Source of the DNA: a bacterium
Lineage (GTDB): Bacteria; SAR324; NAC60-12
Assembly (NCBI GenBank): GCA_965233585.1
Contig: CBDDTI010000746.1
Location: forward strand, 544,001-608,000
DNA length: 64,000 bases
Reading direction: 5' to 3'
Shown here: positions 1-64,000 of the stretch, one piece after another
Layout: every line of letters begins with the position of its first letter
How positions within the stretch are numbered: the stretch's first letter is position 1
Translations under genes and position numbers: made by a program
Notes under the pieces: model-generated
Database searches by the model: none
What the model was told of the DNA's origin: nothing
Seen by the model: only the letters and a program-made list of their open reading frames with translations

Positions 1-359
1 TGTCCAAACGGCTACTCTTTGGCTTTTTTTTGAACAAAAGTATAGATTTCATCCATCTCTATACTATCTACTTGTTCATGGAAACTTGGTGCGTCTTTTG
101 GGAGTTGAGACACTCTGGCTTTTTTGATCCAGTTGAGAACTGAAGTTGGAGACACCTGCACAAAACGAGCGATCTTTCTGATGCCTACACTATTGACATA
201 CATTTCTAAAGCTTGACGCTTCGTCTCTAGTGGGATTCTCAACCCATTTGAACTGAACGACCTCCCACATGATTTGCAAACATATCTCTGCACTCCTTTG
301 CAACTTCCATTCTTTATATAATTCTGACTTCCACAATGATGACAACTTCTCATATTCAT
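1..359 (-). CDS. IS1-family transposase (InsA-like part plus frameshifted start of the InsB-like part), partial
   Basis: Zinc ribbon CHHC...CKSC, HTH (GIRKIARFVQVSPTSVLNWIKK), then EMDEIYTFVQKK. The -1 frame after the A8 run continues KKSQRVAVWT. Confidence 0.85.
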
Positions 360-394
360 TCCTCAAATTCACTCTCACATGCAATAACAATACC
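1..394 (-). mobile_element. IS1-family insertion sequence, left part; runs off the window start
   Basis: InsA-like ORF 12..359 followed by an A8 slippery run. The candidate left end reads GGTATTGTTATTGC on the minus strand from 394; IS1 ends typically start GGT. Confidence 0.75.
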
Positions 395-402
395 AAGTGA
401 AC

Positions 403-529
403 ACTGCCGTGAAAACAGGGGCAGGAATCCATGCCTTGTTTAGGGTAGATTCCGTGTCAAGCACGGAATGACTAGAAGAGGCACGGAATGACAGGAGAGG
501 GGGAATTGCTTCACTTGATTTGCAATCTC
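403..529. repeat. GTCATT/AATGAC-type REP-like palindromic repeat cluster
   Basis: TAGATTCCGTGTCAAGCACGGAATGAC at 446-472 and a partial copy at 481-492. 403-430 is a near reverse complement of the GGATTCCTGACCCTGTTTTCAC unit at 37494. Confidence 0.8.
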
Positions 530-726
530 TCTTTTTCCTTTTTGTCTTTGAATTTGTTATGCTTTGACTCACACTTCATCAAGGATTTTGAAAAATGTTA
601 GTGTCAGTACGCATGGGTTTTACAATGGACTTGATTGAAGGTTTTGATAAACTCTTGTAATTTTATGGGAAAGCTCGTAAGATAGTCCCTTGCTTTCAAA
701 ACAATTCTTTTTTAAGTCAACTAAAC

Positions 727-1089
727 ATGGTTGCTCAAGAGTATTTTCCTATCCTAACTATTGTGGTGATTGCTGTTGGATTTGGTGCAGTGTTGACAAT
801 AGCCAACATTCTGCTTGGACCCAAAAATCGTACAGAGATCAAAGCTAAACCCTTTGAGTGTGGCTTAATCAGCGACACTGTTGCCAAGGATCAGAGGTAT
901 AACGTCAAATTTTACATGACGGCATTGGCTTTTTTAATCTTTGATGTAGAAGTGGTCTTTTTGTATCCTTTGGCGACTTCATTCAGAGGAGTTGGTTTTT
1001 ATGGCGTTATAGTGGGGGGGATTTTTTTGTTTATGCTTGTATTAGGTTTGGTTTATGAATGGAAAAAAGGCGGTTTAGAATGGGAGTAA
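727..1089 (+). CDS. nuoA: NADH-quinone oxidoreductase subunit A
   Basis: KPFECG and FLIFDVEVVFLYP motifs, C-terminal YEWKKGGLEWE, 3 TM segments. Confidence 0.97.
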   Translation: MVAQEYFPILTIVVIAVGFGAVLTIANILLGPKNRTEIKAKPFECGLISDTVAKDQRYNVKFYMTALAFLIFDVEVVFLYPLATSFRGVGFYGVIVGGIFLFMLVLGLVYEWKKGGLEWE

Positions 1090-1090
1090 C

Positions 1091-1648
1091 ATGATGGGAA
1101 GTTCAAGGTTTGAGGAAGGTTTTTTGACAACGAAGATAGATTCTGCGGTCAACTGGGCTAGGAAATTTTCTTTGTTTACTTATCCTTTTGTCACGGCATG
1201 CTGTGGCATGGAGTATATGTCTGTGGCATGTGCGCATTATGACATTGCTCGTTTTGGTGCAGAAGTGCCAAGATTTTCACCAAGGCAAGCAGACTTGTTG
1301 CTTGTCGTGGGAACAGTCAATCATAAAATGGCGCCCATTCTCAAAACAGTGTATGAGCAGATGTCAGACCCTAAGTGGGTGGTAGCGTTTGGGGCATGTG
1401 CTTCTTCTGGTGGTTTCTATCAAAATTATGCAGTAGTACAAGGGATTGATCGGGTCGTGCCTGTTGACATTTACATTGCAGGCTGTCCGCCACGTCCTGA
1501 AGCAGTCCTTGATGCCATCATTGAACTTCAAAACCGAATCCAAGACAACGATTCGCAAGAGAAGAGACGAGACCGCCTTGCCTCTATCCTGCCAAATGCC
1601 CCGCAAAAACCATCACAAAAAATCACCCTTAGTCGTTCTCCTGCTTAA
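1091..1648 (+). CDS. nuoB: NADH-quinone oxidoreductase subunit B
   Basis: TACCGME, SPRQADL, GACASSGG, GCPPRPEA (N2 cluster ligands). Confidence 0.97.
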   Translation: MMGSSRFEEGFLTTKIDSAVNWARKFSLFTYPFVTACCGMEYMSVACAHYDIARFGAEVPRFSPRQADLLLVVGTVNHKMAPILKTVYEQMSDPKWVVAFGACASSGGFYQNYAVVQGIDRVVPVDIYIAGCPPRPEAVLDAIIELQNRIQDNDSQEKRRDRLASILPNAPQKPSQKITLSRSPA

Positions 1649-2170
1649 ATGAATCCCAACGCAGTCGCTCAACTCCAAGAGTCTTATTCTACTGACATTC
1701 TTTCATGTGAGACTTATCGCGGGGAGGTGACTGTGAGAGTCAACCCTGATGTCATCTTGCCGTTTTGCCAATTCTTGCGTGATGATGAGACGTTGCAAAT
1801 GCAAATGCTCATTGACTTGACTGCCGTGGATTATCTGGATTCCAAAAGAACCCCACGTTTTGACATGGTCTATCACTTCCATTCGCTAAAGTTTCAGCAT
1901 CGCTTGCGTGTGAAGGCAGGTGTTTCAAAGGAGGACTGTCAGATTGATTCTCTTTCTTCACTTTGGGCGTGTGCTGACTGGTACGAAAGAGAGTGCTACG
2001 ACATGTATGGAATTATCTTCAAAAATCACCCCAATTTGGAAAGACTTTTGATGTATGATGGCTTTGAAGGATACCCCTTGCGCAAAGACTATCCCGTTGG
2101 TAAACAACAACCTCTGGTAGAACTCAAACCCGTTGAAGAACGTTACGCCTATCAACAAGACCGATATTAA
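1649..2170 (+). CDS. nuoC: NADH-quinone oxidoreductase subunit C
   Basis: DLTAVDY; WYERECYDMYGI..HPNLERLL..PLRKDYP. Confidence 0.97.
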   Translation: MNPNAVAQLQESYSTDILSCETYRGEVTVRVNPDVILPFCQFLRDDETLQMQMLIDLTAVDYLDSKRTPRFDMVYHFHSLKFQHRLRVKAGVSKEDCQIDSLSSLWACADWYERECYDMYGIIFKNHPNLERLLMYDGFEGYPLRKDYPVGKQQPLVELKPVEERYAYQQDRY

Positions 2171-2173
2171 AAG

Positions 2174-3355
2174 ATGATGCAGGAAAACAATGATGCCTTG
2201 ATGACTGTGGAAATGGGACCTTCTCACCCTGCAATGCACGGGATTGTGCGATTCACTGTGCAACTTGACGGAGAACGTATTGTGGACATGATTCCTGAAA
2301 TCGGCTACTTGCATCGTGGGTTTGAAAAGGAATCGGAAAACTCAACGTGGGTGCAAATCATGCCCTACACAGACCGATTGAATTATGTCTCTCCTTTGCT
2401 TTGCAACATCGGCTACTCTATGGGAGTTGAAAAACTTTTTGGAGTGGAGATTCCCAGACGTGCGGAGTTCTGCCGTGTGATCATGGGTGAAATTTCACGC
2501 ATCACAGACCATTTGACCTGCCTTGCCGCCTCAGCAATGGAGGTGGGAGGGTTTACTTTTTTCTTGTGGGCAATCAAAGCACGAGAGTATCTTTGGGAAT
2601 TGATTGAGAATGTCACAGGGGCAAGGCTGACAACCAACTGGCCACGTTTTGGTGGCAATGCCACTGACTTTCCTGATGACTTCTTGCCTGAACTAGATGT
2701 CAGACTCAAACAAGTTTCAGAAGTGGTGGAAGAGTGTGACCAACTCATCACACGCAACAAAATTTTTATTGACCGCATGAGAGACATTGCACCCGTCACC
2801 CCTGAAGAAGCAATGACTTGGGGTTTCACGGGACCCTTGTTGCGTGCATGTGGTGTGGCTCAAGATTTAAGGCGGACAGAACATTACTCTGTCTATGATG
2901 AACTAGATTTTGAGATTGCAGTTGGCACAACAGGAGATTGCTACGATCGCTTTCTTGTCAGAATGGAAGAAATCAGGCAGAGTATTTCAATCATCAAACA
3001 AGCAGCAGACAAGTTGCCTTATGGTCCTGTTTGCACGTATGACCGCAAATTGAGCTTCCCTGAAAAAAAACATGTTTACGGAAATATAGAGGGAATGATT
3101 GACCACTTTAAACTGGTCATGGAAGGGCATCAACCCCCTGCTGGTGAAGTTTATGCTGCCATTGAAGGTGGTAACGGAGAGCTTGGATTTTATTTGGTAT
3201 CAGATGGCACAGGGCGTCCGCTCAAGTGTCGTGTGAGACCTCCTTGCTTTAATTTTGTAGCCGCAATGCCTGCCATGTGCATTGGCAATTATGTAGCAGA
3301 CATCATTGCGATTTTTGGATCAATTAACATGATCGGTGGAGAATTAGAACGTTAA
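2174..3355 (+). CDS. nuoD: NADH-quinone oxidoreductase subunit D
   Basis: GPSHPAMHG, IGYLHRGFEK, DRLNY, GDCYDR, C-terminal GELER. Confidence 0.97.
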   Translation: MMQENNDALMTVEMGPSHPAMHGIVRFTVQLDGERIVDMIPEIGYLHRGFEKESENSTWVQIMPYTDRLNYVSPLLCNIGYSMGVEKLFGVEIPRRAEFCRVIMGEISRITDHLTCLAASAMEVGGFTFFLWAIKAREYLWELIENVTGARLTTNWPRFGGNATDFPDDFLPELDVRLKQVSEVVEECDQLITRNKIFIDRMRDIAPVTPEEAMTWGFTGPLLRACGVAQDLRRTEHYSVYDELDFEIAVGTTGDCYDRFLVRMEEIRQSISIIKQAADKLPYGPVCTYDRKLSFPEKKHVYGNIEGMIDHFKLVMEGHQPPAGEVYAAIEGGNGELGFYLVSDGTGRPLKCRVRPPCFNFVAAMPAMCIGNYVADIIAIFGSINMIGGELER

Positions 3356-3357
3356 CT

Positions 3358-4440
3358 ATGTTGGAAATTTTAGCAAATCCAGTCGTTGTCACATTGTTGA
3401 AAATTGCTGTCATTCTCTTTGCTTTTGCATTACCTCTTGCAACCTTGCTGACTCTGTTTGAAAGAAAATGGAGTGCCATGATTCAAGACCGAGTCGGCCC
3501 AAACCGTGCCAATCTTCCTTTTTTCAAAAACTTCAGGGGGCGTGGCACTGCACACATTGCCGCTGATGCTCTCAAATCTTTGTTCAAAGAAGACACAGTC
3601 CCAGATGGTGCAGACCGCTTTCTGTTTACTATTGCGCCTTGGTTTGGGTTCATTCCTGCTTTTGCCATCTTTGCTGTCATTCCCATTGCTGCACCTATTG
3701 GAGACTTCAAGTTCCAAATTGTAGATATTGAACCGGGGCTTTTGTATATTTTTGCCGTGTCGTCTTTGGGGGCATACGGGGCAGTTTTGGCAGGCATGAG
3801 TTCCAATAATAAGTACTCTGTGCTTGGTGGAACTCGTGCCTCTGCTCAGGTGATTTCTTATGAAGTGTTTATCGGGATTGCCTTACTTGGCTTGCTAATG
3901 ATTTACGGAGACACAAGAATTTCTGCATTAGTAGAAGGTCAAGGAGAATACTGGCTCAACGGATTGATTCCAAAGTGGGGTATTTTCACGCAGCCTGTCG
4001 GGGCAGTTTTGTTTTTTGTTGCCATGATGGCAGAGACCAAACGTCCGCCATTTGATGCACCAGAGGGGGAATCAGAGCTTGTTGCAGGTTATTTTGTAGA
4101 ATATTCAGGCATGCGGTTTGCCTCGTTTCTGCTGGCAGAATATGTGGCGATTGTCGGAGTTGGTGCATTGACAGTGACTTTGTTTTTTGGGGGCTATCAC
4201 GTCCCTTGGATAGATTTGTGGAAGGAAGCCCCTGTGTGGCTTGTCAGAGTCTTACAAGCCTTGAAGTTTGGTGCGTTCACCTTCTTTTTTTGCTGGCTTC
4301 AGCTTCAACTTCGCTGGACACTCCCTAAATTCCGCTTTGACCAAATTATGACATTAGGCTGGAAGAAACTTTTGCCAATTTCACTAGGTAATGTCCTTGT
4401 CACTGCGGCTGTTCTAGTGTTCATTGATTATTACAACTAA
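3358..4440 (+). CDS. nuoH: NADH-quinone oxidoreductase subunit H
   Basis: ERKWSAMIQDRVGPNR, AQVISYE, PFDAPEGESELVAGYFVEYSG. Confidence 0.97.
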   Translation: MLEILANPVVVTLLKIAVILFAFALPLATLLTLFERKWSAMIQDRVGPNRANLPFFKNFRGRGTAHIAADALKSLFKEDTVPDGADRFLFTIAPWFGFIPAFAIFAVIPIAAPIGDFKFQIVDIEPGLLYIFAVSSLGAYGAVLAGMSSNNKYSVLGGTRASAQVISYEVFIGIALLGLLMIYGDTRISALVEGQGEYWLNGLIPKWGIFTQPVGAVLFFVAMMAETKRPPFDAPEGESELVAGYFVEYSGMRFASFLLAEYVAIVGVGALTVTLFFGGYHVPWIDLWKEAPVWLVRVLQALKFGAFTFFFCWLQLQLRWTLPKFRFDQIMTLGWKKLLPISLGNVLVTAAVLVFIDYYN

Positions 4441-4555
4441 ATCCATTCAAACCCTTTTTTTTCTTGGGACAACCTACTCATTTGAGTAGATTTTAGTTTA
4501 GATAGATTCTTAAAAGCTCACTTTTTAGAACAATTAGAATAATTACAAAAAACTG

Positions 4556-5131
4556 ATGCTCAATATTCCTGATTTCTTTCATCAACAATTTGATGAACAC
4601 CTTCAAGTAACCCAAGCTACACAGCATGCTTTGGGCGACACCTTTAGCCAATTTGCCCATGCTGCATTGGAGACTATCAAAAACAGTGGCAAGATTGTCT
4701 GGTTTGGCAATGGGGGGAGTGCATCTGATGCGCAGCATCTGGCAACAGAGTTGGTGGCTCGCTATCGTGTCAACCGCCGTGCGATTCCTTCTCTTGCTTT
4801 GACAACAGACACGTCTGCACTCACAGCCATTGGCAACGATTTTGGTTTTGACTTCGTATTTTCAAGGCAGGTAGAGGCACTTTGCAATCATCAAGATTTG
4901 GTGATAGGCATTTCCACTTCTGGCACAAGCAAGAATGTCATAGAAGCTATCAAGAAAGCCCGCGAGATCGGTTGCAAAACGGCACTGCTAGGTGGTTGTG
5001 ATGGAGGAACGCTTGGAAAGCTGGTTGATTTTCCGTTGATTGTGCCAAGCCAAACGACTGCAAGGATTCAAGAAATGCACATCACACTTGGGCAACTTCT
5101 TTGTGACATTCTGGAACAATCGGTCATCTAA
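4556..5131 (+). CDS. gmhA: D-sedoheptulose-7-phosphate isomerase
   Basis: GNGGSASDAQH, ND.GFD.VFSRQ, ISTSG, RIQEMH. Confidence 0.95.
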   Translation: MLNIPDFFHQQFDEHLQVTQATQHALGDTFSQFAHAALETIKNSGKIVWFGNGGSASDAQHLATELVARYRVNRRAIPSLALTTDTSALTAIGNDFGFDFVFSRQVEALCNHQDLVIGISTSGTSKNVIEAIKKAREIGCKTALLGGCDGGTLGKLVDFPLIVPSQTTARIQEMHITLGQLLCDILEQSVI

Positions 5132-5152
5132 TCTCTAATCTTCTTAAAAAAC

Positions 5153-5560
5153 ATGGTCTCATTTTTGTTAGTCCTTCACATTCTTTCTGTAACATTTGTG
5201 ATTGGCTCACTTTTCACTCAATCTTTAGTCTTGGTTTTGAGACACAAACTTGAATCTGAAGAACACATGGGCGCTGTTCAAAAGATTCAAAGAAAAGTCC
5301 ACCTGCTTCTCTTCCCCCCAAGTCTAGTGGTTGCCATCATCTCAGGACTCACTCTTGCCGTAAAAACAGGGGCTTTCACGACTGGCAAGTGGTTGCATTG
5401 GAAGCTCATCTTTGTTTTCATCTTCATCGTCTTCAGCATCATAGCAGGGGGGCAAATGAAAAAAAATCAAGTGGCTCCATTCTTCAAAATACTCATTCCT
5501 GTTGGTGTGTTGGTTCTTGCCACAGTGATTATTTACCTAGCACGAATCAAACCTTTTTAA
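5153..5560 (+). CDS. 4-TM membrane protein (CopD/HemJ/DUF2269-like)
   Basis: LHIL in TM1, WLHWKL motif before TM3, C-terminal KPF. Confidence 0.6.
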   Translation: MVSFLLVLHILSVTFVIGSLFTQSLVLVLRHKLESEEHMGAVQKIQRKVHLLLFPPSLVVAIISGLTLAVKTGAFTTGKWLHWKLIFVFIFIVFSIIAGGQMKKNQVAPFFKILIPVGVLVLATVIIYLARIKPF

Positions 5561-5588
5561 CTTTTCTGCTGACAAGTCAAATGGAAAC

Positions 5589-6347
5589 ATGGACTTTGGC
5601 ACGTTAATCGGATTCATTTTAGCCTGTGCTTTGATTATCTTCGGCATGGGTTCTTACATCTCAGCCTTTGTAGATATTCCCTCTTTATTGATTGTTGCAG
5701 GTGGGACGATTGGGACTGTGCTGATGTCTTTTCCTCTTTCTACACTCAAAGGGCTTGGTGGGATTCTTAAAAAAGCTCTTTTTGCCTCTCCTCCTCAATT
5801 CCAAGGTGTTTTTGCAACCATCATGGAATTTGCAGCACGTGCCAGAAGAGAGGGTTTGCTCAGCTTAGAAGGTGTGGAAAATGACACAGATGATGCGTTC
5901 TTCATTAAAGGAATTAACATGGCTGTTGACGGATTGGAGGTAGCAATCATTGAAGAGACACTAAAGAATCAACTTGCCTCAACAGAAGACCGACACAAAA
6001 CAGGCTACACCGTGTTTATGACCATTGCAGCACTTGCCCCCGCAATGGGTATGATTGGAACACTGGTAGGGCTTGTGATTATGCTCCAAAATTTATCAGA
6101 CCCTGATGCCATCGGTCCCTCAATGGCGATTGCCTTGATTACAACATTTTATGGAGCTTTCATTGCCAATGTCATTGCCTTGCCTATTGCCAACAAACTT
6201 CAACGACGAAGCGAGGAAGAACTCCTTGTCATGCGTTTAGTCATGGAAGGAATCCTTTCTATTGCTGTTGGAGATAACCCACGTATCGTAGAAAACAAAC
6301 TCAACAGCTTTCTTGCTCCAAAAGATCATACTTCTTCAGCAGAATAG
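5589..6347 (+). CDS. motA: Flagellar stator A subunit (MotA/PomA family), no adjacent MotB
   Basis: ARREGLLSLE, APAMGMIGTLVGL, ALITTFYG, GDNPR. Confidence 0.9.
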   Translation: MDFGTLIGFILACALIIFGMGSYISAFVDIPSLLIVAGGTIGTVLMSFPLSTLKGLGGILKKALFASPPQFQGVFATIMEFAARARREGLLSLEGVENDTDDAFFIKGINMAVDGLEVAIIEETLKNQLASTEDRHKTGYTVFMTIAALAPAMGMIGTLVGLVIMLQNLSDPDAIGPSMAIALITTFYGAFIANVIALPIANKLQRRSEEELLVMRLVMEGILSIAVGDNPRIVENKLNSFLAPKDHTSSAE

Positions 6348-6592
6348 CTGCTTAGAATCTTTTTCTTCAAACATTGTCCCAAACAAAAAATAAGAACCTG
6401 TTCCCCTTATTTTTTAATGGCTTGCTATCTATTTAATTTCAAGATAAGAGTTGAAGATAAAAACATGATGCTCGTACAAAAAACAAAGCCCTACCTAAAA
6501 CACTTTTAAAATTTTAAAAAAGGCTTTAAAAGAAAGTAACGGACTGAATTTGTGATTTGGAATACGAGGTCTGCCCAAGACGATGCCTCAGC

Positions 6593-7327
6593 TTACTTTC
6601 TGTTCAATATATCAGCAATGCGACCTCCCACTGTGGAGTTTTGTTTGCCAACCAAAGGAGATAATTGTTCAAGACGTTGTCTCAGCAAATTTCCTAGAAT
6701 TTGACGTTTGACCTTGACTTCGGGGTAAACGAGCTTGGTTGCAGAAACGATATTAGAGTCATCAATGTCCACAGGACGCAAGACCCCTTGAATGGTGGTG
6801 ATATAACGGACGCCATTTTGCTGACGATGATCCACTTTTTGTCCTCTGATGACCATATTGCCATTGGGTAGCACACGCACCACTTCTACCGACATGACAG
6901 AGGTAGAAGCTAAAATGTCGTTTTGGTCTTTTTCTAATTGATCCCGAAGCGTCAGGGCTTCCAGTGCAATATTTGCCCGACCTGCATCGGTTGTGGTGTC
7001 TTGTTCTGTTTGAGAAGTTTCAGGTAAAGTGATGATTTGACCAATCTCATTGATAGTTAAAAGGTCATTTTTGTAACGCGCTCTGTGGTCTCTCCAAAGG
7101 TTTCCAAATGAAGACTCATTACTCCATAGTGAGCCTTCGTATTGATTTCCCACAGAGGGCAATCTGGGACGCCTCAGTTGATTGGGCAATGTTTTTCTTG
7201 CAATTTCTGGAGTCTCAGGTTCTTGTGGCGTTTTCTGATTTCTCAAGACAGTGCAACTCATCGTGAAAATGCCTAGTAAGCCAAATAAAATCGCTTGTTT
7301 TATTTTGAAACACATCTTTGAACGCAT
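6593..7327 (-). CDS. flgH: Flagellar L-ring lipoprotein FlgH-like, divergent
   Basis: Lipobox FTMSC, GSLW, D.RA....DLLTI, V.RVLPNGNMVIRGQK, G.LRPVDIDDSN; lies downstream of flgA. Confidence 0.8.
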   Translation of the reverse strand: MRSKMCFKIKQAILFGLLGIFTMSCTVLRNQKTPQEPETPEIARKTLPNQLRRPRLPSVGNQYEGSLWSNESSFGNLWRDHRARYKNDLLTINEIGQIITLPETSQTEQDTTTDAGRANIALEALTLRDQLEKDQNDILASTSVMSVEVVRVLPNGNMVIRGQKVDHRQQNGVRYITTIQGVLRPVDIDDSNIVSATKLVYPEVKVKRQILGNLLRQRLEQLSPLVGKQNSTVGGRIADILNRK

Positions 7328-7331
7328 GATT

Positions 7332-8324
7332 TTAATTCACTTGAACGGTGTTAGAGCTTAAAATTTTTGCCTGCACAATTTTTTTGCTGGAGAGATTCCT
7401 CACAGGGATTGTCTCACCACGTCTGCCGTGCTTCATCGCCACGCCAACTGTGCTGACACGAAACAACTCAGTTTCATACAAAATACTCATTTTGTCACCA
7501 GTTTTGACGATGGGTTGAACTTCTACAGTCCGAGTTTGTAGGGTCTCACCTGCGGCGATTGGACGTTTACTTTGCTTGCCAAGCAAATCAGATTTATCTG
7601 TGACATAATGAGAAGGGATTCTGTCCACATTCAGACGCACTTTCTCAATGTCGTTTTCTTTGATCACTTGGTTATAGCCTATGTCATTTTTGGCAACATA
7701 CACCTCTTTATAAATTTTGAGATAGATGCGGCTCATCACCGTTTTTGCTAACTTGTTGTTGATAAAAAACTCTACCTTATAAGTGCGGTACCCACCCTCT
7801 TTTTTATACTTGCCATGTAGTTTAACTTCATATTTTAGCTCTCCTTTAGGCAAGAAAATATCACGATTTTTAGAGAGCAAACGTGGCTTGATGTTTTCTG
7901 ATGGATATTGGTCTTGAATGTGAAACAACACCGCTTGGTCAATGTCTGAACCTGAGATTTGCAAGGCAGAGCGTCTGACTACTGTCCTTTGCTTCAAAGG
8001 AAACTCAATTTGAGAGACATCAACAAAACGTCTCATTTTAGAAAGAATGAGAGAGTTTGTGACAGTCAGAGAGCCACCGGGTAAAGGAGACCTGCCAATT
8101 TGAATGCCTCCAATTTTTGCAACAAAAGATGCCTCTCCTTCCAGTTTTGCAATGTCTGCAAGGGTATAATTGAGGTTATTCACTGTGGTTTGTTCTTGCA
8201 AAATCACTGATGCCGCACCTTTGATTTTTTTTGCCAAAGACTGTCCTGTGAGTCCAAATACAGTGAATCCTAACAATGCAATGCTAAACCTCAAAATTTG
8301 AGTGAGATGTGTTTGTGTTTTCAT
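7332..8324 (-). CDS. flgA: Flagellar P-ring assembly chaperone FlgA
   Basis: Signal peptide, SAF-like region, C-terminal G..GETIPVRNLSSKKIVQA. Confidence 0.9.
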   Translation of the reverse strand: MKTQTHLTQILRFSIALLGFTVFGLTGQSLAKKIKGAASVILQEQTTVNNLNYTLADIAKLEGEASFVAKIGGIQIGRSPLPGGSLTVTNSLILSKMRRFVDVSQIEFPLKQRTVVRRSALQISGSDIDQAVLFHIQDQYPSENIKPRLLSKNRDIFLPKGELKYEVKLHGKYKKEGGYRTYKVEFFINNKLAKTVMSRIYLKIYKEVYVAKNDIGYNQVIKENDIEKVRLNVDRIPSHYVTDKSDLLGKQSKRPIAAGETLQTRTVEVQPIVKTGDKMSILYETELFRVSTVGVAMKHGRRGETIPVRNLSSKKIVQAKILSSNTVQVN

Positions 8325-8336
8325 GGTTTTTAAAAA

Positions 8337-9125
8337 TTATTTTGCCAGTCCGTTGGCAGTTTGAAGCATTTGGTCGGCTGTTTGAATGGCTTTGGAATTG
8401 ACCTCATACGCACGTTGTGCCGTAATCATGTCCACCATTTCCTCCACAATAGACACGTTAGAGCCTTCTAAAAATCCCTGATTCAATGTTCCAATTCCAT
8501 TCATACCGGGCGTTTCTACAATGGGATTGCCTGATGCAGGGGAGGACAAGTAAAGATTTTTCCCCATAGGCGTCAGTCCTGCGGTGTTGGTAAATCTTGC
8601 AATTTGAATCGTGCCAATGGCTTGGGGCTGTGTTTCGTCACGTAAAAAGACAGACACTGTGCCGTCAAAACCAATGTTAATTTTTCGTGTTTCTTGAGGA
8701 ATATTGATTTCAGGGTCAAGCAACATACCATCAGGCGTCACCACACGTCCGAGTCCATCAATATTAAAATTGCCTGCACGGGTGTAGGCAATCGCTCCGT
8801 TTGGTTGCAAAATTTGAAAGAAACCAGGTCCGTCAATGCTGACATCTAATTGATTCCCTGTGCTTTCCATGTCTCCTTGTGTGTGAATTTTTTCAGTAGA
8901 GATATGCTTCACACCATGCCCGACATGAATCCCGACGGGGGATTGTGTCACAGAAGAAGATGCGGCACCTGCAATTCTTTCGTTGTGGTACAGCAGGTCT
9001 TGAAAGTTGTTGCGACTCTTTTTAAAACCATTGGTGTTCACATTAGCCAGATTGTTGGCAACGGTGTCTATTTGTTTTTGCTGTGCCGTCATTCCAGTTG
9101 CGGCAGTAAATAATGAACGCATCAT
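8337..9125 (-). CDS. flgG: Flagellar basal-body rod protein FlgG
   Basis: ANNLANVNTNGFKKSR, YTRAGNF, LEGSNV..VEEMVDMITAQRAYE. Confidence 0.97.
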   Translation of the reverse strand: MMRSLFTAATGMTAQQKQIDTVANNLANVNTNGFKKSRNNFQDLLYHNERIAGAASSSVTQSPVGIHVGHGVKHISTEKIHTQGDMESTGNQLDVSIDGPGFFQILQPNGAIAYTRAGNFNIDGLGRVVTPDGMLLDPEINIPQETRKINIGFDGTVSVFLRDETQPQAIGTIQIARFTNTAGLTPMGKNLYLSSPASGNPIVETPGMNGIGTLNQGFLEGSNVSIVEEMVDMITAQRAYEVNSKAIQTADQMLQTANGLAK

Positions 9126-9143
9126 AAGTCAGCCTCCTATTTT

Positions 9144-9917
9144 TTATGAGATACGCGAAAGTGAGATTGCTTTTTCATCAAGGCGGTCCATACTTTTCAT
9201 AGCAGACTGCACTTGCTCGTAAGCACGATTGCCTTGAATCATCGTCACCATCTCCTTCACAGAATTGACATTTGAAGACTCAAGCATGCCTTGCTGAACC
9301 TTCACAGAGCCATCTACAATCGGCACATTATCACTCCCCAGTGGAGCATACATGGACGAGCCAAGTTTTTGTAAATTATGAGGATTCCGAAACTTTGCTA
9401 ACTTCAGCTGGTCTATCAGTTGTCCATCAACGCTGATGCCTCCTTCATCATTAATGGCAATGTCATCACCTTCTAATTTGATAGCTCCATTTTGCCCGAT
9501 GACAGGGAAGCCATCTTTGGTTGTTAAAATCTTTTCTGAATTGATGGCAAATTGTCCTGAACGTGTGTAACGTTCCCCTTGCGGTGTAGAGACTGCAAAA
9601 AATCCTTGCGACTCAATGGCAAGGTCAAGCGGATTCCCTGTGGACTCCATTCTGCCCGGCTCAAAATTGTTTGAAACGGCATCTACTTTGACAGCTGATT
9701 TGTCCATGCCAACAAACAAGTCAAGATACTCATGGGACAAAAACTGCTCCTCATCAGATTCAGGAACAACCCGAGTTGCCTGTGACAAAACCTCTTTAAA
9801 AACAGGTTGATCTTCTTTAAAGCCTGCTGTGTTGACGTTTGCCAAATTATTAGAGGTCACCTCAAGTTTTTTTTCGTAAGCGTTCGTTGCTGAAATTAAG
9901 CTATAAATTCCACTCAT
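9144..9917 (-). CDS. flgF: Flagellar basal-body rod protein FlgF (start re-called at ATG 9917)
   Basis: SNNLANVNTAGFK, TGNPLDLAI, YTRSGQF, LESSNVN; lies upstream of flgG. Confidence 0.9.
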   Translation of the reverse strand: MSGIYSLISATNAYEKKLEVTSNNLANVNTAGFKEDQPVFKEVLSQATRVVPESDEEQFLSHEYLDLFVGMDKSAVKVDAVSNNFEPGRMESTGNPLDLAIESQGFFAVSTPQGERYTRSGQFAINSEKILTTKDGFPVIGQNGAIKLEGDDIAINDEGGISVDGQLIDQLKLAKFRNPHNLQKLGSSMYAPLGSDNVPIVDGSVKVQQGMLESSNVNSVKEMVTMIQGNRAYEQVQSAMKSMDRLDEKAISLSRIS

Positions 9918-9957
9918 TTTTTTAAGTTTGCCAAAAGGTCTGAATGTTAGGAAGGAA

Positions 9958-9973
9958 AGCAAGCGTTATGCCA
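9958..9973 (-). promoter_or_regulatory. Sigma54 (-24/-12) promoter of flgFGAH
   Basis: Minus strand TGGCATAACGCTTGCT matches TGGCAY-N5-TTGCW, 40 nt upstream of the flgF ATG. Confidence 0.85.
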
Positions 9974-10087
9974 GAAGCCTGACAGTTCAGCAAAGTCAGA
10001 AAAAGTAGAGGGATTTTTTGACAAAATTGAAACAGAAGACCCTTGGTACAAGGGCAAAAGAGATTCTTGAATGAAGTGAAGGATTGG

Positions 10088-11842
10088 TTAATGAGGGAAG
10101 TAATCTTTCCATCGCTGGTCAACAAGCTGGCGTGTTGTGTCATCTACTTCTACTTCTTTGGGATACCAAGGCTTCATTCTGCAGTCAAAAACAAGTGGAG
10201 CAGAAAGGCGAACCTGATTTCTCATAATCGCTTGTTTTGCTGGATAAATATCAGCGGCAGGCTCAAAACGTGTGAAGGTTGACCAAATAAATGTTCTGTC
10301 ATCTTTGGCAACAGAGATGTCATCAGTCAAAACAATGATTGACCAGTCTTTGACGATGGGATCCTTGGCGAGTTCACTTGCATAGTTTTTGGTATTTTCT
10401 GAGTAAGCAGATGCTTGCACCACCAAAACGCCGCCACAATACATCGCTACTGCTTTTGCTCCGATGGGCAAGCGTTCAGGAAGAACTGTTTGTAAATCTC
10501 TGATTGGTTCACCAATTCCCAATAACACCGCTTTGCTCCCATGATTGACTTTGGGCCCCGTATAGTCTAAAGAATCCATTGCCAGATGAGACAAAATAAA
10601 GAGGTCGCTTTCAAAGCGGGTGCGTTTTAAAACATGCTCTAACATCAACTTAAAATTTTGTAAGTCTATGGCTTCATTGAGAACAATCAAAAACTTGGTT
10701 AATCCAAGCTGTCCCCCAGACTCTCCCAAAATTCTAAAAGCGGACATCATAGATTCACGTGCATAACGTTCTTTGACAATAATGGAACTTAATGAATGAT
10801 AGCCCGCCTCACCATAGCTCCAAATTTCACGTACTGAAGGCATCACCAGCTTACTCAAAGGTGAAAGCAGTGTTTGCAAATAATTTCCTAGAAAAAAATC
10901 TTCTTGCACAGGCTTTCCAACCACTGTTGCAGGATAGATGGCATTTTGACGATGAAAGATAGTTTTGACGTGAAACACAGGATAAGGATGTTGGAGAGAG
11001 TAATATCCATAATGGTCACCAAAAGGTCCTTCTGGTCTGGTTTCGTGAGGGGGAACATGTCCGTAAATGCAAAACTCTGCATCTGCCAGCAAGGGGAGTG
11101 TGATGCCTTGTGGCTTGGTCGTTCTTAATTTTTTCTCTTGAATGAAAGATGCCAGCATCAGTTCAGGAATGTTTTCAGGTAGAGGAGCAATCGCGGCAAG
11201 CATCAATGCAGGTGATCCTCCGAGTGACACGCACATTGGCAAAGGTTGGTCTTGTGATTCATGGTAATGGAATCCACCGCCTTTTTGGATTTGCCAATGA
11301 ATGCCTGTTGTGCAGTCATCGTAAATTTGTATGCGATACATGCCAAGGTTATGCTCGCCTGTTTTGGGTGATTCTGTATAAACCAAGGGCAGGGTTAAAA
11401 AATGCCCTCCATCTTCTGACCAAAGTTTCAAAGCGGGGAGTTCTGTCAGCTTGGGCGTGTGCTGAACACATTCTAAAATTGGAGCAGATTTGACTTTTTT
11501 TAATCCCGTAGAAAGCCCTGCACGCAGTAAATGCTTTTGCTTCCAAAGTGTTGGAAGTTTAGGGGGCAGACCTCCTTCAACTATTTCAATGACGCTTTTA
11601 AGGAGTTGTTCTGGACGACTTCCAAATGCCATTTCTACACGCCTTGCTGTTCCAAAAAGATTCGTGACACATGAAAATTTCGCACCTTCAACGTTGGTAA
11701 AAAGTAAGGCAGGACCGTCTTCTGAAATGACCCGCCTGTGAATCTCTGCAATTTCTAAGTTAGCAGAGACTGGGGCATCAATGACTTGTAATTCTCCTGA
11801 TTGTTTCAGTAAATCAAGATAGTCTCGTAAATTTTGAATCAT
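10088..11842 (-). CDS. ubiD: UbiD-family prFMN-dependent decarboxylase (long, menaquinone-pathway type)
   Basis: NLGMYRIQ, EGPFGDHYGYY, ATVVGKP.QED, DSLDYTG. Confidence 0.9.
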   Translation of the reverse strand: MIQNLRDYLDLLKQSGELQVIDAPVSANLEIAEIHRRVISEDGPALLFTNVEGAKFSCVTNLFGTARRVEMAFGSRPEQLLKSVIEIVEGGLPPKLPTLWKQKHLLRAGLSTGLKKVKSAPILECVQHTPKLTELPALKLWSEDGGHFLTLPLVYTESPKTGEHNLGMYRIQIYDDCTTGIHWQIQKGGGFHYHESQDQPLPMCVSLGGSPALMLAAIAPLPENIPELMLASFIQEKKLRTTKPQGITLPLLADAEFCIYGHVPPHETRPEGPFGDHYGYYSLQHPYPVFHVKTIFHRQNAIYPATVVGKPVQEDFFLGNYLQTLLSPLSKLVMPSVREIWSYGEAGYHSLSSIIVKERYARESMMSAFRILGESGGQLGLTKFLIVLNEAIDLQNFKLMLEHVLKRTRFESDLFILSHLAMDSLDYTGPKVNHGSKAVLLGIGEPIRDLQTVLPERLPIGAKAVAMYCGGVLVVQASAYSENTKNYASELAKDPIVKDWSIIVLTDDISVAKDDRTFIWSTFTRFEPAADIYPAKQAIMRNQVRLSAPLVFDCRMKPWYPKEVEVDDTTRQLVDQRWKDYFPH

Positions 11843-11978
11843 GTTTCCTTGCTTCTGAAATGGTTTTTCAAATAAAAGTTTTTTGCTTTCTTCTTGGCTT
11901 TCTAATCAATGATTTCAGTATAGCATACTGATTGCTGACTTTCTTAAAATGAAGAGACGATGGGACATTCAGGACGTT

Positions 11979-13337
11979 TTAAATCTGGAATTTTTCCAAA
12001 GTTTGCACTAGCTTTTTCCCCTTATGCAAAGTCTCTTCGTATTCTTTGAGTGGTTGGCTGTCAATCACAATACCACCTCCTAAACCGATAGAAATTTGCC
12101 CTTGATGCACAACGGGAGTCCTGATTGCCACATTAAACTCTGCATTTCCATCAAAACTAATCCAGCCGATAGACCCTGTGTAAATTCCACGTCGTCGGTT
12201 TTCCAGCTTGGCAATTTGTTGCATGGCAGACAATTTGGGCGTTCCTGTAATAGATCCGCAAGGGAACAGAGCTTGAATCAGATCAAAGACGTCATGTTTT
12301 TGGTCAAGGACACCTTCAATCGTTGAGACTAAATGATGCACACTGGCAAAAGTTTCAAGTTTGCAAATTTTTGGCACATAGACACTGCCAACTTCGCAAA
12401 CTTTTCCCAGATCATTACGTTCAAGGTCAACAATCATCATCAGTTCTGCAAGGTCTTTTGAGCTTTTTTGTAAGAGTTGCTGGCTAGTAGAATCTTTGGC
12501 AAGGTCTTCAAAACGTGGGGCTGTTCCTTTGATAGGTCTGACCATCACTTGACGATTTTGAAGTTTAAAAAACAATTCAGGTGATGCACTCAAGACGGCA
12601 TCATTTTGCCCAAAAGGAAGGAATGCACAGTATGACGCAGGGTGTGCATTCACAAGCTCTTGGTAAAGTGCCAAAGGATTCCCTTCAAATGATGCACAAA
12701 GCTCACGAGACAAATTGACTTGATAAACAACGCCTTGACGAATGCACTCTTGGATTTCTTCTACTAACTGACAATATTGCTCACAAGACAAATTAGAATG
12801 GAGTTGACCAACTTTTACATGGTTTTGAGGTAAGGGGAGATTTTTTGTTTTTTGGTCTAAGTCCAAAATTTCTTGTAAGCGCACTTGATTTCCATAAAAT
12901 GACCACTTTTCTTGCAAGTGATTATAGACAAGAGACCAATCATAAAACAAAAAGTAGGCTTCAGGCAGAGAACTTGGCAGGTATGGAATTTTTTCTCTCC
13001 AAAAGGACACTCCCAAGTCATAGCTTAAAAATCCAATACAACCGCCATTAAATGTTGGTGCAGGGCTAACAGCATCAGGGACAAATTCTGCCAAAGTAGA
13101 ACGGAGGGCTGACCATAATGAATCAAACGATCTAGTGTTGCTTGGAGTCTCTACCAGAATTTGAGGCAGTTGACAAGTCAGAGAAGCAACAGGGTCTGCC
13201 GCAAGAATAGAATAGCAGGAAGGAGACACTTGAGGCATGGTATTTTCCAAAAAAGTCGCATTTGGAAATTCATGATGTAGCCTTGCAAAAAAATGTTTTG
13301 GGGATTGAGCAAGCGTTATGTCTGATCGGCAAACCAT
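11979..13337 (-). CDS. pabB: Aminodeoxychorismate synthase component I (PabB/TrpE family)
   Basis: YQVNLS, SASPELF, RPIKGT, MIVDLERNDLG, FPCGSITGTPK. Confidence 0.9.
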   Translation of the reverse strand: MVCRSDITLAQSPKHFFARLHHEFPNATFLENTMPQVSPSCYSILAADPVASLTCQLPQILVETPSNTRSFDSLWSALRSTLAEFVPDAVSPAPTFNGGCIGFLSYDLGVSFWREKIPYLPSSLPEAYFLFYDWSLVYNHLQEKWSFYGNQVRLQEILDLDQKTKNLPLPQNHVKVGQLHSNLSCEQYCQLVEEIQECIRQGVVYQVNLSRELCASFEGNPLALYQELVNAHPASYCAFLPFGQNDAVLSASPELFFKLQNRQVMVRPIKGTAPRFEDLAKDSTSQQLLQKSSKDLAELMMIVDLERNDLGKVCEVGSVYVPKICKLETFASVHHLVSTIEGVLDQKHDVFDLIQALFPCGSITGTPKLSAMQQIAKLENRRRGIYTGSIGWISFDGNAEFNVAIRTPVVHQGQISIGLGGGIVIDSQPLKEYEETLHKGKKLVQTLEKFQI

Positions 13338-13606
13338 TCTTGCAAAATTAAGGAGATTTGAATCGCTTGTTTGGCACTAGAAATGTTAAATTTGCTTTTC
13401 TGTTTAAAAACTCCTTGTTGTTTTTGATAACGTCTGATGGTTGCCTTAGGTTCACCAAATTCCCCGGTCCTAACGTTTAGCTCACGATAGTGAAATAAAA
13501 CCGTTGTCCATGCTCCCTTAGAAAGCACTTCTTTATCCAACTCTTCTACAACAACCTGACCGTCTTCTTCAAAAGTCACCGTTAAATCATCAATGGTCTC
13601 GCTCAT
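13316..13606 (-). CDS. Small hypothetical protein, possibly PC4-like fold
   Basis: 96-aa ORF with plausible composition; beta-strand pattern plus a C-terminal helix. Confidence 0.7.
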   Translation of the reverse strand: MSETIDDLTVTFEEDGQVVVEELDKEVLSKGAWTTVLFHYRELNVRTGEFGEPKATIRRYQKQQGVFKQKSKFNISSAKQAIQISLILQEWFADQT

Positions 13607-13722
13607 CTTTCAAACATTTTAAAATTGCACACAAAAATTAATCCCTGAATTATATCTATAATCATCAAAATTTGATAACCTTTTCTGCTCGTCTAACCTC
13701 TAGCTATGTGTTTTAAAACCAG

Positions 13723-14655
13723 ATGTTGTCTACGTTCAATGCGCTGTTTCCTATCTTTTCGCTGATTGCATTGGGTTTTGTATTTCAATTCAGACAATTT
13801 CCATCAGCTCATTTTTGGGAGAATGCAGACAAGTTGGTTTATTACGTCCTCATTCCGTCTTTTTTAGTAAAAAGGCTAGGGTTTTCACAGCAGTTAGGAC
13901 TTGATGCAACAGGCGTCACCACCATTGCAGTTGTTTCAATCCTCACTGTGTCTATCAGTCTTATGATGTTTCAAATGGTGTTCAAACGCAATGGTGCATC
14001 GTTTTCTTCTATTTATCAAGGGGCGGTAAGATTCAATGCGTACGTTGGGCTTTCTATCATTGGGGCAATGTATGGGGAGGCAGGATTGACCAGTTTTTCT
14101 GCAGTCATGGGAGGCACGATTCCTGTCATCAATCTCTTGTGTATTGGAGTTTTGAATGCCTATGCACAGGGGCAGATGTCTTTGAAAGCATTTTTGCTAC
14201 CTACGTGTAAGAACCCTTTAATCTGTGCAACGGTGATAGGGCTTTCCATACGTTACTTTCAAATTCCTGTGCCTCAACCTGTTCAAGATGTTGTGGGACT
14301 TTTAGGACAAGCGGCACTACCTTTGGGTCTAGTTTCGGTGGGTTTTGCACTTCGTTGGAAAATTAACATGTCCAAACTCACCGATGTCATTTACTCCTGT
14401 ACTTTCAAATTTGTTGTTTTGCCAATGTTTGGAGTTTTGGTAGGCATTTGGTGGCAGATGACACCCAGAGAGATAGAGTTGTTAACACTTTACCTATGCT
14501 TGCCAACCGCTGTCAGCGGTTACATTTTTGCAAAACAGCTGGGGGGAGATACAGAATTGATGTCAACCATCATCACAATTCAAACTGTTTTAGGCTTTGT
14601 CATCATTCCTCTCATGTTTCAAATTCTGCCAGTGATTGATGCGGTCAAGTTTTAA
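13723..14655 (+). CDS. AEC (auxin efflux carrier) family transporter
   Basis: About 10 TM segments, NPLI, ALPLGL, PTA...Y..AKQLGGD. Confidence 0.9.
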   Translation: MLSTFNALFPIFSLIALGFVFQFRQFPSAHFWENADKLVYYVLIPSFLVKRLGFSQQLGLDATGVTTIAVVSILTVSISLMMFQMVFKRNGASFSSIYQGAVRFNAYVGLSIIGAMYGEAGLTSFSAVMGGTIPVINLLCIGVLNAYAQGQMSLKAFLLPTCKNPLICATVIGLSIRYFQIPVPQPVQDVVGLLGQAALPLGLVSVGFALRWKINMSKLTDVIYSCTFKFVVLPMFGVLVGIWWQMTPREIELLTLYLCLPTAVSGYIFAKQLGGDTELMSTIITIQTVLGFVIIPLMFQILPVIDAVKF

Positions 14656-14731
14656 TGTTGCTGTTTTACAAGTAATTGGTTGTTGACAGATTTTTGATTG
14701 ATGCGGTCAAGTTTTAATGTTGCTGTTTTAC
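14633..14731. repeat. Exact 37-bp direct repeat (14633-14669, 14695-14731)
   Basis: TGATTGATGCGGTCAAGTTTTAATGTTGCTGTTTTAC twice, with 25 bp between copies. Confidence 0.95.
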
Positions 14732-15609
14732 TTCTCCAAAGCTCCAATTCTGACTTTTCTCCTTTCATAATCAGGTTTGAGACGTTGAAACATTGCCTTA
14801 TAGCGGGCGCAAATAGTGCTGTTTTCTATTCCCAAATTATATGCAATCTTGTCGTATCCTTCTTCTGAATCAACAGCTTTACGATAAGTTGTATTTTTTT
14901 CTTCTATTTGTGAAAGGAGGATTCTCACCTGTTTAAAGAAGGAGATGGTTGCAGATTCTCCTTGAATCAAAGGTCTAATTTCTTGCTTAATCTCATTGGC
15001 ATTTTGAGAGTCTGCATTACTGGCACCGACTTCTTGAATAAGCCTTGCGATGTGACTTTCTAGTTGAGGATACTGTCTGACTAAAAAACGTTGCATCGTG
15101 TCAATGTTTCCATTTAAAACTTCCAATAACAAATCACACCTAACAGAGTTGATGAGATAGCGGTTAAATTCTTTTTCAAGTTCTGCGCGCGAACGCACGT
15201 GGACAGGAGAAAAAGAGGTGACGCCTTTTCTTTTCAAGGGTGCATCAAGAGCAAGAATTTTCCATTCTTTGTCTTGACGTTCCTTCACCTTTTTTAAAAG
15301 GTCTTCACGCTTCTTTTTTTCACGTAGCCGTTGTTGTTTTGCAATATTTTTAAGAGAGCTACTTTCATTGCGCTTCCACACCAGATCAATGAACTGGTTT
15401 TTGTCAATACTTTTGATTTTTTCCAGCCCAAGAGACCTGAGTACTGAGACAAAAGTAGAGGGGTGGATTCCCTTGGATTCTTGACAAGCCAGCATTCCTG
15501 CAAGCCATCTTGCTTCTTCTTCGGAAATTTGGAAACGTTCCATGCAACGTTTCAACACAGCTTGATTTGTTGAAACTTGCTCTTGATTGGAATGAGTGGT
15601 GTCTGTCAT
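14728..15609 (-). CDS. Hypothetical protein (basic, helical/coiled-coil)
   Basis: 293-aa ORF co-oriented with upstream genes; no family recognised. Confidence 0.7.
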   Translation of the reverse strand: MTDTTHSNQEQVSTNQAVLKRCMERFQISEEEARWLAGMLACQESKGIHPSTFVSVLRSLGLEKIKSIDKNQFIDLVWKRNESSSLKNIAKQQRLREKKKREDLLKKVKERQDKEWKILALDAPLKRKGVTSFSPVHVRSRAELEKEFNRYLINSVRCDLLLEVLNGNIDTMQRFLVRQYPQLESHIARLIQEVGASNADSQNANEIKQEIRPLIQGESATISFFKQVRILLSQIEEKNTTYRKAVDSEEGYDKIAYNLGIENSTICARYKAMFQRLKPDYERRKVRIGALEK

Positions 15610-15615
15610 AAATCA

Positions 15616-16131
15616 TCAATGTTCCAAAGAGTAACATTGAGCAAGCTCGGCATAATGTGATGCGGATTCTCTGATGGTTTCAATGATGCTGGGGTCATAA
15701 GTTTTTTTGACTTTTGCAGGACTTCCCACAACCAGTGAATAGGGAGGAATGAAGGTCTTTTCCAAAACCAAAGCACCTGCACCAATGATTGTCCCTTTGC
15801 TGACGTGGACTTCATTCATCAGAATTGCTCCCATGCCAATTAAGCAATCGTCTTCTACGAAACAGCTATGTAGCAAGCACTTATGCCCAACTGTCACTCT
15901 ATTGCCAAGAATCAGAGGCTGTTTGAAATCCACATGACAAACAGAGAGGTCTTGGATGTTGGTTTCATCTCCTACGGAAATACTGCAAATATCTGCCCTT
16001 AAAACAGAATTAAACCAAACCGATGCACGTTCTCCAACAGACACATTGCCAATCAGCTGAACACCCGATGCAAGCCAAGCTGTTGGTGCAACCTTTGGGG
16101 AAACCTCTTGAAAAGAATGAATTTTGCCCAT
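15616..16131 (-). CDS. Gamma carbonic anhydrase family (YrdA-like) hexapeptide-repeat protein
   Basis: VWFNSVLRAD, TNIQD..VCH, VTVGH..LLH. Confidence 0.93.
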   Translation of the reverse strand: MGKIHSFQEVSPKVAPTAWLASGVQLIGNVSVGERASVWFNSVLRADICSISVGDETNIQDLSVCHVDFKQPLILGNRVTVGHKCLLHSCFVEDDCLIGMGAILMNEVHVSKGTIIGAGALVLEKTFIPPYSLVVGSPAKVKKTYDPSIIETIRESASHYAELAQCYSLEH

Positions 16132-16152
16132 TGTTCCTTTTTTAAAAACGCA

Positions 16153-16968
16153 TTAAGTCAAAAATGAACGTTCTACAACATTTAATAGATATTTGAGTGC
16201 ATAAAGGCGACTTCCTTTGTCCCGACCAACTAGCGAATCTAACTTCTGCCTCTGTTCCCTTGGCGCCCTTGCAAAATAATACTTCATGCTAACAGAATGC
16301 ACGGCTCTCATTCTTTTGTTGAGCTTTGCGGCATCTACTAAGACTTTGTCTTCCAATAACTGCACCAATTCAAAAATTTCTCGTCTCAAACCGACTTTAA
16401 GCAAAATGCGTGCTAGTAAATGCACTTCTTGATTTTGAATGGGAGACAAGTAGAAATTGGCAAGTTTGAGGTATTTTTCACATTCTTGGGTGCGGATTGA
16501 GTAGACACGTTCTTCATCTTTCAAGATTTTTCGTAATTGGTTGTGAAAGTAATACGGCAATGCTTGAAAAGGGATTTTTTTGGCAGCTTCAGGTGCTAGT
16601 TGATTCAAAGTAATTTGTTCTCGGTAGCACAACTGACGGAGTTGGTCAAAGTGTGGAAAGATCCAAAACCGACCATCTTTGTTGACCAATCCTCTCATCT
16701 GTGGTTCGTAAAAATAATAGATTGGAGTTTTGGACATGAAGTAATTTCTCCAAGGCTCCCATTCATCACGCAATAAATAAATATCTTGAATCAATATGGG
16801 TTGTCCTTTTTGCAAGGCGTAAAAGTACTGCAAATCGTCTTTAATCTTTTCTTGCTTGTTGTTTTGTCTCTCCAGCCTCAAGATCAGTTGACTTGTCCAG
16901 CGAATCAGTGGTTCAAAGAAAGTAATTTCTTCGTAAATTGGTATGTTATCAAGTTCTGCAACAGCCAT
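16153..16968 (-). CDS. Hypothetical protein
   Basis: 271-aa ORF tightly packed in an operon; no family recognised. Confidence 0.7.
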   Translation of the reverse strand: MAVAELDNIPIYEEITFFEPLIRWTSQLILRLERQNNKQEKIKDDLQYFYALQKGQPILIQDIYLLRDEWEPWRNYFMSKTPIYYFYEPQMRGLVNKDGRFWIFPHFDQLRQLCYREQITLNQLAPEAAKKIPFQALPYYFHNQLRKILKDEERVYSIRTQECEKYLKLANFYLSPIQNQEVHLLARILLKVGLRREIFELVQLLEDKVLVDAAKLNKRMRAVHSVSMKYYFARAPREQRQKLDSLVGRDKGSRLYALKYLLNVVERSFLT

Positions 16969-16969
16969 A

Positions 16970-17686
16970 TTAAAAAATTTTTGGAGCTTTCACGATGATC
17001 AAGTTTTGACGTTCAATCCATGCCTCTTGAGTTTGTGGCATTTCAACCCGCACCCAGTTCTCTTGCACTTCTTTAACTTTGGTTTGTATGAGGTCTTCAG
17101 TCTTGAGAATGATTTCAGTTTTGGAGTGTGGTGCAAGATGGACAGGAGTTTGTACCTTGACAACCGACACAGGTGCATCAAACCAGAGTCTCCAAACTGA
17201 CAGAGCAACTCCCAAAATCCCAAGACAGACCCCCAAAGCAGGCACGACCTTTGGCAACTTGTGACGTGACGCCAAAAGTCCCCACATCAGCAACCATGCA
17301 AAACCTGAAGCAAGCACTGTCTCTAACCTTGTCAGTTTTTTAAGTCCGTTTTCTAGCCAATGCTGATTTGCATAACGAGTGTGTGCTGGAATCAGGTTTA
17401 AATTATGCTGGACATTGGCATTGCGGGGAATATATTCCTGTGCTTGCAAATAGTAGCCCATTGCCGATGCAACATCTCCAGAAAGAAATGCGGCTACTCC
17501 TGCATTGTAATACAATGCACCTTCCCTAATGTCCATTGCTAATAATTGCTTGTAGCCAGCCAGTGCCTTTTGCCAATCTTTTGAGTCCATCTGTTGATTA
17601 GATTGCGACCAAAGCTGTTGTACATCATCAGCCAAGAGTATTTTGGAAAAAGCAATCAAGATGACAAAAATGAGACTTTTTTTCAT
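16970..17686 (-). CDS. BatE-like TPR + TM + SH3-like protein
   Basis: Signal peptide, TPR (LYYNAGVA...AMGYY..A....PRN..VQHNL), 2 TM segments, SH3b-like C-terminus (WVRV...AWI). Confidence 0.75.
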   Translation of the reverse strand: MKKSLIFVILIAFSKILLADDVQQLWSQSNQQMDSKDWQKALAGYKQLLAMDIREGALYYNAGVAAFLSGDVASAMGYYLQAQEYIPRNANVQHNLNLIPAHTRYANQHWLENGLKKLTRLETVLASGFAWLLMWGLLASRHKLPKVVPALGVCLGILGVALSVWRLWFDAPVSVVKVQTPVHLAPHSKTEIILKTEDLIQTKVKEVQENWVRVEMPQTQEAWIERQNLIIVKAPKIF

Positions 17687-18133
17687 AGGTTATCTACTTC
17701 CGAATCGTGTCAAAGCCTCATAGATTATCACAACAAACAGAAAAAAACGATGTTCAGAGACCTCAGAGTCTTGAATGATTTGAGTGACACCTGCCTCGCT
17801 CTAAATTTGAAGATGAAAAAAGAATAAGATGTCAATTTGTCATAAAATATTGATTTTATAATTTTTTGTGTTATACTATGAAACGATTTTTGTTTGATGT
17901 AAAAAAGTTCAATGGCTTAAGTCCGCTTGGCAATAGCATTTGAATCCAAAAACTGAGGTGTCTTCAAATAGCGAAAAATTGGGAAACAAGTCGTTTTCAC
18001 TCCTTTTCACTGACTGATGTCATTTTTTCTTAGGTTATCTGGATAGGAGTCTATTGCAATAAATCTATTTTGGTGTATCATCTTTGTTTCCTAACAATGC
18101 CGTTTTTTGTTTTTTGATTCACTACTTTGGGGT

Positions 18134-18184
18134 ATGAATCAAAGAATGCGATGAATGACTTTTGAGGGAGGCTGTTTTTGGTGT
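18134..18184 (+). pseudogene. Degenerate copy of the first 17 codons of msrAB
   Basis: 43/51 nt identical to 18222-18272; translates MNQRMR*MTFEGGCFWC. Confidence 0.85.
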
Positions 18185-18221
18185 CATCTCCTTTTAACAA
18201 CTTATTTTTTAACCAACCATT

Positions 18222-19181
18222 ATGAATCAGAAAATACAATTAGCGACTTTTGCGGGAGGCTGTTTTTGGTGTATGGAGTCTCCTTTCGTCAAGCAAGAAG
18301 GAGTTCTGCAAGTGCAGGTTGGATACACCGGCGGAACAGAAGTCAATCCTACGTATGAACAAGTTGCTTCAGGCAAGACAAGCCACCGTGAAGCTGTCCA
18401 GATTTCTTATGACGTTTTGCAAATTGACTATCAGACACTATTGCACCTCTTTTGGACACAAATTGACCCCACTGATGCAGGTGGTTCGTTTGCAGACAGA
18501 GGACAACACTACACTTCTGCCATTTTTTATCACTCTGAAGAACAAAAAAACTTGGCTGAAGAGTCCAAACGAACGCTTGACCAAACCCAAGTTTACAACC
18601 AGCCTGTCGTCACAGAAATTCTACCTTACTCCGACTTTTATTTGGCAGAAGACTATCATCAAAAATACTATCAGAAAAATCCTTTGGCATATCAAAGCTA
18701 TCGTCAAGGTTCGGGACGTGACCAGTTTTTACAAAAAATCTGGGGACAAAAACAAGAATCTCAAAAGTCAGTTCAGTTGACCCCTTTGCAATATCATGTT
18801 GTCAAACAAGATGGCACAGAACCAGCTTTCCAAAATGAGTATTGGAATCACCATGAAGAAGGAATTTACGTAGACATCGTCTCAGGGGAGGCTCTTTTTT
18901 GTTCTTGCGACAAGTTTGACTCAGGCACTGGCTGGCCCAGCTTTACACAACCCATCACCAAAGAAGCATTAGTCCAGCAAGACGATGATAAGCTAGGGTA
19001 TCAACGCACAGAAGTCAGAAGCCGACAAGCTGACTCTCACTTAGGGCATGTCTTTAATGATGGACCCAAAAAACAAGGAGGTTTAAGGTATTGTATTAAC
19101 TCCGCATCACTCAAATTTGTTGCTAAAGAAGACTTGGAAGCCCAAGGATACGAACAATACCTGACTTTGTTTGGGGAGTGA
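18222..19181 (+). CDS. msrAB: Bifunctional methionine sulfoxide reductase MsrA-MsrB
   Basis: GGCFWC and AEDYHQKY (MsrA); [20 protein letters not shown] (MsrB). Confidence 0.96.
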
Positions 19182-19275
19182 ATGATTGCCAAAAACGTGT
19201 GCCAGCTCACCAATTTTGAAAAACATCATCTTTGCAAAACCAATTTGTTAAACACAACTTTTGAATATCAGGAAT

Positions 19276-20280
19276 ATGAAAAGAATCTCTTATTTAAGCA
19301 CTAGATCAGAATTTTTAAGCTCCAAAGAAATTAGAGCGATTGAAGAGATTTCCAGAAAAAATAATCAAGCTAGGGGGATTACAGGTTTTTTTGTCATCAT
19401 TGACAATCATTTTTTTCAAACAATAGAAGGACCTGCAGAGGCTATTGACCTGCTGTTTGACAAAATCCGACAAGACCCCAGACATGATCAAATCATTTGC
19501 CTCACTTCAGAAGAAAATGTCAGCACCAGAAAGTTTCCAGATTGGTCTATGAATTGGTTTGCTACCAATCATGCCTTTGGGGTCAAGAACGTCTTTGAGA
19601 GTATTTTGAAATCTATCATTGGTTTGCAAAATAATCTGGCTCAATATACCCAAATCAAAATTCTCAATTACTTGTCTCAAGGAGTTTTACCTTCTTCTGT
19701 TGAACCCTTCCGAGTAGAAAAAACAGTCTTGATGTCCGATATTGCAGGGTTTACGATGCTTTGTGAAAATTTGGAGTCCCAAAAGTTGGTGAACCTTGTC
19801 AATCACTTTCTGGAAATCACTTGTGATCAAGTGAACAAACATGGAGGAGAAATTAACAAGATCATTGGTGACTGCGTCTTGGCAGTTTTTGATGCTTCTA
19901 ACACAGATGACGCCATCCAAGCGGCAGTCAGTATTGTGCAAAATGTGACCCAGTTGAGGCAGGAATCCCAAGACAGTGTGTGCAAATTCCTTCAATGTGG
20001 AATCGGCATAGATACAGGAATGGTGACAGAAGGCAATATTGGCACCGCTGTCAAAAAAGACTACACCATTTTAGGGACAGCTGTGAATGTTGCATCAAGG
20101 CTGGAATCACTCACAAGGTTTTTCCAAAAAAGCATTGTCATTTCTGAAAGAACCTCTAGCCTAATGTCAGACCATTGGGAGTTGGAAGCATTAGGAGACT
20201 TCAAGATCAAAGGAATAGATGCCAAACAATATCTTTACACCCTCAAAAATTTACAGAAATTCAATGTCAACAGCATTTAG
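19276..20280 (+). CDS. Photoactivated adenylyl cyclase (BLUF + class III cyclase), bPAC/OaPAC-like, 334 aa
   Basis: BLUF residues Y6, NN(29-30), Q48, W90, M92; cyclase motifs SDIAGFT, KIIGD, DYTILG.AVNVASRLE, IKG. Confidence 0.92.
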   Translation: MKRISYLSTRSEFLSSKEIRAIEEISRKNNQARGITGFFVIIDNHFFQTIEGPAEAIDLLFDKIRQDPRHDQIICLTSEENVSTRKFPDWSMNWFATNHAFGVKNVFESILKSIIGLQNNLAQYTQIKILNYLSQGVLPSSVEPFRVEKTVLMSDIAGFTMLCENLESQKLVNLVNHFLEITCDQVNKHGGEINKIIGDCVLAVFDASNTDDAIQAAVSIVQNVTQLRQESQDSVCKFLQCGIGIDTGMVTEGNIGTAVKKDYTILGTAVNVASRLESLTRFFQKSIVISERTSSLMSDHWELEALGDFKIKGIDAKQYLYTLKNLQKFNVNSI

Positions 20281-20504
20281 GTCGTTAAGTCTGTTCACAC
20301 GCTTTCCTTTGCAACAAGAAATAACGCCTTTTTTCGCTAAAATCTATTGAACCCTGTGAAGATTTTAGCAGGGTTGCACCTTGCTTGACCTCATATTAAA
20401 AGTCAAAATTTCCTCACTTCTTTCTTTTCATACTTGCAATTTCATTCCAAAAATTTTAAATTCTATCTTTTTGGTTTTGTTAATAGATTTTTAGATAGGA
20501 AAAC

Positions 20505-21272
20505 ATGAGTAACCCCGAAAGACTGACAGACAGCACTGACATCATCACAATCTCTAAGATGAACAAGTGGTATGATGCTTTTCATGTGCTGAAAGACATT
20601 AATTTGAATGTTAAGAAAGGAGAACGTATCGTGATTTGTGGTCCGTCAGGGTCAGGAAAATCAACCATGATTCGTTGTCTCAATCGGTTGGAAGAACACC
20701 AAGAAGGCACTGTCATCATTGATGGTGTGGAATTGAGTGACAATTTAAAGAACATAGAAAAGATCCGCAGCGAGGTGGGTATGGTGTTCCAAAGTTTTAA
20801 TCTTTTCCCTCATCTTTCTATTTTAGAAAACCTAACCCTTGCACCAATCTGGGTCAGGAAGCAATCTCCTAAAGAAGCAGAAGAAATTGCATTGCAGTAT
20901 TTGGAACGTGTCAAGATTCCAGAGCAGGCACATAAATATCCCGGTCAGCTTTCTGGGGGTCAACAACAGCGCGTGGCGATTGCAAGGAGTCTTTGCATGA
21001 ACCCCAAGATCATGTTGTTTGATGAACCCACTTCTGCACTTGACCCTGAGATGATCTCAGAAGTTCTGGACGTAATGGTAGAGTTGGCAGAAGGTGGTAT
21101 GACCATGTTGTGTGTGACCCATGAAATGGGATTTGCCAAACAAGTCGCAGATTGCGTCATTTTTATGGACCGTGGAGAAATTGTAGAACAAGGCACACCT
21201 GAACAGTTTTTCAACAACCCTCAAGAAGAACGTACCAAAAAGTTTTTAAGTCAGATTTTACACCACGGATAA
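20505..21272 (+). CDS. Polar amino acid ABC transporter ATP-binding protein (AapP/GlnQ-like)
   Basis: [39 protein letters not shown]. Confidence 0.95.
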
Positions 21273-21317
21273 AATCACTCCATTTCACAACTCTTTTCTA
21301 TTTCACAACTTTTTTCA

Positions 21318-22526
21318 ATGAAAGCGATGAAACCACCATTTCAAGTGATTCAAGACCTAGAAGTTTCTGGCAAAACCGTTCTAGTTCGTGCAGACCTCAA
21401 TGTGCCTTTTGCAGAGTCTCAAGTGACTGATGCCACACGGATTGAGCGATTTGTTCCAACAGTTCAGGCATTGCTTGAAAAAAATGCTACTGTTGTCATT
21501 TGTTCCCATTTTGGAAGACCAAAAGGGCAAGTCATTGACAAATATTCTTTGGGGCAGATTGTAGATGCCATTTCTAAAGAATTAGGCAAACCTGTTCAAT
21601 TTGTCAAAGATTGCATAGGTGAAGAAGTCGCGTCAAAGGTGAAGGCATTACAAGCGGGTCAAGTCTTATTGTTGGAAAATCTCCGTTTTCATCAGGAAGA
21701 GGAACAAAACAACCCGCAGTTTGCAAAACAGCTGGCAAACCTTGCTGATGTGTATCTCAACGATGCCTTTTCGTGTTCTCACCGAGCGCATGCGTCTGTG
21801 GAGGCAATTACACAATTCTTGCCTTCTGGTGCAGGTTTGTTGATGGAGCAGGAACTTAATGCACTTAATCAGGCATTGGGGAATCCCAAAAAACCTGTGC
21901 TTGCGATTGCATCGGGGGCAAAGGTTTCTACCAAATTAACCGTACTGAAAAACCTTGCAAAAAAAGTGGATTATCTGGTGTTGGGTGGTGGAATGGCAAA
22001 CACGGCTCTTTATGCCAAAGGAATTGCCATAGGTGCTTCACTTTGTGAAAAAGACATGGCAGACATTTTTAATGAACTCACCAAAGAGCTTCAACAAGAA
22101 CAATGTGAGCTGATTTTGCCTGTTGATGCTGTGATTGCTAAAGAACTGAAAGCTGGTGTTGCCACAAATGTTGTTGATGTCAATGCTGTGCCTGATGATG
22201 AGATGATCTTAGACATTGGTCCCAAAACGATTGACCTCATCAAGCAATATTTTCAAAAATCTCAGACGATTGTTTGGAATGGTCCAATGGGTGTTTTTGA
22301 AGTCAAGGGTTTTGAACAAGGGACACTGCAACTTGCAAAAGAAGCTGCCAGATTGACTAAGGCAGGTGATTTGCTCACTGTGGCAGGCGGAGGAGACACC
22401 GTTGCCGCATTGGCATTGTTAGATGAAGATGAAAAATTCTCGTATGTTTCCAGCGCAGGGGGGGCGTTTTTAGAATGGATGGAAGGCAAAGAGTTGCCGG
22501 GAGTCAAAGCATTGCTTATGAAATAG
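21318..22526 (+). CDS. pgk: Phosphoglycerate kinase
   Basis: RADLNVP, SHFGRPKG, LENLRF, WNGPMGVFE, GGGDT, GGAFLEW.EGK.LPG. Confidence 0.97.
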   Translation: MKAMKPPFQVIQDLEVSGKTVLVRADLNVPFAESQVTDATRIERFVPTVQALLEKNATVVICSHFGRPKGQVIDKYSLGQIVDAISKELGKPVQFVKDCIGEEVASKVKALQAGQVLLLENLRFHQEEEQNNPQFAKQLANLADVYLNDAFSCSHRAHASVEAITQFLPSGAGLLMEQELNALNQALGNPKKPVLAIASGAKVSTKLTVLKNLAKKVDYLVLGGGMANTALYAKGIAIGASLCEKDMADIFNELTKELQQEQCELILPVDAVIAKELKAGVATNVVDVNAVPDDEMILDIGPKTIDLIKQYFQKSQTIVWNGPMGVFEVKGFEQGTLQLAKEAARLTKAGDLLTVAGGGDTVAALALLDEDEKFSYVSSAGGAFLEWMEGKELPGVKALLMK

Positions 22527-22566
22527 CTCATGCCTTAGCAGCAACCATTTACCTATCAGGTCTTTT

Positions 22567-23808
22567 TTAAAAGGGATACCCAATAAACACAGTGCGTTGT
22601 GAACCTTCATCTTGGCTAAATCCCATGTCCACCCGAATGACCACCGTACTCATTAAAAAACGAATCCCAAAACCTGAAGAAGTTTTAAATTCGTCCCATA
22701 ATTCATCTTCTTCGGGTGCGACAGTCCCTTCCTCATAAAACAAAGCCAGCTGGAATCCTGTGTAAGTTCCTTTGGAGACTAGAAAGTTGTAGGGAAAGTT
22801 TGTTTCAGCAGCATACCATCTCCATTCAATTCCACGGAATGCCATGAAGCTGTCAAAGAAACGATTTGCAGGATACCCACGCAACCGATTTGTGCCACCC
22901 AGTGACGTTGCCCGAGGTAGCTTGGATTCTTTTTCCTGCTTCTCAAAAATTTGATCTACGTCTTCTTGACACCCAGGCTCTGCACCAGGACCACAAATGA
23001 AGTTCTCCCGATCTACTTCGCCTTCTTCATCTAACTTTGATGTTGCCCTAAAATAATTCAGCACAAAAACATGACTTCTTTCAGCAAAAGGAACAAAGAG
23101 TGTGTAGTTATAATCACTCTGGAAGTAAGAGGGGGATTCTGCCCGACTTTGTGGAATTTTGTAATGTTCATACTGAATCCGATAACCGACTCTGGGGTCT
23201 CTTCGGTTATCGGTATCGTCAAGCAATATCCCATAGCGCCAGCCCTCTGGTTTTTCATTCAATTGCGCTCTGTTGGCATCAACTTTCGTTCCGTCTGGCA
23301 ACACTAACCCATAAGGGGTCACCGATAACGTGACTACTCCATAATAAATCTCAAATTGATCGTCAAGAAAGCTCAAGGACACTTCGCCACTCCTTAAAAA
23401 AACTCTTTTGCCTAATAAGATAAAACTTTCGTCTGGGTCTGAATCTATGCCTCTTTCAGGTTCGGGAAAACCTGCGTTTCTGACATCAGAATAAATCACA
23501 GAGAATGAAAGATAAGGGTACCAAATGGGTAAGTCTAAAGCTGTGAGTAAATCAATTTGAAAATCTTCACCTTCAATATGTTCAGACTCACCTGTCAAAC
23601 GAACATAAGTGACGTCAGAGATTGGATTCCCAAGAGCCGACAAGGTGATGCCAAATCCAAAAAACTGCTGAACCCCCGGTATCTCTCCTGCCACAGGATA
23701 GACAAACCAAGAGAACTCTGGGTCGGGAATGTCTCTTCTGTCAAAAATGATGGCATGAGAGATTTGAATTTGTAACAACAACACACATAGCGCAAATAGT
23801 TTTTTCAT
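22567..23808 (-). CDS. Omp85/BamA-TamA-like outer-membrane barrel without POTRA domains
   Basis: Signal peptide from MKKLF, DDTDNRRDPRVG, LGGTNRLRGY (loop-6 motif), GFGIRF...IRVDMG, terminal Phe (GYPF). Confidence 0.75.
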   Translation of the reverse strand: MKKLFALCVLLLQIQISHAIIFDRRDIPDPEFSWFVYPVAGEIPGVQQFFGFGITLSALGNPISDVTYVRLTGESEHIEGEDFQIDLLTALDLPIWYPYLSFSVIYSDVRNAGFPEPERGIDSDPDESFILLGKRVFLRSGEVSLSFLDDQFEIYYGVVTLSVTPYGLVLPDGTKVDANRAQLNEKPEGWRYGILLDDTDNRRDPRVGYRIQYEHYKIPQSRAESPSYFQSDYNYTLFVPFAERSHVFVLNYFRATSKLDEEGEVDRENFICGPGAEPGCQEDVDQIFEKQEKESKLPRATSLGGTNRLRGYPANRFFDSFMAFRGIEWRWYAAETNFPYNFLVSKGTYTGFQLALFYEEGTVAPEEDELWDEFKTSSGFGIRFLMSTVVIRVDMGFSQDEGSQRTVFIGYPF

Positions 23809-24217
23809 GATATATCTCCAGAAAATAGTGAACTCAACCAATAATCATTATTTATCGGTTTCCATACAAGAAACTTTAACAATTAAAGAAGTCTTTGTCA
23901 ATACAAAATTTGATATTTTTATGAAAAAATAGTGATGCAATTTTTATGACATCTAGCACAAAGAAAAAAAATATTTCTTGAAAAACAAGGACTTTCGGCA
24001 TTGGCTCGGGTTCAAAAATGATGTGAAAAATTCTAAAAAATCTGTAAAAAAACCTTTCTAAATTCTGTGCTGACAGAATATGATTTTATTCATCAACTGA
24101 ATCAGGCAAAAAAGACTCTTGACAAAAAATCAAAGTGAGTGTAGCCTCTCTTCTTCTTTTGTCATTTTGACTCTGTTTCAATCAACTCTTTTCAAAATTT
24201 TATTCAAACGACAAGCG

Positions 24218-25576
24218 ATGAAAAATCCTAAAATTACCTTCATTGGTGCTGGGTCTTCAGTCTTTATGAAAAATCTTATTGGAGATTGCTTGCACAAAGA
24301 GGCTCTTCAAAGTTCTCATTTTGCTTTGGTGGATATTGATGAAACCAGACTGAATGACTCAGTCATTATCATTGAAAAACTCATTCAAACTATGAAAGTT
24401 GATGCAACTTTTTCTACACATCTCAACTCACAAAAAGAGGCATTGGAGGGGAGTGATTTTGTGATAGTTGCATTTCAAATAGGAGGTTACAAGCCTTGTA
24501 CTGTAACAGATTTTGAAGTATGCAAGAAACATGGCATAGAACAAACGATTGGGGACACCTTAGGGGTGGCTGGTATTATGCGGGGGATAAGGACAATTCC
24601 GCATCTTTGGAAAATCTGTGAGGACATGAGAGAAGTCTGCCCCAATGCAACGATGTTAAACTACGTAAACCCTATGGCAATGAACACTTGGGCAATGTAT
24701 GAGAAATATCCAGACATTCAGCAAGTGGGGCTGTGTCATTCTGTTCCCCTCACTATTGAAGATTTGGCTCACGACCTAAGCATAGATGCTGAAAAATTAA
24801 GATATGTTTGTGCAGGTATTAACCACATGGCTTTTTACTTGACACTAGAAAAACAAACTGACAACGGGGACTACACTAACGTTTACCCTGACTTGTTAAA
24901 AGCCTATCACAACAAAATTGCCCCAAAGCCAAATCAAACTGCCATGGGTCAACGATGCCCTAATCTCATTCGTTATGCGATGTTTGAAAAACTAGGCTAT
25001 TTCGTGACAGAGTCTTCTGAACATTTTGCAGAATACACTCCTTACTTCATTAAACCTCATCGTCCTGATTTAATTAAGCAATATCAAATCCCTCTTGATG
25101 AATATCTCGTGCGATGTGAAGAAAACATTGCAGGCTGGGACAATGAACTGGAAGAATACAAACAAGCAGAAAAAATTGAGATTCAGGCAACCAAAGAATA
25201 TGCGTCTTCTATCATGGAATCCATTTGGACAGGCAAGCCTAGTGTCATCAATGGGAATGTGAGAAACGATCGTTTGGTCAACAACCTGAATGAAGGATGT
25301 TGCGTGGAAGTTCCTTGTTTGGTTGACAACAACGGCATTCAACCTACACATATTGGCAGGCTACCAACCCATTTAGCCGCCTTAATGCGGACTAATATCA
25401 ACGTCCAAGAGTTAGTCGTAGAAGGAATGATACAAGAAAAGAAAGAAAGCATCTATCATGCGGCTTTGTTAGACCCCCATACTGCCTCAGTTTTGGGAAT
25501 TGATGACATTTATAGATTAGTTGATGAATTGATAGAAGCCCACGGAGATTGGTTACCTGAATGGATTCATCGGTAA
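24218..25576 (+). CDS. melA: Alpha-galactosidase, glycoside hydrolase family 4
   Basis: KITFIGAGS, QTIGDTLG, LNYVNPM, GLCHSV, AGINHM, FVTESSEHFAEY. Confidence 0.93.
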   Translation: MKNPKITFIGAGSSVFMKNLIGDCLHKEALQSSHFALVDIDETRLNDSVIIIEKLIQTMKVDATFSTHLNSQKEALEGSDFVIVAFQIGGYKPCTVTDFEVCKKHGIEQTIGDTLGVAGIMRGIRTIPHLWKICEDMREVCPNATMLNYVNPMAMNTWAMYEKYPDIQQVGLCHSVPLTIEDLAHDLSIDAEKLRYVCAGINHMAFYLTLEKQTDNGDYTNVYPDLLKAYHNKIAPKPNQTAMGQRCPNLIRYAMFEKLGYFVTESSEHFAEYTPYFIKPHRPDLIKQYQIPLDEYLVRCEENIAGWDNELEEYKQAEKIEIQATKEYASSIMESIWTGKPSVINGNVRNDRLVNNLNEGCCVEVPCLVDNNGIQPTHIGRLPTHLAALMRTNINVQELVVEGMIQEKKESIYHAALLDPHTASVLGIDDIYRLVDELIEAHGDWLPEWIHR

Positions 25577-25618
25577 AATTTGACTGAAATGATGTCAAGA
25601 AAAGGAGGGAAAAAAGGA

Positions 25619-25642
25619 AGGGGCTGTCAGAAAACAACCCCT
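25619..25642 (-). terminator. Probable intrinsic terminator of the small SutA-like gene
   Basis: Minus strand AGGGGTTGT-loop-ACAGCCCCT followed by TCCTTTTTT. Confidence 0.55.
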
Positions 25643-25666
25643 AAGAAAGAGAAAAGATGATGAAAG

Positions 25667-25864
25667 CTAGAAACTTCCAAGAGTGCCGTAATTAGAAATG
25701 CAATCTTGGATGTCGCTGAGATCATTGTTTGATTGCTCATCAAGATCAAAGAGATTATCGCACACGGTCGCATTGCTTGGGTCAAGTTTTTCCACTTTAC
25801 CCCCACCTGCTAGGAAATTTTGAACAGCCTCGTCCAAACTCTCTTTTGTTAATTCTACTGACAT
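25667..25864 (-). CDS. Small acidic protein resembling the SutA RNA-polymerase-binding domain
   Basis: GGAGG RBS 5 nt before ATG; LDEAVQNFLAGGGKVEKL resembles the SutA core (..EEFL..GGKVQE); acidic tail. Confidence 0.65.
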   Translation of the reverse strand: MSVELTKESLDEAVQNFLAGGGKVEKLDPSNATVCDNLFDLDEQSNNDLSDIQDCISNYGTLGSF

Positions 25865-25919
25865 AAGAACCTCCATTTTGTAAAAAAAATTAAATAATAA
25901 GTAAAATTAAAATATCTTT

Positions 25920-25935
25920 TGCGATAACCGTGCCA
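25920..25935 (-). promoter_or_regulatory. Sigma54 (-24/-12) promoter of the SutA-like gene
   Basis: Minus strand TGGCACGGTTATCGCA, GG-N10-GC spacing, one mismatch to consensus. Confidence 0.7.
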
Positions 25936-26013
25936 TACTTTTGATTTATATACAAGCCGTTGTTTTTTATGAATAAAACATCTTTTATCAAATCAACTCA
26001 ATCAACAACCAAA

Positions 26014-26047
26014 TACATTTTATGTATGTTGCATGACATTTTATGTA
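26014..26047. promoter_or_regulatory. Tandem quasi-palindromic sites, candidate enhancer (UAS) or autoregulatory operator
   Basis: TACATTTTATGTA (26014-26026) and GACATTTTATGTA (26035-26047), 21-bp period. Confidence 0.6.
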
Positions 26048-26078
26048 CATAAATCTTTATTTTTGTAAAAAATTGTAA

Positions 26079-27566
26079 ATGAATGAATTAGAAATAAGTT
26101 TTTTGGAAACTGTCAGGAATATCGTAATTATGAACCCTTTCAGTGATCAATATTGCCTTGTTGCCAAAAAGATTGCCAAAATTCCTGACCAAGCCAGTGC
26201 TTCTGAAGTTTTGGGTTGTGTTGCAAAAACTGCCCAGGATTGGATTGCACAAATTGAATCTAAGTACCAGTACACCCTGACGCTTTCCACTTTTGAAGAC
26301 GAAAAAAACGAGCTTTTGCATTCTCTTTTTTTGTTAGAAGGCTATGGACGATACACCAAAGGCTTTGTTAAATTGATTCAGAAACAGCTTCAAAATAACG
26401 GACAATCACAAGAAGTCAAATTTGGCAAAGAAGCCATTGCCTATTTAGAAAGTCGTGGATTTTCTTACAAAGAAGCATTGTCAAGGTTTGCTCTTTTTTA
26501 TCAGATTCACCGCGCACATTATTTCATCGGAGATTCGTTGCGTGGATGTTCCCAATCTATGCGTGAGCTTCGTTATAAGCTGTGGAGTAACATTTTTACA
26601 AATAGCATTGTCTGGTATGAAAAATACCTTTTTGGAAAGATGGAGGGGTTTTCTACCTTGTTTCTTGGCGAAACTGGCACGGGTAAAGGAGCAGCAGCAG
26701 CAGCACTGGGACAGTCTGGATACATTCCATACGACCATAAAAAACACTGCTTCTCAGAAAGTTTTACAAAAACCTTTCTTGCGACCAATCTTTCTCAATA
26801 TTCCGAACAACTCATTGAATCAGAGCTTTTTGGACACAAAAAAGGAGCATTTACTGGTGCAGTAGAGTCTTATGATGGCTTACTCGGGCAATGTAGCCCA
26901 AACGGTTCAATTTTTCTTGATGAACTGGGAGAAGTCAATATGTCTATCCAAATCAAGTTGCTTCAGGTTTTACAAGAAAGAACCTATACACCTGTGGGAA
27001 GCCACGAACACAAACGTTTTTCAGGACGCATCATTGCAGCAACTAATAAATCCCTAGCAGATTTAAGACAACAGGGAGCAATCCGAGATGATTTTTTTTA
27101 CAGGCTTTGTTCTGATGTCATCACTGTCCCACCATTACGCATGAGAATCCAAGAATCACCCCAAGAAATGGACTTGTTGATTCATATCACTTTGCAAAGA
27201 TTAACAGGTGAAGAACACCCTGAACTTTTTGGGATTGTCAAACGCGCTTTGTCTCATAACTTGCCCAAAGAATACCATTGGCCCGGTAATGTCAGGGAAC
27301 TTGAGCAGGCGGTGAGGCGTGTCTTGCTGACCAAAGAATACCTTGGGGACAGAAAATATGTTGCGGCAGATTTAAGAACAAGACTGCTCAATGATTTTGT
27401 GGAGGGCAATTTGCCTGCTAGCGAAGTGCTTGGTGCTTATTGTGCATTACTTTACGCACGTTATTCTACTTACGAAGAAGTCGCACGCCGTACAATGCTT
27501 GACCGCCGCACAGTGAAAAAATACATTGACTACTGGAAAAAACAAGTTAACACTGATACCATTTAA
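26079..27566 (+). CDS. Sigma54-dependent transcriptional activator (bEBP) with an unrecognised N-terminal domain
   Basis: GETGTGKG, ESELFGHKKGAFTGA, FLDELGE, RDDFFYRL, WPGNVRELEQ, C-terminal HTH (YEEVARRTMLDRRTVKKY). Confidence 0.93.
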   Translation: MNELEISFLETVRNIVIMNPFSDQYCLVAKKIAKIPDQASASEVLGCVAKTAQDWIAQIESKYQYTLTLSTFEDEKNELLHSLFLLEGYGRYTKGFVKLIQKQLQNNGQSQEVKFGKEAIAYLESRGFSYKEALSRFALFYQIHRAHYFIGDSLRGCSQSMRELRYKLWSNIFTNSIVWYEKYLFGKMEGFSTLFLGETGTGKGAAAAALGQSGYIPYDHKKHCFSESFTKTFLATNLSQYSEQLIESELFGHKKGAFTGAVESYDGLLGQCSPNGSIFLDELGEVNMSIQIKLLQVLQERTYTPVGSHEHKRFSGRIIAATNKSLADLRQQGAIRDDFFYRLCSDVITVPPLRMRIQESPQEMDLLIHITLQRLTGEEHPELFGIVKRALSHNLPKEYHWPGNVRELEQAVRRVLLTKEYLGDRKYVAADLRTRLLNDFVEGNLPASEVLGAYCALLYARYSTYEEVARRTMLDRRTVKKYIDYWKKQVNTDTI

Positions 27567-27618
27567 GAGAAGCGACGTTGGATACTGGAAAACAACAAAC
27601 ACTAACACTTTCTAAAAG

Positions 27619-29112
27619 ATGGGATCCATTGATCTTCAAATAAGCTGGCAAGCAGTTGTCATCACATTTTTAATCGGAACGTTAGGAAGCATTCTAGTCT
27701 GTCTGCCTTCTCTTGTCCGAATTTCCAAATTAAGCCCTGCACAGCTGTTCCGTTCTGGCTCTCCTGAAGCCCACCAAAAATATTGGAAGCTGTCCCTTAT
27801 TGCCTGTCTGCCTGTCATTGTCTTTTATGCCTTGCTTGCTTTTTGGCAAGTCAGGTCATGGCTGGTTGGGGGAATCTTTTTGGTGAGTTTCACCGTGGTT
27901 CTTACGATCTTAGGTTCTACTGCATCGCTTGGGTTGTTTTTATTACAAAAAATTCAAATTGAATCCTACCCCAGATTGAGGCTGGCTTTACGAAGTTTGA
28001 CAAGGCATAAAATTGGGTCAACGCTCTGTTTTGTCGCCATTGGGTCAGGAGCTTTTCTTGCCAGTGTTCCTGAGCAAGTTCGCTCCATCGTTTTTGATGA
28101 ACTCTACCAAAAAGACCCAGACCTCCCAACTCCTAGTTTGTTTTTGTTTGATATTCAACCCAATCAAGTTGAGCCTTTAAAGCAGTTTTTAATTGAAAAA
28201 AATACCAAGCTAGAAGACCTTTCCCCAATGGTGCGTGGACGCATGACTCATATCAACGGCGAATTGATAGAAAAAGACAATGAAGACTTTCAAAGACGCA
28301 GTGTCAATTTGTCTTATCGTGAAAAACTGTCTGTCACAGAACGAATCACTGATGGTGAGGTCATTGACCAGCCTTATGATGAATCAAGTGGAGAACTCCC
28401 CAAAGTTTCTCTAGTCTGGGATTTTGCTGAAGAAAGAGGCATCAGCATCGGGGATACAATTACGTTTGATGTGCAAGGAATCGCAGTTGAAGGGAAAATT
28501 GTCAATTTCAGAGAAGTGTTGTGGACAAGTTTCAGACCTAATTTCTTCATTATGTTTCAAAGTGGAGTGCTAGAAGAAGCTCCCCAAACTTATGTCGGGG
28601 TCATCACATCTGTCCCCCAAGATGAACGTCCAGCGTTACAACATGCTCTCTCTGAACGATTCACCAATATTGCCGCATTAGACGTCTCTAAAAGCATTGA
28701 TGCCATCTCAAAACGTATTGAGCAGATTGTGTGGGCATTGCGTGTAGTGGCATCTGCTACCTTAGTTGTTGGCTTAGTTGTGTTATTTGCGATTGCACAG
28801 TCAGAAACCAAATCGCGTGACTGGGAAGTGGGATTGCTCAAATCACTAGGGGCATCTTTGAACAATGTACGTGTGGTGGTCTATGCTGAGTTTGGCATTT
28901 TATGCCTCGCATCTACTATCGTTGCAATGTTGATGAGTCTTTCCATCTCTCAAACGATTTCATGGCTTATCTTTGGAAGAGTCGGAAGCATTGCATGGAC
29001 TGCCTTCATTGTTGACATAGTGTCTATTCTCTCTTTCAGTTTTTTGATTGCAATCCTTGCTGTTTCACACAGTCTCAAACAAACGCCTCTCAAACTTTTA
29101 CGTTCTGTTTGA
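27619..29112 (+). CDS. FtsX/YbbP-like ABC permease, apparently only the C-terminal part
   Basis: PSLFLFDIQPNQ, PMVRGR, REVLWTSFRPNFF, LLKSLGAS. It begins at a TM segment and has no ATPase gene adjacent. Confidence 0.75.
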   Translation: MGSIDLQISWQAVVITFLIGTLGSILVCLPSLVRISKLSPAQLFRSGSPEAHQKYWKLSLIACLPVIVFYALLAFWQVRSWLVGGIFLVSFTVVLTILGSTASLGLFLLQKIQIESYPRLRLALRSLTRHKIGSTLCFVAIGSGAFLASVPEQVRSIVFDELYQKDPDLPTPSLFLFDIQPNQVEPLKQFLIEKNTKLEDLSPMVRGRMTHINGELIEKDNEDFQRRSVNLSYREKLSVTERITDGEVIDQPYDESSGELPKVSLVWDFAEERGISIGDTITFDVQGIAVEGKIVNFREVLWTSFRPNFFIMFQSGVLEEAPQTYVGVITSVPQDERPALQHALSERFTNIAALDVSKSIDAISKRIEQIVWALRVVASATLVVGLVVLFAIAQSETKSRDWEVGLLKSLGASLNNVRVVVYAEFGILCLASTIVAMLMSLSISQTISWLIFGRVGSIAWTAFIVDIVSILSFSFLIAILAVSHSLKQTPLKLLRSV

Positions 29113-29438
29113 TTGACTCTCAAAAATCGTACTTTGTTTAAGTCTTTGTGTTTCTGATTGACGCCCCTTTCATGTTTTTATCAGTATTTTTTACAAATTT
29201 TAAAATATTTGTTAAAGAAACTTTAAAAAGTAATCTTTTAAAGCTATAATTGGCAAAATTTACTTTTGATGTATCCCAGCCCTTTGCTAAATTTGGCTGC
29301 CATACATCTAAAGAAAAATCTCGTTGGTGCAGAGATGAGACAAATTGCTCAGACTTGAATCAGGGATTTTGAAAATCTCATCAATCTATCACAACTCATC
29401 GCATAGAATTTTTTGAAAAATATTTTGGAATTTGGGTT

Positions 29439-30335
29439 ATGGAAAAACAGACAGATAGGCTTTTTGCTCAAAATTTTCATGATTTAGACCAAGCCACTTG
29501 GCTAACCACTGAGAATGGGGAAGAGCTTGCCGAATACAAAGGGAGTTCGTTCAATGGTGTGCCAGAAGGCACTGGCGTCATCACGTTCCCTGATGACACC
29601 ATTTATACAGGAGAATTTCACAAGGGCAATTACCACGGCTACGGACGCTTGCTTGATGCAGGTGGAAGTCATTATGAAGGATTTTGGGAAGCAGGCAAGA
29701 AACATGGTCGAGGCATCCTCTCTTATCCTGATGGTGAAATCTTTACAGGTGTTTTTCAAGACGATGAACCCCAGAAAGGTCATGGCACACTCATGTTATC
29801 TGATGGCACTAAATATATTGGGGAAATCAATCACGGAAATTTTTCGGGTGCAGGAATTTATACTCTGCCTTATGGGGGACAATATATTGGAGAATTTAGA
29901 GACGGACTCTATCATGGACAAGGCTATTTTAAAGACGCAGACGGTACTAGATATATTGGAGAATTTAAAAAGGGAAAAAGGGACGGGCAAGGAATTTTTA
30001 CCTCATCTGGTGGACACACGTACATTGGGGGATTTAAATCTGGAAAATACCACGGACAAGGGACTTATCAATTACCTGATGAAAAATATGTCGGAGAATT
30101 TAAAAATGGAATGCCTAACAATCAAGGTAGGTTGTCTTTTAGTGACGGGGGAGAATACCTAGGTCAATTCAAAAATGGAAGTTACCATGGTGAAGGAACG
30201 CTCTGCTTCCCAGATGGTGGAAAATATGTTGGGCGATTCAAAAACAACGAATACTGGCAAGGCATTCTTTATGATGAACATGGCAACATTGAATCTTCCT
30301 ACGATGGAGGTCAAGAACAAATCAAAGCTGACTAA
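29439..30335 (+). CDS. MORN-repeat protein
   Basis: About ten 23-aa Y.GEF..G..HGQG repeats. Confidence 0.93.
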   Translation: MEKQTDRLFAQNFHDLDQATWLTTENGEELAEYKGSSFNGVPEGTGVITFPDDTIYTGEFHKGNYHGYGRLLDAGGSHYEGFWEAGKKHGRGILSYPDGEIFTGVFQDDEPQKGHGTLMLSDGTKYIGEINHGNFSGAGIYTLPYGGQYIGEFRDGLYHGQGYFKDADGTRYIGEFKKGKRDGQGIFTSSGGHTYIGGFKSGKYHGQGTYQLPDEKYVGEFKNGMPNNQGRLSFSDGGEYLGQFKNGSYHGEGTLCFPDGGKYVGRFKNNEYWQGILYDEHGNIESSYDGGQEQIKAD

Positions 30336-30883
30336 CTCCAGACTTTTTTGATTTCAGGAAAAAGTAACCATAACTTACTATCTAAAACATCGCCTTTTTC
30401 AACGCAATCCTTCACCCACTTGCCGATGTTCTTTCGGGCATGCACAAAAACCTCAATTCTTTCTTCAGGTTCTAAATTGGGTTGAGGATTTTGATTGTCT
30501 GCCAAACTCTCATCAATCCTCACCTCCACAAGATGAAAAGACTCTGTCAAACAACCCGGTGAACTGAGCAGCGGGGGACTGACACTTGACACCTCTCCAA
30601 CATAGCCTGTCTCTTCCTTCAATTCACGCAATGCCGTTTCTGCTGGGGATTCTCCTTCATCCATCAAACCTGCTGGACATTCCAACACATAAGCATTGAC
30701 AGGATAGCGATATTGCCGCAAGACCACATAATTTTGAGAATGCTGAAAACGTGCAAACACGACGCAAGCCTTGTTTTGCTTGACCCTACTCACAGACTCC
30801 CATGTTTTAGTCACGCCTTGTCTATCAGTATAGGTTTGCTCTGTGACGCAAATCCAATTCCCTTGAAACACTGTTTTTTTCAT
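30332..30883 (-). CDS. NUDIX hydrolase (ADP-ribose pyrophosphatase-like)
   Basis: RQYRYPV, PAGLMDEGESPAETALRELKEETGY Nudix box. Confidence 0.92.
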   Translation of the reverse strand: MKKTVFQGNWICVTEQTYTDRQGVTKTWESVSRVKQNKACVVFARFQHSQNYVVLRQYRYPVNAYVLECPAGLMDEGESPAETALRELKEETGYVGEVSSVSPPLLSSPGCLTESFHLVEVRIDESLADNQNPQPNLEPEERIEVFVHARKNIGKWVKDCVEKGDVLDSKLWLLFPEIKKVWS

Positions 30884-30895
30884 CAAAATTCTGAT

Positions 30896-31891
30896 TTAAA
30901 AGGTTCTGTCAACGATAAAATGAGCCGCTTGGAGTAGAAACGTTTTTGCATCAGATGGAGGCAAGTTTTCAATAGACTCAGTGGCTTGTTCCACATACTT
31001 TTTAGCAGTTTCAAGACCTTGCTCAATCACTTGATGACGTTTGAGCATTTCAACCACCAACAACACTTCTTGATGACCAATTTTCTCCAATTCCAGAATA
31101 GAGTGAAGCTGACGGCGTTCTGAATCGCTGACACACTTCATCAGGTCAATGAGTGGCAAGGTGGCTTTACGTTCCTTCAGGTCATTGCCAAGAGTTTTGC
31201 CTGTTTGGTCTGTGTAATCCAAAAGGTCATCAACCATTTGAAAGGCAACCCCCACATTCAAACCATAATCATAGAACTGTTGACTCCATCTTTGAGATGT
31301 GTCTGAAAAGAGACTGCCAAAACAAGCACTGACCCCAAACAGCTTAGCGGTCTTGTTGCAAATGACATGATAGTAATGTTCAAAATCAAGTACAGAATAG
31401 GGTTGCACTAGCTGTGAAAGTTCTCCTTTGACCATGCCAAGAGTCGTTTCTGTCACAAGTTCCACCGCACGTAAATTTTTGAGTTGAACAAGCATCAATA
31501 AGGCTTCTGAAAATAAGTAATTGCCTGTCACGACGCTGGTTTGATTATTCCAGACACAACGTACCGTTTCTTGCCCACGACGCAGTTGTGCACAGTCAAT
31601 CACATCATCATGTAAAAGTGTAGCATTGTGTAAGTATTCAATGACGCGTGCGGCTTGTAAATGTTTGGGGGTCAGGTCTCCGCATGCTTTGGCACTTAAA
31701 AAACATAATGCCGCCCGCAAATACTTGCCACCCGCTTTGAAGTGATACGAAGACACACTTTTGAGCAAAGGCTCATTAGGTTCAAGCAAAAAGGTTAAGT
31801 CGTGCTGAAGTTCCTCAAGAGGACTTTTGAGGAAGTCAAAAAGGTTGGAAAGATTGAAATGAGCCACTTTGATTTGAAATTGAAAAATCAA
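30896..31891 (-). CDS. ispB: Polyprenyl (octaprenyl) diphosphate synthase
   Basis: GGK.LR, LLHDDVID...RRG, KTA, FQMVDDLLD; start uncertain. Confidence 0.9.
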   Translation of the reverse strand: MIFQFQIKVAHFNLSNLFDFLKSPLEELQHDLTFLLEPNEPLLKSVSSYHFKAGGKYLRAALCFLSAKACGDLTPKHLQAARVIEYLHNATLLHDDVIDCAQLRRGQETVRCVWNNQTSVVTGNYLFSEALLMLVQLKNLRAVELVTETTLGMVKGELSQLVQPYSVLDFEHYYHVICNKTAKLFGVSACFGSLFSDTSQRWSQQFYDYGLNVGVAFQMVDDLLDYTDQTGKTLGNDLKERKATLPLIDLMKCVSDSERRQLHSILELEKIGHQEVLLVVEMLKRHQVIEQGLETAKKYVEQATESIENLPPSDAKTFLLQAAHFIVDRTF

Positions 31892-32058
31892 TATACCACA
31901 TTCCCGCTTGCAATCTCAATCAATAAAAACCTCCCAATAACTGTCGCAAGGAAACCTACCTTTAAAACTTCAATGATTTGAAGCATTCTTGTCTTGGAAG
32001 GCACGAAATGCTAGGATATTTGATTGACTCATTTTATTGCAATCTCCTCAAATGTCTC

Positions 32059-34002
32059 ATGTTATCCATTGCTAATCTGACAATGCAGTATGGTGATGCT
32101 CCACTGTTTGAGAATGTCAGTTTAAGCTTTTATCAGCCCAATCGCTATGGCATTGTTGGGGCAAATGGCTCTGGCAAATCCACTTTACTTCGTCTCTTAC
32201 TCCATGAAGTCCCCCCCACAGAAGGCGAAGTTTCCATTCCGCAAGATGTCTATGTTGCCGCACTGAAGCAAGACCATTTTCAATATGAAGACCAATCACC
32301 AATGGAGGTTGTCTTGCAAGGGAATCCAGAGCTTTGGAAGGCACTCAAGGAAAAAGAGAGCCTGCTGGAGAGTGAAGATGCCCAGACAAACGACACTATC
32401 GGTTATCGCCTTGGCGAGCTTGAAGAAACCATCGCACACCATGACGGATACAACGCAGAACATCAAGCAGCAGAAATTTTGCAAGGATTGGGCTTGGAAC
32501 TCAAACAGCATCATCAGCCTATGAGTCTGCTTTCTGGTGGTTTCAAACTCCGTGCATTGCTGGCACAAACACTTTTTAGAAAACCTGAAATCCTATTGTT
32601 AGACGAACCAACCAACCATCTTGACATTGTTTCTATCTATTGGCTTGAAGAGTTTTTAAAAAAGGATTTTCAAGGTGTGCTTTTAGTGGTGTCGCATGAC
32701 CGCTACTTTCTTAATTCTGTGACAACTCATATTGTTGATGTGGATTATGGCACCATGCAAATTTACACGGGTGACTACGACCAATTTGTGCAAGCGAAGG
32801 CATTGGATTCAGAACAAAGGGAGCGAGAGGCTTCTAATCAAGAGAAAAAAATTGCACACATGCAAGCATTTGTAGACCGTTTCAAAGCCAAAGCGACAAA
32901 GGCACGTCAGGCTCAGTCAAGAGTCAAACAGATTGAAAAAATGGAAGCTCCAGAAATTCGCTACTCTACAAGGGTCAGCCCTTCTTTCAATTTTCAGGCG
33001 GTGCGTCCTTCAGGCAAGGACGTTCTACAAGTCAAAGAGCTTTCTAAAAACTTTGGTGAAAAGCAGGTTTTGTGCAATGTGAGCTTTGAAGTCAGTCGGG
33101 GAGACAAAGTAGCCATCATTGGTCCAAACGGCATAGGCAAGTCCACCCTTCTTAAAATTTGCATGGAGCATTTAACAGCTTCTAAAGGCAAGGTTGAGTG
33201 GGGATATGAGGCACAAAAATCTTATTTTGCCCAAGACTTAGCTGAAGACTTTCGGCACAAAACATCAGTTTATGAGTGGCTTTATCAATTTGCTCCACAA
33301 GAGTCAGTGGGCAAGATACGTTCCTATTTAGGGCGTGTTTTATTTTCAGGCGATGATGTTCACAAGTTCACAAATTCCTTGAGTGGAGGAGAGTCAGCAA
33401 GATTAATGCTTGCCAAAATCATGCTCACACAGCCCAATGTCATTTTACTTGACGAACCAACCAATCATCTGGATATGGAAAGCCTAGAGGCACTGGAAAA
33501 CGCATTACAGCACTACGAACACACCCTCCTTTTTGTCAGCCATGACCGACGTTTTGTTGGACAAGTTGCCACCAAAATTCTGGCTCTTTCTCATCAATCT
33601 GTCAGATATTTTGACGGAACGTATGATGAATATCTGGAAAAATATGGAGAAGACTACCTTGACAAAGACCAACTTGCCAAAATCGTCAGACAAAAGAATT
33701 TACCAAGCAAACAGGCTTTAAGCTATCAGGAAAGAAAAGACTTACAACGTCAGCAAAATCAAATTCAAAAGCAGATTGAAAAGTGCGAGGAACAATCTGC
33801 CAAAGAAGAAAGCACCCTTGCCAAAATTCAACAAGAGTTTGCAAATCCTGCATTGTACGAAAACGAAAACCATCAAAAAATCCAGCATTTGACAAAGCAA
33901 AAACAACAAGTTCAGCAAAAATTAGATGCCTTCGTCGCACAGTGGGAAGAGTTGTCCGAGCAGCTAGAAAAAGTGGAAGCTAAGCTGACTGCTTGCCTCT
34001 AA
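32059..34002 (+). CDS. ABC-F family ATPase (YbiT/YheS-like)
   Basis: Two ABC domains (GANGSGKST, GPNGIGKST, LDEPTNHLD twice), inter-domain linker, C-terminal coiled coil, no TM segments. Confidence 0.95.
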   Translation: MLSIANLTMQYGDAPLFENVSLSFYQPNRYGIVGANGSGKSTLLRLLLHEVPPTEGEVSIPQDVYVAALKQDHFQYEDQSPMEVVLQGNPELWKALKEKESLLESEDAQTNDTIGYRLGELEETIAHHDGYNAEHQAAEILQGLGLELKQHHQPMSLLSGGFKLRALLAQTLFRKPEILLLDEPTNHLDIVSIYWLEEFLKKDFQGVLLVVSHDRYFLNSVTTHIVDVDYGTMQIYTGDYDQFVQAKALDSEQREREASNQEKKIAHMQAFVDRFKAKATKARQAQSRVKQIEKMEAPEIRYSTRVSPSFNFQAVRPSGKDVLQVKELSKNFGEKQVLCNVSFEVSRGDKVAIIGPNGIGKSTLLKICMEHLTASKGKVEWGYEAQKSYFAQDLAEDFRHKTSVYEWLYQFAPQESVGKIRSYLGRVLFSGDDVHKFTNSLSGGESARLMLAKIMLTQPNVILLDEPTNHLDMESLEALENALQHYEHTLLFVSHDRRFVGQVATKILALSHQSVRYFDGTYDEYLEKYGEDYLDKDQLAKIVRQKNLPSKQALSYQERKDLQRQQNQIQKQIEKCEEQSAKEESTLAKIQQEFANPALYENENHQKIQHLTKQKQQVQQKLDAFVAQWEELSEQLEKVEAKLTACL

Positions 34003-34091
34003 ATCAAAATTCCCATGAAACACCACCAATTCTAACAATGCGTTTCATCTGTTTTTTGTTCATCAATCTTGCCTGTTCAAAAGGCTATTTT

Positions 34092-35849
34092 ATGAAGTAC
34101 AGACTGGCATTTGCAAAGTTTGTCTTCACTCTGACTCTCTCCTTCCTTGCTTTATTCAGCTTTGATGCCTCAGCGTCTGATTTAAATGCAGTCTTAGACA
34201 AAACAACAGGGACTTTGGAGGATTTTTTTCAAATGGAAGTCACACTTGAAAACAAGGAACATGAAGACTCCCCAAGAGTCATTTCAAACGATGATTTTGA
34301 GGTGCAATATCAAGGGCAAAGTGTCAGCAGCCAGTGGATCAATGGCGTCTCTAGTCGTCAAACTACATTCAGATTCCTTCTTGAACCCAAACGAGTTGGC
34401 ACTTTGCAAAGCCCTGTGATTGAACTCAAAGTCGGTGGCACTTGGCAGAGGTCTCCATCTTATCAAATCACAGTAGAAAAGCCCCAAATCGTCACTGATG
34501 ACAGCCAAGAACTCCCTGCCGCCTTTGTCAAAGCAGAGTTTCTGCCCCAAGACGTTTATCTGAATCAGCAAGCCACTTACAAAGTTTTGTTTTTTGTACA
34601 ATCTGACTTGCGTGTAGATGAGCTTCAACTGCAAAGCCCCCAGATGCAAGATTTGACCTCTTATGAGCTAGAAGAAACCCCAACATACACGCAGGTTTTG
34701 CAAGGCAGACGCTACCTTGTTTATACCCATCAGGTCGCTGTCTTTCCTCATTCAACAGGAGAAAAACAACTCTTAGCAGGCAAGATTTCAGGCAAACAAC
34801 TTTTTGGCAACAACAATCTTTTTGGAAGTTTTTCATTATTTGATGCAAAACCCTTCCGCTTGTTAATCCCTGAAACCACTTTGCAAGTCAACCCACTACC
34901 CAATCAGCAAAGACCAAAGAGTTTTTACGGCTTGGTTGGGAATTATAGTCTTGATGCCTCCTTGTCTGCAGAACAGATTCAAGTTGGAGAAGTCTCTACC
35001 TTGACCATTCGTGTTCAAGGCAACGGACTGGCAGAAAGTGTCCAAGCACCAGAGATTCAAACCACTCCTGAACTTAAAATCTACCGAGACCAGCCAACCT
35101 ATCAAAATGAAACCAATCAGGAACAGCTCACTGGAACAGCAGAGTTTAAAATAGTACTGAGCCCAAGCCGAGCAGGAGATTACACCATTGCACCAGTCAG
35201 TTTGAACGTCTTTCACCCCGAAACTGGACAATATCAAACATTGACCACACCCGCACTGACTTTGCGTGCTGGTGGCGTCAATCCTGACCAAGTCTTGCAA
35301 GACCCTACAACAGATCAAGGACAGGAAGCCATTGAAAAGCCAGATTTGCCAAGACCCATCTTTCGTGGAGAACTGGCACAAGCACGTTCCAGTAATACAT
35401 GGCTCATCGTGAGTCTGTTCATACTTCCTGTCATTGGATTCGTTTTATTAGAAAGCATCAAAGCCTATTTGAGGTATTTGCAAAGCAATGCTCAAGAAAT
35501 CCGTCAACAAAAGGCTTTCCAAACCTTCCAAAAATCTTTGAAAAAACAACAAAACTTGCCCACAGATCAAGCACAAGCACAATGGACAGCCTCTTGCATC
35601 AGGCAATACATCAGCGACAAATTGATGTGTCAAGCAGAAGCCTTTAATTCCGCTGAAGTTCAAGACTTATTAGCCAAGCAAAATCTGGACACACACCTTG
35701 TCGGGCAGGTTTATCAAAATCTTCTGCATTATGAAATCGTTTGTTATGGGGGTGGAAAACTGGGGTCTCATCTCAATTTACTAGAGACGATGGCACAGTT
35801 AGACCAAGCACTCAAAGACATGTTAAAAGAAGACAAGTTAAGAAATTGA
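34092..35849 (+). CDS. BatD-family protein
   Basis: Signal peptide, SSQWING, V.PLP...P.SF.GLVG, single C-terminal TM segment. Confidence 0.85.
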   Translation: MKYRLAFAKFVFTLTLSFLALFSFDASASDLNAVLDKTTGTLEDFFQMEVTLENKEHEDSPRVISNDDFEVQYQGQSVSSQWINGVSSRQTTFRFLLEPKRVGTLQSPVIELKVGGTWQRSPSYQITVEKPQIVTDDSQELPAAFVKAEFLPQDVYLNQQATYKVLFFVQSDLRVDELQLQSPQMQDLTSYELEETPTYTQVLQGRRYLVYTHQVAVFPHSTGEKQLLAGKISGKQLFGNNNLFGSFSLFDAKPFRLLIPETTLQVNPLPNQQRPKSFYGLVGNYSLDASLSAEQIQVGEVSTLTIRVQGNGLAESVQAPEIQTTPELKIYRDQPTYQNETNQEQLTGTAEFKIVLSPSRAGDYTIAPVSLNVFHPETGQYQTLTTPALTLRAGGVNPDQVLQDPTTDQGQEAIEKPDLPRPIFRGELAQARSSNTWLIVSLFILPVIGFVLLESIKAYLRYLQSNAQEIRQQKAFQTFQKSLKKQQNLPTDQAQAQWTASCIRQYISDKLMCQAEAFNSAEVQDLLAKQNLDTHLVGQVYQNLLHYEIVCYGGGKLGSHLNLLETMAQLDQALKDMLKEDKLRN

Positions 35850-35853
35850 AGTC

Positions 35854-37251
35854 ATGCTGAAAAATCGTGCTCAGATTGTCGCCTTTGCCTTACTGATTTT
35901 GGACATGATGTTTGTCTTGGTGGCATGGGAGTTTGCTTATATCTTCCGATTCTTCCTCTTTGATTTTCCCAAAGCTGTTCACATTCCCAATCATGTTCCA
36001 TACCTCATCGGTGGTTTGACTGTCATGTTCATTGCTTGTCTGGTCTTTACATTTTCAGGTCTTTATCATGTCAAAGCCATTTTAAGCCACCAAAACTCAC
36101 ACGTTAAATTATTACAAGCCAGCCTCTTTCTGTTCCTCACCATTCCCACCGTGCCTTTTTTTTACAGAGAGTTTTCTTTTTCTCGTCTTCATGCGGTGTA
36201 CTTCATGCTGTTTCTCATCATCAGCCTCTTTGGTATGAGGCAAGTGATGCGGTGGATTCTGAAACGATGCCATCAACAAGGACTGTATCTTGGGCGGAGC
36301 TTGCTGATTGGAACGTCTCAACACTCCACAACATTTGACCAAACACTAAGACAGCATATTGGGTATGGACTGAAAATTGAGGGAGTCGTCGTGGTGTCTC
36401 AACAAGAAGTCATAGAAGGGAACATTAAAACGTTGGGAACGTTAGAAAAACTGCCAGAAATCCTTGCAACCTATCAAATAGACCGCGTGTTTATGCTCCG
36501 TTCTGCATACGAATATAAACACTTTGCAGACATAGAACATTTACTACATGAGCAATTTGTAGATGTTTGCATCATTCCAGATTTGCAACAGTGGGCAACG
36601 CTTTCCTTTGAAGTAGAGCAATTAGGTGATTTGACTTTGATGACTTTAGTGCAAAGTCCCGTGACGGGCTGGCAACGTGTCTTTAAACGAACATTTGACC
36701 TCGTCGGCGCTTTGACTGCAATCATTCTCTTTGCTCCAGTCATGGTGCTGGTGGCGATTGCTATTAAGCTCACGTCTCATGGACCAATCTTTTATCGTCA
36801 AGAACGAATGGGGCTAGATGGTCAACATTTTGGGACGCTTAAATTCCGCTCTATGCGTGTAGATGCAGAAAAGGAAACAGGAGCAATCTGGGCAAAGTCA
36901 AATGATGACAGACGCACTCCCATTGGCGCATTGTTACGCAAAACCAGCCTTGATGAACTGCCCCAACTCTTCAATGTGATTCTAGGAGAAATGAGCCTTG
37001 TCGGACCACGACCTGAACGTCCTGTATTTATTGAACAATTTAAAACACAAATTCCCAAATACATGCTGCGGCACAAAGTGAAAGCAGGCATCACAGGCTG
37101 GGCGCAGGTCAATGGGTGGAGAGGAGACACCTCTCTGGAACAACGAATCAAATGCGACCTCTACTATATCCAACACTGGTCTCTTTGGTTGGACGTCAAA
37201 ATTCTCTTTTTGACAGTCTTCACAGGATTTACCAATCCCAATGCTTATTAG
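35854..37251 (+). CDS. wcaJ: Undecaprenyl-phosphate glucose phosphotransferase (WcaJ family)
   Basis: [45 protein letters not shown]. Confidence 0.92.
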
Positions 37252-37307
37252 TATAAGCTCAGTTTAAAACTCACCTTCGTCATTGTAGTGTTTTTTCCCA
37301 TTTCCCT

Positions 37308-37692
37308 GTCATTGCGGGCTTGACACAGAATCTCAAAAACAAAAGGAGATTGCGGGTCAAGCCCGCAATGACGGAGGAAGTGAGGAAATTAGAGAAAAAT
37401 GAAGACATTCTTTGTCATTCCGTCTCTCCCTCAGTCATTCCGCACTTGATGCGGAATCTATCAGCAAACCAAGCATAGATTCCTAACGTGACTGGATTCC
37501 TGACCCTGTTTTCACAGGGGGGACGTTCTTTCGCTCCGAATGACAATAGTTGTCATTGCGGGCTTGACCCGCAATCTCAAAAACCCTCTGTCATTCCGCA
37601 CTTGATGCGGAATCTCAAAAGAAGAATGCAAACACAATGAGAAAAAACAAAAGAAGAACAAGAGTGAGATTGCGGGTCAAGCCCGCAATAAC
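37308..37692. repeat. Cluster of GTCATT-type REP palindromes (six 27-bp units plus one composite unit)
   Basis: Units at 37308, 37346 (inverted), 37434, 37552, 37590, 37666 (inverted), e.g. GTCATTGCGGGCTTGACCCGCAATCTC and GTCATTCCGCACTTGATGCGGAATCTC; composite unit 37494-37544. Confidence 0.9.
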
Positions 37693-37720
37693 AGAGGAAT
37701 GAGAGAAAATGGAAGGTTGC

Positions 37721-40700
37721 TTATTGTGGGAACTGGACGTCATCAATCCAGACGGCATCGCTTCCTTCGCTGTCGGAACTGTCCTTCTTGTAGCACCATT
37801 TGAAGGTGTGGCTTCCAGCAGAGACGTTGAAACTGGCTTGCTTCCAAGCAATCGTTCCGCTTTTGCCTCCCAGCTTTTCTGAAGACCCGATGTAAAAGAA
37901 GAGTTTGTCATACCTTCGTTCTGAACTCACTTTGTAGTGAAACTTGATTTGTCCGTCTGAAACGGTTTGAGTCGTTTGGACACAAGTTTCTTGATTGTTC
38001 CCAATGCTTGCAGACTTAAGGCTTTTGGAACTGCCACTTGCACCACCAGAGACCACCGACCAGTTGCCACTCAAACCACTAGGCTTTTTATTGTCCTCAA
38101 AACTCCAAATTTGAGAAGACGGAGGACCAAATGCCCAAACATCGTTTTTGTTACTTCCGCCATATCCTCCCGTGACCCAGATTTTGTTATTGAACACAAC
38201 GCTGGTGTGGGTATGCCTTCTTGACCAGCCTGCTGAATCAGTGACCTTTGTCCAATTCTTGCCATCAACACTACTCCAAACATCGTTGTTGTAGGGACCT
38301 CCTCCCCCCCCGATGACCCAGATTTTGTTATTGAAGACGACGCTGGTGTGTTCATACCTGCTTGACCAGCCTGCTGAATCAGTGACCTTTGCCCAATTCT
38401 TGCCATCAACACTACTCCAAACATCGTTTTTGTAACTTCCGTCATATCCCCCGATGACCCAGATTTTGTTATTGAAGACGACGTTGGTGTGTCCATACCT
38501 GCTTGACCAGCCTGCTGCATCAGTGACTTTTGTCCAGTTTTTACCATCAGAAGAACTCCACACATCGTTTTTGTAACTTCTGTCATTTCCCCCGATGACC
38601 CAGATTTTGTTATTGAAGACGACGCTGTTGTGTCCATACCTGCTTGACCAGCCTGCTGAACTTGTGATCTTTGTCCAATTCTTGCCATCAGAAGAACTCC
38701 AAACATCGTTTTTGCGCCTTCCGTCATATCCCCCCATGACCCAGATTTTGTTATTGAAGACGACGCTGGTGTAATTATCCCTCCTTGACCAGCCTGCTGA
38801 ACTTGTGATCTTTGTCCAATTCTTGCCATCAGAAGAACTCCAAACTTCGTTTGAAAAAGGATAACCTCCGCCCATGATCCAGAGTTTATTTTGAAACACC
38901 ACAGAGGTATGACCAGCTCTTTTTGACCAGCCTGTGTTGTCATTGGGTTTGATTTCTTTCCAAGTGAATTTTGAGATGTCATGGGAGGCAGCAGAAGAGT
39001 CTGGAAAGTTGACTTGGTCAATCCAAGCGGCATCGTCTCCTCTACTGAGAGCATAGTCTTTTTTGTAGCACCATTTGAAGGTGTGGCTTCCTGCAGAGAC
39101 AGCATAGCTGGCTTGTGTCCAGCCGATGTTTCCACTTTTGCCTCCTAGCTTTTCAGCAGAGTCAATGTAGAAGAAGAGTTCGTCATAATTTTGTTCTGAA
39201 CTGACTTTGTATTGAAATTCCACGTCTCCTGCCGAGACATTGCGTGTCGTTTGAACACAAGCCTGTTGATTGCTACTGATGTTTGCAGATTTGAGGCTTT
39301 TGGAAGTGCTGTTTGCCCCACCAGAGACAACAGACCAGTTGCCTGTTAAGCCATTTGGCTTGTTGCCGTTGTCAAAGTTCCAAGTGACTGCTTGGCTGAC
39401 AGCAGGGGCTTTTTGAGCAATGTCTTGGTCATAGCAAGCCCAGTCTGAAGCAGGAGTGTTGCCTGAGGCTTTGACACGAACGCACAGCTTGTCTTTGGCA
39501 ATGGCATCATCACCAAAACTAAAGGGGCTGTTGCAGTTGGTTTTGGTTGTGCCTGCATCTTTGGAACATTCATAGCTGTTGCCTGAAGTCATGTTAAAGG
39601 TCAGGCTTCTAGCAGAGACAGCAAGCGCAGTTGGTGCATTAGGTGCTGTGCTGACAGCAGTGCTTGTCTGGTAAGGACTCCAATCTCCGTCATCATCTTT
39701 GGCACGAATGCGGAAAGTGTAGCTGGTGGCAGGTTGCAGCGATTGAAAGGTGTATGCCGTGTCAGTTGTGGTGCTTGTGCCTGACCAGAATCCATTGCCT
39801 GTTTTGTAAGAGATTTCGTAGCCTGACACCTGTCCATCGGAATCTGTGGCTGCAGTCCATGAGACTTTGATGCTGTCTGCAGTGACATCGCTGGTGCTGA
39901 TGTTGCTGGGTTTTTCAGGTGGTTTGTTGGCAGCAGGAAGCGTCTGGACAGGCTTGCTTTCTTCATAATCACTCCAAGCATTTTCATCATCTTTGGCACG
40001 GACACGAAAGGTGTAGCTGGTGTCAGGTTGCAAACCAGAGACGATGACGTTTGTTTGAGTGGTGTCTGTGCCGACTTGCCAGTTTCCGTTGCCTGTTTTG
40101 TGAGAGACCTCATAACCTGTCACTTCACCATCAGGGTCTGCAGAAGGTGACCAACTTAACTGCAAACTATTAGAGGTCACTTGGCTAATCTTCAAGTCTT
40201 CTGGCTTCTCTGGCTCTTGATTCTTCGCAACAACAGCATTGACCAAGTCCTTCGTCAGCGTCAAATTCTTGTTCAATGTAAACTTCAAGTTGGTGTTTTT
40301 GTCCAGCTGAAAAGGCTTACTCCGAATCAAAGTTTGACCTGTGTCTAAACTGACCACAGAAAAGAAGAAGTCATTAGCATTCCCGTTAGGATAATGCCTT
40401 CCGTTGACTAAAATCATCTTGAAATTGCTATCGTCCTTGTTCAAATCTGGACAACTGCATTCTACATTAAATAATGCCTCATCGCTGTTTCTCACGGTCA
40501 GCATCACATCTTGGTCAGAAGAGTTGAGAAAGTTGATTTTTGCCACGCTCAAGACTTGTTGTTTGGGAATGATGATGCGTTTTTTGTCATCTTTGTTAAA
40601 GACTAGATTCTTCACAAGAACAGGGTTTTGGAAGTCAATCTCCCCTGAATCTTTGTGCGAATAAAACATCAGCAGGCTAGCACCGACAGGAATCTTGATT

Positions 40701-41419
40701 TGATAGTTCAGTTCCTTGCTGGCAATGACGCCAATTTGCTGATTCTGCGAACTGCCTTGAAAAATAGACACCTTCTCATCACGATTGTTTCGCACCATCA
40801 ACATGCCATAGTCTGAATTGGACTCCTCAGTGCCTATCACAAAACTGGATTTGGCTGATGGAATGAACCCACTTTGCATAAAAGCCGTTGGCATTTGGGA
40901 ATCCTCGCAGTCTGCTTTAAAATAGTCTTGCACGGCTGGCATCTTGAAGGCGAACACGGTGACGATGGAACTCGTTCTTTTGGAAATGTCCACCTTGACC
41001 CCTTTCTGCTTGGCGCCAATGACAGCAATCACATCGTCAGTATTTAGATTACTGGAATACGAAAGCAGGACATCGGTATTGAGTGAATTGAAGATGGCAA
41101 GATTGCCTGTGCCTTGCGTCAGGGCTTTGGGAATCTCCAGACACACCGACTCGCCTGACTCTTGTTCTTGCGTCGCAGCGGTGTGTTTGGCTGACACTGA
41201 CACAGCACCATCTTCACCGCAGCCAATCAAAACACTGAAGCACAGCAGAAGCGAACATTTTTTTAAGAATGTTGAGGGTTTGAGGAACGATGCCAGAATC
41301 TTTTTGACATCAATCTCCTTTCTGTTTTTCAAGAAGGAGGGTTGAGGGAACGATGCCAAAGCATCAGTGCAGGACACAACTGCTTGGGAAAACATGTTGA
41401 TTGTACGAAATGCAAACAT
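37721..41419 (-). CDS. Large surface lipoprotein: N-terminal unknown region, 2x FN3, jelly-roll, 6-bladed Kelch-type propeller, jelly-roll
   Basis: Lipobox-like VLIGC; FN3 motifs (LSW...Y.V...GLQPDTSYTFRVRA); two copies of VSSE..YD.L.FYI...HTFKWCYKKD; six GWS.R..H.SVVFNNKIWV.GG...NDVW repeats; GGAG RBS before ATG 41419. Confidence 0.9.
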   Translation of the reverse strand: MFAFRTINMFSQAVVSCTDALASFPQPSFLKNRKEIDVKKILASFLKPSTFLKKCSLLLCFSVLIGCGEDGAVSVSAKHTAATQEQESGESVCLEIPKALTQGTGNLAIFNSLNTDVLLSYSSNLNTDDVIAVIGAKQKGVKVDISKRTSSIVTVFAFKMPAVQDYFKADCEDSQMPTAFMQSGFIPSAKSSFVIGTEESNSDYGMLMVRNNRDEKVSIFQGSSQNQQIGVIASKELNYQIKIPVGASLLMFYSHKDSGEIDFQNPVLVKNLVFNKDDKKRIIIPKQQVLSVAKINFLNSSDQDVMLTVRNSDEALFNVECSCPDLNKDDSNFKMILVNGRHYPNGNANDFFFSVVSLDTGQTLIRSKPFQLDKNTNLKFTLNKNLTLTKDLVNAVVAKNQEPEKPEDLKISQVTSNSLQLSWSPSADPDGEVTGYEVSHKTGNGNWQVGTDTTQTNVIVSGLQPDTSYTFRVRAKDDENAWSDYEESKPVQTLPAANKPPEKPSNISTSDVTADSIKVSWTAATDSDGQVSGYEISYKTGNGFWSGTSTTTDTAYTFQSLQPATSYTFRIRAKDDDGDWSPYQTSTAVSTAPNAPTALAVSARSLTFNMTSGNSYECSKDAGTTKTNCNSPFSFGDDAIAKDKLCVRVKASGNTPASDWACYDQDIAQKAPAVSQAVTWNFDNGNKPNGLTGNWSVVSGGANSTSKSLKSANISSNQQACVQTTRNVSAGDVEFQYKVSSEQNYDELFFYIDSAEKLGGKSGNIGWTQASYAVSAGSHTFKWCYKKDYALSRGDDAAWIDQVNFPDSSAASHDISKFTWKEIKPNDNTGWSKRAGHTSVVFQNKLWIMGGGYPFSNEVWSSSDGKNWTKITSSAGWSRRDNYTSVVFNNKIWVMGGYDGRRKNDVWSSSDGKNWTKITSSAGWSSRYGHNSVVFNNKIWVIGGNDRSYKNDVWSSSDGKNWTKVTDAAGWSSRYGHTNVVFNNKIWVIGGYDGSYKNDVWSSVDGKNWAKVTDSAGWSSRYEHTSVVFNNKIWVIGGGGGPYNNDVWSSVDGKNWTKVTDSAGWSRRHTHTSVVFNNKIWVTGGYGGSNKNDVWAFGPPSSQIWSFEDNKKPSGLSGNWSVVSGGASGSSKSLKSASIGNNQETCVQTTQTVSDGQIKFHYKVSSERRYDKLFFYIGSSEKLGGKSGTIAWKQASFNVSAGSHTFKWCYKKDSSDSEGSDAVWIDDVQFPQ
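38130..38965 (-). repeat. Intragenic 141-bp tandem repeats (Kelch blades)
   Basis: CCAGATTTTGTTATTGAA at 38177, 38318, 38459, 38600, 38741; diverged copy at 38879. Confidence 0.95.
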
Positions 41420-41441
41420 CTGATTAACTCCATGAGAGGTG

Positions 41442-41474
41442 AAACAAAACAACAGCACCCCCTGCGGGTGCTGT
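41442..41474 (-). terminator. Terminator-like hairpin in the 5' leader of the large lipoprotein gene
   Basis: Minus strand ACAGCACCC-GCAGG-GGGTGCTGT followed by TGTTTTGTTT, upstream of the RBS. Confidence 0.55.
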
Positions 41475-41552
41475 CATACGAAAAACTCTCCTCTTGAAAT
41501 GAAAACCTCATTTGTTTTCAAGATGAGAGTTTTGCGAAAAGCCAAAACGGGC

Positions 41553-41580
41553 ATTATGCACGTACAAAAAAAAAAAACAA
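41553..41580 (-). promoter_or_regulatory. Candidate sigma70 promoter with a T12 tract across the -35 box and spacer
   Basis: Minus strand TTG-T12-GTACGTG-CATAAT, i.e. TTGTTT-16 nt-CATAAT. Confidence 0.5.
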
Positions 41581-42161
41581 GCCAACGTTTTTAATTTTTG
41601 GGTCATTTTTTAGTTTTTTAGGGAATTTTTTGGCTTTTTTGGAAAAAAGAGGAAGGTCAGGAAGTCAGAAAAGATAAGGGTTTGAAAGGTTTTGAAAAAA
41701 ATTTAAAAAGTTTTAAAAAGTTTTGAAGATTTTTCAAAAAAAGGAAAAAAGGAGCAGATTGGAAGAAAAGAGACAACAAAAGATGCGGTTGCGGGGCAAG
41801 GGGAGGAATGACGGGGAAGTGAGAAAAAGGGGGTACCTTGTTAGAGAGTATGAATCCTTTGTAAGCAGGGAAGATTCAAGGAGAGACAAGGAAAAAGGAA
41901 ACTAAAAATAGCTGAATACGTATGTTCCTAATTTAATTTTTAATAAAAATAATTTATTTTTTGACAAAATAAATCAAGTCAACAATAATATAAAAACTTC
42001 ATAAAACGAGGCAAGAAGTCAAACCATCGTCCTTTATGAATAAAAAAAATTGTTCAAAATAATAATAAAAACTAAAGATTATGCTTGACTTACAAAATGA
42101 AAACCTTTAGAAATACTTTTTTCTTTTTTTTAGATATTAACATTTTGTGTGAGGAAAATTT

Positions 42162-42515
42162 ATGGAAGACATCAAACAGCAATTATTGCAAGAACGGAAC
42201 AAATTAGTTGGCACAATAGGTAATTTTGTCAATGACACAGGTCGCGAAGTGGGTGATGAAGTGGATTCTTCGGTAGAAGAGCAAGTCAAAGCGCTAAATA
42301 TGTTACTCAAGGGACACGAAAAGGCAAGGTTGAAGAAGATAGAAGAAGCCTTGTTGCGTATTGAAAAAGGAGTCTATGGACTGTGCCTTGAATGTGATGA
42401 AGTGATTTCAAAACAACGATTAGAAGCCTTGCCTTTTGCACAAACCTGTGTTGTTTGTCAGCAAGAGCTTGAACGATCCAAAAACTCTGCTTTCCAAACC
42501 CATCGTCACGGCTGA
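42162..42515 (+). CDS. dksA: DksA/TraR C4 zinc-finger protein
   Basis: GDEVD coiled-coil tip, YGLCLEC...RLEALPFAQTCVVCQ. Confidence 0.88.
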   Translation: MEDIKQQLLQERNKLVGTIGNFVNDTGREVGDEVDSSVEEQVKALNMLLKGHEKARLKKIEEALLRIEKGVYGLCLECDEVISKQRLEALPFAQTCVVCQQELERSKNSAFQTHRHG

Positions 42516-42571
42516 TTGATTTTTAGGATTGACTTGGCTCATTCCCTCTTTTTTCAAAATATGCCAGAGGT

Positions 42572-43351
42572 ATGGCAAACCTTCTCAATTATGATTCTAG
42601 CCAACTCCTTGGATTCGTTTTAGTTTTAATCCGAGTCTGGGGCGTCTTGGCAGCCTCCCCTGTTCTTGGTGATGCGGCAGTTCCTCAACGCATCAAGGTC
42701 ACAACTGCTTTTGTATTAGCATTGGTTTTTCACCCAATCTTGCCTGATTATGCTGTCTCTTACCGAAGCATAGGTGCGTATCTTGTGCTAGTGGCTCAAG
42801 AGTTATTGATTGGCTTAGCGCTTGGTATGATTGGGCAAGTTCTTTTTGCGGCAGTCCGAGTGGCAGGAGAAATTGCAGGTTTTCAAATGGGGTTAAGTAT
42901 GGCAGGGGTTTTTGACCCACAGACACAGCAACAAAACTCCATCATCTCAGAGATGCAATATGTGTTTGCCATTTTGGCATTTTTGTTGGCTGATGGGCAT
43001 CATGTGTTTATTCAAGCCATTGTAGAAAGCTATCGTCTGTTGCCTCTGGGGGCTGCAAATTTATCTGCTCCTGTCACACAAGCGATGATTAACCTCACTG
43101 CTGGCATTTTTACATTGGGATTCCAACTTGGCGCACCTCTCATCATCTCTTTGTTAATCATCAACATCATTCTTGGATTCATCGCACGTGCTGTTCCCCA
43201 AATGAATGTGTTTGTCGTCGGTTCTCCTTTGACCATTTTGTTAGGGTTTGCTTTGATGGCAGCATCTTTGCCTTTTTTTATCATTGCACTGGGAACGTTA
43301 TTTGAGATGCTAGATGACCAAGTCATCACGATTTTAAACCTCCTGAAGTAG
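42572..43351 (+). CDS. fliR: Flagellar export protein FliR
   Basis: AGEIAGFQMGLSMA.VFDP, DGHH, ARAVPQMNVF. Confidence 0.95.
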   Translation: MANLLNYDSSQLLGFVLVLIRVWGVLAASPVLGDAAVPQRIKVTTAFVLALVFHPILPDYAVSYRSIGAYLVLVAQELLIGLALGMIGQVLFAAVRVAGEIAGFQMGLSMAGVFDPQTQQQNSIISEMQYVFAILAFLLADGHHVFIQAIVESYRLLPLGAANLSAPVTQAMINLTAGIFTLGFQLGAPLIISLLIINIILGFIARAVPQMNVFVVGSPLTILLGFALMAASLPFFIIALGTLFEMLDDQVITILNLLK

Positions 43352-43363
43352 CTTTTTCAGAAC

Positions 43364-44074
43364 ATGGACCAACCTCAAGAATCTTTTCGCTCCAAAAGTC
43401 TAATCAAAATTGCAGACAAGCAAATTTTTGCTCTGGAAGACAAACACTTGAGCTTTCTTAAATCCTTTCGCCAAGAACTTTTGCAACAATTAGGAACTTT
43501 TGAAAAAGTCGCACCCCTTGCCTTTTGTAAAAGTTATCAAAAACGTTACCCCCGATGGGAAAAAATTCGGAAGGTAGAGCAACAGATTCTTACCATCAAA
43601 GACAGACGCACCCAACGCAAATTTTGGCATAAAAGAAGCCTTATCAAAAATCAGCTCCAAACCAAAAGGCACGATGATGTCAACAGCTTTTATCATTCTC
43701 TCATCAATTCCGCACGTCGCTATAACACAAGACTTGATTTATTTGACTACACGTTAGACAGACAACAGAAAAAACTTGACCCTCCTTACACCGTGGGAGA
43801 GTTGGAAAAAATAGAAACCACCATCCAAAGAATCTTCAATGCCATCAACAGCGCCATCAAATTGCTGGAAATTGCAGAACACCACCAAGAACTAGACCTT
43901 GCTGATTTGGTCAGGAATCAATTCCATGCCTCCGATTGGTCAGCAGAATACATCTCAGATGCAGTAGAGTTGGACAGTAGCGGACAGTTCATTCAAGATT
44001 TGCTAGTGATTGAGAATGACCTGCGAACAGAATTAATGGACATCTCAAAAAATTACTCCCAAGATGATGAATGA
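43364..44074 (+). CDS. Hypothetical helical protein
   Basis: 236-aa ORF directly after fliR. Confidence 0.7.
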   Translation: MDQPQESFRSKSLIKIADKQIFALEDKHLSFLKSFRQELLQQLGTFEKVAPLAFCKSYQKRYPRWEKIRKVEQQILTIKDRRTQRKFWHKRSLIKNQLQTKRHDDVNSFYHSLINSARRYNTRLDLFDYTLDRQQKKLDPPYTVGELEKIETTIQRIFNAINSAIKLLEIAEHHQELDLADLVRNQFHASDWSAEYISDAVELDSSGQFIQDLLVIENDLRTELMDISKNYSQDDE

Positions 44075-44206
44075 AGCGATAATCAAATAAAATGGTTTTT
44101 TAGCTTTTTTTGAAGGTTGAGAATTGAAGGTTAAAGAAGGATTTTAGCCCAGACATGCCATGACAAAGCAAAGCTGGCAAATTATTCGTGGCTTTCAATC
44201 CAAATG

Positions 44207-46042
44207 CTACTCCCAGCCAAAAGTGGCAGGAGGTTTGTGCGTAATGTCATAAAAGACGGCTTCAATTTGGGGAAGTTTTAAGAGTTTGGGGACAAGTTCG
44301 TCAAGCAGGCTTTGGGGGATTTTGGCAAACCTTGCAGTCATCACATCTTGGGAGCAAACAGGTCGCAAGACAAGGCTTTCTTTGATTCCATCAGATGACA
44401 AAGGGAGCAAAATCACCAAAATTTGAAACACTTTTTGCATCAAATCGTAGTCTTGAAAGGCTTGGGTCGTCAATGCCTCTGCCTTTCTTAACAAATCCAG
44501 TCGTTCTTTGGTGCAGTAGGCTTTTTTAAGTTGCATCACTGGCAAGACAGAAGGAGCAAGCAAGAAGACAACCCGATTAACAAATGCAAAGCGATTGGTC
44601 AGTGCGATAGAGTGTTCCTCCAAGTCGTCCCAAGGAATGTCTAAATCGCTGGTTGTGTTTAGGTCTTTGGACAAGACAGCAGGGCATTCATACGTCCGAC
44701 GGTCTCCTTGCACACCAACGGAACGCACAGGTAGCATTGAAATTTGATACTCATCAGGCTTGGCAGTTTGAAGCTGTTCTTGGCGTTTTTCAACGTGGTC
44801 GGGTCTGCCCTGCGTTTGAGAACAAAGAACATTGATGGCAAGCCCTGGACCTGGAAAGGGGTGTCTCCAAACGATAGAGTCAGGAAGTCCCAAAACACTA
44901 CCCACTTGACGCACTTCATCTTTATACAAAAATTGAAGAGGCTCTACCACATGACCCAATGCAATCAAATCTTCCACTGCTTGAACGCGATTGTGATGTG
45001 ATTTGATGGTGTGAGAATGCTCTACTCCGCCCGATTCAATCACATCGGGATACAACGTCCCTTGTCCCAAAAGCCATTCATCAGGATTTAACTCCAATTT
45101 TTTCAAAAACTCTTCTCTCGTTTTCAAAAAGGTCTCTCCAATGGCATGACGTTTCTGCTGCGGGTCGCTGATGCCTTGAACAGCGCCTAAAAAACGTTGC
45201 TCATCATCTTGGAACAAGACTGAATGAACCCCCAACTTTTTGTAACTTTCCAAGACTTGTTGGGCTTCGTTCAACCTTAAAAAACCATTGTCAATAAACA
45301 ATCCCATCACTCTATCATCACCCAATGCTTTGTGAATCAAGGCATAAGCGACAGATGAATCAACACCCCCGCTTAAAAACATGAGAACCTTCTTGCCTTG
45401 TGCCTGCTGGCGAATCTGTTCTATGGCATTTTCAACAAATTGTGCCATAGACCATGAAGGGGAGGCATTGCAGAGTTTTGCAAAATTCTCTAGCATGAGG
45501 TGTCCTTGTGGGGTGTCAGAGACTTCAGGGTGAAACTGCATGGTGTAAATGGGTTTGTGTTGATGAGCCAATGCGGCATAAGAACAGTCGTCAGTTTGTG
45601 CCACTACTTTAAAATCTTTTGGAGGCTGACTCACAGAGTCTTGATGCGATGCCCAAACTTCAAGAGACTGATTGATTTGGAAACCTTCAAACAATGGAGA
45701 ATCTGCAATGATGTCCAGCGTGGTCTTGCCATACTCACCTGAAGTCTTTGCAGAAACTTGACCTTGAAAGTATTTTGAAATGAGTTGATGCCCATAACAA
45801 AGCCCTAAAATAGGAACGTCCAGCGACAACAAGTCTTGGTTAAACGGGGGGACGTCATCGCTTAAAACAGAGGCAGGACCTCCAGAAAGAACTAGACCAC
45901 AGGCTGATGCAAGCTCTTCAACAGCACTTTGCGGTGAGAAAATTTCAGCATAATATCCTAGCGAACGTAGCTTTTTTGCAATTAAATGGGCATATTGACT
46001 GCCAAAGTTTAAAACTGCAATGTGTGAAGAAGCATTCATCAT
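44207..46042 (-). CDS. guaA: GMP synthase (glutamine-hydrolysing), long form
   Basis: FGSQY, LGLCYGHQ, QFHPEV, SGGVDS, GTLYPDVIES, IKSHHN, RHPFPGPGLA, KPPATFGWE. Confidence 0.96.
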   Translation of the reverse strand: MMNASSHIAVLNFGSQYAHLIAKKLRSLGYYAEIFSPQSAVEELASACGLVLSGGPASVLSDDVPPFNQDLLSLDVPILGLCYGHQLISKYFQGQVSAKTSGEYGKTTLDIIADSPLFEGFQINQSLEVWASHQDSVSQPPKDFKVVAQTDDCSYAALAHQHKPIYTMQFHPEVSDTPQGHLMLENFAKLCNASPSWSMAQFVENAIEQIRQQAQGKKVLMFLSGGVDSSVAYALIHKALGDDRVMGLFIDNGFLRLNEAQQVLESYKKLGVHSVLFQDDEQRFLGAVQGISDPQQKRHAIGETFLKTREEFLKKLELNPDEWLLGQGTLYPDVIESGGVEHSHTIKSHHNRVQAVEDLIALGHVVEPLQFLYKDEVRQVGSVLGLPDSIVWRHPFPGPGLAINVLCSQTQGRPDHVEKRQEQLQTAKPDEYQISMLPVRSVGVQGDRRTYECPAVLSKDLNTTSDLDIPWDDLEEHSIALTNRFAFVNRVVFLLAPSVLPVMQLKKAYCTKERLDLLRKAEALTTQAFQDYDLMQKVFQILVILLPLSSDGIKESLVLRPVCSQDVMTARFAKIPQSLLDELVPKLLKLPQIEAVFYDITHKPPATFGWE

Positions 46043-46100
46043 TTTTTCAAAAAATTACGAAGTTAAAAAAATTAATGTTCAAAAGTTAAAAAAGTGAACC

Positions 46101-47000
46101 ATGATACCCCGATTTACAGAAATAGACCAAAGCCAACTGACCTGTCCTGTTGGCACGATTCGTTTTTTGCCAATTCCCTACGACCTGACGACTTCTTATT
46201 GTCCCGGCGCCAGGTTTGCACCTGATGCGATTTTTGCCGCAAGTCCGCAAATTGAAATGTTTGACCACGAACTCAAGTGGGACGCCACCCAGCATGTCAA
46301 ATTCCTTGTGGAAGACAAACTTGAGCAAAACACTGCCTCTGCAGCTGACATGATGCAAGACGTCTATTTAAAAGCTCAAACACTTCTGAAAACAGGGGAT
46401 TTTCTTTTTGCTTTGGGGGGTGAGCATTCTTTGACTGCCCCTTTAGTTCAAGCCCATTTAGACAAGTATCCCAAGCTCCATGTGGTGCAGATTGATGCCC
46501 ATTGTGATTTAAGGCAGACATGGAATGGATCGCCCCACTCTCACGCTTGTTGTGCAAGACGTATGTATGAATCAGGTGCAACGCTCACCCAAATCGGAAT
46601 CCGTAACATGTCAGAAGAGGAGTTTTTATTTTTACAAACCAAGCCACAAGGCATCTCGGTTTGGGAGTCTCGCCAGATTCAAAGCGTGCAGGGTTGGGAC
46701 AATTTAATGAAGCACTTATCCCAAAATCTTCCAAGTCCTGTCTATTTGACCGTTGACGTGGACGGATTAGACCCTTCAGTCATTCCTGCTACTGGCACAC
46801 CAGAACCCGGTGGCTTGTCATGGCATCAATGCCTGTCTATTTTAGAGACTGTGGTTCAAAACACTCAAGTCATTGGTGCTGATGTCATGGAACTCTCACC
46901 AATCCCTCAGTTAGAATATGCCAACTTTGCTACTGCCAAACTTTGCTACAAAATCGCCTCTCTGGTCTTTCATCAAATTTGGGGAAGTCAGACCATTTAA
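46101..47000 (+). CDS. speB: Agmatinase
   Basis: GGEHS, DAHCD, SHAC, DVDGLDPS..PATGTPEPGG. Confidence 0.93.
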   Translation: MIPRFTEIDQSQLTCPVGTIRFLPIPYDLTTSYCPGARFAPDAIFAASPQIEMFDHELKWDATQHVKFLVEDKLEQNTASAADMMQDVYLKAQTLLKTGDFLFALGGEHSLTAPLVQAHLDKYPKLHVVQIDAHCDLRQTWNGSPHSHACCARRMYESGATLTQIGIRNMSEEEFLFLQTKPQGISVWESRQIQSVQGWDNLMKHLSQNLPSPVYLTVDVDGLDPSVIPATGTPEPGGLSWHQCLSILETVVQNTQVIGADVMELSPIPQLEYANFATAKLCYKIASLVFHQIWGSQTI

Positions 47001-47237
47001 CAAGTTTTCAAAAGTCAGATCGTCCTTTGAAAAACAATTTGCAATCGCCTACTTTTATTTTTTGCAAAAAATTAGAAAAAAGCCTTGACATTGTGTTTCA
47101 ATGTGAGTACTTTTTGAAAAATTTCCAATCCGTGTCATCAGCTTTCTTGATGAAGGGGGTGGTTTTGTGTTGAGAAAGAAGATGTTTTTTTCTTATTCTC
47201 TTTATTCTATTGTTAAAATTATTTTGGAGTTCATATT

Positions 47238-48245
47238 ATGAAATTCTTAGCGAAAACTTTGTTGACAGTCGCAGTTGCCAGTCCTTTAGTGGCAACACAG
47301 ATTCATGCTACAGAAGCCTGTGATTCCGGTGAGATGGTGATTAAGTTCAGTCATGTCACCAACACCGATAAACACCCTAAAGGGATTGCCGCAAGTTTGT
47401 TGGAAAAACGAGTGAATGAAGAAATGGACGGCATTGCTTGTATGCAGGTCTTTCCAAATTCTACACTTTATGATGATAACAAAGTGCTAGAAGCCCTTTT
47501 GAGTGGTGATGTGCAACTTGCCGCTCCGTCTCTGTCCAAGTTTGAAAAATTCACTAAAAAATTCCGTGTGTTTGATTTGCCATTTATCTTTGAAGACATT
47601 CAAGCTGTAGATCGCTTTCAAAATTCAGAGGCAGGACAAAAGCTCAAAAATTCTATGCGTAGAAAAGGTCTGGTTGGACTAGCTTTTTGGCATAATGGCA
47701 TGAAACAACTTTCTGCTAATAAACCACTTTTACTTCCATCAGATGCTGACGGATTGAAATTCAGAGTTCAAACTTCTGAAGTGCTGGTGGCACAATTTCA
47801 GCAGCTGGGAGCCATTCCTCAAAAAATGGCATTCAAAGAAGTTTATGGTGCATTGCAAACAGGAGTTGTAGATGGACAGGAAAACACATGGTCTAACATT
47901 TACGGAAAGAAATTTTTTGAAGTGCAAGATGGCGTCACAGAATCCAATCATGGACTCCTCGATTATCTTGTGGTTACCTCAAGAAAATGGTGGGACGGAT
48001 TGCCCCAAAACGCCCGTGATCAACTTGCCCAAATTCTCAAAGAAGTCACAGAAGCTAGAAATCGTGAATCCTTTCAAACCAACCAAGCCAATAAAAAGAA
48101 TGTGATAGAGAGTGGTGGAACGGTCAGACAACTCAGCGATGTTCAAAGAGCCGCATGGGTTGAGGCACTCCGACCTGTTTGGAAAAAGTTTGAAAAAAGC
48201 ATTGGTCAAGATTTAATTAAGGCAGCAGTTGCTTCAAACAAATGA
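47238..48245 (+). CDS. dctP: TRAP transporter substrate-binding protein DctP
   Basis: Signal peptide, IKFSHV, GLKFRVQ, LQTGVVDGQEN. Confidence 0.95.
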   Translation: MKFLAKTLLTVAVASPLVATQIHATEACDSGEMVIKFSHVTNTDKHPKGIAASLLEKRVNEEMDGIACMQVFPNSTLYDDNKVLEALLSGDVQLAAPSLSKFEKFTKKFRVFDLPFIFEDIQAVDRFQNSEAGQKLKNSMRRKGLVGLAFWHNGMKQLSANKPLLLPSDADGLKFRVQTSEVLVAQFQQLGAIPQKMAFKEVYGALQTGVVDGQENTWSNIYGKKFFEVQDGVTESNHGLLDYLVVTSRKWWDGLPQNARDQLAQILKEVTEARNRESFQTNQANKKNVIESGGTVRQLSDVQRAAWVEALRPVWKKFEKSIGQDLIKAAVASNK

Positions 48246-48284
48246 AATATGATTTTCTGAAACCACTATGAAACCGTTTTCTTC

Positions 48285-48845
48285 ATGTCTTCTATAAAAA
48301 ATTTTCTGAATCGTCTTGAAGAATTTTTCATAGTCATCACTTTAGCTTGCATGACATTGATCACCGTCGCCAATGTCATTGCACGTTATGTGTTCAACAG
48401 TACGATTCTGTGGGCATTGGAAGGTACTTTATATTTGTTCGCATGGCTAGTCATTATTGGTGTTTCTTATGGAGTGAAGCACCACCTGCATCTAGGCATA
48501 GATTCTATCATCAAGGTTTACTCTCCTGCAGTTCGCAAAGTTCTTGCGTATGTTGCTGTTCTGACTTGTTTGACTTATAGCCTCTCGTTGTTGATAGGCA
48601 GTTGGAATTACTGGTTTCCTTTCATTCGGGAACAAGCATTTTTAGAGACTGAAGACATTCCCATTCCTGATTTTCTTCAATTTCTTTCGGTTTGGCTGAA
48701 TGAAGGGGAGGCTTATGAAAAACTTCCTAGATTCATTCCTTATTTTGCTCTTCCTCTCGGTTTGTTTTTATTGTCAGTGCGTTTTTTGATAGCAGGCATT
48801 CACATCTACCAAAACAAAATAGACCGCTTGATTGCCTCACATTAA
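48285..48845 (+). CDS. dctQ: TRAP transporter small permease DctQ
   Basis: 4 TM segments, NVIARYVFN, HLGID. Confidence 0.92.
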   Translation: MSSIKNFLNRLEEFFIVITLACMTLITVANVIARYVFNSTILWALEGTLYLFAWLVIIGVSYGVKHHLHLGIDSIIKVYSPAVRKVLAYVAVLTCLTYSLSLLIGSWNYWFPFIREQAFLETEDIPIPDFLQFLSVWLNEGEAYEKLPRFIPYFALPLGLFLLSVRFLIAGIHIYQNKIDRLIASH

Positions 48846-48847
48846 CT

Positions 48848-50215
48848 ATGGATATTGTTCTGCTCTTCCTTTCCATCATCACTTTGATGCTCATTGGAGT
48901 TCCTATAGCTATTGCTTTAGGAGTTTCAAGCACAGTATTTTTGGTGTTTTATTCTGGAGGTTCGCTTTTATCCATTGCACAAACTTTATTTTCTGCCTTT
49001 CAAGGGCATTACACTTTGCTGGCTATTCCTTTTTTCATTTTGGCTTCATCCTTCATGTCCACAGGTGGTATTGCTAAACGGGTGATCCATTTCACTAACG
49101 CATCGGTTGGACATTTCTCTGGAGGATTAGCGATTGCATCAGTTTTTGCATGTATGATTTTTGCGGCACTGTCAGGTTCTTCTCCTGCCACTGTGATTTC
49201 AGTAGGTTCTATCACGATTGCTGGAATGGTGAAGTATGGTTATAAAAAAGAGTTTGCTGCTGGCGTGATCTGTAATGCAGGGACTATGGGAATTTTGACG
49301 CCTCCTTCTATTGTGATGGTGGTTTATGCAGCTGCAACAGATGTTTCAGTAGGAAGAATGTTTTTAGCAGGGGTGATTCCCGGTATGATTGAAGGCATGT
49401 TCTTAGTCATAGGTATTCTGGCTTATGCCAAAATCAAAGGCTTACCTAAAGGTCCTAGGGCTTCATGGAAAGAACGATGGCTTGCCTTCCGTGAATCAAG
49501 CTGGGGGCTAATGCTGATTGTTGTCATTATGGGAGGAATTTATGGAGGAGCCTTCACACCAACAGAAGCCGCAGCAGTGGCCGCCGTTTATGCTTTCATT
49601 GTGGCAAATTTCATCTACCGAGATTCAGGACCCTTCAGTTCAGAACATCAAAATTCAAATACGAATCTCTTCATCAAAACCCTCTCCGTCTTTTGGCATC
49701 AAGACAACAGAAAAACCTTATTGGAAGCAGGGAAGTTGAGTATCATGTTGATGTTTATCATTGCCAATGCTCTGATTTTAAAACATGTTCTTACTGAAGA
49801 ACGTATTCCTCAAATCATTACGGAGTCCATGCTTGCTTTGGGAATGGGACCGATTATGTTCTTAATCTTGATCAATCTTCTCCTTTTGATTGGTGGACAG
49901 TTTATGGAGCCTTCAGGTTTGATCATTATTGTTGCTCCGATTGTCTTACCTATTGCCCTAGAACTTGGTATTGATCCCATTCATCTTGGAGTGATTATGG
50001 TGGTCAATATGGAAATTGGTCTCACCACTCCACCCGTTGGATTGAACCTATTTGTAACTTCAGGAGTTGCAAAAATGTCTGTGGCTGAAGTCATTCGTGC
50101 AGCTTCTCCATGGATTCTGCTCATGTTTGTCTTTTTGGCTTTGGTCACTTACCTACCTCTCTTATCCACTTGGCTACCTACTTTTTTTATGGGAGCAGAG
50201 ATCATCACACGATAA
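48848..50215 (+). CDS. dctM: TRAP transporter large permease DctM
   Basis: LLAIPFFILA, SGSSPAT, PPSIVM, FTPTEAAA, TPPVGLNLFV. Confidence 0.95.
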   Translation: MDIVLLFLSIITLMLIGVPIAIALGVSSTVFLVFYSGGSLLSIAQTLFSAFQGHYTLLAIPFFILASSFMSTGGIAKRVIHFTNASVGHFSGGLAIASVFACMIFAALSGSSPATVISVGSITIAGMVKYGYKKEFAAGVICNAGTMGILTPPSIVMVVYAAATDVSVGRMFLAGVIPGMIEGMFLVIGILAYAKIKGLPKGPRASWKERWLAFRESSWGLMLIVVIMGGIYGGAFTPTEAAAVAAVYAFIVANFIYRDSGPFSSEHQNSNTNLFIKTLSVFWHQDNRKTLLEAGKLSIMLMFIIANALILKHVLTEERIPQIITESMLALGMGPIMFLILINLLLLIGGQFMEPSGLIIIVAPIVLPIALELGIDPIHLGVIMVVNMEIGLTTPPVGLNLFVTSGVAKMSVAEVIRAASPWILLMFVFLALVTYLPLLSTWLPTFFMGAEIITR

Positions 50216-50217
50216 AC

Positions 50218-50358
50218 ATGACAAGACCCTTGGAAAACATTCTAGTCATCGCATTAGAACAAGCCGTGGCTGCACCTTGGTGTACCGCTCGTTTGTGTGA
50301 TGCAGCTGCAAGAGTTATCAAGATTTTTCAAGAAGTAAAGGACGTTTTGATGACTTGA
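50218..50358 (+). pseudogene. N-terminal remnant of a CaiB/BaiF (family III) CoA-transferase
   Basis: MTRPLENILVIALEQAVAAPWCTARLCDAAARVIKI matches the CaiB N-terminus (PL.G..V..L....A.P.....L.D.GA.VIK.E); stops after 46 aa. Confidence 0.8.
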
Positions 50359-50626
50359 TTGAAGTCAATGACCATTTGTACATGAATCTCCCAAATTCAG
50401 TGAATGAACTGATTCAAATTGTAGGAGAAATTTTACAAAAATTTGACAATTATGAATTGAGTGACGTGCGGGTGTTGTCAAAATAATGATGATTATATGT
50501 TAAGGAATGTCTTTAAATTGATAGAAATCCAGCTTGTCAGTCATTGAGATTGCTGGGTAAATACTACGATGACCGCAAAATCAAGTATCAGGTGTCCAAG
50601 TCTGCAAAATCCCTCCTGTTACTTGA

Positions 50627-50686
50627 GTGCTTGACACAGAATCTCAAAAACAAATAGTGAGATTGCGGGTCAAGGTGAGCAATGAC
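50627..50686. repeat. Degenerate inverted pair of GTCATT-type REP units
   Basis: GTGCTTGACACAGAATCTC...GAGATTGCGGGTCAAGGTGAGCAATGAC, similar to 37308-37372. Confidence 0.8.
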
Positions 50687-50806
50687 GAAAGGGTTTTGCT
50701 TGAGTTCCTTTCTTCTTTTAGACTCTCTCTTGCTCTCAAAGTCTTGACAGATTCTATCCCCCTACTCAATAATGGAAATTTTGACAACCTTTTCAAAAAT
50801 GTGCCT

Positions 50807-50995
50807 ATGAAAAACTTTTTACTTCTCCAAATTGGAATGGCTGGAGGTGCCATTGCTTCTGCTGTCAATTATATTGGAAGCGAAAAAACAAAGTATCTTT
50901 TTGAAAGTTGGGTTATTTTCAGTGGTGGTCTCATTCTGTATTCAAGTTGTGCCACAGCATATCTTATCATTGTTATTTTTGAGGACAAAAAATGA
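50807..50995 (+). CDS. Small hydrophobic protein (62 aa)
   Basis: ATG start after the REP; two hydrophobic segments; stop overlaps the next start (ATGA). Confidence 0.5.
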   Translation: MKNFLLLQIGMAGGAIASAVNYIGSEKTKYLFESWVIFSGGLILYSSCATAYLIIVIFEDKK

Positions 50996-51084
50996 TTATT
51001 ACCTTAACAACTATCTTGTTGACTCTGATTGGTTTAGTTGCCTCATACATTGCTGTTAAACAAGTTTTAGATCGTAGAAAATAA
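50992..51084 (+). CDS. 30-aa single-TM peptide with a cationic tail
   Basis: GAGGA RBS, ATGA coupling, MIITLTTILLTLIGLVASYIAVKQVLDRRK. Confidence 0.55.
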   Translation: MIITLTTILLTLIGLVASYIAVKQVLDRRK

Positions 51085-51189
51085 AAATAAATTTTTAAAC
51101 ACTGACCAAGATATGCAGATTGCAGGCGTGTTACCAGTCCAATAGACTTATTTAATTTATGCTTTTATAGATGATGAGGACATAGAAAC

Positions 51190-52146
51190 ATGATGAAGTT
51201 TTTAGACCTTAAAACAGACTATGCCTTTAAAATGCTGTTTGGAGATGAGAAGAACAAAAAGCTACTCATCAGCTTTCTTAACTCGCTCATTGACTTCCCT
51301 TATCAGCAGAAAATCCGAGATCTGACCATTCAAGACCCTTACAACCCGCCTTTGCTAGAAGGTATGAAAATCACCTTCGTTGATGTCAAAGCCAAACTTG
51401 ACACAGGTCAGCAAGTCTTGATTGAAATGCAGGTCGTCAACCACGAAGGTTTTGAAAAACGTATCCTTTACAATGCTTGTAAAAACTATTCTATGCAACT
51501 GGAGAAAGGGCAGGAGTTTCATCTGCTGAACCCTGTCATTGCTCTCAATATCCTTGATTTCATCATGTTTGAAGACAATGACCAAATCATCAATTCGTTT
51601 AAGTTGTTAGAGAAGAACAACTTAAGCCCGTATTCTGATGACATTGAGTTGATTTTTGTAGAACTCCCTAAATTTCAAAAATCTTTACATGAACTCAAAG
51701 AGCTGCAAGAAGAATGGATTTATTGCATCAAGCATGCAGAAGGGTTACAAGAAATTCCCCAAAACTTTGACCCCACCATTCAAGAAGCCTTGCATCTGGT
51801 CAATCAAGCAGGGTTGTCTCCTGAAGAATTAGAAGTCATCTATAAAAGACAGGAGTTTGTTGCCATCATCAAAGGTGCTGAACAACTGCAACTTAAACAA
51901 GGATTCCAAAAAGGAATGGAAAAAGGCATGGAAAGAGGTCTCCAGCAAGGCAAAGAAGAAGGTCTTCAACAAGGTATGGAAAAAGGACGGCAAGAAGGCA
52001 AAGAAGAAGGTCTTCAACAAGGTATGGAAAAAGGACGGCAAGAAGAGAAACTTGACATTGCCAAAAAGATGCTGGCTCAAGGCATTGACATTGACACCAT
52101 TTGCCTTGCTACTGGACTACCCAAACAACAAATTCAAAAACTCTAA
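51190..52146 (+). CDS. Rpn-family PD-(D/E)XK nuclease (PDDEXK_2)
   Basis: D.KTDYAFK.LFG, VDVKA......LIEMQV, FVELPKF, G...G repeats, IAKKML..G...I...TGL tail. Confidence 0.92.
   Translation: MMKFLDLKTDYAFKMLFGDEKNKKLLISFLNSLIDFPYQQKIRDLTIQDPYNPPLLEGMKITFVDVKAKLDTGQQVLIEMQVVNHEGFEKRILYNACKNYSMQLEKGQEFHLLNPVIALNILDFIMFEDNDQIINSFKLLEKNNLSPYSDDIELIFVELPKFQKSLHELKELQEEWIYCIKHAEGLQEIPQNFDPTIQEALHLVNQAGLSPEELEVIYKRQEFVAIIKGAEQLQLKQGFQKGMEKGMERGLQQGKEEGLQQGMEKGRQEGKEEGLQQGMEKGRQEEKLDIAKKMLAQGIDIDTICLATGLPKQQIQKL
51947..52045 (+). repeat. 48-bp tandem repeat (2 copies) in the Rpn C-terminal region
   Basis: AAGGCAAAGAAGAAGGTCTTCAACAAGGTATGGAAAAAGGACGGCAAG repeated at 51947 and 51995. Confidence 0.95.
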
Positions 52147-52304
52147 TCTCTTGCCAATGAAAGATGAGCTTGAGAAAATTCTATGTCAGTGTAGGCTTTT
52201 TATGATCAATTAAGAAAGAACCAATCAAATCTTTTTGCATATTTTTTCGCGTCTGAAGAAAAATCAAAACCAGAATAGATCAAGTCATATTTTGACTAAT
52301 GACT

Positions 52305-52961
52305 TTACTCAAAATCTTCGGGTTCAAGTATGACTTCTACCCGTCTGTTGAGACTTCGTTTATAAGGAGTGTCATTGAAAAATCGTGGCTTCATATCACC
52401 ATAGCCTACAATTTTAATACGTTTTCCCTGTATCTTAAGAGTAGTGAGAAAATCTGCCACTGCGGAGGCACGCATCAGTGAAAAATCTACTTTGGAGGGA
52501 TACTCAGGAGTGGTGTCTGAGATGGTGTCGGTGTGTCCTTCTACCAAGATTGGGTTAGGCAACCCACCGATGATTGATGAGAGTAGTTGAAAGGAATCTT
52601 TAGCTTCTTGAGAAAGAACGATTGACCCAGATTCAAAAAGAGCGGTCTCTTTGAATGTGACCTCTACACCTTTTTCAGAAACATTGACCTCTACTTCATC
52701 AGGCATATCTAGCTCTTCAATGTCCTTTGCAATAGATTCCATCACGGATCGTTTTCCTTGAAACATGAAGGGACTACCGGGGGGAGAAGATTTAAAACTT
52801 TGTGAAATTTCTTTGATCTTTTCATCATCAATCCGACACATAGAAAATAACAAAATGAAAAAGCACAATAACAAAGTGACTAAATCACCGTAAGTAAAAA
52901 TCCATTCTTGGTCAAAGACTTCACAAACGGGACAGTCATCTTCGTTAATGAGTTGTCCCAT
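52305..52961 (-). CDS. motB: Flagellar stator B subunit (MotB/PomB), short form
   Basis: WIFTYGDLVTLLLCFFILL TM segment with the conserved Asp; OmpA-like domain (EGHTD, LNRRVEV). Confidence 0.92.
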   Translation of the reverse strand: MGQLINEDDCPVCEVFDQEWIFTYGDLVTLLLCFFILLFSMCRIDDEKIKEISQSFKSSPPGSPFMFQGKRSVMESIAKDIEELDMPDEVEVNVSEKGVEVTFKETALFESGSIVLSQEAKDSFQLLSSIIGGLPNPILVEGHTDTISDTTPEYPSKVDFSLMRASAVADFLTTLKIQGKRIKIVGYGDMKPRFFNDTPYKRSLNRRVEVILEPEDFE

Positions 52962-53783
52962 TTATTCGCCCCCAGATTTTTTCTCATTGTCAAACTTCAG
53001 TTGTTCATAAACTGCCTTTTGGCTGGTTGGCAAATAATTGACTAAATCTTGTTCAATGAAGTCAGGACGTTCACCTTGTTCAATGTAAAGAATCCCATCG
53101 CGAATCATCTCCCGTAGCACTTTTTGGTCATCTTTGCGACCACTTAATTTGTTCGCACATGGGGCAAACACCGTGTTGGCAAACAAAGAACCATACAAAG
53201 TAGTAATCAAGGCAACAGCCATGGCAGGACCAATTTTAGAGGGGTCATCTAAATTCTGTAACAAAATCACCAAACCGACCAACGTCCCTAGCATTCCCCA
53301 CGCGGGGCAAAGTGATCCCATAGTTTTAATGACAGCAATTTCACTTTCTGCGGCAACTTCTGCATACTTCATTTCATGTGAAAGCATTTCTACGATTAAG
53401 TTGCGGTCCACACGGTCTACGACCAGACGCAACCCCCCACGCAAAAAAAGATTTTCAATACTTGGCAACGCATCTTCTATGGCAAGAATGTTCTTACGGG
53501 CAATTTTAGAGACGTCAATGATCAATGTTAAGGTTTCTACAAGAGGCACCGTCTCTGCTTGAAATGAAGATTTGATGGATTTAGCAAAGGTAGAAAAGAC
53601 GTCCATCGGGTAACTTGCCATAGTAGAGGCAATCGTTCCACCAAGCACAATCATTAGTGATGGAATGTCAATAAACCAAGCGAGTGCATAAAATTGAAAA
53701 GAGAATGTTGAGAAGTTAAAGACGATGGCAAGTAAAAAGAGGAAGTAAGCCAGTCCGTATCCTGCCAGAGTTGCGATGTCCAT
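52962..53783 (-). CDS. motA: Flagellar stator A subunit (MotA/PomA)
   Basis: DIPSLMIVLGGT, PAWGMLGTLVGLV, AVALITTLYG; directly upstream of motB. Confidence 0.92.
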   Translation of the reverse strand: MDIATLAGYGLAYFLFLLAIVFNFSTFSFQFYALAWFIDIPSLMIVLGGTIASTMASYPMDVFSTFAKSIKSSFQAETVPLVETLTLIIDVSKIARKNILAIEDALPSIENLFLRGGLRLVVDRVDRNLIVEMLSHEMKYAEVAAESEIAVIKTMGSLCPAWGMLGTLVGLVILLQNLDDPSKIGPAMAVALITTLYGSLFANTVFAPCANKLSGRKDDQKVLREMIRDGILYIEQGERPDFIEQDLVNYLPTSQKAVYEQLKFDNEKKSGGE

Positions 53784-53805
53784 AAAAATTGAAGTTCAAA
53801 ATAAG

Positions 53806-54579
53806 TTAATCAGGTAGAGCAAATAAACGTTTGGCGTTTGCAGTCGTTTGATTTGCAAGGGTGTCCAAAGAAATATCATGCAGGTTTGCCACAAACTCTG
53901 CAATATGGGGAAGGTAAGCAGGAGCATTGGGCTTTCCACGATAAGGCACAGGGGCTAAATAGGGTGCATCAGTCTCAAGCAATAGATGTTCCAGTGGAAT
54001 TTGCGAGACCATCTCTTGCACACTTTTGGCGTTTTTAAAAGTAACAATGCCATTGACGCCAATAAACCAGCCCATTTCTACAAGTTGCATTGCCATCTCT
54101 AAACTGCCTGTAAACGAGTGTGCAACGCCTTTTTTTAAGGCAACATGCCTTTGTAAAATCTCTAGGGTATCATCTTCAGCATCACGAGAATGCAAGACAA
54201 CAGGAAGTTTGAGTTCATTGGCAAGTTTGATTTGGTTTTGGAAGGCTTCTTTTTGGCTTTCTTGGTCAGAGTGCATGTAGTGATAATCCAAACCAATCTC
54301 TCCAACAGCAATCACTTTTGAAGACTGCTTGGCAAGCAACTTAATTTGATTTTCTATTTCTTCACAATACTCTTGTGCATGATGGGGGTGAATCCCTAAC
54401 GTGCCGTAAACGTTTGGCAGTTTTTGAGTCAAATTGCAAACTTGGGTGAGAGATTCAGGATTTGTCCCAATCGTGATGCAACGATTGACGTTCATGTCTT
54501 GGGCGTCGTCAAGAACTTGTTGAGCAGGAATCTGGAGCATCTCTAAGTGGCAATGTGTATCAATCAAATCAATTGCCAT
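53806..54579 (-). CDS. tatD: TatD-family hydrolase
   Basis: DTHCHL, GIHPH, GEIGLDY, HSRDA, ETDAPYLAP. Confidence 0.95.
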   Translation of the reverse strand: MAIDLIDTHCHLEMLQIPAQQVLDDAQDMNVNRCITIGTNPESLTQVCNLTQKLPNVYGTLGIHPHHAQEYCEEIENQIKLLAKQSSKVIAVGEIGLDYHYMHSDQESQKEAFQNQIKLANELKLPVVLHSRDAEDDTLEILQRHVALKKGVAHSFTGSLEMAMQLVEMGWFIGVNGIVTFKNAKSVQEMVSQIPLEHLLLETDAPYLAPVPYRGKPNAPAYLPHIAEFVANLHDISLDTLANQTTANAKRLFALPD

Positions 54580-54658
54580 ACGTCATGCTGTCTTGCTTGG
54601 TGTTGAAAATTGCATGGATTGCCAATAGAATGTCATCAAATCCGTTACGATACTGCAA

Positions 54659-54973
54659 ATGAGACTTTTTTTCAAACTTCTTTTATTGGTCTGCCTCTTT
54701 TCTGTGGGGGCTTGCTACCGCATCACTGCCTTTACTGATACAAGGTCTGTCAAAGTAGAACCTGATGCACAAATCACGCATCTCAGTTCTGTCTTTGCCA
54801 TGATTGAGCTGGACCAAGCCCAGTCTATTCGTTCTTTTTGTCCAAGTGGTGTCTCTAAATTACAGATGCAACAAACTTGGCATGATGCACTCTTTCATTA
54901 TATAACTTTGGGCAATTACAGCGTGCAAACGACTTACATCTGGTGCAAACGTAGGAGACTGACAGAAGACTAA
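54659..54973 (+). CDS. Bor/Iss-family lipoprotein
   Basis: Lipobox VGAC; CPSGVSK....QT......YITLG.YS......WC pattern. Confidence 0.7.
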   Translation: MRLFFKLLLLVCLFSVGACYRITAFTDTRSVKVEPDAQITHLSSVFAMIELDQAQSIRSFCPSGVSKLQMQQTWHDALFHYITLGNYSVQTTYIWCKRRRLTED

Positions 54974-55509
54974 AAAGGAGATTGAAGATCACGAAGTTTA
55001 GGCAGGCGTTGATCTTTTTCAGAGAGAACGGGATTTTGAATAGGCCAGGGGATTGCAATGTCTTCATCATTCCATATCACACCGCCCTCTCCTTCAGGTT
55101 TGTAAAACTCATCTGCCTTGTAAAGCACTTCTGCCACATCGCTTAAAACGCAATAACCATGAGCAACGCCAGCAGGTGCAAACAGCATACATTGATTTTC
55201 TGCAGTCAGAGTGATGCCAAAATGCTTGCCGAAAGTAGCAGAATCTTTCCTCAAATCTACCACCACATCATAAATACTGCCAACCACTGCTCGCACTAAT
55301 TTTGCTTGAGGTTCTTTTTGGAAGTGCAACCCCCGCAGGACGCCTTTTTGTTCAGAACGTGCATGATTGTCCTGCACAAAATGGCAAGTGATTCCATGCT
55401 TTTCAAAATCTCGCAATGAGTAGGATTCCATGAAAAATCCACGTTCATCACGAAACACACGAGGTTTGATGACATAAACATCTTGAATTTCCGTTTTTCT
55501 CACTTCCAT
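54970..55509 (-). CDS. rmlC: dTDP-4-dehydrorhamnose 3,5-epimerase
   Basis: DERGFF.E, VQDNH, GVLRGLHFQ, AHGY, LSEKD. Confidence 0.96.
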   Translation of the reverse strand: MEVRKTEIQDVYVIKPRVFRDERGFFMESYSLRDFEKHGITCHFVQDNHARSEQKGVLRGLHFQKEPQAKLVRAVVGSIYDVVVDLRKDSATFGKHFGITLTAENQCMLFAPAGVAHGYCVLSDVAEVLYKADEFYKPEGEGGVIWNDEDIAIPWPIQNPVLSEKDQRLPKLRDLQSPF

Positions 55510-55586
55510 TGGTTACTCTAATTAGTGGTGTTCTTTTGCATGACAAAATTGGCTAAAATACCTGACATGAATTGCAGATTTTCTAG

Positions 55587-56591
55587 TTAAAGTGCATTTG
55601 TTGCAGAGAGACGAAAGGCGTGAAAGTTATTGAAATTGACCCGCCAATGAATGACTTCATCAATCGTTTGAAGATAGTTTTGATAATGCAAACCTTCTGT
55701 CTCTTTGTATTTTCCAACAAAACTTGGATCAAAATTTTCTCTGTCATCAATTCCAAAAAGCCTTGCTGTTGCCGTTTTTTCAGAAAGCTCAAGTAAGATA
55801 TTTTTTGAAGGCAGGTCAGAAGAAAGCAAAAAAGTTCCCCAAATCACAAGAATCATCTCAGGACTGAGAAAAAGAGGAAAGATGCCAATTTCACGTTCAA
55901 CTGCCCACAAAGGAGGTTCTTCAATTAAAACACGTTCGTTATCTGCAAAGGGGGTCAAAATTTCTTGAAAAATCCATCTTCCTTGTTCTGTCTTTGTCCA
56001 TGACTGATGAGCAAAGTCTGTCAAATCCAAACCTTGTACCAACTGACCAAACTGTTCAAGTTGCTGTACTAGTTTTTCCACCAAATAGACATGACCGCAT
56101 TGTTCCGCTCCCTCTACACAAACAATCAAGGCTTGTTGAGGAGCTGCTTCCTTCTGTTCAATGAAATCTTGTGCGATTTGCCTTATTGCCAATTCACTAG
56201 GATCAAATAAAGCAACCATATCCTTCAATGTTTCACAATGGATTGCAAAATTTGAGGAGGAAGGTGTTGCAAAATGGACGAAAAGAACTTGCTTTTGAAC
56301 ACATTCTTTTTGGAGGGTTTCAGAATCTGTTACCCAGACAGTGTCTTGGCATTGGTTATTCAAATAGTTCAACTTCTCTTCTTGACTGCCAGACAAGACG
56401 ACGCAACAGTCTTGCCAATGACCCCATGTTGCTAAATCAGGAGTCATCAAAACAATCTGATAATCTCTTTCCAGCAAAATCTTTAAAACAGGCTCAAACT
56501 CTTCCGTAAATTGCACCAAACTTGCATTGTCTATTACTATTTTTTGAATAGTTTGTAAGTGTTGCATCTCCATCAAACAATTCTCTGACAA
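55587..56591 (-). CDS. Hypothetical protein; C-terminal half resembles a degenerate P-loop nucleoside kinase
   Basis: LIVCVEGAEQCGHVYL in the Walker-A position, ILVIWGTFLL, TARLFGID. Confidence 0.6.
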   Translation of the reverse strand: MSENCLMEMQHLQTIQKIVIDNASLVQFTEEFEPVLKILLERDYQIVLMTPDLATWGHWQDCCVVLSGSQEEKLNYLNNQCQDTVWVTDSETLQKECVQKQVLFVHFATPSSSNFAIHCETLKDMVALFDPSELAIRQIAQDFIEQKEAAPQQALIVCVEGAEQCGHVYLVEKLVQQLEQFGQLVQGLDLTDFAHQSWTKTEQGRWIFQEILTPFADNERVLIEEPPLWAVEREIGIFPLFLSPEMILVIWGTFLLSSDLPSKNILLELSEKTATARLFGIDDRENFDPSFVGKYKETEGLHYQNYLQTIDEVIHWRVNFNNFHAFRLSATNAL

Positions 56592-57181
56592 GACATGACC
56601 TTTTTTAACCTTGTTTTTGACTTAAAATTCCCATCATTTGCAAGATTCCACAACAAGAATGCAATGAAATGAAGACTAAAAATAAGCCCAGTGACCACAA
56701 TATCAAATCAAACATAGCAAAAATTATTTCATGTTATCACACATTTTGCACATCAAAAAATCCCAACTTCTTTCATATTTCCAATTTCCTCTTTCCATTC
56801 TTTTTTGATTGGTATTAAAATAAGCAACGTCTTTCGCAAGGTTTGAAAATTGATTATTTTTTAAAATGATGATTTCAGCATCTCAAAAAACTTTAACTAT
56901 TAAACTTAAAATATTGAGTTTTTTCTGTCTCATTTGACTGGGCTACAAGAATGTCTCAATTCATAGTATTTTCCCAAAAACATCATCTGTGAGTTGTTGA
57001 ACTTAACAAGATTTGAGAGGGAACTGTGTCATCAAATTTCATACAGCAATCTAAGCGTAAGTGATTCATTTTCATCATCTTTTTAAAAAAATTTAAAAAT
57101 TAAAAAAAGGAGTTGACTTTCAAAAAAAATGTATTATAATGACTTTTTAAAATTTTCTATTTTTAACTTTATTTGCAATTT

Positions 57182-58474
57182 ATGAAAAAAATATTAACTA
57201 TTCTAATGGCTTGCACAGGTTTTTATTCCGTTTCTTTGGCGCAGTTGATCATTGAGAGACCAGAAGTTGAAGAACTTGAGCTTTCTTACTTCATCTATCC
57301 AATCGCTTACACAGTGCCAGGAGTTGGGACAGGAACAGGGGTGGGGGCAAGTTTGCTTTATGGGGATTTTAACTTCACTGTCGCACAGATTCGCGGGACG
57401 TGGGATTTTGACTCCATTCTCCTGAAAGACATACCATTGTTTTTCACGCAACAAGTCACACTTTCATTTGCTTGGGCTCACTTACGCAACGGAAAATTTA
57501 CCCTTTATGATAGGGGCATTGATTCTGCTGAGGAGCCTTTGCTAGATGTAGAACTGGAAGATTCAAGGGCAACAGGGCTGGAGCTTTCATTTTATTTTCT
57601 GCAAAGGCAGGTGCAACTCTATACAGGGTATTCCGTCAATGTGATTAAGATTAAAGAATTTCACGAGAGAGAGGTTGATGACTTTGAAACAACATATTTA
57701 CAGCAAGCAAATATTTTAAAAATTAATGACGTTTATAAACCTGTCATTGTTCGGTATGGTTTGCGTTGGGACAATACAGATGACCCCATTGACAGAAGAG
57801 AAGGGTTTGACCTTCGTTACGAACAGTATAGTTCTCTGTTTGATTTTATAATGACCTTTAAAATTCATGACTATTCACTCTCATATTACTTGCCTTTTGA
57901 AGGCAAAAGGTCTGTCTTAGCCACCAATTTATTTTATTCTCGTTCTGAATCATCAACCAAAGGAGATTTTCTGTTTACCCGAAGCCAAGAAGGAGATAGA
58001 AATGAATGTGTCTTGAAAGTCTTAGCAGGAGAAGAAGACAATTATGATTCATCAGTGTTGACTCCAGAGGAGTTTTGCTCAATTCCAGACGCGGGGATTG
58101 ACCATTATTTAAGATTTGAAAGGCAGAACCCTGTTGGGGCAACAACACTGGGGGGAAGTAGCCGTTTAAGGAGTTACCCTGTCTCAAGGTTTTGGGATAC
58201 CCACTCTGCATACTTCGGGGTAGAGTACCGTTGGTATTTTGCAGAAAATGCGTTTGACTTCAACTGGATTATTGAAAGGGGTTTGTTTAAAGCGATGCAA
58301 CTTGCAATTTTTTGGGACACTGGAAGTGTCTCGCCTGATGGTAACTTTGACAAATTTAAAGACTCTGTTGGGGTTGGGTATCGTATCGTTTTAGGAGGAG
58401 TGATCCTTCGTATGGATTACGCAACAGGTTCTGAGGGAGACCAGTTTATTGCTTTTTTTGGGCATCCATTTTAA
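57182..58474 (+). CDS. Omp85-like outer-membrane barrel without POTRA domains (paralog of 22567-23808)
   Basis: Signal peptide, YPIAYTVPGVG, DNTDDPIDRREG, LGGSSRLRSY, GVGYR...LRMDYA, terminal GHPF. Confidence 0.75.
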   Translation: MKKILTILMACTGFYSVSLAQLIIERPEVEELELSYFIYPIAYTVPGVGTGTGVGASLLYGDFNFTVAQIRGTWDFDSILLKDIPLFFTQQVTLSFAWAHLRNGKFTLYDRGIDSAEEPLLDVELEDSRATGLELSFYFLQRQVQLYTGYSVNVIKIKEFHEREVDDFETTYLQQANILKINDVYKPVIVRYGLRWDNTDDPIDRREGFDLRYEQYSSLFDFIMTFKIHDYSLSYYLPFEGKRSVLATNLFYSRSESSTKGDFLFTRSQEGDRNECVLKVLAGEEDNYDSSVLTPEEFCSIPDAGIDHYLRFERQNPVGATTLGGSSRLRSYPVSRFWDTHSAYFGVEYRWYFAENAFDFNWIIERGLFKAMQLAIFWDTGSVSPDGNFDKFKDSVGVGYRIVLGGVILRMDYATGSEGDQFIAFFGHPF

Positions 58475-58504
58475 TTAATTTTATTTATTTTAAGAGGTTC
58501 GTTT

Positions 58505-59536
58505 ATGTTACTTTTGAATCATCACACCCGAATTTGGATTTTGTTGGTTGTCTCTTTTCTTGCTTCATCATGTGGTTTCCCAGACCTGGGCGGAGAAACA
58601 AGTCAAGTTCCAAGAGACAAAGAGTTTGTTCAAGGGAATCGTTACAGAGATTTTACGCTTGCCAACCCACTGCAAAATGCAGGGTTTACAGGGATTATTC
58701 GTTTTGATGTTCCTGTAACAGTGAGCAAGCCTGAAAGTTTTCTAAGTGTTCAAAATGCAACACTGTTTTCCCCCAGAAGTTCTGCAGCTGGGTCAGATGC
58801 AGACGCTGAAAATGCCCAAATCATCATTCCTATTAGAAACACTAGCGACAGAGGGTACTGCAACATTCTTGCGTTTAATGTCAAATCCAGTTACCGCAAA
58901 CCGAAAGAAAATAATATTTTGCCTGTACAAGGCAGTTACGGCTTTCATTTCTCCTATTCCAACTCTTGCTTAGCAGCAGGTGAAACGGGTTATATTCTTG
59001 CAGAAACCGTGGTGGGTGGTGGGAATACAACGGGAGTCACCCTTTCTATTGAATCATTCTCATATAGCAAAGAGATCTTTTATCAACCTGACTCGCTTGT
59101 TGTACCAACAAAAATTACTGCCCCTGTGAACCCTGGAAATGAATTGACAGGTTTGGAGATCACTTTAGGCTACAAACTGGTTTCAGGAGATATAGAAAGA
59201 GAACTCTTCATTTTGTCTGATTCTAAGTTTTTTGAAAAAAACATTTCTAATTCTGAGAAGACCATCGGTAAACCCACACCTGTTGCTATCTTCTTTGATA
59301 CCAACAACAGACCCATTTTTTACACCGCATTTTTTGCTGACGGTGATGATGAAGACAAAACACATCTTGTCATGGAAAATGGAGACTCTAAAACTTTGAA
59401 AATGCCCTCCCAGTCCAAAGTTCCTCTGCGCAACACCAATCAAACTGTCAATAGAGTCCGTGTGTATAGTGCCTTTAGTATTGGGGACACCACAAAAGGG
59501 CTTCTTGAAGCCCAAGAACAAGAGAATGCACAATGA
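58505..59536 (+). CDS. Hypothetical beta-rich lipoprotein
   Basis: Lipobox LASSC; starts 30 nt after the Omp85-like gene. Confidence 0.75.
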   Translation: MLLLNHHTRIWILLVVSFLASSCGFPDLGGETSQVPRDKEFVQGNRYRDFTLANPLQNAGFTGIIRFDVPVTVSKPESFLSVQNATLFSPRSSAAGSDADAENAQIIIPIRNTSDRGYCNILAFNVKSSYRKPKENNILPVQGSYGFHFSYSNSCLAAGETGYILAETVVGGGNTTGVTLSIESFSYSKEIFYQPDSLVVPTKITAPVNPGNELTGLEITLGYKLVSGDIERELFILSDSKFFEKNISNSEKTIGKPTPVAIFFDTNNRPIFYTAFFADGDDEDKTHLVMENGDSKTLKMPSQSKVPLRNTNQTVNRVRVYSAFSIGDTTKGLLEAQEQENAQ

Positions 59537-59602
59537 TAAACCTTGTTACTTTTAAAAGGACGGGTTACAATGTGGAGTTTTGCCTTTTGAAAGTTTCAAA
59601 GT

Positions 59603-60835
59603 ATGAAATTAGATGTAGAGAAAAGGGAGGGTCTTCATAGATTGCTCACTGTTCATATCCCCGCCCAAGAGATGGCTCAAACTTACAACAATGCGTGGCA
59701 AGCCGCACGTTCTACAAAATTACGAGGGTTTAGACAGGGGAAGTTCCCCAAAGGTTTTTTAGAAAAGCAATTTAGGGGGCGTGTAGAGTCAGAACTCTAC
59801 AACCAGCTCATTCCCAAAATCCTACAAGAATCAGAAAAACAATATCACCTGAACCGAGTCACTCAAGCTCAGATTGAAGAGCTACAATTTGACAGAAAAC
59901 AGCCACTTGAATGTAAAATGACTTTTGAGGTTAGACCAGAGTTTCCTGACTTAGACTTGACACAAATTGAAGTAGAAACTCCATCTATTGAAGTTTCAGA
60001 AGATGAAAAAAAGGAGCAACTTGAGTCTATCCTACAAGAATTTGGAAGTTACCAAGACAAAAAAGAAGCTATTGGATTGGGTGATTTTGTGACACTGGAT
60101 TGGACTAGAAAAGAAGATGATGAGGTGGATGTTCAGGAGGATCAGTTTATCAAAGTCGGCTCATCTCTTCCTGAAGAGATACGTAAGAATTTGATTGGTA
60201 TGAAAGAAAATGAACAAAAAGAGTTTGCATTCAAACAAGGAGAGTCAAACGTTGACCTAAGTTTGACCGTTAAAAAGGTTCAGTTTCTGGAACTGCCTGA
60301 ATTGACCGAAGACATCTTGGCAAAATTGAATGTCAAAAATGCTGAGGAATTAGAACAATCTGTGCAACAAAAGATTTATCAAGACAAGGAAAGAGAGGCG
60401 AGGAAGTCCGCTTACCAAACTTTGCGAGAGAGACTTGGAGAGATTTACAAAGAAACCGCTATCCCAGAAACTCCTGTTAAGCAACACAAAGAAAGCCTTC
60501 AAAGAGAGAACACCCCAGCAAATGCTGCTCAGGATATAGAAAAAGAGTTAGACAAGTTTCAGCAGTCGTTACGTGTGAAATATGCACTTGAAGACTTGTT
60601 TGAGAAACAAAAACTGGCTCTGCATCAAGAACGTTGCGAACAACTATTTGTCAACCTTTGTTATATGTACGGGCAGCAACCTGATGAATTTATCAAAACA
60701 GAAAGGGGTCTTTCAACTTATTTCAGTATTCAAAACTCTGTTAGAGAGGAAGTGGCACTTGATTTCATCTTAGACCAAAAGTGGGATTCTGCCTTTCATA
60801 CGGCCTCCTTTGCCAAAACTGCTCAAGACATTTAA
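59603..60835 (+). CDS. tig: Trigger factor
   Basis: GFRQGKFP ribosome-binding motif; position upstream of clpPX. Confidence 0.9.
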   Translation: MKLDVEKREGLHRLLTVHIPAQEMAQTYNNAWQAARSTKLRGFRQGKFPKGFLEKQFRGRVESELYNQLIPKILQESEKQYHLNRVTQAQIEELQFDRKQPLECKMTFEVRPEFPDLDLTQIEVETPSIEVSEDEKKEQLESILQEFGSYQDKKEAIGLGDFVTLDWTRKEDDEVDVQEDQFIKVGSSLPEEIRKNLIGMKENEQKEFAFKQGESNVDLSLTVKKVQFLELPELTEDILAKLNVKNAEELEQSVQQKIYQDKEREARKSAYQTLRERLGEIYKETAIPETPVKQHKESLQRENTPANAAQDIEKELDKFQQSLRVKYALEDLFEKQKLALHQERCEQLFVNLCYMYGQQPDEFIKTERGLSTYFSIQNSVREEVALDFILDQKWDSAFHTASFAKTAQDI

Positions 60836-60860
60836 CATTCAATACTTCATTCTTTAGACT

Positions 60861-61448
60861 ATGCCTTTAATTCCAATAGTCATTGAGCAAACTGGTCGTG
60901 GCGAACGTTCCTTTGACATCTACTCCAGACTCCTCAAAGATCGCATCATTTTTCTCGGCACTCCCATTGATGACCACACTGCCAATCTTGTCATTGCACA
61001 GTTGTTATTTTTACAATCAGAAGACAGCGAAATGGACATTTCCATTTATATCAACTGTCCCGGCGGTTCAGTGAGTGCAGGCATGGCGATCTATGACACC
61101 ATGCAATATGTCTCCCCTGACGTCAAAACAATCTGTATAGGTCAAGCGGCAAGTATGGGAGCTGTGTTATTGGCAGCAGGAAGTCCAAACAAGCGATATT
61201 CACTTCCTCATGCAAGAATCTTGTTGCACCAAGTGGTGGGACAATTTGGGGGACAAGCCTCTGACATTGACATTCAGGCACAAGAAATCCTTCGTGTCAA
61301 AAATGTGTTGAATGCAATCCTTGCTAAACACACGGGGAAGTCCACAGAACAAATAGACATTGACACACAGCGAGATTACTACTTTTCTGCAGAAGAAAGT
61401 CAAGAGTACGGAATTATTGACGAAATTTATCAAACCATGCCTTCCTAA
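60861..61448 (+). CDS. clpP: ATP-dependent Clp protease proteolytic subunit
   Basis: [27 protein letters not shown]. Confidence 0.98.
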
Positions 61449-61458
61449 AATAGATGTT

Positions 61459-62706
61459 ATGATTGGAAATGATAACCCTACCATCCATTGTTCTTTTTGT
61501 GGTAAGAATCAAAGTGAAGTTTTTAAGATCATTTCAGGACAGGGTGTTTATATCTGCAATGATTGTGTGGATTTGTGCATTGATATTTTGCAAGAAGACC
61601 CAGGAGAAGACTTAAAAACGCCAGACGGAAAAAAATTACTACCCCCAATGGAGATTAAGAAGTTTCTTGACTCTTATATTGTGGGACAAGAACGAGCCAA
61701 AAAATCCTTAGCAGTTGCTGTTTACAACCACTACAAACGTTGCAATTTTAATAAATCAAATCGCTCCATTGAGCTACAAAAAAGTAATATCTTGCTCATT
61801 GGACCAACAGGTACTGGCAAGACACTTCTTGCCCAAACTCTTGCCAAAGTCCTTGACGTTCCTTTTGCGATTGCTGATGCAACCACTTTGACAGAGGCTG
61901 GATATGTTGGAGAAGATGTAGAAAATGTCGTTCTCAAATTATTACAGAATGCAGACCATGACATAGAACGAGCAGAAAAAGGAATCATTTATATTGACGA
62001 GATTGACAAGATTGTTCGCAAAAGTGAAGGCGTGTCTATCACGCGTGATGTCTCTGGTGAAGGCGTCCAACAAGCATTGCTTAAAATCATTGAAGGCATG
62101 ACAACTAACCTGCCACCTCAAGGGGGCAGAAAACATCCCGAACAGGATTACACGCAAATAGACACCAGCAACATTCTCTTTATTTGTGGTGGGGCATTCG
62201 TCGGTTTAGAAGATTTAATCCATCGCAGAATTGGTCAAAAATCCATAGGCTTCGGTGAGATTCATCAAAACAAAAAAGAAACGACCGACATCTTAGCCCA
62301 AGTTGAACCTGAAGATTTTTCAAAATATGGGTTGATTCCTGAATTTATTGGACGACTGCCTATTGTTGCGATTTTGGAAGAACTAGACGAAAACGATCTT
62401 GTTCAGATTTTGCAAGAGCCTAAAAATGCCATCATCAAACAATATCAAAAACTTCTGGAAATGGACGGCATCAAGCTCAGTTTTTCAGAAGGCTCCGTCC
62501 GTGCTATCGCACAAGAAGCCATTAAACGTAAAACTGGGGCAAGAGGTTTGAGGTCTATATTAGAATCTATTATGCTAGATGTGATGTATGAAGCACCTTC
62601 TAACTCTAAAGTGAAAGAATGTCGGATCAGTAGCTCTGTCATTTTAAAAGGCACACGCCCCCGATTGATTCAAAGAAAACCCACGAAAAAAATTAAATTT
62701 GGATAA
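61459..62706 (+). CDS. clpX: ATP-dependent Clp protease ATPase subunit
   Basis: CSFCGK zinc finger, [25 protein letters not shown] loop, TGARGLR. Confidence 0.98.
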
Positions 62707-62709
62707 ACC

Positions 62710-63690
62710 ATGTATGACATTTGTATCATAGGAAGCCCTATTATTGACATTCTCGCTTGCGTTCCTGATTCTTTTTTGCCAGAACATGCTTTGGAAAAAG
62801 ACCGCATGTATCTCATTGAACAAGATCAAAAAAATAAGCTAGCTAATGATTTGGAAGTCTTGAATATCCCAACGCAGCAAGCCCCTGGAGGTTCTGCCGC
62901 AAATACTGCAAAGGGCATCGCACTTTTTGGAAAAAAGGTGGCGTTTAATGGCAAGGTCGGGTCAGATGAAAATGCAACAATCTACCAAAACAAGATGAAA
63001 GCATGTGGTGTGGACGTCTTTTTATCCTCAGGGGAAAGAGACACGGCTGCCTCTACAATTTTAATTACAGACGATTCCGCACGCACCATGAATACTTATC
63101 TTGGTTCTGCTCAAGATTTTGCTAAAGATGATGTTGCAGTTGATGCTATCTCGCAATCAAAGTACCTCTACATTGAAGGGTATCAATGGGACACTGAAGC
63201 ACAAAAAGAAGCTGTTCGTTATGCAATCAAGATTGCCAAGGAACATGACGTCAAAGTCAGTATCAGCCTTTCAGATTTGTTTTGTGTGGAAAGGCATCAT
63301 CAGTCATTTCAAGATTTATTACCCGACCTTGATTTAGTGTTTTGTAACTACGATGAAGCCAAAGCATTGACTTCCCAAAAAGATGTCAAAGATGCCCTGA
63401 ATTTTCTGACAAAACGAACTGCGATTGCCGTCATCACTTTAGGGGCAGATGGTGTGATTGCAGGACAAGGTCAAGTCGTGGAACATGTCAAGGCACTGCC
63501 AAGTCATGTCATTGATACAACAGGGGCAGGAGATTCATTTGCTGCAGGTTTTTTCTATGGCATTTTAACGAATCAATCATTAGCCAAATCTGCACAGATG
63601 GGAGCATTTCTAGCATCAAAAGTGATTGAAGTGATTGGTCCTCAATATCCTGATAACTTGATGACACAATTTCAAAAATCCTTTTCCTAA
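62710..63690 (+). CDS. PfkB-family carbohydrate/nucleoside (adenosine-like) kinase
   Basis: GGSAANT, RTMNTYLG, DTTGAGDSFAAGF. Confidence 0.92.
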   Translation: MYDICIIGSPIIDILACVPDSFLPEHALEKDRMYLIEQDQKNKLANDLEVLNIPTQQAPGGSAANTAKGIALFGKKVAFNGKVGSDENATIYQNKMKACGVDVFLSSGERDTAASTILITDDSARTMNTYLGSAQDFAKDDVAVDAISQSKYLYIEGYQWDTEAQKEAVRYAIKIAKEHDVKVSISLSDLFCVERHHQSFQDLLPDLDLVFCNYDEAKALTSQKDVKDALNFLTKRTAIAVITLGADGVIAGQGQVVEHVKALPSHVIDTTGAGDSFAAGFFYGILTNQSLAKSAQMGAFLASKVIEVIGPQYPDNLMTQFQKSFS

Positions 63691-63700
63691 AATTTGAAGA

Positions 63701-64000
63701 TTGCTTCCAGAATTATTGGCACCTGCTGGCAATCTGCAAAAGCTCAAAACTGCTGTTTTGTATGGTGCAAATGCCGTTTATTTGTCAGGTCAAAACTTCA
63801 GTTTACGTGCAGGGTCTGATAACTTTTCTCATTCAGAATTACAAGATGCCATTGCTTTCACAAGACAGCATGGCGTCAAACTCTACGTTGCTCTCAACGC
63901 TTTTTCCCATGATTCAGACTTTGAAGGATTAGCTGACTACGTTCGGTTTTTAGACAGCTTGAACATTGATGCTGCTATCGTCTCTGACCTTGGCATGATT
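63701..64000 (+). CDS. U32-family protein (TrhP/YegQ-like), partial; not in the ORF track
   Basis: From TTG 63701: LPELLAPAGNLQKLKTAVLYGANAVYLSGQNFSLRA; open to the window end. Confidence 0.9.
   Translation, partial: MLPELLAPAGNLQKLKTAVLYGANAVYLSGQNFSLRAGSDNFSHSELQDAIAFTRQHGVKLYVALNAFSHDSDFEGLADYVRFLDSLNIDAAIVSDLGMI

Follow-up and report, generated by a model that had tools for sequence, protein, structure and literature searches.

The window, that is, the whole stretch of 64,000 nucleotides analyzed here, contains a gene predicted to encode a photoactivated adenylyl cyclase (PAC), the product of which is referred to as P0001; its coordinates are given in Table 1 together with those of its domains, functional residues and surrounding genes. 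The reading frame is uninterrupted over 334 codons. An alternative TTG start at 19261, five codons upstream, would extend the protein to 339 aa, and the ATG at 19276 is preferred because most homologues start at the same methionine (M-K-R-x-x-Y-x-S) and an AGGA motif lies upstream of it. In an alignment of 64 family sequences, from which all residue counts in this study are taken, R3 and S8 of this N-terminus are each present in 60 of 64. The GC content of the gene is 38.9% compared with 42.2 ± 2.1% for 51 genes of the window, its GC3 lies within 0.5 standard deviations, and its codon-usage distance is the 13th lowest among the same 51 genes. Since the gene resembles its host in both GC content and codon usage, horizontal transfer was rejected.

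Table 1. Features of the PAC gene, its product and the surrounding window. Counts are occurrences of the residue in the 64-sequence family alignment.
Feature	Position in window	Strand	Details
Whole CDS, predicted BLUF-adenylyl cyclase (P0001)	19276..20280	+	334 codons followed by TAG; OaPAC and bPAC match over the full length
AGGA, possible ribosome-binding site (weak candidate)	19270..19273	+	read from sequence; 2 nt before ATG; spacing short
BLUF photosensor domain, residues 1-93	19276..19554	+	PF04940; carries Y6, S26, N29, N30, Q48, D67, R69, H70, W90, M92
Linker, residues 96-146	19561..19713	+	α3 coiled-coil helix ~101-122, YTQ 124-126, handle helix 127-134, P139; helices from model
Class III adenylyl cyclase domain, residues 147-325	19714..20250	+	PF00211; D155, K195, D199, N254, D262, T264, N271, R275, E277
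Short C-terminal tail, residues 326-334	20251..20277	+	nine residues past the column of residue 325
msrA-msrB fusion gene	18222-19181	+	
GlnQ-like ABC ATPase gene	20505-21272		
Further MotA-type gene	5589-6347		
flgH, flgA, flgG, flgF	6593-9962		
fliR	42572-43351		
motA-motB	52305-53783		
Y6			photocycle; 59/64
Q48			photocycle; 62/64
W90			photocycle; 63/64
M92			photocycle; 59/64
N30			flavin contact; 61/64
D67			flavin contact; 62/64
R69			flavin contact; 62/64
H70			flavin contact; 61/64
Y124			relay; 60/64
P139			relay; 64/64
N254			relay; 58/64
D155			metal-binding Asp; 62/64
D199			metal-binding Asp; 64/64
K195			base recognition; 60/64
D262			base recognition; 57/64
T264			base recognition; 63/64
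N271			transition state; 62/64
R275			transition state; 50/64
E277			further active-site residue; 56/64

The first-pass annotation, made from the sequence without database searches, had proposed an N-terminal BLUF domain joined to a class III cyclase in the architecture of bPAC and OaPAC. Both Pfam models scored above their curated cut-offs: PF04940 matched over its full model length (E 3.3e-26, 91.7 bits against a cut-off of 25) and PF00211 (Guanylate_cyc) matched residues 150-324 (E 5.2e-23, 82 bits against 21.9). No PAS or LOV domain was found in P0001 by Pfam at E<=0.01. NCBIfam offers no specific model for the protein, its sole match being a weak cyclase-domain hit far below the cut-off. 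In a sequence search of the whole PDB, the best matches were OaPAC chains (E 1.9e-70, P0001 residues 1-325), accompanied by bPAC chains (E 4.7e-64, residues 1-329), and isolated cyclase or BLUF domains ranked far behind both. The alignment to OaPAC and bPAC that had been suggested as a check is colinear from end to end.

An AlphaFold2 model of P0001, computed with the family alignment as input, reached a mean pLDDT of 90.7 and a pTM of 0.80. In this model, a BLUF sheet (β-α-β-β-α-β-β) is followed by a helix at residues 101-122, a second helix at 127-134 and the cyclase fold. A Foldseek search of the model against the PDB returned OaPAC first (E 2.5e-41 to 3.8e-38, 38-39% identity) as well as full-length bPAC (E 3.0e-39 to 1.1e-35, 34-36% identity), with whole-chain TM-scores of 0.68-0.80 to OaPAC and bPAC when normalized to the query. 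The modeled cyclase domain superimposes on the cyclase-only bPAC chain 5mbg with an rmsd of 1.4 Å and a TM-score (target) of 0.89, so that the catalytic domain is complete. Domain models, full-length alignment, residue conservation and fold match thus all agree on the proposed architecture.

The individual residues and motifs on which the first reading had been built were all found in place, namely Y6, Q48, W90 and M92, the LAQYTQ motif at 121-126, SDI at 154-156 (D155), KIIGD at 195-199 (K195 and D199), DYT at 262-264 and NVASR at 271-275. At every position with an assigned function, P0001 carries the majority residue of the family alignment. Asp156, Asp200, Asn273 and Glu279, which are described as lying at the metal/ATP site of OaPAC (PMC11533990), correspond in the printed OaPAC alignment to D155, D199, N271 and E277 of P0001. 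The hydrogen-bond network of Tyr126, Asn257 and Pro141 in bPAC, which is reported to be critical to cAMP synthesis by OaPAC as well as by bPAC (PMC13001422), has its equivalents in Y124, N254 and P139. Likewise, K195 and R275 are the retained counterparts of bPAC K197 and R278, and the substitutions K197A and R278A are listed as lowering bPAC activity (PMC8522238 Table 1). T268 of P0001 occupies the site of OaPAC Asp270, where 47 of the 64 family members have Asp or Glu and which, according to the crystal structures discussed in PMC11533990, lies near the metal site together with Asn273.

The linker had been called divergent, and this divergence is measurable in the α3 helix, which would relay the signal and is less conserved than any other part of the protein. 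Over residues 101-122, P0001 shares a mean identity of 13% with 62 other members, compared with 25% for other family pairs over the same columns, while both flanking domains are typical of the family (40% identity versus 39% for the BLUF domain, 37% versus 37% for the cyclase domain). The least confident part of the structural model lies at residues 91-110 (pLDDT 62-69), and the β5-α3 loop is one residue shorter in P0001 and in its relative P0002. Two positions of the helix depart from family preference: the site of L117 is S, T or A in 54 of the 64 sequences, and that of N120 is I or V in 43. Positions 103, 107, 110, 114, 117, 121 and 124 follow an alternating 4/3 spacing and are all hydrophobic in P0001 (7/7); at six of them, all except 117, at least 91% of the family also has a hydrophobic residue. 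Such a heptad pattern is as expected of a dimeric coiled coil, as judged from the sequence, and I110 and I114 of P0001 correspond to OaPAC L111 and L115, which are described as coiled-coil core residues (PMC13001422). By numbering offsets instead of a direct alignment to bPAC, Q118, N119 and A122 are placed at the sites of bPAC His120, Arg121 and Glu124, which are reported to contact the BLUF sheet (PMC13001422); the corresponding alignment columns are variable in the family.

The compactness of the protein, also pointed out previously, was confirmed by comparison with the crystallized proteins (334 aa versus 353 aa for crystallized bPAC and 350-394 aa for OaPAC constructs). Relative to native bPAC, the length of which we take to be 350 aa, P0001 is ~16 residues shorter, chiefly at the C-terminus. 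Past the column of residue 325 it has nine residues where the family median is ~25, and fewer are found in six of 64 sequences. A length of 334 aa is therefore short, not exceptional: three of the 64 members are shorter (322, 328 and 330 aa), and the Salinivirgaceae homologue of locus L005 has 330 aa. Truncation of the gene to a pseudogene was rejected as the reason for the short tail because nothing of the cyclase domain is missing relative to 5mbg and the frame past the stop codon continues for 19 unrelated residues only, followed by a further stop.

The PAC gene lies 95 nt downstream of the msrA-msrB fusion gene on the same strand and is followed, after a spacer of ~224-225 nt, by the GlnQ-like ABC ATPase gene and then by pgk. 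The downstream spacer folds no better than shuffled sequences (z = -0.94). Consensus scans counted 13 promoter-like sites against 7.7 ± 2.9 in shuffles and three terminator-like sites against 3.3 ± 2.0, and no promoter or terminator was convincingly placed for the PAC gene by these scans. No Rfam family reached its gathering score in the whole window; a hammerhead match inside msrAB in a scan of 17600-20600 was sub-threshold (E 0.38, 19.3 bits against 34) and was taken as chance.

The window contains flagellar genes and two MotA-type stators (Table 1), which bears out the earlier description of the host as motile, and it also contains nuoA-B-C-D-H and a sigma-54 activator. That no phototrophy genes occur in the window likewise held: among 67 ORFs scanned, no photosynthesis gene was found, and neither was a cNMP-binding protein, a rhodopsin, a LOV domain or a photolyase. 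The best NuoD match is 91% identical and is followed by five SAR324 cluster bins at 66-74%, the matches also including three Deltaproteobacteria, one Calditrichaeota and one mussel assembly. For PGK, a best match of 88% precedes a flat field at ~58%, in which the organism-named sequences are Alphaproteobacteria. The possible SAR324 affinity of the host as read from NuoD is only a lead.

P0001 belongs to a well-known, populous family and represents no new kind of system. At E<=1e-30, 98 cluster representatives were recovered from 1.84 billion searched, and the best 150 relatives listed include dozens of proteins of 320-370 aa that cover nearly all of P0001. The description of P0001 as a new PAC homolog is accurate in that it is a genuine uncharacterized member, one of many such homologues. 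Long multi-stretch matches of 688-1335 aa also occur in this search. One close relative, P0002 (61% identity), came from a word-indexed search, together with ~15 more full-length relatives at 33-43%, of which the four with an organism name are cyanobacterial.

Species-representative genomes were scanned for related loci with a 12-sequence alignment, which gave at least 575 matching stretches, and 80 loci were listed, among which neither P0002 nor the genome of the window is included. Full-length homologues among these 80 are confined to six loci (L001-L006), hosted by Phormidium, Pseudanabaena, another cyanobacterium, and Riflebacteria, Bacteroidales and Salinivirgaceae bins; a partial copy (L007) was found in a Nitrospirales bin. 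At the six full-length loci, the two or three ORFs flanking the PAC gene on either side were scanned (35 of the 69 listed ORFs). The neighbors include no gene in common with the P0001 locus and none common to all six loci, a ribose-5-phosphate isomerase gene lying beside the PAC gene in L001 and L003 only, which are two close cyanobacterial loci. A cNMP-binding domain was found in none of the 29 neighbors. With neither shared neighbors nor a cAMP receptor, gene context gives no clue to function.

The tree suggested earlier as a further check was computed by a quick maximum-likelihood method from 70 rows, all of them retained (the 64 aligned sequences and six locus translations, with bPAC and OaPAC not included), and it places P0001 inside the PAC family. 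P0001 and P0002 are sisters (SH-aLRT 99), joined next by P0101 (97). They fall in a clade of 11 rows (99), distinct from the group of cyanobacterial OaPAC-like proteins. P0001 is thus nested in the family and is no outlier. We found no literature linking SAR324 with BLUF.

Taken from sequence and structural model, P0001 is probably a soluble PAC of the bPAC/OaPAC type, built as a single module. By homology, we infer its flavin binding, dimerization, light dependence, kinetics and cellular cAMP role. Two P0001 chains would form a parallel homodimer through the α3 coiled coil, each BLUF domain binding a flavin non-covalently. Blue light would switch the hydrogen bonds among Tyr6, Gln48 and the flavin, and the signal might pass through Met92 and Trp90 on strand β5 to α3 and then to the network of Tyr124, Asn254 and Pro139, which would link α3, the handle and the β4-β5 tongue of the cyclase. 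This would open both active sites, which are expected at the interface between the paired cyclase domains. In each of them, Asp155 and Asp199 are expected to hold two Mg2+ ions, Lys195 and Thr264 to select adenine, and Asn271 and Arg275 to stabilize the transition state, such that ATP would be converted to cAMP and pyrophosphate.

Homology within this family is no guarantee of activity, given the wide spread among natural PACs, and the effect of the differences seen in P0001 is not predictable. As tabulated for natural PACs compared in one assay in PMC8522238 (Table 1), bPAC turns over at 93 per min in light with a light/dark ratio of ~1600, compared with 5 per min and ~150 for TpPAC, which is 18-fold weaker than bPAC. 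It is unlikely, in our assessment, that P0001 completes a photocycle while acting as a poor or effectively constitutive cyclase with high dark activity or a low light/dark ratio, an outcome that might be expected if the divergent α3/handle coupling and the missing C-terminal tail loosened control. Dark activity does vary widely across natural PACs, as does the light/dark ratio, for which a range of 28 to 1650 is given (PMC8522238). The α3 helix of P0001 is both divergent and modeled with low confidence, and Asn119 stands at the site of bPAC Arg121, where the substitution R121S is reported to raise dark activity (PMC13001422). However, P0001 retains an intact Tyr124/Asn254/Pro139 relay and an intact coiled-coil core, and the Arg121 column is variable among the members (R 14, L 8, S 7 and N 5 of 64), so that an Asn there is not unusual. 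As to the nine-residue tail, the terminal residues of OaPAC are described as inhibitory, since light-driven cAMP rose 30-60 fold once more than nine of them had been removed, but fusing the OaPAC tail to bPAC had no effect (PMC6937261), which argues that tail effects are not general.

LiPAC, a natural homologue, is reported to have no detectable activity in oocytes (PMC8522238). This null result in one heterologous assay, together with T268 at a usually acidic position near the metal site, could be taken to mean that P0001 is catalytically inactive and that its cyclase-like domain serves as a scaffold or protein-binding output of the BLUF photosensor. We consider this very improbable, because the full canonical set is present (the two metal Asp, the Lys/Thr pair, Asn/Arg and Glu277) and the modeled domain fits closely onto the cyclase of bPAC. 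The possibility that P0001 makes cGMP or another cyclic nucleotide in place of cAMP can be set aside almost completely. Specificity is admittedly set by few residues, as three substitutions at the specificity positions are reported to have converted bPAC into a guanylyl cyclase (PMC4569695); the BlgC substitutions were not found in PMC11629205. Nevertheless, Lys195, Asp262 and Thr264 of P0001 are of the adenine type. According to PMC5967339, adenylyl cyclases have Lys and Asp or Thr at positions where guanylyl cyclases have Glu and Cys, and the presence of K195 and T264 matches this rule, in keeping with the initial prediction of ATP over GTP.

If P0001 is the photoactivated adenylyl cyclase that it probably is, it provides a predicted sensor linking blue light to cAMP in a bacterium that has flagella, apparently lacks phototrophy and belongs to a poorly sampled lineage. 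Its occurrence there is not unexpected, because homologues are found in bins of Riflebacteria, Bacteroidales, Salinivirgaceae and Nitrospirales in addition to cyanobacteria, and the family has dozens of uncharacterized members. PACs serve widely as optogenetic actuators, and the relay from light to enzyme is under intense study. Natural variants with a different α3 and a minimal C-terminus can reveal determinants of dark activity and dynamic range. A more far-reaching reading, which we regard as rather doubtful, is that P0001 and P0002 form a compact PAC subclade with rewired sensor-enzyme coupling and with kinetics or dynamic range unlike those of bPAC and OaPAC, and that in its flagellated, apparently non-phototrophic host, possibly related to SAR324, P0001 might link blue light via cAMP to motility or to the response to photo-oxidative stress. 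It draws on the shorter β5-α3 loop, the Leu117/Asn120 swap, the altered BLUF-contact residues, Thr268 and the minimal tail. The proposal of P0001 as a possible optogenetic tool was overstated, as sequence alone does not predict such performance. The modest features particular to the subclade might interest PAC engineers.

Among other light-activated cyclases, EuPAC subunits are ~1000 aa long with two BLUF-cyclase repeats each, and a EuPAC type is ruled out for P0001 by its single BLUF and single cyclase domain in 334 aa. EuPAC alpha/beta of Euglena and mPAC are light-activated class III adenylyl cyclases as well (PMC8522238). mPAC uses a LOV sensor, as stated in the title of a reference in PMC8522238, and a LOV-type PAC is excluded here by the Pfam search described above. 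LprA of Leptospira is unrelated to P0001 and comparable in function only: light-made cAMP is reported to control swimming through this adenylate/guanylate cyclase domain protein, the photosensor of which is described as not known (PMC9043183). A role of P0001 in motility could be suggested only by analogy with LprA.

The architecture of P0001 is that of bPAC/BlaC from Beggiatoa sp. (PDB 5m27, 5m2a and the 5mb series), the host of which is likewise motile and non-phototrophic; TM-scores to full-length bPAC chains are 0.73-0.80 (query-normalized). OaPAC from Oscillatoria acuminata (PDB 4yus, 5x4t and the 8qf and 9f1 series) has the same single-module order of BLUF, α3, handle and class III cyclase, and it shares 39% identity with P0001 over the full length and has the photocycle, relay and catalytic residues in common. 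OaPAC has 366 aa, as derived from mutant names in PMC6937261 and the 18 residues after E348, and P0001 is without its inhibitory C-terminal extension and the stretch bearing the conserved Glu348. P0001 further differs by two fewer residues after β5, one extra residue early in α3 and Thr268 in place of Asp270, and it falls in another clade than the cyanobacterial OaPAC-like proteins. Its sister in the tree is P0002, a 345-aa metagenomic protein encoded on a 19.5-kb ENA-derived contig, to which its identity extends over the full length. The two proteins share the clade-specific motifs LAVF, GIGIDTG, GTAVN and LPS, whereas P0002 has a tail of 20 residues compared with nine in P0001 and a Pro at the YTQP position where P0001 has Ile127.

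Of three proteins encoded in the window, NuoD and phosphoglycerate kinase (PGK) share 91% and 88% identity with relatives on ENA-derived contigs (P0248 and P0369, respectively), but the predicted photoactivated adenylyl cyclase (PAC) shares only 61% with its closest relative, the 345-aa metagenomic protein P0002, also from an ENA-derived contig. The PGK relative and the PAC relative are located on different contigs, of 44 and 19.5 kb. The gene immediately preceding the PAC gene encodes a bifunctional methionine sulfoxide reductase. Light sensing could conceivably be linked to oxidative repair, but an Msr gene was absent beside the PAC homologues at all six other loci examined. Downstream of the PAC gene, the gene for a GlnQ/EhuA-like ATPase is solitary, with no permease or binding-protein gene adjoining it.

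Features of the window and of L004, the locus of a PAC homologue in a Bacteroidales bin
Feature	Location	Strand	Remark
nuoA, nuoB, nuoC, nuoD, nuoH	window 727-4440	+	nuoH directly after nuoD
MotA/ExbB-family gene	window 5589-6347	+	solitary
TPR + SH3 protein	window 16970-17686	-	separate from BatD-domain protein
MsrA-MsrB fusion (msrA-msrB)	window 18222-19181	+	95 nt upstream of PAC gene, same strand
GlnQ/EhuA-like amino-acid ABC transporter ATPase	window 20505-21272	+	followed by pgk
MORN-repeat protein	window 29439-30335	+	298 aa
BatD-domain protein	window 33993-35849	+	
Fibronectin type III + Kelch-repeat protein	window 37721-41458	-	1244 aa
GMP synthase homologue	window 44207-46042	-	610 aa
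Stretch without large ORF	window 50216-51189		974 nt
PD-(D/E)XK 'transposase'-family (PDDEXK_2) protein	window 51190-52146	+	directly after the 974-nt stretch
MotA/ExbB-family gene + MotB-type OmpA-domain gene	window 52305-53783	-	paired
clpP	window 60861-61448		end overlapped by longest ClpX ORF
ClpX	window 61360-62706	+	longest ORF, TTG start
MerR-type regulator with B12-binding domains	L004 2497-3381	+	~2.6 kb upstream of PAC homologue

Because nuoH directly follows nuoA-D, with nuoE, nuoF and nuoG absent between nuoD and nuoH, the gene order suggests a complex I gene cluster of the type in which the NADH-oxidizing module is missing at this locus. The two MotA/ExbB-family genes may represent two stator systems, or one of them may be a Tol/Exb-like component. 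The BatD-domain protein and the TPR + SH3 protein, which are reminiscent of components of the Bat aerotolerance operon, are encoded 16 kb apart.

The GC content (46%) and GC3 (0.50) of the fibronectin/Kelch gene exceed the window means, which are well below these values (42% and 0.39), and this gene may therefore be foreign or subject to a different codon bias. The PDDEXK_2 gene together with its preceding stretch may constitute a mobile or recombination-related element.

In the GMP synthase homologue, the match to the GMP_synt_C domain is split into two stretches, and this protein may exceed the usual length owing to an insertion. The longest ClpX ORF overlaps clpP by 89 nt. Since its zinc-finger domain starts only at residue 43, the true start of ClpX probably lies further downstream than the TTG at 61360.

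At L004, two photosensors may be encoded close together, because the regulator upstream of the PAC homologue combines MerR-type and B12-binding domains, a domain make-up characteristic of CarH-like light-responsive regulators.
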